A DNA stretch of 63,379 bases, the filler included, from Dimargaris cristalligena (lineage: Eukaryota): assembly GCA_003614675.1 (NCBI GenBank). It is 7 parts of 7 records of this genome, joined end to end, with 100 filler letters (N's around TTAATTAATTAA, not from the genome) between each part and the next. Parts side by side here need not be neighbours in the genome. Positions count along the whole stretch, not along the records: positions 54,427 to 63,379 come from ML003299.1; 6 more parts are not named here. The stretch is one strand, 5' to 3'. This document shows, one piece after another, positions 1-63,379 of the stretch. The notes beneath the pieces were generated by a model that was given only the letters and a program-made list of their open reading frames with translations, was not told the DNA's origin and made no database searches. Positions within the stretch are counted from its first letter, which is position 1. Each line of letters begins with the position of its first letter. Position numbers and translations under genes: made by a program.

Positions 1-2444
1 GACAGTCCGATGCGTGTGACTCAATAATTGACCGCTCAAATAATCGATTACAAAGAAGACATGTGATGCTGCTCAATTGGGCTGGGGCAGATTGGGAGGT
101 CCTTCGGGGCTCTGGGATTATATCATAGTTCACGCGCATGGAAGAGTTGCTGAACCTCCATCCAGAGGTGCTGTTACTTTAAGTCGGCTATCCTCTGGGT
201 AGTGAGATCCTTGTCATCGGCAATTTAGACCAATATGCATTGTTTCCTAAAGGATTCCCTATCTTATAAATAATCATAAGGTGCTAGTTAAAAAACGTAT
301 TACATAGATATATCCTTTAAAGAACCATGTAATGTATCGACCCTGCCTGTAGGCTATAGCGCCGGCTATATTTTTTACCGCTCTCGCTATTCAATCGAAG
401 AAGAAGCGCGCACTCTGTGTACGGGGGCAGGGCCGGTTTAACTGCCAGTTCCCCCTGAGTATGGGGCATTGCCACCGAGGTTGACATACTCCAACACTAA
501 AATTCTCTATACAGCCTGCACGACCCGAGCCTAACTATAGCGGCCCTCTGTTGTACGATACCCACCACCAATGGATACACAAGACATACTGGGTTCAGCT
601 AGCCCTTCCTAATCTAATTAACTTGCGTAAGGATAGCCTATACCAATGAAGCTCTGTGCACCTGTGCGTCTTCTTTGCGCTTTTTAGTTGAGGCTGGATG
701 AGATCCCAAAATCCTCCTCTAAAATCAATAATTAAAATAAAACGGGGGGGCCAATTAGCCAATGACACAAACTCGACCCCAAGCCGACTATGTCGCTCTC
801 CTAATCCCAGAATTGGGAGAGAATGGGTAGTGAGGATCGGCGAATGGGAGTGGGGGTACTGTCTCCAATCCCCAGAAATACGGGCCAATCCGCCCAACTT
901 GGACCACACTGCTCGGGTTTAGCCGTGCCGCGCGTGCCATTGCAACCCAATGAGGCTATACTATACATCGGACGAACATAGTTTCGAAAGACTGCACAAA
1001 TAGATAAGACGTATCAAACCAAGTGGTGGCAAATGTATAAAAATATATTCAAAAATCAAAGAACGCCCCCACGTAAAGCTGTCTGTGAACATGCGTATAC
1101 GTAAGCCAGCCATTTTGGAACTCAGCCCCAAATAGTAAAAGGCGCTTTAGTACCCATAGATATCATCCCCGACCATTATTCGGATATAGATAGATGAGCC
1201 ATTTCTTGAGATGTCCAGTGATGGATACAACGCTGGACTGGATCTTTAATGGGGCCACTAGGCTTTTTTTTTAGTGGGCACAATATCCGGGTTGGTATAC
1301 CCCAGTCTATAATCCTATTCTGAATCAGTGGACCCATTAATTTAACCCCTTACCATCTACAACAATAAAGCAAGTGGGAAATAAGACAAGATGTTCAATC
1401 ATTCCAGTTACATATTCTAAAAAAGTGTCTGTCCATAGAGTATCTGCAGAACACAATAAGAAAATACCATTTGTGAGGCCGTTTAGCTAGTGTAGGCGGG
1501 GACACCGCGTTAGTGTGATCCTGACGAAATGGCCTGCCGGCTAGACTCAAACTCGGCCGTGTTCACCCACTGGCTATATGACAATAGCCTGTTACACAAT
1601 TATAACCGCTGACGAACCACCTTGGTTTTAAATGAAGATTTTCCCTACTGAATCTAGCCACCATGAGTCCATACATTCAAATAGCAGGGAGGGCATGTAA
1701 GCATAGTTACAGTATGCCCTCTATTCCCTTATATGACAGGTCTGCAACAACGTTTACCCTATTGCCGCTTCCTGGCCCTTCCCTAAATATGGTCCGGACT
1801 TACGTATGCCTACAGTTGTTGAATATAGACTGTCCCCGTATCAACCACAGTACCATTTACCCACTCTTATATATATGGTATTAAAAGACGCTGAGTACAC
1901 TATCGCAAACTACATATATCCCTCGGTATCTTTTTTACCATCAATTAAACCACAAATGTCTCAGCTCCCACACCATTTTGGCCCCCAATTATATTATAGT
2001 CAACCTGTCCTATTCCTGGGGGCTGAAACAGACACACTGACGATAGTGTATGGTATAGTGCTCGCGGGCTTGATAGTATGGCATTCCTCCATAATGGTTT
2101 GGCGATGAGGTATAATAGAATAAGGATTTACTTTTAGGGAGGTGAATCATGGACAATAATGGATGATAATCAATAAATAAATGGTGGTGATTATAGTACA
2201 GGAATGTGTGATAAGGAGGGGTGAAATTCGAAGCTCTAAAACCAAGAAAAAAAATTGCACCCAGTGGGAGCATAGAGGTAGGGACAGTATCTGACATGGG
2301 CGTGAATATTGATGTTTCATCAGTTGGAAATGGCTCAAAAATGAGGGATAAATAAGCCATAAGGGAGATATAGACATATTATGTGGGTAAATCCGTATAC
2401 TAGGGATTAAATGGCGGTGGGGAATGAATGCGGGGGTGTGTTAA

Positions 2445-4600
2445 CTAATACATAAACAGACCGTCGTCGTCAGTGAGCGGGACCTTTTTGATAGATGACG
2501 ACGGACTGGGTGGTCGATCCGTGGGAGACGAGGTGGTTGCAATTGGGCCAGGATGGAGCTGGGAAGTCGCTGGTTCATTAACATCACCACCGCTCGTGTC
2601 ATCTTTGGCAATATTGATATCGGTCTGATCCACACCGGCCGTTTCAAGTGATGCGCAATAGGGGTCGCAATTAAACTTACACAAGGGACAGCGGGACGAA
2701 AACTGAACTAGCCATTTGTCGATACATTCCTGATGAAAGGTATGCTGACAGGGCAGCTGACGGGCAAGCTGCCCTTCGGTCAAAGGGTCTAAACAAATGT
2801 GGCAGTATTCCTTTTGATAGGCCCGGGAAAGGCGGGGGCCGACGGGACTGTGCTTAGCGGTCGCTTTCGATGGGGTCGACTCCAATGGAACGTCAGTTGC
2901 TGGCGGTGCCGACATCTGGCTCACTAGCTCTGATTTGGTAAACTGACCGGGGATGGAAATAATGTGGTGGTCAGAAGGTGATGCGGAGGAGGTGGATGTG
3001 GATAGAGCGAGTGGTGGATGGAGAAGAAGTGGCTCAGTCCCGCCCGTTGAAGAGAAGTTCCCACCATTGGCAAGTGATTTGGGCTTGGTGGAAAAAGCGG
3101 AGACCTCTAAAAAGGGGGAGGCGTGACCTGCCATCAACGTGGGGGGAGTCGGTGGGGCTTGGTCTCCCAAAACGGTGGTGGTGGATCGGGATAGCTCCTT
3201 AGGTTGGGCGTTTGGCCATTTGTGGCTGTGGCCGGCGGATGCTATTGCCGTTAAACTATATGGTGGACATTCGTCGGATGATTGTACAGACGTGGATGAC
3301 GAGCTGGCCTGCGCCCCCTCTTGTCCTACGCCTTGTTCTTGTATCCTGCCCTCGGTCGCCGAGTAGCTTGGCTCTTGGGTTCGCACCACGGGGAGGTGGC
3401 GTAATAAGGCGGGGTCCAGGGGATGGTCCAAAAGTGACTGTAAACTCGACCGGAATTGCTCTAACCCGTGGTTGCGCCGGTGGAGATGGGCTTCACGAGT
3501 CTGACGACGGTGCTTGATGTTGCGGTGGATATAGTAAACCAGTATCAGCAAAATTATGAAGGCGATGGAGCCGCCCACGGAAGCACCGATAATGACCCCT
3601 TTCGGAGGAGTGGCCTCCTGGACCTGGGCCGCGGCGTTAATTTCATCCACCTTGGCGGGGAAAGCGAGACGCACAAACACCCGGTCCGCCAAGTTTGGGT
3701 CGGACCACACTTCCGGGGTACTGCCAGCACCGTTAGTGCTGGCGCCACCGGAACTCGCGGCCAGCACCGAGTCTACTTTGAATACCTGGTTGGCGTTGTA
3801 GTGACGTAGCAAGTCCTCCATCTTCTTGCCATATTGGTAGGGAATATGGACACAAGGCACCCCCGACGTAGCTGTTAGGATATGGCACGAGCCGTCATCA
3901 TCCCCGCGATCGTAGGCTATGAGAAAACGAGTGTCGGACTGGTTAAAATTGACAAAAGCTGAGGGGTCGGAGCCCAGCACGGTCATGTCGTATAGGGCCA
4001 CATAACCAAACGGTGACCTAAGTTGGAGGCTGGGATCATTTTGGTAGTAGTATAAAAGACCCTATAATTCATCAGAGTTGGAACGGAGAGATAAGCAACA
4101 AGGGTGGTTGCAGGCCGACAGTATGAAGAAAAACAAGGAAACAGGGGTATGGGAGTTAGATTGATGCTACGAGTTGCCGGGGGGTGGAAGGGTAGTATAG
4201 AAGTACGCCGTGGAGTGCCAGGGGAGGGGAGGGGGGGCAATGCTTCCTCTCCCCCGTTTTAGAACGGATTTTCACCGACAGTAGAGCAGTTGGTTGTATT
4301 GATACAAGAAAGGGAGTGATATGTAGTCTTGAGACTAGGCCAACTTACGGCGAATTTCTCGGGACGGGGAACTACTGGCCTACTATTAAGCAGAGGGAAA
4401 GTACCGATTTGAAAGGTAGTGTCGTTATTGGTGATAGTGACCAGGTCACTCGTAAGCTCGATGATGTCAGCGGTTATAGCGACATCGTAACCCGAGGCAG
4501 TGGTGAGAGCTGAGGCAATGGCATAATAGCTCGGGATAATGACAGCTGCGACAAGTAGCGTGACATAGACGAAGGGGACCGCGAGCCGTTGGACAAACAT
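2445..4600 (-). CDS. Single-pass membrane RING-H2 E3 ubiquitin ligase (RNF13/RNF167-like topology); exons 4600-4349 and 4061-2445
   Basis: Hydrophobic N-terminus (MFVQRLAVPFVYVTLLVAAVII). GTAAGT donor at 4348 and TAG acceptor splice in frame into the 518-aa ORF. TM helix VIIGASVGGSIAFIILLILVYYI followed by basic residues. RING-H2 CHICLDPL...LPCQHTFHQECIDKWL...RCPLCK. Confidence 0.9.
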
Positions 4601-5789
4601 GGAAGCAGTCTATTTTTGAAGGTCGTGGTGGAAGGTACCACGAGTATAAGTAAGGGGTGTACTACGCACACGCACACACACACACACAGACAGACAGGAG
4701 CACAGGAAACACGGACTTCGCTAGAGAAGGGGTCAATGGTCAGGCACAAGGGAAAAGAAGAGAGCGAGAGTATGTAACACAGCCAAGTGGAAAAGGTGTG
4801 TAACAGGCAGTAGCAGTCTAAATAGAAAGAAGGGCAATAGTAAGTGCGGTAAAGTCAACGGATACGACTCCGCCGGGCATTAATAACCAAAGGGCAAAGA
4901 GATGTATGGGAGAGAAAAGAGGAGCAGTAGGAGAGAGAGAGGAAGAGGGGTTTATACGAAGAATGAAATGCCTCTCGGCTGATTATGAGAATATACGCGC
5001 ATATAGCATACACTGTGCAATTTGCCAGTATGGAAGAATAGTGGGGAAACGAGAGAGAGAGAGAGATGACGGTTGAATATAAAAGTACAGACAGTGTATG
5101 GGTAATAAATAGGATGGAATGGGAAGAAGGTGGAGGAGTTAAGTTGGCTCTTTGCGTATCTACTACATAGAGTAGTATAGTAGTAGTGGTGGTGTGTGTG
5201 TGTATGTGGGTGAGAGAAACCTGCGATAAAAAGGGAGAGAGAGGGCGAATCCTCTTTTCTCTCCTTTTTCCTCCTCCTTCCTCTGTTTGCCGCGTAAAAG
5301 CCGCCTGTCCAATCCACACGGTTAGCCTGGATTTACCGACTCGCTATTATTCGTGCCGGTCCATTCCATCCATACAGAACTACAATCACCCCAAGGGAAA
5401 GGGATCGCCCACAGATACATAAAATACCATTTATTATACCACCCGTAGTACAGATGCGATTGTAAATGCCAACATATATCCACCTACTCTCCCTTGAAGC
5501 CCGTTCCGCTATTTCCGATACAATCAATCTCCGCGGCCAAAAGATATTAAAATACTGGGCTGCGCTATTATTGTCTATCGGGCCGCCTACATGGCTCATC
5601 AGGAGGACCCACCGATTACCTCGATTCCCATACATTAATCTATAAACACCTCTCTCCCTCTATTTAGAAGACCGGGAAAATTAGGAAAGGAATATAAGAA
5701 AACCCTCAAAACACCGTCCCCCTCATCACCCACTCATTGATGCATTCATTCACTCACTCGGACTTGTCCCTTCCCAGTTCGCTGGTTAG

Positions 5790-7524
5790 TTACAGCTGGG
5801 AAGGGATCGGATAGCCGGTTCGGTATAGGCACTGTGCCTGAATGTCCGTTAGCGTGGCACACCCAGTGAGTCGCATAGCATCCTCCAATTCCGACTGAAG
5901 TTCGTGCAGGATGGCTTCCACCCCCTTCTGGCCATTAGCTGCCAGTCCCCACAATACGGGTCGGCCAATGAAGACCGCCCGGGCCCCCAGCGCCAGCGCC
6001 CGGAAGACGTCAGCCCCGCAGCGCACGCCACCATCGAAGTACACCTCCAATTGACCTTGGGCTCCTTTAACCACTTCCGCCAGGGCGTCGATGGAGGCCT
6101 GCACCCCGTCCAGTTGCCGCCCCCCGTGGTTCGACACGATTACTCCGGCGCAGCCGTGTTGGACGGCCAGGGCGGCATCCGCGCGGGTGAGGACCCCTTT
6201 GAGAATGATGGGCAGGCGGGTAACCGACCGGAGCCAGGGCAAACAGCTCTGCCATGTCAAGCTGGTGTCGGATCGATTGCCCAGGCTTTCGTTGGAAAGG
6301 TGATCAGCCAGTTGCGGTCCGTTGGCCTCCCGAGCGGCTCGTTCGCTGGCCGTGAGGATCTGGAAATCGTCCGGAAAATTGGCCAGGCGCCAGGGTGGGG
6401 GGAGTTTGAAATGGTTCCGGGCGTCGGCCAAGCGGCGGCCGACCATGGGGGTATCCACCGTGAGGACTAGGGCGCGGTAGCCGGCGACTTCGGCCCGGCG
6501 GATCAGCTCGGCCGATACGGGTCGGTTTTGGTACAGATAAAGTTGGAACCAATAGCTGGAGTGTGGGTTGCCCTGATCAATGACTTCTTCCAGGGCGGTG
6601 GTGGAATAAGTAGAGAGAACCATACAGCTATGGAATTGGGCCATGGCTACGGGAACATAAAGGGCGGGGCGATGGTACACGGGAGAGAATGTTCTTAGAA
6701 TACGGGGGTTAGGACGGGGTGGATCAATTGGGAAGAGTCAGCCGATATCTATTCGGGGCTTCATGAATGGAGCAGCATCGTATGCCCGTGGTCACTTAAT
6801 AAATCACGATTGGCTAGCGCATGAGGAGCACTGATATCTTTTAGCGAATCACCGATGCCACCCACAGGGCGAGTAATTTTGGGGATATAAGACGCAATGT
6901 GCTCCTCCTCCTCCTTCCCTACCTACCTCGCGAGGTCGCCAATTCACCGTCGGGGTGAGCCATGCGCTGCATAGCCGAGGGGGATATACAAAGCGGACTT
7001 TGGGCCCGGTACCCAAGCAGGTGGGTCTCAGTCGAAATGCGGGATATCCCCTTTAGAATACGGGGCCGAAGCAGGTATCTATATATATATAGTCAATGGT
7101 ATATCCCACATAAAGATCACACCGGGTTAGAGGGTTGAACTTTTAGTAGCAGGGAAAGCAGGAGGGGGGGGACTTTAGAATGTTGGTGGTACTGTTTATC
7201 GGCGACACTATTCTTGGTAGAGAATATACGGGGCTTTTTTATGGCGTTCGGTTGTTGGCCCTTGTCCTCTCTTCACCGGCCGCCGTTTGCTCTTTCTCGC
7301 CCACTTTTATCACCCACGCACCCAAACGCACTCACTTTGACTCATTGTACCGTAATATGTATCACAAGAGGCTATACACAATGGACCATAACTACTTACT
7401 TGCGAAAGGCCCGGAGGTTATCACGCAGGGACTCCATATCATTCGAGCCGGTGGCGTAATAGTCCCAAGCGGCGCGACTCAAGTGGCTCTGGGCCAGGCG
7501 CTCGTAGTCCCCGACGACGGGCAT
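5790..7524 (-). CDS. FMN-dependent alpha-hydroxy acid oxidase (glycolate oxidase/HAO family); exons 7524-7400, 7078-6927, 6646-5790
   Basis: Spliced translation gives DYERLAQ..AWDYYATGS, LRPRILKG, SPSAMQRMAHPDGELAT, WFQLY, LTVDTP, ILKGV, SNHGGRQLDG, DGGVR, IGRPVLWGL. Ends in PTS1-like SQL. Confidence 0.95.
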
Positions 7525-8547
7525 TCTCGAACAATAAAACCCGGATACAAAGAGACGGCGCTATACAGCCTGGTTGGGTCAATGGAATGTCAGGAAACAA
7601 CGCAAGGGTGAAATGGACAAGAGAGATGCGTAGGCTATTTTAGCAAGATACAGCTAATCAATAAGTTGTTCTGAACCAAGGGTTCCTACACTCCTGGAGA
7701 AACAACAAGTGTCTGTAGGGTGTAAGTTGTTGGTAGGAGGGTTTCACTCTATCGTTAATAGGGCTAGACGGGCTCTTTATTACCTTTTGGGAGCCTAGTA
7801 GCAGTAGACATGGGGTTCATTAAATAACATGCTGGTATTGTGGCCCATCTGTAGACTACACACGTATCCCAGACCCAGACCATAGTCAACTCTGTATTTT
7901 CTCCAGAAGCCCTCAATAAAAAAGGACCATGGTCATAAATAGCCAAGGAAAGCAAAGGAAGAGGGCACCAGTTCTCCAGCCATTATTATTCAATCATTGG
8001 GTTACAACAACCAACCCACATTAAATACCTAGTCCTTATACACAAACACACACTCAGGCCGGGTAAAGAAAAGAACCTGCCCACTGCTATTCTCCCCTTT
8101 TCCTTCCTCTCTTCCCTTCTATTCCGATCTACTCACTCTAGTTTTCCAGTACTTTGCTAAGGCTTCTATATCGACTCGACTCTAAACCACTTCTCCGCAC
8201 ATCTGCGGCTTTTCAATCTCTCTCTAAATTCCCGACCCCAACTCCTCTCTTTTCTGGGTAAGTCTCCTCCTTTAAGTCCCGGCCTCACCCTGCCTTGAGG
8301 TAAAGGCCGCTGCGGTCCTCGAAAGCATACTCTCTCACTTGCCCATTCCCAAAGCTATACGGTCATCTCAAGCAGAATCCTAAGGCCTGGGTCCCGAGCA
8401 AGCCTTACCCTTTTATTTCCTCCTTGACCGCCCCAACCCAGGACCTAATACCGCATAATCCCGGGACAATTCCTCCACCCATATTGACTTACCCTTTCCT
8501 ACATCTACTTGATCTCTCCATCTGCACAGACCGTCAAACTATTCACC

Positions 8548-9005
8548 ATGACCTCCAACACCATGAACTTCGGTCCCGAGTGGTAAGTGGCTACACTGCT
8601 AATACGGCGCGCTTCACCGTCTCTGACTGTAGCGCTAGTTAGGTAGCCGCCCATCATAATGGTTACTTACTTATTTACGACTCCCTCAATCCAACCCGGT
8701 TCTAGTATTGTGGATACTGGCACCGATGCTCAATATCTCTTTATGATCTCTCTAACCCGCCTCAATTATACTCTGTCCATGTTATTTATCCCTCTCTTCG
8801 GCCAGGATGCGACGGGTTCCAAAATCCTCGGCCTCAAATGGTTCCGACAGCCCGGCCGCCAATACGAGTCCCCCTGCTCGTTCCAACCAAGTGGGATCGG
8901 GCACCCCGTGGGCCGCCATCGCTGCTAGTACTTCGGCCAATCCCGCTGCTCGCACCGGCCCCGCCGCGACCGGCGGTCCCAGTCGCAACGTATCCGGCGG
9001 CTCGG
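8548..9005 (+). CDS. 5' fragment of GIGYF-like (GYF-family) protein, truncated by contig end; exons 8548-8582 and 8806 onward
   Basis: Spliced N-terminus MTSNTMNFGPEWMRR matches the conserved NFGPEW(L/M)R start of GIGYF1/2 proteins. Probable 5'UTR intron 8258-8529. The GYF domain itself is not in the window. Confidence 0.7.
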
Positions 9006-9105
9006 NNNNNNNNNNNNNNNNNNNNNNNNNNNNNNNNNNNNNNNNNNNNTTAATTAATTAANNNNNNNNNNNNNNNNNNNNNNNNNNNNNNNNNNNNNNN
9101 NNNNN
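9006..9105. other. Artificial contig linker
   Basis: 100-nt N run with central TTAATTAATTAA (stops in all six frames). Confidence 0.98.
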
Positions 9106-10051
9106 GGTGGGAATTAGTAAGAGATTTTAAAGTACTAGAAGGGTAGTTTAATTAAAAAAATCACAGTTTCTATACACTAGCTGCAAGATTATATATAAAA
9201 GAAAGTTTAAGTTTATTGTAATTTGATTCAGTATAGGAATAGTCCTTTAATAAGTAGTAGAAAGTAGCTTTAAAGTATTAAAAAATAGTAAAAAGTAGTT
9301 AAAGAAAGCTAATTTTTCACTAGTCCGGTTGCTAGACATCAATTTACATAGTACAGTTTTTTTTTAGCTTTCCCGAGTCATTATTCATAGATTTATTATA
9401 AGTCTTATGATTAATCATAGGGTTAGTAATCATTTTTCCATCATTTTAAAACAAAGTCACATTAATATGTCTATTTTCTGTTTTTTTTAAAAAATGTACT
9501 GCTACATCAATTGGAACTTTCATCTAAATCATTATATAGTTCCATTAAACCTTTCCCATATGGCACTATAAGGCCCAATATAGTTAGGCACTAAGCCAAC
9601 TGGATTTAGATGGATTAGATGGTCCAGCAATCCTCAAAATGTATTTTTTTTAGGTGAGTAGCTGCTGTTTTCTCCATCATAGGATTATATTACCATTTCT
9701 ATGTTTATGCATATTCAGATTCTAAATAAATGCCTGTTGTGTTGCAGGAGTAGATAAATAAGGATGGAATACACAGTTATAATAGATGATTTCATTGAAC
9801 AATCATTAAAGCAAAAAAATTGAAAGTGATTAATTGCAGTAATGACAATGGAAACTGGTACAGTAGTCATCAACAGGTTAATAGCAAGCTAAACATAGGA
9901 TTGGTGGTTGAACTATGGATGAAATGTGATATCAACTATGACAGGTTGAACACTATTCTACATGAAAGGCTTATATTAGTTAATTTAAGTTACAGTCTGA
10001 TGCCAGTGAGTAGAATTGGCTATTCTCCCGGGGCAGTAAGTAGGATGCATT

Positions 10052-10187
10052 TGGATGAAATTCAAACCAGCTGTATAAGGTTTTACATAATACATGTGTG
10101 GGTGAATATATGAGAATAGCTTTTAATCAGTAATATTGGCCTTATCTAATGGATTTTTTGTTATACAGCTTGAATGAACGTCTCCCA
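10052..10187 (+). mobile_element. MITE family A, copy 1 (degenerate left end)
   Basis: Aligns by eye to the other six copies; TIR cores AAATTCAAACCAGCTGTATAA and TTATACAGCTTGAATGAA. Confidence 0.75.
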
Positions 10188-10684
10188 TTTGTTTTGGACC
10201 AGTATATACTGTGAGCTTAGCATAGTATTGGTTTTTGGCTTGCACATAGGGCAACAGTGGCATATGAACAAAGTCTAGGCCTATTGTTATATTCTGAAAC
10301 ATCGCCTTTCTGGATTAGATTTTACTAAATAACACCTTCCGCGGATTCTTGGGGTATTGTGATAAGCTTTTAATTGCTATGCTAATAAATAGGTTGGATG
10401 ATAATAGTATCAACTTCTATTAACTGCGGCACTAGGCTGGTGATAATGTGTGTGTGAGAGAGGGTGTGGTGTGGGCACAGCCCTCTCCCCCTTCCATGAC
10501 TAGTGGGTCCCTCTCCCCTGTCGTTTAGTCTCTGACGCTCCACCCATCCGCCAGTGGATCTTGTTCAACCGTTAAAATAATTCCATTTCGGGGTTTTGGC
10601 ATTACTTCAATCTTCGACTCTTTCTTCACTTCCTAACCTCTCCACATACTTACCTCACCCCTGCCTTAACCAAATCTCTCCATC

Positions 10685-11442
10685 ATGTCCGACCAATCCC
10701 CCACCCCTGCTTCCGAAATCGAAAAGAAGCCCGAAATCAAACCCGAAACCACCGAACACATCAACATTAAGGTGGTCAGCTCCGTAAGTCCAGCTCTGCC
10801 ATGTTCTTTTTTTATTATTAAATGCTCGTTTTTTTGCCTAATGGGGCTTTTGGTTTACCACCAAGGCCTTCTCCCCAAAGGGAGCCTGGTTGTCCTTTCA
10901 TGGACGGAGGGACTCGCCGCCTGGGCCTACCGTCTAGTCCCCCCCCCCCTGGAAGATGGTTTCCTTCTGTTTTCCTAAGTTCTGGTATGCATTTTAGTGC
11001 TAATAACGACTTACCCGCTCCCCTTCCTTGATTCATTAACTGCCCAATGGTCTCGCTACTTAGGATGCGGCCGAGGTTCACTTCAAAATCAGACGGTCGA
11101 CTGTGCTTCGTAAGTTGATGGAGACTTACTGCGATCGGACAGGAAAGTCTATGAACTCCATCCGCTTCCTTTTCGAAGGTGAACGCGTCCTCCCCACCCA
11201 TACCCCACAGGAGGTAAGTACCGAGGTTGTGCACCCTTTGATAGCAGCTCCCCCACCTTTGACTTTCCTGCATACGGATTGGTTGGCGTAATATATATAA
11301 TTATGATTATTGTAATGCGTGGTGACCTAACCCTGGCTCCGAATCTGTGTTAATTGGTACCCTTATTATCGGTGCTTAGCTTGAAATGGACGATGGCGAT
11401 ACGATTGATGTGATGGTCCAGCAGGTCGGCGGTTCTCTGTAG
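10685..11442 (+). CDS. SMT3: SUMO; exons 10685-10783, 11064-11213, 11380-11442
   Basis: Spliced protein EHINIKVVSS-DAAEVHFKIRRST..KLMETYC..SIRFLFEGERV..HTPQE-LEMDDGDTIDVMVQQVGG-SL*. Di-glycine with a 2-aa extension; canonical introns. Confidence 0.97.
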
Positions 11443-12842
11443 AGCTTTTTCATCCCAATCAACATGATCTGGTGCCATTAGCGCTTCTCTTAGGACTGTT
11501 TGGCTATGGTAGCCTTAACTATTCCTACTGACACCTACTTATATAACATACCCAGGCTATCTGACCAGCCCGCTCCCCAATGTGACAGGAGGTTGCGCGA
11601 TTACTCAACCTGCTTATGGTTCTCCTTACCCTAATACCCAATGGGATGGTGCCATCCATCTTTGTTTATTTTTCAATAATGGAATGTGTTTTTTTTTTCG
11701 CAAATATATTTCGTCTGGATTGGGGATCTTTAAATACTTGCCTACTTGTTGTGGTTGACCGCTTCCGCGCCTGCTAGTCGGAGATTGGCAATAAAACTTA
11801 GAACGGCCCCAGTGGGTAAGCCCTTGCCATCATATCAGCTAAACATGGGAGTCTCGATTTGCCCCCCCCCCTCCGTAAATACCTTCAAAATATATTAGTA
11901 GTGGCTGGACAAGTCAGTGTGCAATAAATACCTACAGTCAAGGTACTATAAAGTTAGATTACACTTGGACAACCGCGGCAAAGTCGCGTCTTGGCTTGTA
12001 TTAATTGAGGACCTTCGGGCCCGGGCTAGCCTGATGTTGGTCAATAGACCTAGTAGGGGGGAGCCCTGATAGATTATGGATATCTTGACCAATTTACTAG
12101 GGAGAGGGGAGGGATCTAGTTCAACCATCTCGGGAGAGATGGTCGAAAATCATGTGACCATACAATGAAGTTTCTAGATTGCATTTGTAGTAATCGGCCC
12201 ATTATACGGCAAGGGGCCAATGATTGGGGAGGCCGTTGGCAACGAAAGCCAGGCCGTCAACCTGCTTTGATTTCGACAACGATAGGATTCACCCTTACTC
12301 CCTTTATCTGTACACTTACCTAGCCTAGCCGTGCTCCATGAGGGAATTTCCTATTCACCACTATATCCATTCTCTGGAGTCCCTACTGCCGCTTTGTCCG
12401 GTTAAGTGGCAGCGGGAGGCCTTCGTTGAATCAACAGTATAGACTACTGGGCCGAGTCTGAAAATTAGAATCGGCACCCAGCAAGAGTAAGGCAGTGTAG
12501 TTTTAATTAAAAATATATCATTATTAATATACGTAAGAAAAAAACCTTCCCACCCGGTGGCTTCCAGATTGTGGATCTTTGTCCCAAACTCCGCCGGTGT
12601 GTTGTATCCTGCCATATACTTGCAGGGGCCCTGAAACGGTGCCCACACTTATTAAGCGAGTCTGGCCGTGGAATCAACTGTTTATGGAGTGTACTTTGCT
12701 TTTGTATTGCTGGCCTCATTTCGCGACTCGTTTTCTTCTTTCCTAATTTCTAACCTCTCCTTTCCTCTATTCAAAGAGTCCCGTCGCTACTATCTCTTCT
12801 TCGTCTAGCCCGATTCGCATCCCGTCGCCTGCGGTCATAACC

Positions 12843-15800
12843 ATGTCCCCGCCGACGTCCGGAGACAACTGTCCCCAGCACGATCAGAGCCTCACCTACT
12901 TCTGCCTCACCTGCCGGCTGCCGCTATGCTCGGGCTGTGATATGTTATCGCTGGAGGTAAGTTTCGCCCCCCCCAAAGCCACGTCGGCGGGGTTCTGACC
13001 CTCCATTTTTGGTGTGACCCCAAAGTAATAGTACCGTGTTACCAGTAGGGGCTCCACTGGAGATAGCCCTTACATTGGTTTGTACTATCCCAGAATTTGG
13101 CAGCCACCCCCCAATCATCTCTGAATAATCCTTATTCCTTTATTACTAAAATCACCCATATTTATATTATGTAATTTCCGCATTTATTGGCCCCTTTAGC
13201 ACCGCGGCCACAGCTTCTACAAAATCGAACTCATCTACCCTGCCAGCCTGGATGAAATCCATCGGCAATCGGAGCAACTCACCTTCACCAATGAACGAAT
13301 CGAGTCCGAACTGGCGACCCTAGATGAGTACGCCCACAACTCATTTCAGGAGCGTAAACGACTGGAACAGGAACTGCATGCTATCGTTCAGGCCGAGAGT
13401 CGCAGCCTCTCCGACCAAGCCTCATTGCGGGATAGTGAAATCAGCGATAAGCGCCAGGCCTTCCTCACGCTCCGCCAGCGCATCCGGGATACCCAGTCGA
13501 AAGTGAGTTCGTTACTCGATCACCACACCTCGTCGCAGGTCGTAGTGTACAAGGAGGTGCTCCACGAAACCCTAATCGATATCGTCGATGATCTCAAGCA
13601 AGTGGCCGTGTCCACCCCGTTGCAGCATGACTGGAAACATCCCCTGGTCCCCCACTTTGAATACGATACACTACGGATTCCTCATTTCAGCGCCACCCTT
13701 GAGTCCCGTTCGGACCCCTTTTTGGGGCTACTGTTCCTGGCCTCCGGTACGATCTGGCGGCTTAAGTTGTCTCAGCACGGCTCCGGCCCTCAAGCTACGT
13801 TATCCATTGCTATTGAAATGGTCAAGGGCCGAGCGGGTCCTGATGCTGCCGTCTACCACGGCTCTATTGAAATCGTCCACCCCGATGACCAGCACATCAG
13901 TTTGAGCAAGACTTATTCGGCTCAATACCACCAGTCCGTGGCCCGGGGCATCGATAATTTTTGCACGGTAGCCCAGCTGCAAGACGATGGCTTTTTCCAT
14001 TCCGAGGATGACGGGCTACTGATCCAATACGGCATTCGACCGGAGACGTATATTCAAAAGGACCGTGACCAGACCCAGTATATTAAGAAGCTCGAGCAAT
14101 CACTTCTAAACCTGAAGCAGCAGGTCACCGGCCAGTCCCAGACCTTACCCTTGTCCCCTCCCAACGACGACCGCCCCCCTGAGTACTCCTTCTACGACAG
14201 AGATAGTCAGACGGACAGTCGGGATCGATCGAACTCCATCCCCGCTAGTCTTCCCTCCCCTACTTTTGAGTTTAATTTTGGGTCGCATGCCTCGCTCCAC
14301 CAGGTATTGTCGGGGGACAGTTCGGCCCCCACCCACAACCCCTTTGAGAGACGCGCGGGGGAATCCCCTTGCTCCACGCTGCCTCGAACTGTCCGGTCCC
14401 GCTCCCCGCTGGGTGGGACCTTTAATCTACCGGACGTAGACAACAGTGAACCCACCCTGGGCGAGTCCGACTGGTCGTTCTTGGACAACTCTCCTCAAAT
14501 CCAGTTCCCGGGAGGGTCCGAAGTCGCCTCACCCACCGAGACCCGGCTTTGCTCGAATCTGTCATTTGGTGCGACGTTCCCGCCCCCCGACTCCCCTGAA
14601 GAAAGTAATGAAGCCGTTGAATCAGACGATAGTGATGGGTTCCCACGCTCTACCCGTACTGATTCATTCGGCCGGCGTGCCACTACGGGACTCATTCACC
14701 GCTCCAGCCGCAGTCTCTTGACCAACGGAGAGGAAGATGATATGGAAATTGTACCCGATGGTTTGCCGTCCCGTTTCTCCATCGATACGTCGTACGCCGT
14801 CTCCAGTCGGGCCGGCCAGCTGGGCTCGCGCTCCTTTATTATGGGGGGCGACGGCCGGCGAGTGTCGGATATGTTCGGTCGGGCTAAATTGCCCAGCGAT
14901 AACTCGAGTGACTTTCAGGACTGGCTTGAGGAACGTCGTCGCAGCGGGGGCAAAGGGGCTTTCTCCTCCGCCGCCTTCCGCAACTTCCACGAAGCCTACG
15001 ATCGGGAAAAATCCGCCGGTACCATCGGCCAACCTCCGACCCCGGCCGACCCCGCCAGCAGTGGGCCCAACCGGCCCGGTAACCTCGGCATTCCTACTCT
15101 CCGTCGCTTGACAGCCCGTAAATCCAGCCCGTTTCCTCTGAATATGGCCCTGGCCGTGGAAATGGTGGAATCTCGCGACGCCAAGCCACGCCCGCCCCCG
15201 GTACCCGTTAGTCCGTCCCGGTCCCAGTCGTTCCAACGCTCCCCCTCCCAATTGGGGCCAAAGCCCACCGGTCTGCGTCGCCAATTGACGCGCAATACGC
15301 CCCGTAAACCGAGTCGGGCCCCGTCCACTTCTTCGACTACCAAGCAGCCGGCCGGGTTCTACACCCCCATTCTGATGCGCAGTCTCCGAAAGCCGGGTGA
15401 TTTGGATGAATTGATGCGGCGTCAGAAGGAGGACCCCTCGTTCCAGGCCCAACTCCTCCGCGACCACAAATCGCTGTTCCAACGGCGGGCCCGTCGGCCA
15501 TTGGAAGGCGACCCATCCGACGACGACCGATCACCGGTAGTGACCCCCGAAGAAGAAAATACACCCCCCGTGCCGGCCACTTCGACGGCCTCCAGTCCCT
15601 CTTCCCAATTACAGCCACCGACCCCCACTAGCGCTTTCCACTCCACCAACCGTATCGTCTACTCGCCTTCCAAACCGCGGTTTTCGCCGGCCAAAAGTCG
15701 CTCGAAGGGTGGGACCTGGGGCAAAACCCGTCTGCCTACCTCGTTAGTAACCAAGGCCCCCACATCCCCCGTTATCCCAACCTACTCCGATAAAGCCAAG

Positions 15801-16148
15801 CAACGTTCGCGGGCTACTAGTCTAGGCAACACGGGCCCCCCTCCCAGCCCATCCGCGTCCGCCGTCCCCAAGAGCCTCGCCGCCACCCTTTCCCCGCGGG
15901 GCGGTAGTAAAAGCGGGCACGCGGGTAAACCGCCGATCCCCCTGCAGTTAACTTCCCTGTTCCGCGGCCGAAGTGGCACACGTTCCTCGGGCAGCACCCC
16001 GACTCAGTATAGTTCGGACGGCCCGGGCCCCCGATCTCTGGGATCCGAAGTGTTGCAGACCCAGTCCGCCCCCCGGACTTTGGAACCCGTGCGTGGTCCA
16101 CAGGCGGCCGTCTCCCCCCTCCACCACAAGTCCCGGTACCGTAAATAA
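12843..16148 (+). CDS. TRIM37: TRIM37-like protein: B-box, coiled coil, MATH domain, long Ser/Pro-rich tail, no RING seen; exons 12843-12956 and 13200-16148
   Basis: B-box CPQHDQSLTYFCLTCRLPLCSGC...HRGH spans the intron. The MATH region (LVPHFEYDTLRIPHFS, SGTIWRLKL, YGIRPETYIQKDRDQTQYIKKLE) resembles TRIM37 LVPSYDSATFVLENFS, SGLCWRLKV and [21 protein letters not shown] as recalled. Confidence 0.8.
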
Positions 16149-16689
16149 ACCCCAACAAGTCCCCCTCCTCCTCCCTTCACTCTTCCTTAATACGCATATA
16201 TACACACGACTATAACCAAATAATCCCCTCACCCACCATTACCTATTTTTACACCACCAAGTTATTCTACACCGGGCTTCCTACTACCTGACTATATATT
16301 TGATACCAATTTTACTCCCTTATATTATTATCACTGCCATTAGTATTATCAGCCCCAGCAATATTGTTTGCGCCGTATTATGTCCCAACTTGCTTTCACC
16401 TGGCAATAACCAGGCCAATTGACTTCAACATCCGTATCTATTTAGATCTTGCAACCACTCCCTCTCCAATAGCCAAATCATCATTTGAAATACTACATTT
16501 GCATTAATCCCCATAAACAATTAAAAACCCCAGAAGTAATATCACCTAGCATACCATTGATATGGGTCTCCTGCTCCAAGTACTAAGATAATGGGGGCTG
16601 GAGGAGTTAGTCCTGATACAAACTGTATTGGAGTCCATATAGGTAAGCTTCTGAAGAATACATCATAGTGAGTTGGTATAGCAGTTTTT

Positions 16690-17292
16690 TTTTTTTTGGA
16701 ACAGGGTATCACCCAGGCTAACCACTAATAGTCCATTAAGAGTCCTAAGGATAGGCTTCTAACAGTAGGTGGGGCTTTAGGCTTAGCTAAGTGGGCTACT
16801 AGTGTTAGGTACAGGTATAGTACCAACTAATAAAGGCTACAGCAGGTACAGGTAAGGGATATGCAATGGGCACACTTACTAGTTAGTATATAAGGGGGTG
16901 AGTATATATAGAGTTTATTGGGGTAAACTAGGGGATAAGAATAAGCTAAGGAATCTAACTGGTCCCAATGGGACCTGGTTATATATATACAGGGATAACC
17001 CCAGAAGGAGGCCCAGAGAAAAGGATACTACTAAGACTATAGGATAGATAATTAGGCCAACTGGATGGCTATAGGTATCTAGAAGACTCTGAGGGTAACT
17101 GGAAGAGTCTTTGGATTAGCACTCAAGTGATTAGTATAAAGGGGTAGAGTCCAGAAGGGGAAGGGTTATATAGTATAGAATAATCCCATAGTACCAGGGG
17201 TGACTAAAGGAAAGTTAATATGGTATTATAAAGCCTAATAGGGATAGATACTAGAGTGTCTGGATTAAGGAGGATTAGAAGGTCTAATATAG
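16690..17292 (+). repeat. Dispersed repeat family C (degenerate transposon relic)
   Basis: Colinear similarity with 45482-45941 and ~53590-53752. Its 3' end also recurs at 54562-54680, ~9558-9630 and 53890-53992 (minus). Confidence 0.8.
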
Positions 17293-17689
17293 GGGAATAT
17301 CAATAAATTTATACCTTAAGTAGGGGGGTGCTAACTATCATTGGGTAAAAAGGGGGTATATGTTGGAATACTAAGGACATAAAGAAAATAAAATTGGAAG
17401 TAAGGGAAGAAAACAGCTAGGGGACAGTATGTACCTCTAGGTGGTTAGTTTTATTGAACTGTAATTTTGATGGGGTGAAACATAAGTGGCTAATATAAAT
17501 AATCTCATGATAGTAGAATAAACTAATATAATTAGGTAAAACAGGATAGGATAAAGAATACATAGGAATATATTCTTCAAAATTGGCCTAATTATAAGTA
17601 GGAATAGTAATAATATCCTGTTTATAGGATGTAAAGAGATGGGTATTCAAAGGTTTTGTCAGAAAATTGGCCTTTTATTCAGTACTAGG

Positions 17690-18079
17690 TGTGGTAAACT
17701 TACCACATTTTTAACTACCTTTATTTTTTTATTTATTTTTCACACTTATTAGAAGTTTGCCCCTAACAAGTGAATGAGCCCCTGCCCCTAATAAGTATAG
17801 TCATTTTTACTCCATTATTATTATCATTAGTAATAGTATTTTTTCCATTAGTGTATTATATTTTCCTATATACCCTTGACTAAGCTGCACCCCTGCCCCT
17901 GACCAGACTGTACCCCTGCATTCACTTTGCCCCTGGCCTGACTGTGCCCCTGTTCAAAGTACAGTTAAAAATAGCTTTCTCCCTTTCCCTTTTTCCCTTC
18001 TATTATTTCACATTGAATTTTTTGGTTACCCAAGTATTACCTATCCTTTGTAATAACTAATATTATTATCTGGGAACTC
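17690..18079 (-). repeat. Dispersed repeat family D end, with terminal palindrome and short GCCCCTG-containing subrepeats
   Basis: 17690-17790 is the reverse complement of 45374-45481 and ~54455-54557; terminus TGTGGTAAACTTACCACA. Confidence 0.8.
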
Positions 18080-18179
18080 NNNNNNNNNNNNNNNNNNNNN
18101 NNNNNNNNNNNNNNNNNNNNNNNTTAATTAATTAANNNNNNNNNNNNNNNNNNNNNNNNNNNNNNNNNNNNNNNNNNNN
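18080..18179. other. Artificial contig linker
   Basis: N run with TTAATTAATTAA. Confidence 0.98.
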
Positions 18180-19049
18180 GTGCCAATAGGGCCAAATTGT
18201 TAGAGAGTTAACTTGTCACCTGAAGCCAAGGTGCAAATAATCAATTTAGCAAGATGGGCAAAGAAAGGGAAAGCAAACTGGGAAGTAACTAATAATTGCC
18301 TGAAGCCAAGGTGATATTAGAATACTCCAAAGAAAGGGGTCGCAGGGGTAAAGGGGATCAAGAAATAGTTAAGGGAGCCAAGGTTGTCTGTCCTTCCAAG
18401 AGGGCAGACAAGAGTTTATTTATAATCAATGGTTTATCTGGAAAACAAGGAAAACAGAAGGGAAAATGGTCCATTAGTCATCAGCAAGATGACTCAGGCA
18501 GAGGACGGAAATATGGGCCAATCGGGCATAGCCAAGTCATGGGAAAAGGCTTGGCAATGAGAAGGGAGAAGGAGAACAATGGATCATGGGAATCATTGAT
18601 GACCCCATGTTGAACACAGAAGAAAACAGAGGGAAAATTGGAAAGGAGGGATCCAGCCAGTGTGATGGGAATGGGAAAGGGGAACAGTGTAATGTGGTGG
18701 GGCACCATAAGGGGCTACCATGGTATACATGGAGTGTCAGTCAATGCGGGGTGAACTGATGCTAACTGAGTTTGAAATGTATGGTAGGTCATGAGGGGAT
18801 ATATGCATGGTGATCTCCCATAGATGAGAGTGGGTAGTCTAGGGGAATATGGGATCAGCCAACATGGGTGACCCTTACCGGGCCAAGTTAAATGGAGTCA
18901 AATAGAGTCTATGCATAGGAGGGAATGGCCATGTAAACATATTACTCACTATCCAGGGTCAACAAACCACATGGCACTATAGACTCATGTTAAATAGATA
19001 TAGTGTGCTGCGTCTGACTAACCCCTGAGTGGGGCATTGTTGAGGGTAA

Positions 19050-22000
19050 ATATGGCCTCTCCAATGGACAAGAATTGGTTTGACCAGGAGGCCGTGTCGA
19101 CAGGTATGGGCAACACCCACTGCTGCTATTGGCCATGGGTGAGTTCAAGTTGAATTCCAAGGACGTCCTGGTGGGCCATCAGAGTAAAAAGGGCTTGGGT
19201 CGGAGCAGTATGGGTCAAAGTTTGGCAGTACTTGAGGAGTATGGACTGGCAGGAATGGTTGATGAAATAATTCCCCTACAAGGCAATGCACTACACAGTA
19301 GTAAACAGAATTGTTCCAGCAAGAACTAGGTACTGAAATGATGCTCGTATTTTCCTATTTGGTCAAATAGGCACAGTGGCACATGGCCGATAGCTGGGTA
19401 TGCTTGAGAAAACCAGCTTTCAAAAGCTGAAGGCTCAATTGTTTACAACAGTTAGAAAACTGGATGGCTGAAACAGAGTCAGCACCTAGTCGAAGATACA
19501 AGGCAAATAGTGGGACATTCTGAGCATCAATCTTGAGGGTGTCAGCCAAAATCTCTTGCACAAGTAGTAATATCAGATATAAGGAGACAATAGCACTGGT
19601 TTTGTCTGTGGCACCCATTGGTTGAGGCCAAAACCTGAAATGCCTTGTGATTGGCCTTACCCATAGTAGTCGTTGGGATATGATTCATTGCAATGGTACA
19701 ATTAGGTACCAAGTAATGGGTGAGTTTAGAGTAGAGCTGATTTTTAAGTGCCACTATATCAACCATTGTAGGGTATGTATAGAGAATGAGTCATTGGGGG
19801 GATATGTAGGCTACAGCATGATTAGCCCTCTATCACCAATCCAATGATGATTTCAATTTCTCCTAGCTTGACACAATAACAGAACCGTTTCACCTGGAAG
19901 TCTTTTTGCGAAATGACATAGACCTTGCCATTGGGGAGCCAGCTCACAAGACTACCGGTCCGGTGCAGGCAACATGTGTACACTATTGATATGTAACGTG
20001 TGTGGTAAGGGCCCCCCATTAGTGGCAATCATTTTGGTGATATTCGGATACCTGGATGGGTCAATAGTAGTCATAAAGAAAGGTATGAGAATGCAGATAT
20101 TTGCCCTAGTAATGGTATCCTTGAAATTTCCGTCCATCAGTAACCACATGTCACCTGAGTGAAAGGCACCAAATATCTCCATGAGACATTCATCAAAGGA
20201 AAAATTCGGAAGTCGTAGGAATCAGCATTCAGGACTGAAATGGATGGTCTCACAACCAGTTGGCATGAAAATGACTAGCGACTCGTGCTGCACAGAAATA
20301 CCCTTTGACCGACCAGCGGTGCCCTAGGCCAATACCATATAGGCCAAATCCTGAGGAGTGCTGCTGGTATCAGATTGGAATGTGGCAGTGGCCATTTCAT
20401 AGGAACTGATGGTTTTGACGAGGCAGGACTGGGATTTTGGCTCACACATATGTCCATTAAATAGGCCAAAATGGTCAGTGATGGTCAGTAACGGGAGCTC
20501 TTCTAATAAGCCATACGTATAAAGGAGGCAACTGTTAGCGTTGGACACATTCAGTATGTACACTTCACCAGCTATCAAAGGAATAAATATGTGGCAATAA
20601 AATTGTCTGATTTAAGGATGAAAAGGGTGACATGAGCATCAGGTTTGAATCCGTGTTGATTGTAGGGCCAGGTTGATACAGCATGATTGATAGTAAACAC
20701 CAGCATAAGTGAATCGCAGATCTGTAGGATAGTGGCCCAGGAATTGCATCAGGTAGTGGGCATAGGTGTTACCCCAGTGAGCAGTTTTAAAGAGAAGACA
20801 GCAATCCAGACCTCCACCACTGTCCACACAATGAACAGAGTAGGCATATTCGGTGAAGGTCTGTCTGTCATGGAGTTCAGGGGCGATTTTGGGGGCATTA
20901 ATATCAATCTTGGATACTGGTGTATTGCTGTATACAACAAGGAAGTCTGGGACCTTGTCTTCAGGGTCCACTTGACCTTATCTGTAGATGTCCATTGGGC
21001 TGCATTGCATAGACACCATCAGTTCCCTGACTGACTATGTAGACTTTGGATACAGCCCATGGCTGGCAAATCAAATTCAAGGGAAGCCTAAAATGACAAA
21101 GTGTTAATGCACATCACCACCTTGCTACCAATAATAGCCACAGGGGTATTCTGACTGGACAATAAGACAACAAAAGTAACCTCCGCAGATTTACCGGGAT
21201 GACAGAATACAGTAAGGGCTTACATGCCGCACAGCAGGGAGTTGAGGGTAATCTACTGCTACTAAAAATATGAACTTAGAGCCGAGAAGTAAAAGTATTA
21301 ATGGAATATGTGGGTTCCATATTTGCAGAGAACATGCCAGTTTTGATGTATTGGGAACTGGGCCATGGGCGTGGGCTTAGTCCTGTTGGCGTTGCACGGC
21401 CAGAACTGCCGAAACTGTGGCTAACTGTAATTTCAGGTTTTGCATGTACTCAGATAATTGACTCGCAGGAACAGGGACTGAACCATGGTATGAATTGACT
21501 AGTTCGACTATGGTAATACTTTGAAACCAGGCATTAAACGAGACACAATAGAAGCTAAGGTAGTCCTGGAGTTGGCTAGCAATGATGGAGGATAGGTCAT
21601 AGAGTTTGCTCCACAATAATGGTACATCAGGTGTAAACCCATGCTGGTGATCTACCGAAAAATACTCCTTCTCGATTTATGGCTGGTCATTGTGGAATTT
21701 CTCAACATTGGCCAACCACTTAATACCTCAGCTACTGCAAACAGCCTGCAGAAAGCTGTGGCTAAGCATAATGCGAAGTTGGAGAAATTCAGTTCCCAGA
21801 ATGTTGGGCTGTTGGGTTACCTGACTTAATACTTGTTGGATACGGCCAAAATCAAGTGGTACCTACATAACGAATAGTTCCTGAATCATATATGCACTTG
21901 GATATTTAGAAGTACTTACGGGAAATACTTTCGACAGACTGGAAACAAGGAGGATATCAGTGATTTTTGTTGGATCAGCATTCAACAAAGAGGTGGCTTC

Positions 22001-23420
22001 CTGAATTAAATATTCTATAATTACGAGCAATGATTCCCGATTGCTTAAGAGCATGAAGGGGCAGTAGGCAAGGAGTAGGCAAGAGTCCTGTGGCTGCGTA
22101 ATCAGTCATTGCTCCGCAATGTAGATGGTCAACTCGGCAACATTGAGGATTCAGATATTTTGGTGATGGATGAACAGAATCCATTATATTGACGTCAAGA
22201 AGAGAAGCAAACCGTCAAAATAGAGCTCACTCCTAATTGAAAAAACGAACAATAAATACCGGTTTCCTTGGTATAGATACCAAGGGTTTGGCTTAAAATC
22301 TCCAGGCATTGGGCTCCAGTCGGATTCTGTGAACTAATGGTAGGGCAGCCACCGGATAATACAGTTAATTAGACAAGGAGGTTAACCAAGGCACATCTAT
22401 CGGTCTTTCTATTGGTGGTGCTGAGTAGTTTATTGAGGGTAAATAGGGCACAAGGGGCCATGTATGGAAGCAGATGACTTGGCGGGTGGGCCTTGAGGGG
22501 ACCTATTGACGCTGATTCGGGACTGGCAGGGCCGTAAATCTTACCAGAAGCAATACCAACAGCAATACTCTGGACTTTGAGATGTCGAAGTAAGACCATG
22601 TTGATTTCCAAGGGATTGAACCGATGGCCATAAATTTTGACATGACTGTCCCAATGAGAAAAACATTCATCATTACCATTGGGGGACCAGCACCAAAGTC
22701 CCCCATGAGGTAAAGGTGGCCTAGACTGGTAAATGAATTGGCGGGCAGACACCCACGGGCAAGTTCTATTAGGTCTACGTAGCCTTAGGCAACACAGACA
22801 CCACCCATGTAAAACTTACCGGGGACATCAATAGGTGCAAGGTGCAAGTGGGGATCCCGAAATTTAGTGCCCGGTGTTAGGGACAGGGCGACCAATTGTA
22901 ACAAGTTCATATGTTTGGAGTTCTCCAACATGGCAAACAAAGCACTTGCTGAGGCCATACATATTGAATACATGGTAGTGATGAGCTCAATGTTGGGCCA
23001 CTTAATGGGCCAAAGCCTCCCCCGCAACAGTAATTGTCCTAGGTTTGGGGTACTTGCTATGATCCAAGAAAGCCAGTACCGTAGGGGTGACCATTAAGGC
23101 ATCTACCCAAGGCAAGCTATCCAGGATGTCGGTACGCCAAACAAGCCTAGCCCCCTGCATAAGTCGATGAAAATCTCTAAAAGGGTGCCATCAAACATCA
23201 CGGCCATATTTTTCATCAGGCACAATCCAGATGTGATAGCAATCGTCGATTCAACCTGTTATACAAATTTGACCATAGTTCTGAAACATATCTACCCTGG
23301 AAATCTGTTATCAATCCCTACCGCTATGCATGGCGTACTTTATCGATATATCAAATACGAAGACACAATAGCCGGATGCAGAGTCTCACCCTGATTTACC
23401 TGGCACAATGACCATAACCT
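19050..23420 (-). pseudogene. Decayed multi-module non-ribosomal peptide synthetase (A-(T)-C-A-T-possible E/C); boundaries approximate
   Basis: Ordered fragments across frames: A6 VPGKFYMGGVCVA; A8 SHVKIYGHRFNPLEI; A10 LLPYMAP..TTNRKTDR; C-like region; A3 DLAYMVLA*GTAGRSKG; A4 FSFDE; A7/A8 HRTGS..QKDFQVKRFCYCVKLGEIE; T domain LGADSVSAIQFS. Many stops and frameshifts. Confidence 0.85.
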
Positions 23421-24899
23421 TGGTCGGCTTGCCATTTTCAATGATTTATTAATCCGATAATCAATTTTGTTCGGATTGCTCATTCTGAGCCACCTAAACT
23501 ATTGCTGTCATATATTTAGTAATCCTTGCACTCACTGTTACAGTATAAATACCAGCCGAACCACCAAATCATGAATAAATCAGACCAGTATATCCTCAAG
23601 CCTTGTTGAGTACTGTCTAGTACTAGTGTTTAGTTGTTTCTCCTACGTCCTGTTTTTATTATTCTAGTGTTGTTAGTGTTGTTCCTAGTGTCGTCTAGTG
23701 TCCTCTGAATATCATTATTATTTAGTATCTTCTAGTGTCTATTATCTATATCAGTGGTAGGAAACCTTTCCACCTCCTGTGCCCCTGTTTCTCCTGAGCT
23801 CCCCACAATAACCCCATACCCCAACAGCCCCAAAGGCTTGATACGTATCAAGTTCGGTTCTCCAGCTGGATACCCTTGGGCCAACTCATGGTTCCTGAAG
23901 CATCAAGGATATGAGGCATGTTGTTCAGCTTTTAATGGATACAGATTCGTACTACCTGGGACATCCAGCCTATTACTAGCAGCCTTTGGGATTCGCGAGG
24001 AGGCAGCAGCCTCCTTATCAACACAGCCTAAAGTCATGGTAGCCAGCTCCCTGGTGGCAGAAGACAGGAGGTTTGCGGAGTGGGATGAGACTGGGGCAGA
24101 GTTGGGCATTGTCATGGCAGGTTTTTGGAGGAGGCAGGTGGCCAGCAGATTGGACAGAGGACAGGGGGGAGGGATAAAACAAGGGTTGTAAAAGTTTCTT
24201 GAAAATAAATTAAAAAAAGACGGTGATGTCAAATAATAAAAAATAATCAATAAAAAATCAGGACTGAGTTCAGGGAATAGTAGAATTTGAGTTTCAAATA
24301 AAACAAATGATGATTGTTGTTCAAATAAGCGGGAATTTACTGTTTACTTATGTAACCATCCCATGGGCCTTAGGGGCCGCTGGATATAAGGGAAGGGATA
24401 TAGAAAAAAGGTCAAGAATGGAACGAGATGGAATGACAAGGAATCCATTGAAAAATAGGTCAGACTTTTAAATGCAAGGAAGAATGGCAGACTTTTTAAT
24501 GTAAACCGTGAGTATAAAAAAAAAATATTTTTTGTGTATGTCATAGTATAGGCGGTAATTTCAGTGGGAAAATGCTGGGAATGATACTGCCATTGTATAT
24601 CACGGTATATTCCGCCCCCTGATGAGGATGACTGGCTGTCCATAGTCCAGGGATAAGTGCCGACTTCCGGATGGCACTGCAGATTGACCAACGGGACATC
24701 TGGATTTTGGGGGTGGACACAGGTAGAATTGGTGGCAATAGTCAGGTGGGCACTACTGTTCTTGAAAGTATAACAAATACATTAAATAGGATAGACGGGG
24801 CCAATAAGGACATGGGGAGCACCAAACTTTAAAATCGCCAGTGCAGTGGTGTTGGAGGCAGTGAATTTGAGTATTTAAATGGAAAACCACACCTCAGGC

Positions 24900-25600
24900 C
24901 AGGTGTCATACTTTTCCATCAGCACTCACATGAAACTCTTGCTAGCTCAGTCTAGATGGGAGTAGGCCCATTCTTTGTGGACATTGGTCTAAACAGGGCA
25001 GTGGGGGTAGCACAGGGCACAGTAGCTAAACAGACAATGTACTGGCTGCCCGACTGTTTGGATAGGTTTATTAGTGGGAGACACCTCTATTGGATGGGCT
25101 TGTTCATTGACGCTGACCCAGGGAATATTGTGCACTAGGATTGCCTGGCCTCGGTCTAATGTCTTGATTAATGCTGGCAAAACAGCACCAAATTGAAGAG
25201 AAAACTCGACCAAGGCCGGTCTGCAGTACTGGGCCCAGGGATATATGGTTATGGCTCGGAACTGGTCACGGTGCTGCTCGAAGCCAACCGTAAGCCGAGC
25301 GGCTATAATAACCAAAATCATGTCAGGGGACGGGCCTGGACTGGACTCGCCAGGCTGTCCGATAAGTTCAATTGGAATGAAGATTAACTGCATTTTACTA
25401 GGCTCAACATCCTTGACAGTATGAATGACCTCCATCACCTACTCAACAGAGCTGGGCAAACGTTTGGGCTTAACATTCTGTAGGATAGAAGAGCCAAGTC
25501 TGAAATCCAGCCTAGCTTGGGAAAAAATCCTGTTTTGTTGTTAACTGGCTATGTGGTCACCGATTGGACCTGTCCAGTGGAAAAAACCGGTGGCGGGTTG
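24900..25600 (-). mobile_element. Possible degenerate retroelement gag/ORF1-like remnant
   Basis: 149-aa ORF ending in a Cys/His cluster (HCLFSYCALCYPHCPV) in an otherwise gene-free, CpG-poor region. No RT motif found. Confidence 0.25.
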
Positions 25601-26864
25601 GCTGTGGAAGTGACCCAGGAGGAGTGTTAGGGCCATTTGCCAGAATTGTGTAGAGTGAAGTTACCCATCACCTATCGAGGTTGGAGGAGAAAAGTGGGGC
25701 AATCAGTTGACACCGCCAGTCGCACGTCGGTGTGATTTGCCAGGAAGCAAGTCAGTCACCGGCTCATACTCAATGGAGATCATAGGCATACACACTTATG
25801 TGTATTTGGTGGGGTCTACCAACGAATACACGGCCAGAATAACGCCAACTGGGTGTTTCAGGAAATGTGAAATAAATAACCAAGGACAACTGTAGGCTAA
25901 AATAGACGGGTAATGGTTCAGGCAGATGACCAATCCTAGAATATGTATATTAGGATATACCAAGATTGAACCTATAGATGATCCTCTGTATGTCATTTAA
26001 CTATGCTATTACTATATTCACAAAAAAAAACTGCCACTTCTCCATGAGGGGAGGGAGATATGCCGATATAAGTGTTCCCCCAAATACCCACTTCACTCGG
26101 CATCACTGATATTGTTTAGACAATGGTATATTCAAAGTCTGTCATAATTATAGGCATAGTCCAAAGGATAATTAAGGCACTCAAAAACATGACGGTGCAA
26201 ATTGCAGCAGATGAAGGCCATCGTTCATTTTACTCGTCAACCGAGGCCATCCTTTATAAAGGGTTGATCTGGCTGTTCAACCCTAATTACGTTTTTTGTG
26301 CTGTGTAGTAATGCTAATAACACAAATAGCCACGCCAATAATAGATTGTATAGTAGATATGTCGACGTAAAATGGCATAATGCGAGAAGAACGCAGTGTT
26401 AGGAGATTAGGAAATATTCGCCCATTGTAACAACTAATACAGTAACCCACCCCGCAAAGCAACTGATCTAATAGGAGTGACATGGTGCAGTGTTGCATTC
26501 GAGGCCTAGTGCAATCAGCCAAATATTTTTAAACTACATTAGGACAGGAGACTGTTGTGATCCGTTGGTTAACCAAGTTAATCAGGGTATACAGTCCTGA
26601 ATTGTAATAGACTAAACTTAATAGTGACCGCCAGAATGCCAGTGCCTAGGACGACCATCAGTTAGTGACATCCAATATAGTGTTTTGAAGGGCACTCTAT
26701 AGATAGTAGATACGGGATAGATCGCATATACTAATAAAGTGGCATAAATAACTGAAGGAGGGCTGTCCATCGGCATGGTGGAATTCCCGCGCCTCATTGA
26801 TTATTAAACAAGGCCCAAACTGATTTACATTATTAGTTGCGCTATAAATTAAAACCCTGGAGAG

Positions 26865-27150
26865 CTCACTTGGCAAAAAAAATGGAATATATATGGCCAT
26901 ATACCTGAAAAATCGGCCAAGGCGAGTTTGCGAATGGCCCACGATGCATCGATAGGCGTGTAAAAGTCGATTTGATGCGGCCACACTTTGCTGAATGTGT
27001 GTTGGCGTCGGGATCATCTAATCCACCGCTAGGATTCGAAACACGGGTTGGCGTGCCCTGCTCAAGTGTAGAGCGCTGGGGCGTGGATGGCGGTGTACCC
27101 GGGCCGGACGAAGATGGGACGCTAGGTCCAGAGGAACGAATGGGGAGGCG
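26865..27150 (-). CDS. 3' fragment of an unknown Ser/Pro-rich protein entering from the contig end; end approximate
   Basis: GC-rich open frame RLPIRSSGPSVPSSSGPGTPPSTPQRSTLEQ... running from the linker; no recognisable domain. Confidence 0.35.
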
Positions 27151-27250
27151 NNNNNNNNNNNNNNNNNNNNNNNNNNNNNNNNNNNNNNNNNNNNTTAATT
27201 AATTAANNNNNNNNNNNNNNNNNNNNNNNNNNNNNNNNNNNNNNNNNNNN
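27151..27250. other. Artificial contig linker
   Basis: N run with TTAATTAATTAA. Confidence 0.98.
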
Positions 27251-27253
27251 ATA

Positions 27254-28590
27254 ATAAATTCGCTTTGTATACTTGGAAACTATGCCATCATTGAATTTGT
27301 CTTGGTATACCCCAGAATCCCCTAGAATATTTCCAGGGTTCTGTACATTGTAAAATAAATATACCGGCAGCTATGTTGTTTATGTTTCAAATAATCAAAT
27401 TATTTATATGACACTCATGTGAATGTAATCATTTACTGATTATTAATACCCTTTATCTCCGATGTAACGTTGTCTAATTGTGCCTCATAAGCGACAATTT
27501 TCTCAGCCAAGATGGTAGAGTATGGATTTGGCCATAAACTGGATGCATTTCACTCTTTCATAGGATTGCTTGCTTGAGATAGCTGAAAGGTAAAAAATGA
27601 GGACTGGTAAGTGGAGGCTTAAATCTCACGTCTGAGAAAAGGGACGGTGCTCTGTGTCTGTCCTTCACTTACCAAAAGCTGCGCAGCCTAAAATATATCG
27701 TTTATAGCTGCACTGAATTGTCCTGTACACATCGTATCTTATAGCAACAATTGATAATTCAATGTTAATACATTGGTATTGGACTCCGGTCTCGGTTTTT
27801 TTTTTGCTTGGGGGATATAGGAGGAGCATGCCGTTCCTCCTTTATTGTGACCTAAATTTGTAAACGATGGCACCCTACTGACAGAAGATGAGAACATTGT
27901 ATAGGACTTTTGAGAAAGGGCCAACGGGTGTCACGGCACAGAGGGAAGGCATATTAGAATATTATCTTTCATTACGGGATTACAATTCAATTTAGTGGTT
28001 ACTGCTAGGAATCATTTTATAAAACGTGTAAATAGCGAGAGCTAGTGAGGGTATCTTGGGGACTAGTGGATCACATCCTTTGTTAGGGAAAAGCATAACG
28101 TGTGGCTTATTGCAATTACTAATATGATGGTAAATATAGGTTCTTTGTTACGGCAGGCAACTAGTCTTAATCCACCGGGGTCTACACAGGCAGGGTTCTT
28201 GGGTACAGCACTGGAAGGTATCTCAAGTAGCCCTATATCACTAAGGAATGGGGGATACTGGAATACTAATACACATTTGCTAATAATATGGGCGGTAGTA
28301 TATGGGCTTATTAGAAAAATAAATGTGAAAAATGCTAACGGATAACCAGGTTGGTTCCTGGGTAGGTTTTTAAATAGATGGATATCCCCAATTGACCGTC
28401 TGGAAGGATGTTGTGGAGGTACTAGTTACGGACACGTATTAAAACAACTGCTATAGGAACAGATAAGTATTTGGAACAATACTTGAGTGTAAACGGCTGA
28501 GTCTGGCGGTAGCAGCTGGGGATTGGAATTAGGTCATCTATTGCCATCTGATGCTGCTATTGGTGGGTACTTGTGAATAATAAGGTGCCA
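27254..28590 (+). repeat. Left arm of ~1.34-kb inverted repeat
   Basis: Near-identical reverse complement of 34874-36207; ORFs 28100-28345(+) and 35116-35361(-) differ at only 2 aa. Confidence 0.97.
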
Positions 28591-29001
28591 TATAACCAAG
28601 TTGCATGTGGTTTTTTCGGCCCTTCTATGCCGGGTTAACTGGTTCTATATATGTATTGATTCACCGCTAAAATATCCAGGCTTATGCAGCCGGTTGATTG
28701 CTCAAATTTAGGAAAAAAATTACTATCTAGCAGGTCTTGCTTAGAAAGCGGTATAATCCTTGCCAACTTCCCCCAGGATAAATTTAGGGGGCATTCTAGT
28801 ATTGACAGATTGGTATAGTTAGCCATTTTGGGAAGTCCCCAGTATTCACCCGGGTATACTATTATTCAATTCTATACTATATCCATTTATTTCTAGACCA
28901 TTTTTTAGTATTACATTGGTAATTGACGAGCCCTTTTAACCGAACCCTTCTTGGGACAACTTTATTGGTCGGACTAGATATTCTAAGCCAGGCCTCTAAT
29001 A

Positions 29002-29139
29002 TGGGTGAAATTAGGCCCAGCTGTATAGGCTTATTAATGATATGTGTATGGCAAAATATATAGGATATTATTTTTAACCAGAAATATTTGCACCATCCCA
29101 ACGGATTTTTCGTTATACAGCTCGGCTGAACCTCACCCA
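29002..29139 (+). mobile_element. MITE family A, copy 2
   Basis: TA|TGGGTGAAATT...CAGCTGTATA ... TTATACAGCTCGGCTGAACCTCACCCA. Confidence 0.8.
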
Positions 29140-30181
29140 TGTCTCTAAATCAAAAACTATTTAGCTACCAACTTTAGGGCTCGTGGTACGTTAGTCCAGT
29201 TGGTAGCATACTTTCCCGGAGCCCCTATTTCTGTCTCATCGGATTTCACATTATCGCACTCTGCCTAGATCAAGTTTATATTTCCAGATTTTATGTTGAT
29301 TGCACTTTACAATACGAGGATGCCAGTTACAAATTTTAAATAGTCATGTACCCTCTTCTTATTCCAAACATACCAGTATCCACGCAACCATGTTTTGTTT
29401 TTTGAAATATAACATTTATTATTATCAAGCCTTGTTATCCAGGGAAGTCCCTGATATTTTTTTACCCACCATGCTTCTTCGGTGTATTTCTGGAATTATA
29501 ATGGTGCAAATGTGGATGCCAAGGCGACTAGTTCACTATTCACTTATTACGCATTACTCGCTAATCCTAGTCCAGATTGGATCCCGCCGATTAGCTAAAA
29601 ATGCCACGCTCAATGGCTGACACGTTTCACCCAGTATTAAGTATATCTCGCATATACTAAATTTCGATAAATGATATATTAGATTTGGGAAATAGACGGG
29701 CATACATGTAAAGAGGTGTTCTGAATAATATAGGCACTAACAGCTATAAAAAAAACTTCTCGAGGTGGACACTGGAGAGATGAATATATATTTGTAAAAA
29801 GCCACTATAATAAAATGATAATTGAATTACACATCAATGATTAAGAAATTATTATAAGGGGGAATGTCATCACAAAAATAATAAAATAGTTACTCCTATA
29901 CTAAATATAGAGCTAATTGTCATGGATATACTAGGCAAGATGGTATTGGATTTTGGTAACCGCTTAAACACGCAGTAAAGGGTCATCGGACAAGCTTCAG
30001 TTGAATCAGCGGAGGGAAGAAATATATAGGGTGGTGAATGGCGAGATTAGAAGAAGAAAGCATGTGTGAAGGGGGTATATAAGGTACAAAAGGCGGAGAA
30101 TGGCAATACATCTCCCCGCACTATCAAGATGCCCTCAGTATAGAGAGGGGGGTGGGTTAAGTAGAAGACACAGAATACGAA

Positions 30182-31528
30182 TTATAGATGAGAGCCATCA
30201 TACACTTCATTTAGACTGTCGGCGCGAGAGGCGGGCATTTTGCCTTGTTTTTTAGCGGACATGCCGCGGAGATCGGGTGAGTTAGTAATGGAATCCGATG
30301 AGGAGGTTTGGGAGCAGGAGGCGTAGTCAGGGGTAAGGTATGGGGGCAAGTGGGCGGGTGTAATGGCAGGGGCCATGAACGTGGATTTTTCAACCACAAT
30401 TTCGGGAACGCCCGAAGGGGGGCGGCTGGGGGACGATTTGGGGGGCTGGGGAATGGTAGGGGTATGGAGGTCCCGGGGGTGGTGAGTCAAGGGGACCGGA
30501 GGAGGTGAGCTAGCCGAGGCAGCAGTCCCAGGGCCGGCCGCAGCAGATAATGGGCGACCAATAAAAAGGGGAGAGGGTTGGCGGGAACGCGGGTCGGTCT
30601 TGGACTCCTCCTTGACCAGGTGTAGCTGGTGGGCATCCAGGAGATCGGTGTACATGCGTACGGCATCGGCCAGCTGACCCGTGCTGCTTACGATGCGGTC
30701 TATGAGGTCGGTATCACCCGGGGGGATATGCTGCAGCACGCTCAGCAGGGCCTGGTGAAGCTCCCGGCTCTTGGGGATAAACTCGCCAACCACAGGGTTA
30801 TCATTGATATCGTTGGTCTCCGGCGAGATGGTCATGAGCGCCTCGGTCAGCATCTGGGCATAATTTAGGGCGAGAGTGGCCAGGGTAGCGGGCTGCGGCG
30901 CAGTCGGGGATAGATGAAGGGCACCCGGCAGCTGGGGTTCGACGTATGCGCCAAGGGGGGCCAACATGGTGTAACCGAAAACACCGTAGTGCTCAGACAC
31001 GCCAGACACTAGAGGGCGGGGCACAAAGCGAATGCGGGGAGGGCCCCAGTAGCGTTGAGCCCCCAGGGCGGTATGCGCCAATGGGGTGGTTAACGCGGGG
31101 TCCGAAGTTTGGGCGGCCCAGTGTTCTAGGATGTTGATGAGCGCATCCCGGAGCACATGAATCGTGGTGGCGGAGTAGATGCGATTGGTTAGGTCATTGA
31201 GAAACGTGGGAGCGGCTATTGTCGGAAGTACGGTGGTCGGGGCCTCTTCAACGAGAGAATTGAGGACCATGAGAGAACCGATAGAGGCGGTGACTTTACG
31301 GGACCACAGCCGGCGACGGAGATTACCGGCGGTCTTTTTCCAGAATTTGTCACTAGCCTTAACCTCGGCGATGAGGTCAGGAAGCCCCTCGAGGGGGTGT
31401 TCAATGGCGCGGTCCACACTGACCTCTGGCTTGCCCTTGAGTAATCCCAGCACCAGGTTCCAGCGGGAACGTTTAGTGGAAAGGGTCCGGGGAGGGGGCT
31501 CGATGATAGTTTCGGACTGGGTAGCCAT
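30182..31528 (-). CDS. VHS + GAT domain endosomal adaptor (TOM1/Lsb5-like), intronless
   Basis: Helical VHS-like N-terminus (WNLVLGL...LRRRL...SLMVLNSLVE...FLNDL), GAT-like ALNYAQMLTEAL...NPVVGEF...DLIDRIV...LADAVRMY, Pro-rich tail; 448-aa ORF. Confidence 0.75.
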   Translation of the reverse strand: MATQSETIIEPPPRTLSTKRSRWNLVLGLLKGKPEVSVDRAIEHPLEGLPDLIAEVKASDKFWKKTAGNLRRRLWSRKVTASIGSLMVLNSLVEEAPTTVLPTIAAPTFLNDLTNRIYSATTIHVLRDALINILEHWAAQTSDPALTTPLAHTALGAQRYWGPPRIRFVPRPLVSGVSEHYGVFGYTMLAPLGAYVEPQLPGALHLSPTAPQPATLATLALNYAQMLTEALMTISPETNDINDNPVVGEFIPKSRELHQALLSVLQHIPPGDTDLIDRIVSSTGQLADAVRMYTDLLDAHQLHLVKEESKTDPRSRQPSPLFIGRPLSAAAGPGTAASASSPPPVPLTHHPRDLHTPTIPQPPKSSPSRPPSGVPEIVVEKSTFMAPAITPAHLPPYLTPDYASCSQTSSSDSITNSPDLRGMSAKKQGKMPASRADSLNEVYDGSHL

Positions 31529-33900
31529 GCCGGAGGGATTAGAGGATGGAGCGTGGTGCAGGGGCTGAACCAGGCGGCTGGGGGGATTTCCTTTCGGGGG
31601 AGACCAGGACTAAGAAAAACACAGAAGTAGTTGCGACGACGACGACGAAGGCGAGTCACTCTAACTCAAGGTCGATTCACGCAAAGCAAAACGGGGCGAG
31701 TATGAAAAAGATGACGGAGGAGGGTAATAAGGTGAGCAATGCGAGTAAGAGCTTCGTTGGGTATATAAAGGGAAGGGTAATCCAAAGACAAGTGCTAATA
31801 AGCTGTAGCCAGCTCCGACGGCGATTAGCGAAGGGAAAGGAAAACCAAAATTACGTGAGGCTAGCAACACAGGGTTACTAACTGGAAGGCAGTAGAGTGG
31901 CACCACCTCCGAGGGAACTCAAGGAAGGCACTCGGGCAAGCGAGGAAGGAAGGGCTGAGTAACGGGCTAAAACACAAAGCCAGCGGAACAAGAACAAAGA
32001 TGCGCACACGATTAAAAGAGAGTAGAGGGCGGCGGCAGGTATTTCTATATATATATAATTAAGGCTTTGGAAATGTGTATAGATTATATTTACAAAAATG
32101 GGATATACGAATATGTGTAATGGCAAATGCAAGGATGTGGACATGAGAATGAATTGCATGTTTAGTGAATGGGAAGTGGGATGGGGACAGCCATTGGGCA
32201 GACTCGAGAGTTGACAGGTCCAATAACACCGGAGCAACTACAGAGTGGCCAAGGAAGGCACTATATACATGAAAGTGGTGGTCAATACACTACGAATGTG
32301 CGAGTGTGTTGGTCAACGGAACGGATGAGCATGTCAAAAATATCCTTCCTTTTGCCCTGCCGAATGGGCTTCCGCGGCTGGTACATTTCACGGATCGGCC
32401 ACGGCCTTGCGGAAGGCGACGAATATACAGGGAAAGGGAGATTGTCCGTCACCCCTATGCATCGGGAAGATTGCTCCTCTATCACATTTAAGCGGATTTC
32501 CTAACCAAGTGGGGGGGGTGCTGCTTTTTAGTGTCTTAAGCCAAAATAGGTTTAAAGCCCCTGGCAGCTTTCAATGGGCTGTTGCTCGGTCATTATTGCG
32601 TTGGTACGACGGTTCGGGCTGTTATTAATAATCTCTCGCTTCCCGATGCTCTTACGGCCGAGGCCTAGCTCTCGGGTGGATAATATTACCTTGCTTGGCC
32701 TTGGCATTGTCAGATGCCCTGACCACGTGATGGATATAGGCGCCAAGAAACACCCGCCACCAAGCGTCGAGTTAAGGGCTCCCTACTATTTCTAGAGCCA
32801 AATCGCTTTGGGGGGCATCATATACAACAGGCCTGATCCACTGCATGGGATATCTGATGACCATGAAGACACTTCTCCAATGCGCACCCGACCTGCCCTC
32901 TCGTCACTAGGCTGAATGATGCCTCTGGGGTATCGATTGCCACACAGTTCAGTGGAATTGGGAACCATTTGGTTCTCCTTGTACACTAGCCTATTCACCA
33001 CTTGGGCGACGAAAAAATAAAAAGAGAAAATCCCCCGGTGTTGATGCACCCCATCACGGATAATACCACTCGAAAGGGCAGCATACCGCACAATGACAAT
33101 GATCTTATGTAGCCTTATTCTTATTGTTAGCCCTTTTAGTTTGGGAGGACACCCTCGTCATCAAGAAGAGGTTGTGTTCCTTTAAAAGAGCAGTACCAAC
33201 CACATATGTCACCCACCTCCCCCAGCATATGCGTGCTGCTTCTAAAGGCCAATTAGATTGTCCATCGTCATCATGACTGTAGTTTAGCTTCGGCTGACCT
33301 TATTTACGCTGGCTGCCCCCGCCCCCCCCCTCAGGAGACACCATAGAACTCCCCTAAATGATACCTAACAAGCAGGGTGCACTGCAGCTAAGTGGGCTGC
33401 ATCCTCGGTGGGCCACAAACCTTTCACCTAGGATATATACTGCTACTCCGGAACTAAGACAGTCTGATATTTCAATGACATACCCCAACCCAATTGGCCA
33501 ATGTTCGAATGACCCGATGGACTCTGGCCAAGGAATAAAATAGACGGAAGTATTCACCGTGGCACGGGTTGGCATCTTCGGGTCTTGGCTTTGTAACAAC
33601 CCGGGCCAAACAATACAGGTGATTCCAAGAAATACCGGACACAAGAATTGCTGCCAAGCGTAGACCACATTCACGTTTCTCGGATAAAATAATTTCTTAA
33701 TCATTGTGGCTAATTAGCGATCAACAGGTAACAAAGGTACGGTCCAAGGGATCCATTCATTTACGGACTTCATAAACAATAGAGTGGCGGGGCGTTAGGC
33801 CGATAGGGAACTAGGGGTAGGTTAGAGTAGTTATGTACTGGTGATGAAGCAGTCAATAAAATTCAGCAATTTTACCCTGTTGCATAGACCGAGCTTAATA

Positions 33901-34040
33901 TGGGTGAAATCCAAACTAGCTGTATAAAGCCTTACACAATATGTGTATAGGAGAATATGTGAGATAAATTATTTTAACCAGAATTTTTGGCCCCATCTAA
34001 TGGATTTATCGTTTTATACAGCCTGGATGAACTTCTCCCA
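33901..34040 (+). mobile_element. MITE family A, copy 3
   Basis: TA|TGGGTGAAATCCAAACTAGCTGTATAA ... TTATACAGCCTGGATGAACTTCTCCCA|TA. Confidence 0.85.
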
Positions 34041-34873
34041 TATCCAGTAATACCAGCTCATACCACAAGGCAAACAATAGGGGTTCGTTATCATTATATG
34101 GTATCTGTCACTATTTCCTAGAGCCCCCCTCCTCTCCTTAGGGCAGTACCGTCAGTGTACATGCCGACCACCTGTCATGATATTTGCAAACCAACCTATC
34201 TACCGGATATTATTTCTTCATACTGTTTCAATATACACATGCTACACCAATGAGCCCTTGTCCGTTGCATTGGTTTAACTCAGCTACTAGGGCTTTTCAT
34301 ATCACACTCAGGTCGGATATTCTCGACAATAATAACCGAGTTCAAATTAATCACTGAAAAGAGGGTTGCAAAAAGCATTCAGGTTGCAGAAAAATGTCTT
34401 AATACTTAGGAAAACCTGCACTGGGCGAACAACCTTGGTCGAGAATATATAGGAATATTCGGAAAATAAAATGATAAACCTGGGCCAATGCTTGAAGGCA
34501 GTTACAAATAAAATTGAAGAAATATGCTAGCTTGCAAACTGAACACCAGACCACCGGCCTGATAGTATTGGTACATAACTTTGTAGGTCAAATGATGGAA
34601 TATCTAGAGTAAAAATAAAAATATCGGACATATCATTTATTGTTGTTGGGGAATACATTTTTTGACAATGTTTTAACCATTTCCTATATATTAACAGTTG
34701 TTTAACCCGGCCAGCGTTTGTAAGGCGGGTATTATGAAGGTGATTCCTTATAATGAACTGTATCTTTAAAACATCTACAGCTATTACATGACATGCCCTA
34801 GTATATTAGTAATATTTGTTGTACTGGTTAACCCGGCCTAGAAGGACTGAGGAATTTCCATGCGACGATTATT

Positions 34874-36207
34874 TGGCACCTTATTATTCACAAGTATCCA
34901 CCAATAGCAGCATCAGATGGCAATAGATGACCTAATTCCAATCCCCAGCTGCTACCGCCAGACTCAGCCGTTTACACTCAAGTATTGTTCCAAATAATCT
35001 GTTCCTATAGCAGTTGTTTTAATACGTGTCCGTAACTAGTACTTCCACAACATCCTTCCAGACGGTCAATTGGGGATATCCATCTATTTAATAACCTACC
35101 CAGGAACCAACCTGGTTATCCGTTAGCATTTTTCACATTTATTTTTCTAATAAGCCCATATACTACCGCCCATATTGTTAGCAATTGTGTATTAGTATTC
35201 CAGTATCCCCCATTCCTTAGTGATATAGGGCTACTTGAGATCCCTTCCAGTGCTGTACCCAAGAACCCTGCCTGTGTAGACCCCGGTGGATTAAGACTAG
35301 TTGCCTGCCGTAACAAAGAACCTATATTTACCATCATATTAGTAATTGCAATAAGCCACACGTTATGCTTTTCCCTAACAAAGGATGTGATCCACTAGTC
35401 CCCAAGATACCCTCACTAGCTCTCGCTATTTACACGTTTTATAAAATGATTCCTAGCAGTAACCACTAAATTGAATTGTAATCCCGTAATGAAAGATAAT
35501 ATTCTAATATGCCTTCCCTCTGTGCCGTGACACTCAGTGGCCCTTTCTCAATAGTTCTATAGAATGTTCTCATCTTCTGTCAGTAGGGTGCGATCGTTTA
35601 CAAATTTAGGTCACAATAATGGAGGAACGGCATGCTCCTCCTATATCCCCCAAGCAAAAAAAAAACCGAGACCGGAGTCCAATACCAATGTATTAACATT
35701 GAATTATCAATTGTTGCTATAAGATACGATGTGTACAGGACAATTCAGTGCAGCTATAAACGATATATTTTAGGCTGAGCAGCTTTTGGTAAGTGAAGGA
35801 CAGACACAGAGCACCGTCCCTTTTCTCAGACGTGAGATTTAAGCCTCCACTTACCAGTCCTCATTTTTTACCTTTCAGCTATCTCAAGCAAGCAATCCTA
35901 TGAAAGAGTGAAATGCATCCAGTTTATGGCCAAATCCATACTCTACCATCTTGGCTGAGAAAATTGTCGCTTATGAGGCACAATTAGACAACGTTACATC
36001 GGAGATAAAGGGTATTAATAATCAGTAAATGATTACATTCACATGAGTGTCATATAAATAATTTGATTATTTGAAACATAAACAACATAGCTGCCGGTAT
36101 ATTTATTTTACAATGTACAGAACCCTGGAAATATTCTAGGGGATTCTGGGGTATACCAAGACAAATTCAATGATGGCATAGTTTCCAAGTATACAAAGCG
36201 AATTTAT
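34874..36207 (-). repeat. Right arm of ~1.34-kb inverted repeat
   Basis: Reverse complement of 27254-28590 with scattered substitutions. Confidence 0.97.
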
Positions 36208-36210
36208 GGG

Positions 36211-36310
36211 NNNNNNNNNNNNNNNNNNNNNNNNNNNNNNNNNNNNNNNNNNNNTTAATTAATTAANNNNNNNNNNNNNNNNNNNNNNNNNNNNNNNNNN
36301 NNNNNNNNNN
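36211..36310. other. Artificial contig linker
   Basis: N run with TTAATTAATTAA. Confidence 0.98.
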
Positions 36311-36457
36311 GATTCTTTCCCTGCCTCATCACTCCGACAATGGGCCGTTTCCCTCCAACCACCACACCAGACCTATCCAGTACATTTGGTACAGTCCGCA
36401 CCCTGGACCCCCCAAAGCCACACAGCCCCCAATGTATTCAACTCAAGCTAAAGCATA

Positions 36458-36595
36458 TGGGTGAAATTCGGCCCAGCCATATAAAGGTTTACATTATACG
36501 TGTATGGGAAAATATATGGGAAATGTATTTTTAACTAGTAATATTAGCCGAATCTAATGGATTTTTCGTTATACAGCTTGGATGAACTTCTCCCA
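36458..36595 (+). mobile_element. MITE family A, copy 4
   Basis: TA|TGGGTGAAATTC ... TTATACAGCTTGGATGAACTTCTCCCA|TA. Confidence 0.85.
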
Positions 36596-38215
36596 TATCT
36601 AGGCTGCCTAGACGTAAATCCATAGAACTTAATAGGTGAATTGACCCAGTCGAATACAGTGTCTTCTCGGATTACTTGGTCCCGTCTCGCTGACCCGTGT
36701 CCCCCCTATTTTGTATAACAGTTTTCAACTCCTCCTCCCCCCACTTTCCATTTTTGTGTTCGTCATATAGCCCTCTGTTCCACCTCACACCACCCCTGCC
36801 ATCCTCCACTGCCAGTTTAAGCCGTTTCAGGGACAATTAACGCAAGGGTCCGGTGCCCCTGGGGTGGATGAGCTGCCGCCCGAAAGCCTGCCACCGTGGA
36901 CACGTCGCGTATATATAGAAATAAATATATAAAATTATGTGTGAATATGTGGGGTGAAGGAGGGAGGGGGGCTGAGGGGTGGTGGTATGAGCACTAAAGA
37001 GTAGCTTGGCAACCACAATGACGGTCTTAATGTACATCTGGAATCCATTATTGTTGTGTCCATTCCTCCTTATAGCATTGTATTCGAAACACCTATTCAA
37101 TTCAATTTGGTATAGCCCCTGTCTCTCATTCGTTTTGGCCATTCACCCAGCAACGTGGTCTGTTCAGCGAAATATTACCATCGTTACTACCACTACGCCA
37201 TGGCAATGGGCTGCAGTAGTTCATGTGATATGCGGACCCTTCCATTTATTACAGTTGTCATTTTTCTTCACGGTATTAATTATCTAACCTAGCGCTTTTA
37301 TATATTTTTATTCAGGAAGCTAAGTAAACTTCCCATTCTCATCACCCATCAACGGCGCCGGTCAAACCAAGGTACCTTGTGATTTCTTGGTATGTGTGCG
37401 AGGGTGTAAGGGTGGGGGGGGAGAAGTTCCACGCCTTGGGTAGGTTATTCCTTCCCAGCTCTAGGCTCATTTCAATTATTGGTATTATCGCCGATCAACC
37501 CTGGCAAAATAAAATGCACTGGAATACATCCGGGCCTGTAAACATTTACGTCTATATTTTCGCTCGGTACCGACGTACGCCCCGACTCATCCCGGCCGAA
37601 TCTTCCCGCACTCTTTCATTTATCAAGCCCGGCACCAATGCACGCTCCGAATATAGGTGGTTCCACGGCTGTACTACCCAGTGTTCAACGACCGGTTAAG
37701 GTGAAATAGATTAGGTCAATACAATGCAATTCCCACCCTCAGCGACCCAGTTGATAAACACGCAAGTGTTTTAGGAAGTGGGTCCCAATATGGAGTGGTG
37801 TGCTATTTAGGTCATGCACCCGATCCGTTATCCAGTTGGGGACAGAGGAGGTCGCCCATCATAACCAAGACGTCTAGCTCCCAGCCAAGCCTTTATAATT
37901 GATTTCCCATGCATGGTAACTATGGCCATGGTAAGTAGTTGCTACTTTAATTCAAAACAATATTAACTAGTTATCATAATACACCGACGGACCATTGGAT
38001 ATTCCCTTCAGCAGTTTAATCACTTTTACATTTTTTAAGGCTAAATGAGATCGATGAATTCTGTTGAGCAATCCCATACGTAGTCTAGGTATAGTCATTG
38101 TTCGACTCACTGCAATTGAGTATTGGTATCCTCTAATCCAACCCTTCACAACAATGGTTTAGAACCAAGTAAAGTAAGCGATAGGGTTACAATGGGCAAC
38201 GAGTCGGTCAGCCGT

Positions 38216-41151
38216 TTACCCCCGAAGGCGGGTGTTGAGTAAAAACATCCGCGCGGTAATAGGCAGCACGGCCGGTAGGGGTCGGGGGTCCACCATTAGG
38301 TTTAAGTAAATGGCATCTCGGAGCAGTGTCTTGAGGTGATCCGCTGGTTGATCATGAGAGGAACTGTGTGTGTGTGTGAGTGCCCGCGTAACAGCAGTCA
38401 CACATTAAGTACCAGGTTAGTCACAAGCAGGGAATGTTAATGTACAAATGTCAAACCAATATAGTAGCATATCCTCCAATGGTTAATAAGCCTATCCCCA
38501 ACGCGGTACAGCCGGATATGATGATGATGTCAGGAAAGGAATGTCCATCGTACAGTAACGAAGGCGAATCATTCAAAAATATAACAGTGAATCCACCACA
38601 TGACCAAGTCGAGGTCACGGGAAATATCATTAAATGTAAAAATAACAAAGGGGTAGTTCAACGCTTCAAGCCATAGATAGGCCAGGTTTAACAATGAAAC
38701 CCTCCATTCTTTTAAATCGCTAAGTTTGGGTATTATTGTCTACACCAGCTTCTCTTAACAGGAAACCATAGTGGCGACAAACTGCTGGCCTATTCTATTC
38801 TTCTTATCCCTATTTTTTTTCTTTCTTCGGTTTCTACACGTGCTCATTCCATGAGGCAATCTTAATACTATATCACTTCTCTCAGGGGTGATTATAACTT
38901 ACATGCCGCGCATTTCACAGGCTTCATTCAATTCGACCGGACTCAGAGAGTCGATTCCCTCCTTACGAATGTACTGTGACGGTGGTGGAGTGTGGTAATT
39001 ACATCAAGATATGGTGGTGACCCCACGTAAGGTATACGCAATTGTATTCAACGGGGGGTTGGTTACATAGTGGAAGTTCATGCACATATATATTGCATAA
39101 GTGAATGGGCGATAAATTTGGTTAGATTTGATGCTAATACATCTCCTTAGTATGATTAATGCGCCGATTCCTTTAATGATCATTGGTGCTAGAGAGATAC
39201 CGACAGTTGTCCCAACCAGCAACCATTTCAGCCATCTGGGAGGAGTATCGGTACGATTCCTAGCCTGACTTCAGAAACGTCTGACTTACCTGGTCATCCT
39301 CCTTGATATACGCGAGGTGCTTGGCCACCTTCTTTTGCAGAGAGCCCGTAGTACCTACATAACCCATCCCCGTGAACCTAAATATGATGTCAATACGCAT
39401 AGTAGTATCCATTCTGTTTAATCAATGTTCCTTGATTGAAATGTGACTCTTTGCGTCATCGATTCTCGTTGACAAGTCCCCTGGTGTATTGTTTTATACC
39501 AAGAGGCCTTTGTCTTGGGGGCCTCTGCTTTCCACTCAGCATTCAATCAACGAACTTATAGGCCATGTTAGCCTTAGTGGGTATTCCAAATCCATCCTTA
39601 TTATCAGTAGGAATGGGTCAGTTCAGTAGAAGGGCTGAGCTCATCTGCGAATCGCAATAGATCTCCCCTTCACTCATTAATGCCCCCCTCTCTGCATAAT
39701 TAACCGACTTACCGGCAAATATTCTTCAAAGCGGCCTTTGGGAGGGTTGAAACATCCAGATTGTTTTGGTACAGATCGGCAATCTGAATAATTTTCTTGG
39801 CAGACATGAAGTCATCGACCGCCAACTAAGGGAGTTTATAGCCGACCAAGATGCAATAATTAAAGCCAGCGTCAAGTAACATAGAGGGAACAAGGTGAGT
39901 GCTTGGTGTAATATATAGATCGGTAGGTAGAGCATGTAAAACTAGGAAGGAGGTCTCTAATCATTTCGACCCATTCATATTAGTTAGTCGCCACAATATC
40001 CCCGTGTATAAAGTACAGATCCTAGACAAGGGCTTGATAAATCAGACTGACTTACTCGACTGTTGGTCTTGGCCGACTCCACCACTGAATCATGGATATT
40101 CTGGCGAGCCTCGCGGGCTTTGCGGTACTTCTTAGTCAAGTTCTTTTCCGAGATACACGTACTGGGGAAAAAACCCGGCGCCAACACAATAAGTATCACT
40201 AGGAGTTCGGGGATGATAATGGCCGTGAGGGCGAACGGAAGTAGGCGCTGAATGTCCTCGGGCGCGTGGTACATCTAAAAAACCATCATAATAAATGTAT
40301 TTTTTAATATAGGGGTTGTGGCGGTTAGTACAGCCGTTATCATCGAATGCGTGTACATAGGGGGGGATGTCATCCATTAGTCACCACCAGGAGTTTGGTT
40401 GCGATAAACCTAATATAGCTATAAATATTTATATACAGGAGCATCTGCCTTTTATTTTTTACAACTTACCAGGCGATGTTCCCGGCGAACCAGTTGGCGG
40501 CCCATTTTCTCCCCACGCCGCAGCTCGTTCGCCATCTTGCGATTGCGAAACACTTGTCGAAATCCGTTGAAGTAGAACCAGGCCGATTTCTTGATTTTTT
40601 CACTCATGGAGGGCTCCACCGTTTTGGCGGCCAAAGTATCGGCGAGTGAAGAGGCGGAGGTAGGGGCAGTGGGGGTCGCCTTACCGCCGGACTCATTAGA
40701 CTGTTTCGGGGAAGCGGGGGTTACCGTAGCCGTAGTCGTCGTCGAAGGAGCAGCAGGGGCAGTGGTTGGGTCATTCTTAAGAGGCTCCACCGAGTTGGCC
40801 AGATGTTGCCAGGCGGAGGTACGGTAAGTGAATCGCTGGCTAGCCGAGCAGGATGGGTTGGCTCCGACCGCCCACGAAGTCGAGCGGAATAGGGTGGTGC
40901 GGTAAGTCGAGGTGACAACTGACAATGGGGCAAGTCGACCCTTTGGCGTCCGAGCCGAAACCAGGCTGAGAGTGGTACTGTTGAAACCCCCCCCCCCCAA
41001 AAAAAAAAAAATGACAGTAAGGTATACCATATAGTTGAATAGAGGTTTGTTTACGGTATTACAAGCCTCCTGGCAGGCACATGCGCGATGGGCACGTAAG
41101 CTGTACCGAGTAATATAAAGTAGGCAATATTTGCCCAAATTGACCGGTCAT
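38216..41151 (-). CDS. LETM1-domain mitochondrial inner-membrane protein (LETMD1-like); exons ~41151-41063 (start uncertain), 40978-40470, 40274-40056, 39825-39713, 39377-39290, 38973-38903, 38363-38216
   Basis: Spliced translation WFYFNGFRQVFRN..LVRREHRL-MYHAPEDIQRLLPF..IIIPELL..APGFFPSTC...HLAYIKEDDQ-YIRKEGIDSLSPVELNEACEMRG. Intron phases are compatible; Arg/Ser/Thr-rich presequence-like N-terminus. Confidence 0.88.
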
Positions 41152-41889
41152 CGTGAGTGAATGGGCACCGACACCCGGGCCGAATTCCGCTGCCATATAC
41201 CTCCACCGACCGCCATACGGGGATTGCAAGACCGAATCGAGCAATGGCCTGCATGCCTTGGCCCATGTGCACGCGTGGATGTTCAAGCGATTAACAGGAT
41301 GTCAACTTACCCGAGTGATTTGGTCAACATTTTGTACAGTAACTAAGGTCACCGATAATAAAGGAATGGGGTGAAGCTTAGATGGGGATATTTAGGAGGA
41401 AAGGAGGTGGTAATCTATACAGGTCCTTTGGCTGGAGGACCTAACCAGATTTCCCCAATGGCCTCGCTTATTGGGAGCAAGCCACGTCACGCTTTTTCCT
41501 AGGAGAATTTGGCTTGACTGCATCATCCCCGAACGCAGTGCCCCCCTTTTAACCGTGTTCATCAACTGTAAACTATTTGGCGTATTAAATTAATGATTTC
41601 ACCAACATTTATACTTTAGCTATCAATTCCAACGTCGTATTTCTCACTTTATAGTCAACGCAAAGTAGTTATAAATATATATATAGCATGCCTATTTAAT
41701 AACCCATACATAAGTATATAAGTAAGTGTGATGTTAGGTAGTCTTCCAATACTCCAACTTCGGAATAGATTTTCATATATATATCTCGATAAAAACCATG
41801 GACACCAGGCCCTAGTTTATTAAGTTTAAATTTTGGTTTTGGCATAAGCCCGTATTTTTGTTACCGAATGGGAGGACAACTCTCTAGTA

Positions 41890-43506
41890 CTACGCTGCCG
41901 ATGGTTCCGGAATATCCGTCAATTCGGGTTCCGCTGACCCTTCCCGCGATGAAGGGGCAGAAGAAGCAGCGACAGGACTCGCGGTTTCGGAACCTTGGAC
42001 TTGGGGCATTTTCCGCTGGGGAATGAATTGCATCATAGCTTCCGCCCAGTCCTGGGTTTCGAGGTACTTGAGGATAATCTCCATGACTATAGAGCGCCAC
42101 AGCAGAATTGAGAAAATGGACAATGGCACGTACATGGGGGTTTACACACAACTAATTAGGCCAAGTCATTTAATGAAATACGCCACATTGTTTATTTCCC
42201 GCAGCTCGGCCGAGTGTGATCCAAGTATAATTAACACGCTTCCTAGTTTGCTAGTTGCTAAGAGGGATATTGGGTCAGTTACCTTGATTGACCGTCAAAA
42301 CCTTGCGTGACGCCATTTTGAGGAAGTCACCGATGGGTAGCCGGGCAGTCGCAATTCCCTGTTCCGAAGCCTTTTGGTGGGTTACGCCCTACATTATCAA
42401 TCATCAATCATGTCGAAAAATCCCAATCCCACTCCGGTTAACAATGTATGGTATAGAAATCCGGGAGCACATACACATATAGATGTTCTAATATTTCAGT
42501 CGGTCAGGATTACACTTCTCTCACCTATCCCCAATTGTATAAACGAAGGGAGAATTGGGCAGTTACAAACCAATTGACGCATCATACGTACCTTGTGTCG
42601 ATTTTTATCTACGAATGTACCCAAAATATAGACCTTGTCTTCGTCCAAAGTGGTCAGTGTATGGTCCGAATCTGCCGTTAGGTAGACCAGTTTCTCTTTA
42701 TCGAATACCTCGAGATAGCTGCGGGGTTCGAACGTAATTTCCTTCCAGTTTTCGTATTCGCGCATAATCGAACCAAACTGGGCCTGGGTCCGGCCCTGTA
42801 ATTCAGTAACCACCAAGTTGACTTTGCGTTTAGCGGTCCGGTTGTCTGAGTAGCACCGCGCCACCTGTCGGACAGTCGATGGGATTTCCTATCGTAGTTG
42901 AGTAAGTTCCGCGAGGTATACAAGTAGATAGCACAATTCCGCCATAAACAAAAACACATTTACTTGGATTAGTATAGAAAAAGCGGTGTGCAGAAAACCC
43001 GAAATCCTTATTCATCCATTCGGGGGAGGAGGGTTGAAAGTAAGGTGCTTACTAAATCAACCCCGCTCTAATTGAACAGCCAGCTAATGCAAGGGCAGAA
43101 CGTGAAGAATACCGTAGAAAAATTAACGAACCTTATCCAGCATCAAGTGGTCAAACGACATATCCAGTACGACGGTCAGACTCGTCTGTTCGCCTCCGAA
43201 TCGATTATGGCGCGGCTCGGGCGGGGTTATGACTCCATTCTGAATAAGCTCCCGCCGCCGAATTTTTTTTTCTTTACGTAGGGCTTTCCGTTGGGTGATG
43301 CGGTTCTCTCGCCCGGCCTCCCACTTCTGCTGGCGGAGCAGACGCTTCTGGGCGTTTTTCGACAGGGCCAGCGCGGCGGTAGCGGCTACCGGGTCGGTCG
43401 GGGCTGGAGTAGTCGTCGCCGTCACCGCCGCCGCAGCAGAAGCCACGCTCGAGTCCGAGGTGGGGTGGGCGGACGGGGTCGTAGGTGTGGCGGGTACGTC
43501 GGTCAT
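41890..43506 (-). CDS. TRM10: tRNA (guanine-9-N1)-methyltransferase; exons 43506-43132, 42888-42592, 42388-42283, 42086-41890
   Basis: [91 protein letters not shown]. Confidence 0.95.
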
Positions 43507-44004
43507 GTGGGGATGCGGAAGTGTTTGGGGGCAGAGAGTAGGTGTGAAGGAATGCAACCAAGGGCTGTGCAAAAATAACTAAATAACTAGTAAATAGACA
43601 AGAAATGTTCATGTGCTAGTTTTTTTAGGAGGTACCCATTGGTGTAGGAAAGTTAAAAAAAAGTGTTTCGGACGCGTGTGCTCCGAGTATACAGAGGGAA
43701 GCGACTTGGCGACTGAAATGGGGGAAATGCTAAGCACAAACCCAGGAGAGGGGGAGGGAGGCTTAACCAGCTCAACGGAGTCCAGGTCCCACGCGGTACG
43801 CTCGAAAAACAGTGGGGTTTGGCGTTCCATTGAAGTAACGTGACCTATATTTCATCGTCTTAGCTAGGCATTAAAAAATAGGGAAGCTAGAGTCATCTCC
43901 ATTAAATATGGTACATGTGTGAACTAACAGCCCCACAGCACTACTATGATCGATTAGGAGGCATCCCTCCCCCGCCCTTCCCCTCCTCACCAAATGCAAC
44001 TCCG

Positions 44005-44750
44005 CTAATTTTCAAAAATGACCTGGGCCACGACCCAGTCACCGTCATGCGATAAGGAGACGTGGCTATGTCCCGCTCCGTCACACTCCTGTGCCCGCTC
44101 GATTTTTAAGTAGGGTTTGGGTGAGCCTAGTCCAATGGTAGAGTTGTCAAATTGTGATATATACATAAATCGAAAGCCGCGCAACTTAGTCGTAGTTAGT
44201 ATTGCAGGTAATTTTCGACCCCCCTCAAAAAAAAACCCCCCGGACTATCCCGTCTCCAATATATTAATAGAAAACGCTCTCCAAAATGGACAAATACCCC
44301 TCCACCCCCCGCTCGGTATAATCTCGTCAGTGTGTCGGCATATTCAGTTAATAAGGTGAAAGAGTGGGGGAGGGGGGAGGTGCCCGCGTTATTACCTGTC
44401 GATTTCACAAGGGCCACTTCTTTCCAAGTGAGTTTACGTTGGGGATAGAGGGCCTTATACGCCGCTTCCTTGACCGCCCACCGAGAAGCCAAGAACCAGA
44501 CCATATCGTCAGGCACGGGGCGTTGGGACCGTATCACTCCGGCCGCAACCCCAACCCCAACCCCAACCCCAGCCCCTCTCTCCGACTCACCCGTCCCCGT
44601 TAAAGGTGCACCCCAGCGGCGTTGGTAGTCGGTCCACTCGGTGGGATGTAAAATGCGCCGGGCGAACCGGGTCGCATGACCAGGACCTTGTTCTACAATG
44701 CGCCGAATGCGGGAAATGCAACACAGATCAATGCCAATGCCCACAATCAT
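44005..44750 (-). CDS. PPT2: AcpS-type 4'-phosphopantetheinyl transferase (mitochondrial holo-ACP synthase-like); exons 44750-44396 and 44126-44005
   Basis: MIVGIGIDL, RFARRILHPTE, FLASRWAVKEAAYKAL; exon 2 GSPKP...HVSLSHDGDWVVAQVIFE. Confidence 0.9.
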
Positions 44751-45015
44751 GGTAACGTCCAGGTAAGACCAACTAGACAAAGTCGCTAAAATATATAGAA
44801 TATTAAGGGCCAAGGCGAAAACAAAATAAAAGGGAAATACAAGTAAGCCAAGCAACCTTCACCACCAAAGATATTAACCAGTCTATATAACCGAAGTACA
44901 GCGAAATTGCACTAAGAATACTATACATTCCCCCTTTCAGTTTATGGATAAAATATTGAATATTCCTCCCATGAATAGCAACTACCCCGCGAACGGGACG
45001 GAAAGAACAAAAAAG

Positions 45016-45089
45016 CGATCGCAGCAGGACTCGAACCTGCAATCTCCTGATCCGTAGTCAGGTGCCTTATCCAATTTGGCCATGCGACC
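45016..45089 (-). tRNA. trnR-ACG: tRNA-Arg(ACG), intronless
   Basis: GGTCGCATGGCCAAATTGGATAAGGCACCTGACTACGGATCAGGAGATTGCAGGTTCGAGTCCTGCTGCGATCG folds as a cloverleaf; anticodon ACG; GGTTCGAGTCC B-box; T6 Pol III terminator follows. Confidence 0.96.
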
Positions 45090-45273
45090 CAGTACAATTG
45101 TTGTTGTTACGATGTTGGGCAATGTAAATAGTAATAAAATAAAAATATAATAGAAATAATACCCTCGGGTACTCGAAAATAACTAAAACAAAATCAAACT
45201 TCCGCAGAAGTGCTATCTGGTGAATTCTTCAGCCTCAAATAAAAAGTTGTGTTTATTGATAAGATATTCCACC

Positions 45274-45373
45274 NNNNNNNNNNNNNNNNNNNNNNNNNNN
45301 NNNNNNNNNNNNNNNNNTTAATTAATTAANNNNNNNNNNNNNNNNNNNNNNNNNNNNNNNNNNNNNNNNNNNN
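45274..45373. other. Artificial contig linker
   Basis: N run with TTAATTAATTAA. Confidence 0.98.
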
Positions 45374-45481
45374 TCAGGGGCAGGGGCAGGGGCTCATTCA
45401 CTCGTCAGGGGTGTACTTCCGATAAGTGCGAAAAATGGATTAAAAATAAAAGTAGGTAAAAAATGTGGTAAGTTTACCACA
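45374..45481 (+). repeat. Repeat family D end
   Basis: Matches ~54455-54557 and the reverse complement of 17690-17790; ends TGTGGTAAGTTTACCACA. Confidence 0.85.
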
Positions 45482-45941
45482 AAGGCTATAAATGCAGGTG
45501 TAAGCAAGGGATGTGCAGTGAGTATACTTACTAGCCAATACAAGGGTGGTGTGTATATATAGGGTTTATTAAGGGTAAACTAGGGGGTAAGAATAAGCTA
45601 AAGTATCTAACCTGTCCAAATGGGGCCCAGTTATATATATACAGGGGCAACTCTAGAGGGAGGCCCCTGGGGAAGGATACTACTAAGACTAAGGTATAGG
45701 TAAATAAGCTAACCAGACAGCTGTTAGGACCTAAAAGACTCTGATGGCAACTGGAGGAGTCTTTAGATTAGCACCTGAGTGATTAGTACAAAGAGGCAGA
45801 GTCTGGAAGGGGAATAGTTATATAATATAGGGTGATCCCATAGTACTAGGGGTGACCATAGGAAGGTTAATATAGTGCTATAAGGCCTAATAGGGATGGC
45901 CACCATCATATCTAGATTAGGGTGGATTGGATGGTCTAACA
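45482..45941 (+). repeat. Repeat family C copy
   Basis: Colinear with ~16832-17292. Confidence 0.85.
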
Positions 45942-47050
45942 CAACAAAGTACACTTATAAGAATAGGACTGTTACAGCCATGTATATGGTCTTTAGAAGG
46001 CACTAAGATATCTAGTGGTAAATCCTTCTATATATGGGATATACTGTACCAGCCAGTAGGAAATACTTTTGGGGTACTGAGATATCCATCCAGAGGTGGT
46101 GGAGGTCACATATACCTTGACCCCTACTCTCCTTCATGGAACTAGGAGGTTCCCTTTCCATTCTATTTGGTTCTACTTATTCAATATATACTAATCTGTC
46201 ATTTATTGTAACATGCAGGCCGAGTAGGGCCAAGTAACTATAATGCCAAGTGGGGACTTTCAAGACTATAATAAGTATTTTCTTAAGATCTAAAGAGGTC
46301 AGGCTGTTGTGTGTAGATTTCTAATTTATACCTCTTGTTCTTTAGTCAGTTGGCAGGGCGGTGGCTGCTTGCCAATTAAAGGGCTTCGGGTGATTGCCGT
46401 CTGTGGGCTTGGTGGGACACTCTCATCAGTGAGGTCGAGCGTCATCCTGAGCTCTGAGTGGTCGGCCTCGCCCAGCAGTTGCATTATAAACATTACAGTA
46501 TATGGAACCCGTGTGGATTGGTTATAGTATAACTAAATACGACCGGGTAGGGCCAAAGGGTGTGTTACCATAGGTGGAGTTCCGAGTGGGGAGGGTGAGC
46601 AAACTAGCAAGTAAAGTATAAATTATGATTTTATTGAGTTATGTCGAACCCAGACTTTCCGGTTGGATAGACCAGTTTTATGTCCTCGGTTGGTTTCTCT
46701 GGCCCAGTTGAGTTGGCTATCGCACGCACTACATTGGACTGGGGATCCGGAGAGGGGGAGTCACGTGAGGTGTCAGGAGCTCTGGGGGTCCCTTGATTTA
46801 ATGGTTACAATAGCTATTCGGCACTCCAATGCTACAATATTAAATGTCCAATAGCTTCACAACTATGGCTAACCTTCCATCAGATAAGAAACCCCTATAG
46901 ACCATAGTAGCCCGTTTGGAAGTAAGTCGCCCCACTTACCCTATAACGTATGACATAGTCTTGGAAAATAACAATACTTGATAACTGGTTTAGAGTTGCA
47001 GCAAGTTCTACAACCGCTTGGCTTTATTTTAAACTCTGTATCTTTTTATA

Positions 47051-47189
47051 TGGGTGAAATTCAAACCAGCTGTTTAAGGTTTTATATGATACATGTATGG
47101 GTGAATAATCTGTGAGAATAGCTTTTAACCGGTAATATTGGCCTCATCCAATGGATTTTTCATTATACAGCCTGAATGAACTTCTCCCA
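47051..47189 (+). mobile_element. MITE family A, copy 5, ~230 bp upstream of the Zn2Cys6 gene
   Basis: TA|TGGGTGAAATTCAAACCAGCTGT ... TTATACAGCCTGAATGAACTTCTCCCA|TA. Confidence 0.85.
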
Positions 47190-47422
47190 TATGTTTGGCA
47201 CAATACTTCATTCTTACCACTCCATTCCCTTGACGGTCATACTCATTCCCAATGACACCCCACTGACTCATTTTTATAGTTACTGCGGCCATTTGATATG
47301 AAATGGTCTATTGCTCATTTTTACAATAAACTCTTTTATTATAATTGTTACTGCCCCATCTCGCACCTAATCGTAAACCCAACCAGCCTTCTCCACCAGT
47401 TACTTGTAATTCAGACCTGCCC

Positions 47423-49726
47423 ATGGCCCGCTTTTCCATGACTTCCTCTAGTCCGCCATCACCGACCCCACCAAACGCCCCAGGGGCCCCTAGTCCCCAC
47501 TATTCTCAATGTTCTTGTCTCACCTGTCGCAAACGTAAAATTCGCTGCGACCGGCTACTACCCCGGTGCACCTCATGCCAGCAATGGGACTCGGAATGCC
47601 AATACGAACTTACCCCGGCTCGCCTCCGAAAAGCCCTGGCACGTGCGACAGCCAGCAAGGCATTGGCCCAGGATAAGCCCTCGATGGAAGCGCAGTCCCC
47701 GGCCAAAAAGACCACCAAGAGGAAAAAGAGGGTCAAGCCAGTCAAACCAGTCCCCCGAGTCCGCTTAGTACCCCTTGCACCGGCGACCAAACGGGCTATA
47801 CCCCCGAAAATCCCTCAGAATACTGTGACGAAGCCGGTCCTCACGGAACCAGAACCAAAACCAGAGCTCACGCCAACACCAACAGTAGCACCGGAGCTAC
47901 CAGACGTCGACGATTCTAATTTCCCATTTATTCTATCCCCGGTTATTCCCCGGACGCACTACATTCCCCCGAGGGATCAAAATGATGATTTTTCGACTTT
48001 ATCGAACTCCCCTATTCCAGCAAACTTAACCAGTATTTCTTCGCTCATCTTACCGCTATCGGTCTTTTACAGCGCTAAACGGCTTTGTTTGGCCAACTTG
48101 GTGGTGGATAATGTGAACCAGCGGACCGCTCGACTGCTATTCAAACTTCTTCGGGGCCGGCCGTCGTCGGCCAACGGTGTCCCATACCTCGATCAGATTT
48201 CGCATTTGGCGGAACAGGAAAGAACGAGCACTTCATCCAATGGCCTTGATATATCGAAGTGTAGCCCACCCAACTTCCGCTCCATGTTTGTATCCACCGA
48301 CTTAATCTATCATTCCGACGTGGTTCGCCATTCACTGGAGGATTTTTGCACCTTCATTTATAAAGGCCATAGTCCTTTGCAACGTCTCCGTGTGATGTAT
48401 CGATTGGAGAATCGACTTATCTCCGAACCCTTTCAACTGGCCACCATGATGGCCATGGCGCCCTTTTCCGATCATCCCGTTTTCGACCATATTCCACCAG
48501 ATACGGTTAATGTTCACTACCACTCTAAGCTGGTTTCTATGCTTCCGACCTGCTTAGCCGAATCCAGCCCCGACATGTTCGGGGTACTGGGGGTATTGGC
48601 CGAAACAACCTTAGGCCTGGGCCTATTTGACCTCCACCAGTCCCTAATTGCTGCGTCAACCCGCAAACAGCAGTCCGCGCGCATACACATTATTGACCAT
48701 CCCAATCCGCCCCCACAACCAGGCCACCTGATTTCGGAGGCCGACTCATTAATAGACGCACCCACCATTCGTGACGAATTTCTGCGTGACCATTATCGGA
48801 CGGTGTGGTGGACAACTTTCAGTAAAGATGTGCTTAGTGCGCTGGTTTTTGGCTACGAACCATTGGTTGACTTCAACGATTGCTGTGTCAACCTACCTCG
48901 TGCTAACCAAGATGCCGAATGCCGACTAGATATGGAACTTGCGAATCCATTGTCGGATATCTTCACTAGTACCAGATACCCGACTATGCTCGTAAACTCG
49001 CGGATCAAAAACAGTATTACTACTGTCAAGGCTAAATTATCTATTCTAGGTAACCAAGTCGCCAAACTTCGAGCGCGCCAGGCAAGTGATCCTGAGTCCT
49101 GGCTCCGAGCTTTACCGCAACTTAACCAGGAGCTCGAACGATGGTACGACCTCTTTGCAGAAGTTGCCCAGGGGGATTATCGTCTATTTGAACTTACATC
49201 GGCACTACCTTCCCAAAGAGAAGCCGACGCATTATGTTTCCGGGTTCGTGTATTATGCTCGATGATGATAATTCACCTCAACCACTTCGATGGCTATTCG
49301 CCGGATAGTATGGAACCTTTCCCCGGCTCGGCCTTGTGCAATGCTCTCCAAGCCGCCGGGAAGTCAGTGGATTGTACCTTGACTGAATGCCACGAGCGAT
49401 GCTGGTCAGCTGTCTTACGCCTCCGCGAATTTACTATCGACTCGTCCACCCCGCCTGGGTTCATCAACAACACGATGTTTATTTCAGCGCTGTACCCGGC
49501 TGCCATACTATGTAACGAACGGTTCCATGGTATGGGTTCCGTAGATCCTTTTCCAGTTAAACGTGCCGATCGAGAACTTGCCTCCGACTTCATTAACAAA
49601 ATTATTCAGATACTGGATAGTTTTGGGCAACTTTGGAAAGCCAACTTGAAGCTTGTCGAGGACATCCGCGTCATGCGCAACTCCCCTTTCTCGCGACGTA
49701 GTCTAACTATTAAACATATCGTATAA
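47423..49726 (+). CDS. Zn(II)2Cys6 fungal transcription factor, intronless
   Basis: CLTCRKRKIRCDRLLPRCTSCQQWDSECQY. Middle-homology-like region RDHYRTVWWTTFSKD...DFNDCCVNLP. First in-frame ATG at 47423. Confidence 0.92.
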   Translation: MARFSMTSSSPPSPTPPNAPGAPSPHYSQCSCLTCRKRKIRCDRLLPRCTSCQQWDSECQYELTPARLRKALARATASKALAQDKPSMEAQSPAKKTTKRKKRVKPVKPVPRVRLVPLAPATKRAIPPKIPQNTVTKPVLTEPEPKPELTPTPTVAPELPDVDDSNFPFILSPVIPRTHYIPPRDQNDDFSTLSNSPIPANLTSISSLILPLSVFYSAKRLCLANLVVDNVNQRTARLLFKLLRGRPSSANGVPYLDQISHLAEQERTSTSSNGLDISKCSPPNFRSMFVSTDLIYHSDVVRHSLEDFCTFIYKGHSPLQRLRVMYRLENRLISEPFQLATMMAMAPFSDHPVFDHIPPDTVNVHYHSKLVSMLPTCLAESSPDMFGVLGVLAETTLGLGLFDLHQSLIAASTRKQQSARIHIIDHPNPPPQPGHLISEADSLIDAPTIRDEFLRDHYRTVWWTTFSKDVLSALVFGYEPLVDFNDCCVNLPRANQDAECRLDMELANPLSDIFTSTRYPTMLVNSRIKNSITTVKAKLSILGNQVAKLRARQASDPESWLRALPQLNQELERWYDLFAEVAQGDYRLFELTSALPSQREADALCFRVRVLCSMMIIHLNHFDGYSPDSMEPFPGSALCNALQAAGKSVDCTLTECHERCWSAVLRLREFTIDSSTPPGFINNTMFISALYPAAILCNERFHGMGSVDPFPVKRADRELASDFINKIIQILDSFGQLWKANLKLVEDIRVMRNSPFSRRSLTIKHIV

Positions 49727-50223
49727 TTGGGACCATGCTATGCTAACGCGCTTTTACCTTTGAATAGTATTAAATCGAACAGGACACATGCTATTTCCCT
49801 TAATATTGTGAATCACACCGACCTATTTGCATATTGGGAGATATTGAGGCCAGGGTGTTTTTCTCACTTTATCCTGGCCGCCAGAACTGCCACAACAATG
49901 AATTTTCACTATAATAAAAATATTGCAAAGTTAATAGCCATAATTAATTAACCATTCGTGGTAGACACGTCCTTTTAGCCAAATTGTTGTTGCAGGCATT
50001 TTGGAAATCAGAAATGTTCAGCCAGCAGATGTTATTGACGCGTACAACACAATTCTGGTAAAGTTCCCAAAATCGCAAATTTTATCAAAACCCATTTGTA
50101 TTCTTTCGCCCGATTCGGCAAATGCCTGAGTAAGTCATGTTAACCAAAGTTGGAAGCAACGGGATGGTCTATTTGGATAGAGATATTGTAGCAGTTATAA
50201 CTGCAGAGGGTTTGTTGGTCACT

Positions 50224-51823
50224 TTAGACTATCTGGCGCTTAGTTCGAGTTGAGCGACGAGGCCCTGTAGCCGATTTGAGACTGGTACCACTGCCCAATT
50301 TTCCGTTGGGTTTGCCGGTGGTCTGTAACTCATCCTTGGAAGACTTCGCTGGTGGATCGCTGGGGGATATTGCATTATCAGATTGCCTGCGCTTTTTTAG
50401 CGCCGCTGGACTACTATTTTGTTTTGTACCCAACCTCATCGAAATACGTTTGGCTCCAACCTCCTTGGCCCTTGATCCTTTGGTAGCGATAGTCTCTGTA
50501 TTGGCCGGGAGTTGTTTGGTTTTATCGGTATGATCACTCTGTGGAATGTCACCAGGCTTGGCCTTACTCTTGGAGCTTTTGCGACCCTTGGTCTGTGTGG
50601 TCTCTTCCGCGGCCGGCGGACGAACCACAGTGGGGTCCACGGGGTGCAGGCCGTATATTTCGTAGAGTTGGAAAACCGCCTGTTCTTTATCTTTGGCCTC
50701 GATCATAAGATCGACATCCGGTTCGCAGGGGGGTAAACTGACGACCCGGTCGGAATGGGCCCGGCGCTCCATCATGGTCACCGCCCCCCCGGCGTCCCTC
50801 TGAGTAATGTTGTTTGGGCCGAATACCCCGTCGCTCCCAAATGGCCCGAATAGCCGGTAGATAGCTCTCAGGGGGTTCCGGACTCGGGTTGATGTCGTCA
50901 TGATGCCAGTCCAGCACGAGCGGAATACTCAGTCGTTCACACAGGGGCATCAAGTCGGCGACCGAGTAACAAATCTCGTCATTCTCCAGTACCAAGCGGG
51001 CCTGGGCCGAAGGGCTCAGTCGCCGGAAATTGGCGGCAAACCGCTCCAGGGTGTCCGATTTGCTGCCGTACATGCCCCCCATGTGAATAATCATAACCGA
51101 GTCTGCGGGCATGTGCATGAAATCGAGGATTTGGGCGTGTTGATCGAGTTCCCAGAGGCTGTTGTCAATCACCTTGGCGCTGGGAGAGCCCAACTGGTTG
51201 AACTGGCCGGGGTGGAAAGTCAGTCGATGGCCTAACGTATTGGCTAGCTGACCAATACGCCGGAGTTCCGTCTCCGCGAAATCGATGGGGTAGCCGAGTT
51301 CGGCGTGGGACATGAACGGGAACATATCACTGGAGAGGCGAAGAAACCGAATGTGGTGGGTCTCGTTCCACCGGAGCATAGGCTCAATGTCGCGGACATT
51401 GGCCATGGCCAGGCCCTTGACGAAATTTAGCCCTTTGGTTTTTATGGTATCAAGGCGGCAGGTTCGGGAGGAGTAGATAGACGGCTTCTGCGCCCGTAGC
51501 ACAGTGTTAAGGCAGCTGGGTCATTCAATATCGCGTGAATGGGGGTGTTGGAGAAGGATATTGATATGTGGTGTTAGGAAATGTATGCTGGGATAAGATT
51601 GAAGAATATATATATACCACTGTCTAGTGGCCCTGATTCGAGTGACCGGGAAACCTGGTGGGCCTTCAACCAGGACCTAGCCTCATACGGCAGTGGTTTG
51701 CTTAGACGCGGATGCCGATGTATCAAGTTTGCGGCTACGCCTGACTTACGAAGGGTTCAATTAGTAAACGACTTACGCGTAGCCGAGCCGCCCACGAAAG
51801 TCTGTGGATTTTGACGATGACAT
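50224..51823 (-). CDS. UVE1: UV-damage endonuclease (UvdE family); exons 51823-51777 and 51515-50224, with an apparent +1 G frameshift at 50784-50790
   Basis: GRLGYAC-LNTVLR, SSRTCR, FLRLSSDMFPF, RLTFHPGQF, LVLENDE, LVLDWHH, KQHYSE; continuing in another frame GAVTMMERRAHSD and DLMIEAKDKEQAV. Confidence 0.9.
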
Positions 51824-53589
51824 TGGGGGATAGTAGATATGAACAAGTGTAACCCAGGACTCTTTGTAGGGATTGGCGTTGCTTATGTTAATGAAAAAAA
51901 AAAGGGGCACCGGTTACTTAAAATATTTAGAAAAGAAAGAAAAGGTGTATTAGGAACTACGCGGTAATTATATACACGACAATTATAGTACAGTTAGTAC
52001 GATTGGTACATCATTTTTAATGGTGTATTGGTATCTTACTTTCTTTCTGTGGGTACCTCCTCCATCGAAGTCAGCTGTAGGGTATAGTGATTGGGGGTGC
52101 GGTATTAGGCAGCGTATGAGTAGGTGGGGGACGTATCGATCCTGAAACACTTAGTGATTTCACGATGAGACTCAATTCAGTACATTTAATCCGATCCCAG
52201 AATTCTCGTTTAAATCGACACGCCTGGACTCTTGTTACGATGACGGGGAAATCAGTGGGATTATCCCGATTCAGCTTTGAAGAATGCAGCGTAAGGCCAG
52301 CTACACGAATGGTACTGTGGAAGTGGGATCCCCTGGCTCCGACCCTGGCCCAATTAATTGATGCCATGGCGAATCCTTGCCATGGACCTAACCTTTCCCA
52401 ATAGCGGGTTGTAGCACACTGGTAATTATTTATATTATTTTACACATGGTTCAATGATATCACCATACATTTATTTTTGATTATACCCATGGCCACCAAT
52501 TATATTTATAATGACAGTCCCCGCTACACTCTAACTTAAAAGCATTTTGTTGATATTTACCATATAAAAGTTGAATTCAAGTATCGGTACGGCCACTAGG
52601 CTCCTGTTTCGCAGTGCTTGGTTTAGGAATACAGGCTTGACCCGCCGGTTCTTATTCAGGGCAGCCTAGCATCGATGGAGGTGGAACCCAGCCTGAAGAA
52701 GTAGGCTTATAAATCATATTGGAGGAAGCGGGGTTAGGTGTAAGTGGAAATATTGGTAATTGTGATGGAAATTGAAATCGATTCACAAGTGGACAGCACA
52801 ATATTTGTTATAAATGATAAATATAGGTTTGTCAGGTTAGATGGCTAATTAGCAGTAGTAAACCAGTGCGACTGGATATAAGAGTCCATGTAGGTAGCTC
52901 TCTATTGGATATGTCATCCGAAATACCCTTAACCAGCACACTTACTTGATAGATACGGGTGTTTACTATAGGGGAATAATAATAAATAGTACTGGGTGCA
53001 TTATTGCTACAGGTGGGGTGCGTATATAAGGACTGATTAGATATACATAAAGTAATATAGGCTCAGGAACGAATGGGTCGAAATCTAGGCAGTCTTTATA
53101 CACATTGATGATACTGTGGGGCTGGCTATATTAGAGCACAAAAGGGGTCAGTTGGAGGATGTTGGTAGTCAGAAGACCCGTGGATATAGAGAAGTCACTA
53201 CAATACATAGTGGTCTTTATTTTAGTAAATAATATGAATATACATGGCTGAAATTGGTATCTGGATGTTATTATGAATTGTAAATTGCAATTGCTCCCAA
53301 CTATTTGAATAGGGTGGCAGGGTGGGTAAAAAGGGTAGCAAAGATGACAAGCTATTTCAAGTGTAAAGCACAACAATAGGAGGAAGGGGGAATAAAAAAT
53401 AGATATAGAAGAGTATACCAAGAATCAATGAAGAGGGTATTGGTAGTGCTCTTTGGCTTTCAATAACTTGAAGTATCAGGGAAGAGGACAGTATTACCCT
53501 TGATGGCTGCAGGGTAGGTACACAAGTTTTTAGTAATATAAATACTTCAGTAAATCCCTAAAAAATACCATTGGCAGTGAATAAGTGAC

Positions 53590-53752
53590 TAGCTTATCAC
53601 TTGGGTTCACCACTCTTAGTCCATAAAGAGTCCTGAGGATAGGCTTCTAATAGTAGGTAGGACTTAGGCTTAACTAATAAAGGTTACAGTATATATATAC
53701 AAGGGAAATGCAGTAGGTGCACTTACTAGTTAGTATATAGGGAGTGAGTATA
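53590..53752 (+). repeat. Repeat family C internal fragment
   Basis: GTCCATAAAGAGTCCTGAGGATAGGCTTCTAA...CACTTACTAGTTAGTATA matches ~16705-16905. Confidence 0.75.
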
Positions 53753-53889
53753 TGGGGTAGGTTTAACCAGACTGTATAATGAAAATCCATATTATGAGGC
53801 AAAAATTACTAGTCAAAAATGAACCACCCATTTATTTTCCCATTTGTGTATTATTCAAAATTTTATACAGCTGTACTACATTCCACCTA
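53753..53889 (-). mobile_element. MITE family A, copy 7 (reverse orientation, degenerate)
   Basis: Contains CTGTATAATGAAAATCCAT and TTTTATACAGCTG, reverse complements of the family A motifs. Confidence 0.7.
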
Positions 53890-54326
53890 TTGGCCCACCT
53901 AATCCTCCCTAAATATGGGAATACTGATCATCCCATCCAATCTTGCCTTATTGTGCCATATTACTCTTCCCTTACTATATAACCCACTATGACCAAGTGT
54001 CATGACTGATTAATTTGAGCTACAAGAATAACTAGCCATATAAGTAAAAAAACCCATACTAACAAATGGGTAAAATTAATATTTAATATTATCAGAATAT
54101 ATACCCATTATCCTACTGTGTTTTATTCCCCATATTACCTAGTTACTGATTTGTATTTATTAGTTGTCATCATTCTTCTCCTGCCCCTTGAGTTGGGATA
54201 TAACCCCAACCATTCCCCCACAGCTTGCTCTTTAGCTTACAACTTCTCTTTTGTTTTATCTTATTCTAATTATAAAGAACTGAACTCAAATCCTTGAAAA
54301 CTGAACTTTATTCAACAATATAGTGA

Positions 54327-54426
54327 NNNNNNNNNNNNNNNNNNNNNNNNNNNNNNNNNNNNNNNNNNNNTTAATTAATTAANNNNNNNNNNNNNNNNNN
54401 NNNNNNNNNNNNNNNNNNNNNNNNNN
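54327..54426. other. Artificial contig linker
   Basis: N run with TTAATTAATTAA. Confidence 0.98.
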
Positions 54427-54680
54427 TGAAAATGGAGGTAAAATAACCATACTCATCAGGGGCAGGGGCTCATTCACTCATCAGGGGCGTACTTCCGATA
54501 AGTGCAAAAAATAGATAGAAATTAAAAGTAGGTAAAAAATGTGGTAAGTTTACCACATATGACATAGGATAATCCCATAGTTTCAGGTGTGACTATGGGA
54601 AGGTTAATATGGTACTATAAGGCCTAATAGGGATGGATACTAAAGTGCCTGGATTAAGAAGGATTAGATGGTCCAATATG
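54427..54680 (+). repeat. Repeat family D end (to 54557) followed by family C 3' end
   Basis: Matches 45374-45481, then 17175-17292. Confidence 0.85.
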
Positions 54681-55326
54681 GCTGTTATTTAGATTATTAT
54701 TGTGAGAGATAGGCACCCCTTAGAATTAACTATATGTACAGGATAATAGTTCATTGTATGAGGGAATACTAATTGCCAGGAATCGGACTACTACTGTAAA
54801 CATAGGTGTTTATTAATATTTGTGAATAGTAAAACTAAATATGTACTGTTATATGTATGCCACCTTAAGCATTGTATATTCCTACTAAGTTGAAACAAAG
54901 TACTAGTTAAACCCACTTAACACTGCCATAATCTGCAATAATAATGCAAGTGTTTATATATGGGGTTGTAGTTTGGCAACATCTGGACACTGCCATCCCT
55001 TTAGTTTATGCCATATAAACGTGGCTCCTGTGCTGTGAACAGCCAATATTGGTGGCCTGATTCCTAGCCTGTTCCACAACAAGCTGTGATAAAAAAGATG
55101 GTCTAATGATTTATTATAAAATGTTAAAGATTTGAGTATATAAAGAGAAGAGAAAGGTAAGGAAACTAAAGTAAGTCAACCCATTTCTAGATACAAAAAA
55201 ACACTATATATAAGGCTTTAAGGAAACCGCATTAATATAATACTAATCATTCAAAAAATATAAACCTAGTGTAATCTACGGGTCTTTGAGAGGTCTAAGT
55301 CCCTCCAAGCTAGCTAAACAATATTC

Positions 55327-56912
55327 TTAAACGGAATATTGGGGTAGGATGTTACTTTTCTCCCACTCAGTCGCTATGATCACTGACTGGTCCAGATCCG
55401 AGGACTGGTCCTCATTGGATTGGTGGTGATGGTACACCCGCGGGGCCATGATAGGAGTTTCGAATGTACTGGGTGAAACATACAAGAAGTGAGGGTCGTG
55501 GAACAGTTTAGTACAGGCCACGGTGGGGTCAACTAGTAGAGTGGACGGTTGCTGGGGATTGGGAGTAGTAGGTGCGACGGTGCTGCTCACTATTGGGGCA
55601 GTGGCCCCGGCGGCATCATGATCACCACCCCTAGCAGTCTGCTCGGCGGCCTGGCTAAAACCAAAAGCCAGTGCACAATGGTGAACCCGGTCAGTGGCCA
55701 GAAGGCTATAGGCCGCTTTAATTTTCCCCACCAACTCGGGCAGATTATACTCCAAAGCCAGGAGGTGGGCAAAATTGGAGACATGTTGATAATTGCCTAG
55801 GCTGTGGCTGGTTTGGGCCCTTTCTAGGACATCGAGGACCCCCTCGCCGGCGTGATTCAGGATCAAAATGGTGACCAGTTCCAAGGCCACTAGGGGAGAT
55901 AAAAAGAAACGCAGGTTGGTATGGGATTTGGTAATCAACCCCTCCGGCAATTGTTGGGCGAGCTCGTAAAGGGGTTGGGCCACGCTTCGCTTAATTTCCG
56001 CCTGGGTAGTCGGGAATGACTCGGTTAGTTTCGTGAAAGCGGGTAGGGCTAAATCCACATGACGCCCTGTGACCAGGGCCAAAAGGGGGAACCACCGCAT
56101 ACGCTGCCTGAAGGTTAATTGAGTATAGTTGACGTACCGCAAGTGGGACTCTGCCTGGGTTAGAGCGGCCTGGAATTGGGAATCTAAGGCTACAGAGCGG
56201 GAGGACCCAGTCATTGGTGGGAGGATAGAGCCGGGTATACTGGGAATGCCCGGGGTATGGCGGTCTTTCGAGCGAGTGTGTTGACGACGAGGGGCTCTCG
56301 AGCCGGTGGATTTAGTTTCAAGGTCGGATTGGATACATTTATGCAGGAGCTGAATGTAAGCATTTGTGGCTTCCGCGGGTATCAATTTAGCCAAGAACTG
56401 TGGAATCAGGACGCTGCCTTCGGGCTTTTCTATATAGAGTTGTGCATATTTTTGAAGCTAATAGCCATTGGTGATCAAAAAAAAATGAATAATAATAGTA
56501 GTAACAATATGGGCGGTTATAGAATATAGTTGGGGTGGATATATAAAAAAAAAAGATTGGCATCCGTGATACTATTGAGCGCCCCCGTTGATATTCCAGA
56601 CGAAAATGACAGGGTGACTACCACCATGCCATACCAAACAGTTTCATTCTAGTGACATGTTATGCGCAGACTTACCTGTATATACTTGATTTCTGAATTA
56701 TCCAGCAACGATTGGAAATTCCGTGAGACTCGTCGAAGCCGTTGGATATCATTTAGAGCGAGGGGCTCTATCATACTGGGCCATAGCTCTGTGGGTATGT
56801 CGAGGAGGGAGATGGAAGGATGGGCATGTGTTCCGGTTTTGGTGACTAGTGCAACGAAAACAAGGCCCGATAGCCCGACCCAAGCAGATGCGGTAGACGG
56901 TAGCAGGCGCAT
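55327..56912 (-). CDS. Putative secreted protein with N-terminal F-box (~455 aa); exons 56912-56676 and 56457-55327
   Basis: Signal-peptide-like MRLLPSTASAWVGLSGLVFVALVTKTGTHA|HP, then F-box-like LLDIPTELWPSMIEPLALNDIQRLRRVSRNFQSLLD. A phase-0 GTAAGT...TAG intron joins it in frame to the 355-aa ORF. Confidence 0.75.
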
Positions 56913-58305
56913 TGTGATGGATTGCAAGTAGATAAACAACTTCGGTTCAAGGCAAACGTGGATGGGTGGGTGGTGTATAAGAATGCAAGAAAAGGGCGAT
57001 ATAGAAAACTATCTATCGAGGCTAAATTAACTTTAATATAAATGGATATAATCCAGGGCAAAACGTGAATAGCCAGACTGGGAAAGATGTGAGTGGGCTT
57101 GGTGGATACAGTCACAATTAGGGCGGGCGCTCGCTGGCTATTTATCCTTGTCATTATTATTTTTTGATTCGTATTCCAGAGAGATATAGCAATTAAATCA
57201 CGCTAAGGCACGATTCCCTCGCTACGCTATTGTTTTGACCTTTTTTCACCTACACCAACTGCTTGATATGCCAAGACTACAACTAGCCATTGAAACGCTC
57301 GTGACACAGCCTACCGGAATACTTTAATTCTATAGGTTCTGCCTTTTTCTCGATGATTATTCATACTTTGGATTGGGAAGAGGCCAACCGGAACAATGTA
57401 CGCACCGGCCGAGATGAAGCGAAGCTTTAAATGGAAGGTCCTGATATCTCAAGCTAACTAGATGGCCCCATTGGTTAGATAACATATTCTGTACCACCCA
57501 TTCGGATAGGCATTTTACCAATCGGTGGAATGTTACGGTGGTTACGAAAAGGGGAAGGAAGGGGGAGGAGGAAGGGGATTTCACCATATCGACTTGCCGT
57601 TACCTAGTCGAGTGCCGTTTTATCGCCCTCCATGTCCACGAGGCCCGATGAGGCAAAACAGGGCCATCCATTGTACTTTAGCGTACGACCTCAAGCACCG
57701 GTATAATGGAGTAGCCGTAAGGGAGAAGGTCATAAGTACACCTAGCCCCTAGCACCACATTCGCCGGTTCGGGGTTTCTCGAAGGACGGGAGAAAGATCA
57801 CGGGGGCCGTGGGCCTAGTTTTTGGGTAGGACAAGGCATTAATTACGACCAATCAGTCTTAAACTTCGGGAGTATAAGGGTACTCATCCCCTTTGCCTAT
57901 TTCTTGTACTAAAAATACGACTACGGCAATTGAGATTAGCCAATTAATTTGGACTATAGGTTCCGGTGGTGGTAGTGGTGGTGAAAAACGTGGAAACGGG
58001 GGGGCCAATTGAGGACCGTCGACGACTCGCTAATGGGGTGGGGGAGTGTGCTCGAAACGACCGGGCTGCGGTGAAGGGTACGGATGTTGTTTAATGAAGG
58101 GCAAAACAGTAGGGACAAATCGGGGAGTCCAAGGCTTTCCATACCCCATCTCTAACTGGTGTTTCAAGTCATTGGGCCTCTATCTAAGCATCCTCTCCAC
58201 AGCATGTCGCGCAGCTAACTCCCTCTAAACCAAAATGCCGGCTTATATGGCTGCCACATCACATGGGCAGTCGGCCTACATCTACGTGAGTGCGGTAGAT
58301 TAATA

Positions 58306-58443
58306 TGGGTGAACTTCAACCCAACTGTATAAGATTTTACACAATATATGTATGGGAGAATATGTGGGAGAATAACTTTTGGCCAGTAATATTTACCTCG
58401 TCAAATGGATGTTTCGTTATACAGCCTGGATGAATTTCTGCCA
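58306..58443 (+). mobile_element. MITE family A, copy 6
   Basis: TA|TGGGTGAACTTCAACCCAACTGTATAA ... TTATACAGCCTGGATGAATTTCTGCCA|TA. Confidence 0.85.
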
Positions 58444-60978
58444 TATAGAAGCATGCGACCCTACTGATAGGAAATTGGGTTGGCTTTGGCTAATTCTTCG
58501 GGAGGCCGATAGGCTGGAGAAACCCTGCATGGTTAGATTAGCCTCGGCATCGGACTCTGCAAATAATGGCAAGGACGGCAGTGGTGTGTGGGCTGGAGGG
58601 GCACCAACGACCTGCGGGCTAGCTTTAAAATTGCGACTGAAGTGGGTGGTGCCATTTAGTGTAGAGCGCCCCTCCGCCCACTTACGCCGGTCGAGCGTCC
58701 TCTCTGTTTCTCTCTCTTTCTCCCTCTTTCTTGTGCTCTCTCCTGATCCGCTGGCTTTCATTAAGCAGGCTGGGCAGTAGCGTCCTTCCCCCTCGCTGGC
58801 CAAAAGAAAAAACAAGACGGACAGTTCAGGGGAGAATAGGGACACTAAACGGAGCAGGCAGGGGAGAGGAGAGAAGGAGAGGATGGAACCCAACCATTGA
58901 GTAGATCCTACTGTCTATTTGGGACTGATTTACCCAGAGAGTGAAACCAAGGGCTGAGGAGGCGGTAAGGGTTTGGGCAGGTAAGCCAGCATTACCTTGA
59001 CAGCGGGACAGCGGAGGGGCGCGACTTGAAGAAATAATTGCCCTCCCCCCTTAGCAATATATGGGGTGGTTATTGGTAAGCGGGCCATGTTGGGGTGGGC
59101 GAAAGAGATGGTAGGGGAGAAAGGGGCGTGATGCCACTTTAGCCTCTGGTTAAACGGCGAAGTGGGATGATAAAGACGGCCTGGCCTGATTGGATCGGGG
59201 GATGATCCGCTCTTTTGGTACTAAATAGGGAATCGGAGTATGGGCGGAGTTGCCCATAGGCTGGTATATATTTACATATATTAGTGTGCGACGTCAACGC
59301 CGGCCTTTGACGAGGCGGAGATTTCCGGTTCGACCTGACGGGGTGTAGGAACGGCATCGAACGTGGTATCCGTGCGGGAATGAAGGAGGAGGAGGGGATA
59401 TCGCATGCTCATTGCCCACCTTTCAGTCAGCCAGTCAGCCCACCCAGGATGCGAAGAGAAGGGAAGGGAAGGGGGGACAGGGTGCTGTGAGTGAAGGGGA
59501 TGCAGTGCTGAATGGCTTATAGCCCACGTCAACTCTGTACACTGTGGCCTGTGTTGGAGGGGACATGCTACCTAGCGGCGTGAGATGGCAATAGTAGAAT
59601 ACCCCGCTCGTTGACCACAGCCCCCCCGTTCGGTTCGTCGGGCGGGGAGGGTGGTGTTCGACCAGCGTCTCCGCAACGATCGGAAGTTATAGCGAAGGCA
59701 GTATGATTCCCAATTACCCATGGAAGCTTGACCTTATGAGTGGTGTATGGTGTAGTCTGCCAAATATAGCCATGGTCGTCGTCAAAGATACGGGAGCAGA
59801 GATTGCCGCTCTAAATGGAACGCAGTGGTGGGCGGGAGCGATAAATGGGTATCCATTTTGGCAAAGATCGTCACTCTCTAAGGCCCGCTCCAGTGTAGTT
59901 CCCATCTCCGCGGCCCATTCACTGTCCATCCCAATGGCTTTTATATTATATCATACAGGAAAATTCCCTCATCATCGTTCCATGACATTTGGCAGTATTA
60001 AAGCCGCCTTGTTTGCGCTGCAGCGGGTTTCTCCAATGAAGCTGCCTTTTGCGTCCGTACTTTTTATATAGATTTATATATATATATATATATCTCGATT
60101 TATTTGCATACTGGTCCAGCCGATACTTCGTCTGTCCTATACCCGTATTAACCAACTGCCTCGTTTGACGGCATTGTGTCCCGAGCTGTATTTCCTTATT
60201 GCTATTGCATCCTGTCACGTAAACCACCCGTTCCGCCGCCCCGTTCTACAGCTCGGCGGCTTCTGTCGCTGTACGGGTCTAGTCAAGTCGAGCGGCCAGC
60301 GCAAGCTATACATAATTGTATCTATCCAGCTTCCCCTGCTTCCAGCCTCCCCTGCCTTTTACCTCTGCCTTGTGTTGCACGCTCCCCTGTTCTCTCTTCC
60401 TTCTCTTTACTTTACTTTAGTTTCCTTTCCTATTATCTCGCTTTGCTAGACTCTTTTTTTCTTCTTGCCGACGGCTGCTGAGTACGCTTCGTTAGGCTTA
60501 GCGTACCCGCCCTTCCACCTTGCTCCACTGCCCTCCGGCGGTTTCGGTTGAGGTTTCGCCCGACTTAGTCCACTCGGCCCTTAAACCGCGGAACTTGAAA
60601 CGGCTCTTTCACCGTCGTTGCCAAGCCACAGCGGTGCTTGGCATTGCTCTATTTTGCCAGCCTTCCTGTGCCACCTCTTTTTCTAAGCCTATTCATTGCC
60701 TTTATATACATCTGGTACTACCCCCCTCTTTTTTCCTCTCACACACCTCCTATTTGGTACCTGGATTTGTGAATAGTACGGAGTTACCTCGCTCTTTTTC
60801 CCGTTCCTGATAGTCGCCCTCTCCCACACGTATTGGCCCATAGTAGTCCACGCCCATTCGCACGCTTGCGCTATTTTAAATATATACATATCACTATCAC
60901 TAGCTGATAACCCGCTGCCCTATCACGTCGTTTATTTATTAGGCACCCCCTCCTCTATACCCGCGGCCTGCCTCCACC

Positions 60979-62250
60979 ATGTCTCTCTTGGCCCCTCACC
61001 TCACCTGTCTCGCCCGACACCTAGAAAAGGCCCCCCGCCAGGTGAGCCGCGCGGAACTGTTCCGCCTGGGTGCCGCCGGCTTCTTCCTGTTTGCCGTGGC
61101 CTATTTCATGGTGTTTATGCAGATATTCTCCGACCGTCGCTGGCGTCGCGAGGCCCCCAAGCTGGAGGACCTGTCATTTGACTACTTTCCCCACTATCCC
61201 AATTTCCATATTGCCGACAATCTGGTGTTATCGTCGCTGCTGTTCGTCATCGTCGGCAATATGGTGCTTATCCAGCACTGGCGGGACCGGGTCATTTTCA
61301 TGCGCCGACTCATGTGGCTGTTGGGCATTCTTTACTTCTTCCGGGGCTTCACCCTCATCGTGACCACCGCCCCCAGCCCCCTGGAGTGTATTCCACCCAC
61401 CGCCCACTCCACCATGGAAATGCTCAAGCTGGGGCTGGAGCTGGTGGCCACCGTGTCGCGCACTTGCTCTGATAATATCTACTCGGGACACACCGTCATT
61501 TTGTCCAGCAGTTTCCTCATGTGGCGCATCCACTCCCGCCACACCGCTATTATCGTCTTTTCCGCCCTCCACACCACTTTGGGCATTCTCATGATTCTGC
61601 TCAGCCATCTTCACTACACCATTGATGTGCTGATTGCCATTTTCTTCACCTACGCCGTGTTCAGCCTCTATTTCTACGGTCTCGAGAGGGCCTCCCTATA
61701 CCACCACGGGCTATTGCCCTACAGCCACTCGTTCCCGGGCCGCCCCCGCTCGAGTGTATGGAAACGGTGCCCGGGCGATGACACCGACTCCCTGTCGTCT
61801 CCCACCTCTACCAGCACCACCGCAACTGCGAACGCCACCGTCACGGTAGTGACTTCCATGGCCACCCCTGCCGACACCCGACTTCCCGAACCTCTATCGG
61901 CCGTCATCGTGAGTGACAAGTACGAGGCCCCCCTGGGGGGAAGGGGCAGCAGTGGAGGGGGTCATCATCATCATCAGCAGCTACACGCCGTCCCCTCACC
62001 CCCCCTTACCGGTGACAGTGCCTCCAGCAACGGCGGGTTCGATGAGAAAATGGGCTACAGCTACTCCCCCGAACTCAGTGTTCACGAATGGCAGCGGGCC
62101 ATGTTTACTCCGCGGGTGCTTAATAACGGCATTCCCCGGCTAATTGGCTGGATGGACGGCCTGGACTTGCGGTTGCCCAACCACCGCTTGACCATGAGCG
62201 GGGACCGCCATTCGGTGGAATACTGTCCCCTCGCCCACTCTCCCATGTAA
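60979..62250 (+). CDS. Sphingomyelin-synthase-family (PAP2_C) ceramide phosphotransferase
   Basis: About 6 TM helices; motifs PKLEDLSFDYFP, RR...LYFFRGFTLIVTTAPSP, TCSDNIYSGHT and HLHYTIDVLIA correspond to SMS D1-D4, with catalytic His/His/Asp. Confidence 0.88.
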   Translation: MSLLAPHLTCLARHLEKAPRQVSRAELFRLGAAGFFLFAVAYFMVFMQIFSDRRWRREAPKLEDLSFDYFPHYPNFHIADNLVLSSLLFVIVGNMVLIQHWRDRVIFMRRLMWLLGILYFFRGFTLIVTTAPSPLECIPPTAHSTMEMLKLGLELVATVSRTCSDNIYSGHTVILSSSFLMWRIHSRHTAIIVFSALHTTLGILMILLSHLHYTIDVLIAIFFTYAVFSLYFYGLERASLYHHGLLPYSHSFPGRPRSSVWKRCPGDDTDSLSSPTSTSTTATANATVTVVTSMATPADTRLPEPLSAVIVSDKYEAPLGGRGSSGGGHHHHQQLHAVPSPPLTGDSASSNGGFDEKMGYSYSPELSVHEWQRAMFTPRVLNNGIPRLIGWMDGLDLRLPNHRLTMSGDRHSVEYCPLAHSPM

Positions 62251-63162
62251 ATTATACTCATTAACTCACACCCACCCACAAGCACACCTCTCGTTCGTTC
62301 CTCCCTCCTTTACTTCCATCCGTTGTCCGCTTCGTTCATTTTATTTTGGATCGACTCTAATTTTCTTCGAATCCACCCCCCAACCTGCCATATTCATTTT
62401 ATATTATTATTATTATTATTATTATAATATTACATCTATTTCTCTACTGGCTTCTCCGCCCCCCCCCACCTCGGGTATTTCCAGTGGCTTTACATTTCTC
62501 GAAACCCTGTAATTGATGATTCTCTTTAGCTCCGTCACCATCCTGATCCTTAAGTAGATTCCGATGATGATTGTTACAAATTATTAGTAGCTGTAGTACT
62601 TCCGTTTAAGTGCCTTGTGACGCAGAATTGGTTGTTCAATGCTCTCTCGTCTTGGGGATGTTTAAATATTAAATAGCCCGTTTTACATTATATATATCCC
62701 CTTTAAGCAATAACCCTTTGAGATGTGCCTCAATTGTCCGTAAGGAATTAAATGAGGGAAAGTGGACTCTCCTTGGCCTCGGTAACATGTGTAGCCCTTC
62801 CGAAGTCCCTGTCCTTCTCATTTTGACTAATATATCCCCCTGGTTTGTGGGTGCGGCAGCTAATGCTGATTTGGTCCCTTTTGTTTAAAGTCATAATTAT
62901 GAATACGCCTCCTTTAGTGACCACTACTCCCTACTTTTGTGACTCACGGGTACACATCCCCAAGTGTTGGATTAAAATGAAGTTCATTTCCACTTCACGG
63001 AGTTTACACCGACGCACACATGTGTGTGGGTGTGTGAATATACCTGCTTTTTGAGCATCCTCCCCCCATATTGCTGGCCAGAATCCATTGCACAGGTGAC
63101 TACGGCTTTATCCCAAGGATTACCCCGCGATTATGAGTGAGGTAATGCTGATCAATCTCGGC

Positions 63163-63184
63163 TGAGAGAGAGAGAGAGAGAGAG
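63163..63184. repeat. (GA)n microsatellite
   Basis: Uninterrupted GA dinucleotide run. Confidence 0.9.
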
Positions 63185-63379
63185 TGGATTTATGTCAATT
63201 GATGAAGTCGCCACACTCTGCTGGTTGGGATGGTCAGACACAAAATAATCGTTCCTGTTTTGCACTGAGGGAAATCCCACTTGCACTTGTGTACTGCTGC
63301 ATAGTGCAGGATTAAGGGAAGCTTATTTTTATCAATTTCTTTATCGGTTTTATCAAGACCGGATCATTACTATATATAT

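Follow-up and report, generated by a model that had tools for sequence, protein, structure and literature searches.

The gene described here lies on the minus strand of a 63,379-nucleotide stretch of Dimargaris cristalligena DNA (the window); it is real, and its product joins a signal-peptide-like leader to an F-box-like motif. The original prediction took this pairing for an effector that is delivered into a host cell and captures the host's SCF ubiquitin ligase. The evidence is best read, with about an even chance in our estimate, as pointing to an ordinary SCF adaptor that is specific to its lineage and has a hydrophobic N-terminus. Its F-box (residues 36-76) would dock on the fungus's own Skp1, and its fast-evolving, probably helical C-terminal region would pick the substrate for the SCF ubiquitin ligase. 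A basic cluster may carry the protein to the nucleus. The N-terminal 30 residues would then not be an export signal; they would resemble a signal peptide by chance, tether the protein to a membrane or stem from an error in the 5' gene model.

Several observations count for an ordinary adaptor: the full-length F-box profile match, its usual N-terminal position, the UniRef name, the lack of any other domain, of a homologue and of a paralogue in the window, the high secretome base rate of the species, the start at Met47 in a second annotation, the few cysteines and sequons, the commonness of orphan F-box families in zygomycetes and the fast evolution of F-box genes in another mycoparasite. Against it count a leader with every textbook feature of a signal peptide, including a proline at +2, the start context of Met1, a charge balance that would place the F-box in the lumen, and an F-box match under the Pfam cut-off. 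The life style of the fungus counts against it as well, given that host-delivered proteins are expected in a mycoparasite that lives biotrophically and has a predicted secretome of unusual size.

Gene structure and competing models

Both open reading frames on which the prediction was built are present on the minus strand, at 56649..57008 (which contains the Met codon at 56912) and at 55327..56457, and they splice through a phase-0 GT..AG intron into one frame of 455 amino acids with a single terminal stop. The predicted length of about 455 residues is thus what the spliced frame gives, but it is not fixed, as the deposited models differ. The elements of the gene and of its alternative models are as follows.

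56676..56912, minus strand: exon 1, 79 codons, with its ATG at 56912-56910, encoding the hydrophobic leader and the F-box
56458..56675, minus strand: intron 1, 218 nt, GTAAGT...TAG, phase 0, with a junction common to both deposited models
55327..56457, minus strand: exon 2 as a single open frame, 376 codons and a TAA stop at 55329-55327, encoding the orphan, probably helical C-terminal region
56108..56137, minus strand: in-frame stretch of 30 nt, GTACGT...CAG, spliced out as an intron in both deposited models
54933..55355, minus strand: alternative 3' intron, 423 nt, of the deposited 444-residue model
54907..54932, minus strand: alternative last exon, 8 codons and a stop, of the deposited 444-residue model; the contig ends about 480 nt away
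57035..57040, minus strand: TATA-like hexamer, at -128 relative to the ATG (pattern match only)

The first deposited model (P0004, RKP34227.1) is a D. cristalligena protein of 444 residues that matches the window letter for letter, has the same N-terminus as the translation of exon 1, and is named "F-box domain-containing protein" in UniRef. In the JGI set DimcrSC1 the protein has the number 31441. The second (P0003) comes from the annotation of another D. cristalligena assembly and is a 390-residue partial model that starts at Met47 and has no leader. The junction between exons 1 and 2 is identical in the two, and apart from the differences between the models the second record is nearly identical at the locus, with one substitution. 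The only N-x-S/T sequon of the protein lies within the 30-nt stretch that both models remove.

An in-frame stop closes the frame off at 57008; Met1 is the first ATG to follow it, and has an A at -3. No upstream ATG occurs in the 241 nt 5' of it, and the 100 nt immediately preceding it hold no ATG and only two AG dinucleotides. By context (first ATG, A at -3, TATA-like element at -128), Met1 looks like the true start.

The window consists of seven contigs joined by artificial N44-TTAATTAATTAA-N44 linkers, one of which bounds the contig of the gene (54427..63379, 8953 bases), so that the DNA to its left belongs to a different contig. The 8953 bases agree with the recorded length of the contig that carries P0004.

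54327..54426, no strand: artificial linker, N44, TTAATTAATTAA, N44

Supplement 3 of PMC9391592 lists the source as a single-cell assembly of RSA 468. The gene had been placed next to repeat-rich DNA, a description that does not hold, as Tandem Repeats Finder lists 15 rows, of 15-32 bases each, in its contig.

Relatives and copy number

An exhaustive phmmer search of the 444-residue protein against 1,835,955,588 representatives gave a single match at E <= 0.001, which is the species' own cluster. The same cluster was the only one of 7663 candidates to reach E <= 0.001 in the homologue search, and the only one of 34 in a search with residues 1-80. In the window, tblastn found no paralogue, although paralogues alike in the short F-box alone would escape these homology searches; weak tblastn matches at 41239-41304 and 49718-49783 were considered as further F-boxes and rejected, as they lie in unrelated frames. 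Since neither a homologue outside the species nor a paralogue was found, the gene appears to be a singleton rather than a member of an expanded effector family, and phmmer of the 444-residue protein found no sequence relation to known effector families. To judge from these searches, the protein is a species-restricted orphan of D. cristalligena. Contamination of the contig by DNA of the host (Mucorales) was set aside, since the searched libraries contained no mucoralean homologue.

The N-terminal leader

The N-terminus had been described as resembling a signal peptide, and the n-h-c layout is indeed present by a rule-of-thumb test, as distinct from a trained predictor.

56823..56912, minus strand: signal-peptide-like leader, residues 1-30, with R2 in the n-region, an apolar run at residues 8-23 and a c-region ending in T-H-A (heuristics only)

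R2 is followed by an uncharged run of apolar or small residues at positions 8-23 and then by K25. Sites compatible with the -3/-1 rule occur after residues 24, 26, 28, 30 and 35, and H-P follows the one after residue 30; the proposed cleavage between THA and HP is therefore a compatible site, but it falls after residue 30 and not after residue 31. The 19-residue Kyte-Doolittle mean reaches its maximum in the leader, 1.63, at residues 6-24. The apolar core is short (14-16 residues) and, when values of a residue scale are simply summed, not favourable as a membrane span, which weakens the idea of a membrane tether. If the segment entered the ER, the balance of charges (R2 plus the amino terminus on one side, K25, D38 and E42 on the other) would, under the positive-inside rule, place the F-box on the lumenal side. 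A mitochondrial presequence was set aside, given the single basic residue before K25. The whole protein has only 3 Cys and one sequon, and by eye no K/HDEL-type motif is present at the C-terminus of either model.

The F-box-like motif

The F-box-like motif noted behind the leader is recovered by profile search as a sub-threshold match to Pfam PF00646 at residues 36-76.

56685..56807, minus strand: F-box-like motif, residues 36-76, with sub-threshold matches to PF00646 and PF12937

PF00646 reaches 19.9 bits on exon 1 alone, where the match spans profile positions 1-41 of 43 (E 6.8e-4), and 16.3 bits on the whole protein (E 0.0092), both under the family cut-off of 20.5 bits; PF12937 matches exon 1 at the same place with 14.9 bits (E 0.023; cut-off 24.3). 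The conserved hydrophobic and Pro/Glu positions of residues 36-76 agree with what we take to be the F-box consensus. Among PDB sequences, phmmer found 0 matches to exon 1 at E <= 10. The AlphaFold2 (AF2) single-sequence model of residues 31-79 (pLDDT 74.7) has two helical turns and one long helix, not the three short helices of an F-box; Foldseek of this model against the PDB returned 0 rows, and no Z above 3.5 was reached when VIA-align compared it with 48,161 chains, 3.5 being the top value. The Atlas feature neighbours include F-box clusters, at scores of 0.80-0.82 that give a lead only. No Skp1 gene was seen within the window.

The C-terminal region

The C-terminus had been called unrecognisable and probably helical. 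It is indeed without a match to any Pfam family, and its helical character is suggested by low-confidence models: the AF2 model of the 444-residue protein has a pLDDT of 37.4 and the Atlas model a pLDDT of 0.43. The structures nearest to the Atlas model are TPR-like, with TM scores of 0.32-0.39 that lie under the bar. A Pfam search of the whole protein found no LRR or ankyrin domain, and no domain besides the F-box. Two local features stand out.

56260..56298, minus strand: basic cluster, residues 133-145, with 5 Arg and 1 Lys (pattern match only)
55858..55914, minus strand: internal hydrophobic helix, residues 261-279, with a Kyte-Doolittle mean of 2.12, the highest of any 19-residue segment of the protein

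The basic cluster is a possible nuclear localisation signal. Residues 261-279 carry a Glu in the middle, a Pro and an Arg, and give +2.65 when values of a residue scale are simply summed; they are likelier to form a buried helix than a membrane span.

Discussion

How the leader is to be read depends on how often such leaders are predicted in this fungus. D. cristalligena is a biotrophic mycoparasite according to PMC6784888, in line with the original prediction, and supplement 4 of PMC9391592 (Chang et al. 2022) gives it a predicted secretome of 815 out of 7456 gene models (10.9%), against 5.2% and 6.9% predicted secreted in two neighbouring Kickxellomycotina rows of PMC9391592, one of them labelled Coemansia spiralis. 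With 10.9% of gene models predicted to be secreted, a pairing of leader and F-box is expected by chance. Such pairings are also seen elsewhere: supplement 8 of PMC9391592 lists two F-box-like (PF12937) orthogroups as predicted-secretome indicators for Mortierellomycotina, in the same list as the plainly intracellular RhoGAP, Hsp70, AAA and Sir2 families. Given that PMC9391592 codes the Mortierellomycotina as saprotrophs, the pairing of a leader with an F-box arises in silico without parasitism. Like the Dimargaris protein, these orthogroups have an F-box-like domain; they pass a secretome prediction pipeline, belong to saprotrophs and show no homology to the Dimargaris protein by phmmer. The pairing in the Dimargaris protein may thus have come about through chance.

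Orphan F-box proteins are likewise no rarity in this part of the fungal tree. PMC5238444 reports an orphan F-box family of 31 members in Choanephora and describes such families as commonplace in zygomycetes, and a preprint on another mycoparasite (bioRxiv 10.1101/2025.11.25.690603) describes fast-evolving F-box genes without calling them secreted. Ordinary fungal F-box proteins resemble the Dimargaris protein in having an N-terminal F-box and a variable C-terminal domain, whereas a signal-peptide-like leader has not been described for them. One isoform of human FBXW7 spans the membrane. In our literature search for membrane-spanning F-box proteins, only the yeast proteins Mdm30 and Mfb1 were found, which are associated with an organelle, the mitochondria (PMC13328587).

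The reading put forward originally is doubtful in our view, and is the strongest of the alternatives. Here the mature protein (from about residue 31) would be secreted at the haustorium and taken up by the host hypha, where its F-box would bind host Skp1 and its C-terminal domain would mark a host protein for degradation. The order of the parts would suit this, in that the leader runs directly into the F-box, as in the N-terminal F-box layout of SSGP-71 of the Hessian fly; orphan status and the lack of known domains are what one expects of effector genes, the basic cluster (residues 133-145) could serve to direct the protein to the host nucleus, and the fungus is a biotrophic mycoparasite whose predicted secretome exceeds those of the two Kickxellomycotina rows. 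However, the indirect evidence leans against it: the gene is a singleton without paralogues, whereas SSGP-71 and GALA are expanded families, the Met47 model of the second annotation has no leader, F-box-like groups also turn up in the predicted secretomes of saprotrophs, which are not parasites, and the base rate of 815/7456 is high. The F-box match is, moreover, sub-threshold. Skp1 is highly conserved among fungi, so that nothing in the sequence favours the host over the fungus itself.

Agrobacterium VirF is a bacterial F-box effector, and the precedents named in the original prediction were all bacterial. A eukaryotic precedent has to be added, as the SSGP-71 effector candidates of the Hessian fly (Mayetiola destructor) carry an F-box and LRRs and bind wheat Skp1-like proteins through the F-box (PMC7330099, PMC4617103). 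In the candidate vH6, removal of the F-box abolished the effect in Nicotiana (PMC7330099/PMC4617103), and the fly genome is described as rich in salivary-gland genes that encode signal peptides. SSGP-71 shares with the proposed effector a eukaryotic parasite as its source and a layout in which the F-box comes first and the domain that binds the target comes after it. In contrast, SSGP-71 is a very large, diversified LRR family directed at a plant, whereas the Dimargaris gene is a singleton with an unrecognised C-terminus, and the host would be a fungus. Among bacteria, the RipG/GALA proteins of Ralstonia show how a parasite-made F-box protein joins a host SCF ligase (RipG7, PMC4617103), and Legionella AnkB and LegU1 are further F-box effectors reported to do so. 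These bacterial proteins reach the host by injection through type III or type IV systems and do not use a signal peptide; LRR or ankyrin domains are part of them, and phmmer found no homology between them and the Dimargaris protein. An effector in Dimargaris, if real, would be a variant of a known strategy.

Among the titles and passages covered by a literature search, which is no proof of absence, there was no secreted fungal F-box effector, and a comparison among Ascomycota (PMC8146833) speaks of a "lack of supportive material" when it comes to F-box domains playing a part in eukaryotic pathogenicity. In the unlikely event that the D. cristalligena F-box protein does enter the SCF of its mucoralean host and deliver a host protein, which may be nuclear, to the proteasome, no F-box mimic effector would have been described before it in any fungus or in the parasitism of fungus on fungus, and its origin would be independent of those in bacteria, viruses and the Hessian fly. 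It would extend a strategy of bacteria and gall midges to fungus-fungus parasitism, and the C-terminal domain would offer a handle on the host target. To our knowledge, almost nothing is known of how haustorial mycoparasites among the early-diverging fungi handle their hosts.

A further reading, which we hold to be improbable, keeps the leader and gives up the F-box: the protein would be secreted, lumenal or a type II membrane protein, its F-box-like stretch would have arisen by chance or degenerated and would not come into contact with Skp1, and its role, in the ER or on the cell surface, would be unrelated. The signal-peptide features of the leader would suit such a protein, as would F-box scores (19.9 and 16.3 bits) that fall short of the 20.5-bit cut-off, the 0 PDB sequence matches to exon 1, and a model of residues 31-79 with one long helix, 0 Foldseek rows and VIA-align Z values of at most 3.5. 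Yet an E of 6.8e-4 over the full profile would be hard to reconcile with it, as would the match of a second F-box family at the same place, the hydrophobic and Pro/Glu positions that agree with the presumed consensus and, at lead level (0.80-0.82), the F-box clusters among the Atlas feature neighbours; single-sequence models, for their part, are weak evidence for a domain that normally folds on Skp1.

Least probable of all, and in our view a slim chance, is a wrong gene model or a non-functional locus (an unseen upstream exon, a downstream start or a young orphan ORF): three models disagree (455 residues, 444 in P0004, and the 390-residue partial P0003 from Met47), the 30-nt in-frame intron is implausibly short and yet removed in both deposited models, the contig is short (8953 bp) and from what PMC9391592 lists as a single-cell assembly of RSA 468, and there are no relatives to show conservation, but chance is unlikely to leave 376 codons open and in phase with a domain-bearing exon, the locus differs by only one substitution in the second D. 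cristalligena record, and the 100 nt before Met1 have no ATG and only two AG dinucleotides.

If the leader of what we favour as an ordinary SCF adaptor proves to be a chance look-alike, the gene would serve as a useful warning. Because the predicted secretomes of these fungi hold many intracellular families, oddities that combine a leader with an intracellular domain would best be counted genome-wide before effectors are called.

Gene structure

Reading along the minus strand, the donor GTAAGT directly follows codon 79 of the first frame and a TAG acceptor immediately precedes the start of the second frame, which places intron 1 between the two. The features of the locus, including those of the deposited models, are as follows.

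Features of the F-box gene and of its deposited models
56649..57008, minus strand: stop-to-stop frame holding Met1 (ATG at 56912)
56675..56458, minus strand: intron 1 (218 nt, phase 0, GTAAGT donor, TAG acceptor)
55327..56457, minus strand: frame of 376 codons without a stop
56137..56108, minus strand: 30-nt in-frame stretch (GTACGT...CAG), cut out as an intron by both deposited models
54932..54907: eight-codon last exon of RKP34227.1, following an extra 3' intron of 423 nt

Splicing gives a product of 455 residues whose only stop is the terminal one, and the original prediction was right to join the two open reading frames. The same intron 1 is used by both protein models deposited for Dimargaris cristalligena, KAJ1989132.1 (390 aa, "partial") and RKP34227.1 (444 aa, "F-box domain-containing protein" in UniRef), the latter mapping letter for letter onto window segment 54427..63379 (8953 bases). 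The anticipated length of about 455 residues holds for the open-frame splice but depends on the model, the predicted protein being 444-455 residues long, its tail and an internal decapeptide uncertain. The 30-nt stretch is very short for an intron in a fungus; either it is an annotation artefact common to both models, or very short introns occur in this species. KAJ1989132.1 has Met47, midway through the F-box, as its first residue and is without the leader (residues 1-30).

The upstream sequence favours a 5' end at Met1. The Met1 frame is closed a little upstream, at 57008, no ATG occurs in the 241 nt preceding 56912, the Met1 ATG has an A at -3 and a TATA-like hexamer at -128, and the last 100 nt before it hold only two AG dinucleotides, leaving little space for an in-frame upstream exon.

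F-box match and leader

Residues 36-76 are very probably a true F-box. When exon 1 was scanned alone against Pfam, these residues matched PF00646 (E 6.8e-4, 19.9 bits, profile positions 1-41 of 43) and PF12937 (E 0.023), and their Pro-x-Glu start and hydrophobic spacing fit the F-box consensus. A whole-protein scan lowers PF00646 to 16.3 bits (E 0.0092); in both scans the F-box-like motif originally noticed is matched close to, yet below, the curated cut-off of 20.5 bits. The AF2 model of residues 31-79 (pLDDT 74.7) forms a single long helix in place of the two found in an F-box; with it, Foldseek returned 0 rows and VIA-align found none of 48,161 chains above Z 3.5, and phmmer of exon 1 against PDB sequences gave 0 matches. 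Atlas feature neighbours from F-box families scored 0.80-0.82, which are lead-level scores only.

The signal-like layout ascribed to the N-terminus is present by rule-of-thumb checks. Arg at position 2 is the sole charge before Lys25, residues 8-23 form an apolar or small run, and the -3/-1 rule is satisfied at several sites; the cleavage site first suggested lies after residue 30, with His-Pro next. The top 19-residue Kyte-Doolittle mean of the leader (1.63) is borderline for a membrane span, and its membrane-insertion sum is positive (+1.1 to +3.1 by window length). By such rules of thumb, the leader resembles the core of a signal peptide more closely than it does an anchor. Residues 261-279 are more hydrophobic (Kyte-Doolittle 2.12) and contain Glu, Pro and Arg; a buried helix is more likely there than a membrane span. 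Residues 133-145 hold a basic cluster that may serve as a nuclear signal. There are 3 Cys in the protein, its pI is about 7, and its single sequon falls inside the disputed 30-nt stretch.

C-terminal region and relatives

The C-terminus, described at the outset as unrecognisable and probably helical, indeed matched no Pfam family across exon 2, but its helicity is seen only in low-confidence, unusable whole-protein models (AF2 pLDDT 37.4; Atlas pLDDT 0.43). These are largely helical, and their nearest structures are TPR-like at TM 0.32-0.39, below any bar. Among 7663 candidates, exon 2 matched one cluster, whose two members are both from D. cristalligena; phmmer, run exhaustively over 1,835,955,588 representatives, gave the species' own cluster as the sole match at E <= 0.001, the N-terminal 80 residues (34 candidates) again found only that cluster, and tblastn of RKP34227.1 turned up no related gene in the window besides this one. 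From these lone matches the gene appears to be a species-restricted singleton, in searches that would miss paralogues sharing only the 40-residue F-box. Weak tblastn matches elsewhere in the window proved unrelated and were rejected as paralogues.

Competing explanations

There is roughly an even chance that the gene encodes an SCF adaptor of the ordinary, lineage-specific kind, with putative Skp1 binding, substrate recruitment and cellular location; its hydrophobic N-terminus would then be a signal-peptide look-alike, a membrane tether or an error of the gene model. Signal-peptide look-alikes occur in about 1 in 100 cytosolic proteins, as a rough figure. Dimargaritales form haustoria, and the prior that an individual F-box protein from a haustorium-forming parasite is truly secreted runs from well under 1 in 100 to about 1 in 100. 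Reasoning from these two rough rates, we place entry of the protein into the ER between improbable and evenly balanced, and take it to be rather doubtful.

If secretion and a real F-box were both true, hijacking of the host SCF, as the original prediction had it, would be the natural purpose. D. cristalligena is a biotrophic mycoparasite with a genome from single-cell genomics (PMC6784888, excerpt), and within Kickxellomycotina the mycoparasitic lineage is Dimargaritales (PMC9866270, excerpt). In bacteria, parasite F-box proteins that enter the host SCF ligase are established, RipG7 binding Arabidopsis SKP1-like proteins (PMC4617103, excerpt), and excerpted literature gives Legionella as a further case. 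A eukaryotic example is likewise established, the Hessian fly, whose SSGP-71 proteins combine LRRs with an F-box at the N-terminus; in candidate vH6 this F-box binds Skp1-like proteins of wheat, and the effect in Nicotiana is lost when it is deleted (PMC7330099, PMC4617103, excerpts). The fly's genome is rich in signal-peptide-encoding salivary-gland genes (PMC7330099, excerpt). Given these precedents, the idea is a variant of a known strategy.

The titles and excerpts of the literature searched name no fungal secreted F-box effector, and one paper notes a "lack of supportive material" on F-boxes in the pathogenicity of eukaryotes (PMC8146833, excerpt). Other literature cautions against over-interpreting the pairing of leader and F-box. 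Among zygomycetes, F-box families of orphan type are frequent (PMC5238444, excerpt). The predicted secretome of D. cristalligena RSA 468 takes in 815 of 7456 gene models, 313 of them classed as "other" (PMC9391592 supplement 4, excerpt); the main text of that paper, as excerpted, contains neither "F-box" nor "Dimargaris". Indicators of the predicted secretome of saprotrophic Mortierellomycotina include an LRR orthogroup and two orthogroups with an F-box-like domain (PF12937), together with RhoGAP, Hsp70, AAA, Sir2 and poly(A)-polymerase families (PMC9391592 supplement 8). Many families in that list are surely intracellular, and the pairing of leader and F-box thus arises in silico in non-parasites. 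To our knowledge, whether those F-box-like orthogroups are truly secreted or a prediction artefact has apparently never been asked. The indirect evidence leans against a secreted effector that hijacks host SCF, which we consider unlikely, and which nevertheless offers a cheap, testable lead.

A secretory-pathway protein with a non-functional F-box-like stretch is a distinctly unlikely alternative. That the gene model is wrong, or the gene an orphan without function, is improbable.

Surroundings of the gene

The window contains 12 stretches of 44 N; these form pairs spaced roughly 9 kb from one another, with TTAATTAATTAA between the two members of a pair (9006-9105, 18080-18179, 27151-27250, 36211-36310, 45274-45373 and 54327-54426). 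It therefore consists of seven artificially linked contigs of about 9 kb, genes across a linker are not neighbours, and DNA left of 54427 does not adjoin the F-box gene in the genome. The repeat-rich DNA said to adjoin this gene was not borne out: Tandem Repeats Finder gave just 15 rows, of 15-32 bases each, on the 8953-base contig. The sole other recognisable gene there encodes a protein with PAP2_C, a domain of sphingomyelin-synthase-like lipid phosphotransferases, and with a long Ser/Thr/His-rich tail.

Other frames in the window
60943..62250, plus strand, same contig: PAP2_C protein (Pfam E 1e-12; single 435-codon open frame)
2448-4061, other contig: RING finger, open-frame match
5793-6737, other contig: FMN-dependent dehydrogenase, open-frame match
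30185-31609, other contig: VHS, open-frame match under the cut-off
44199-44858, other contig: phosphopantetheinyl transferase, open-frame match
47345-49723, other contig: Zn2Cys6 transcription factor, open-frame match
50690-51520, other contig: UvdE UV-endonuclease, open-frame match

On another contig, a 982-codon plus-strand open frame (13200-16148), which has no Pfam match at E <= 0.001, sits where the window is richest in GC (0.61 at 14001-16000).
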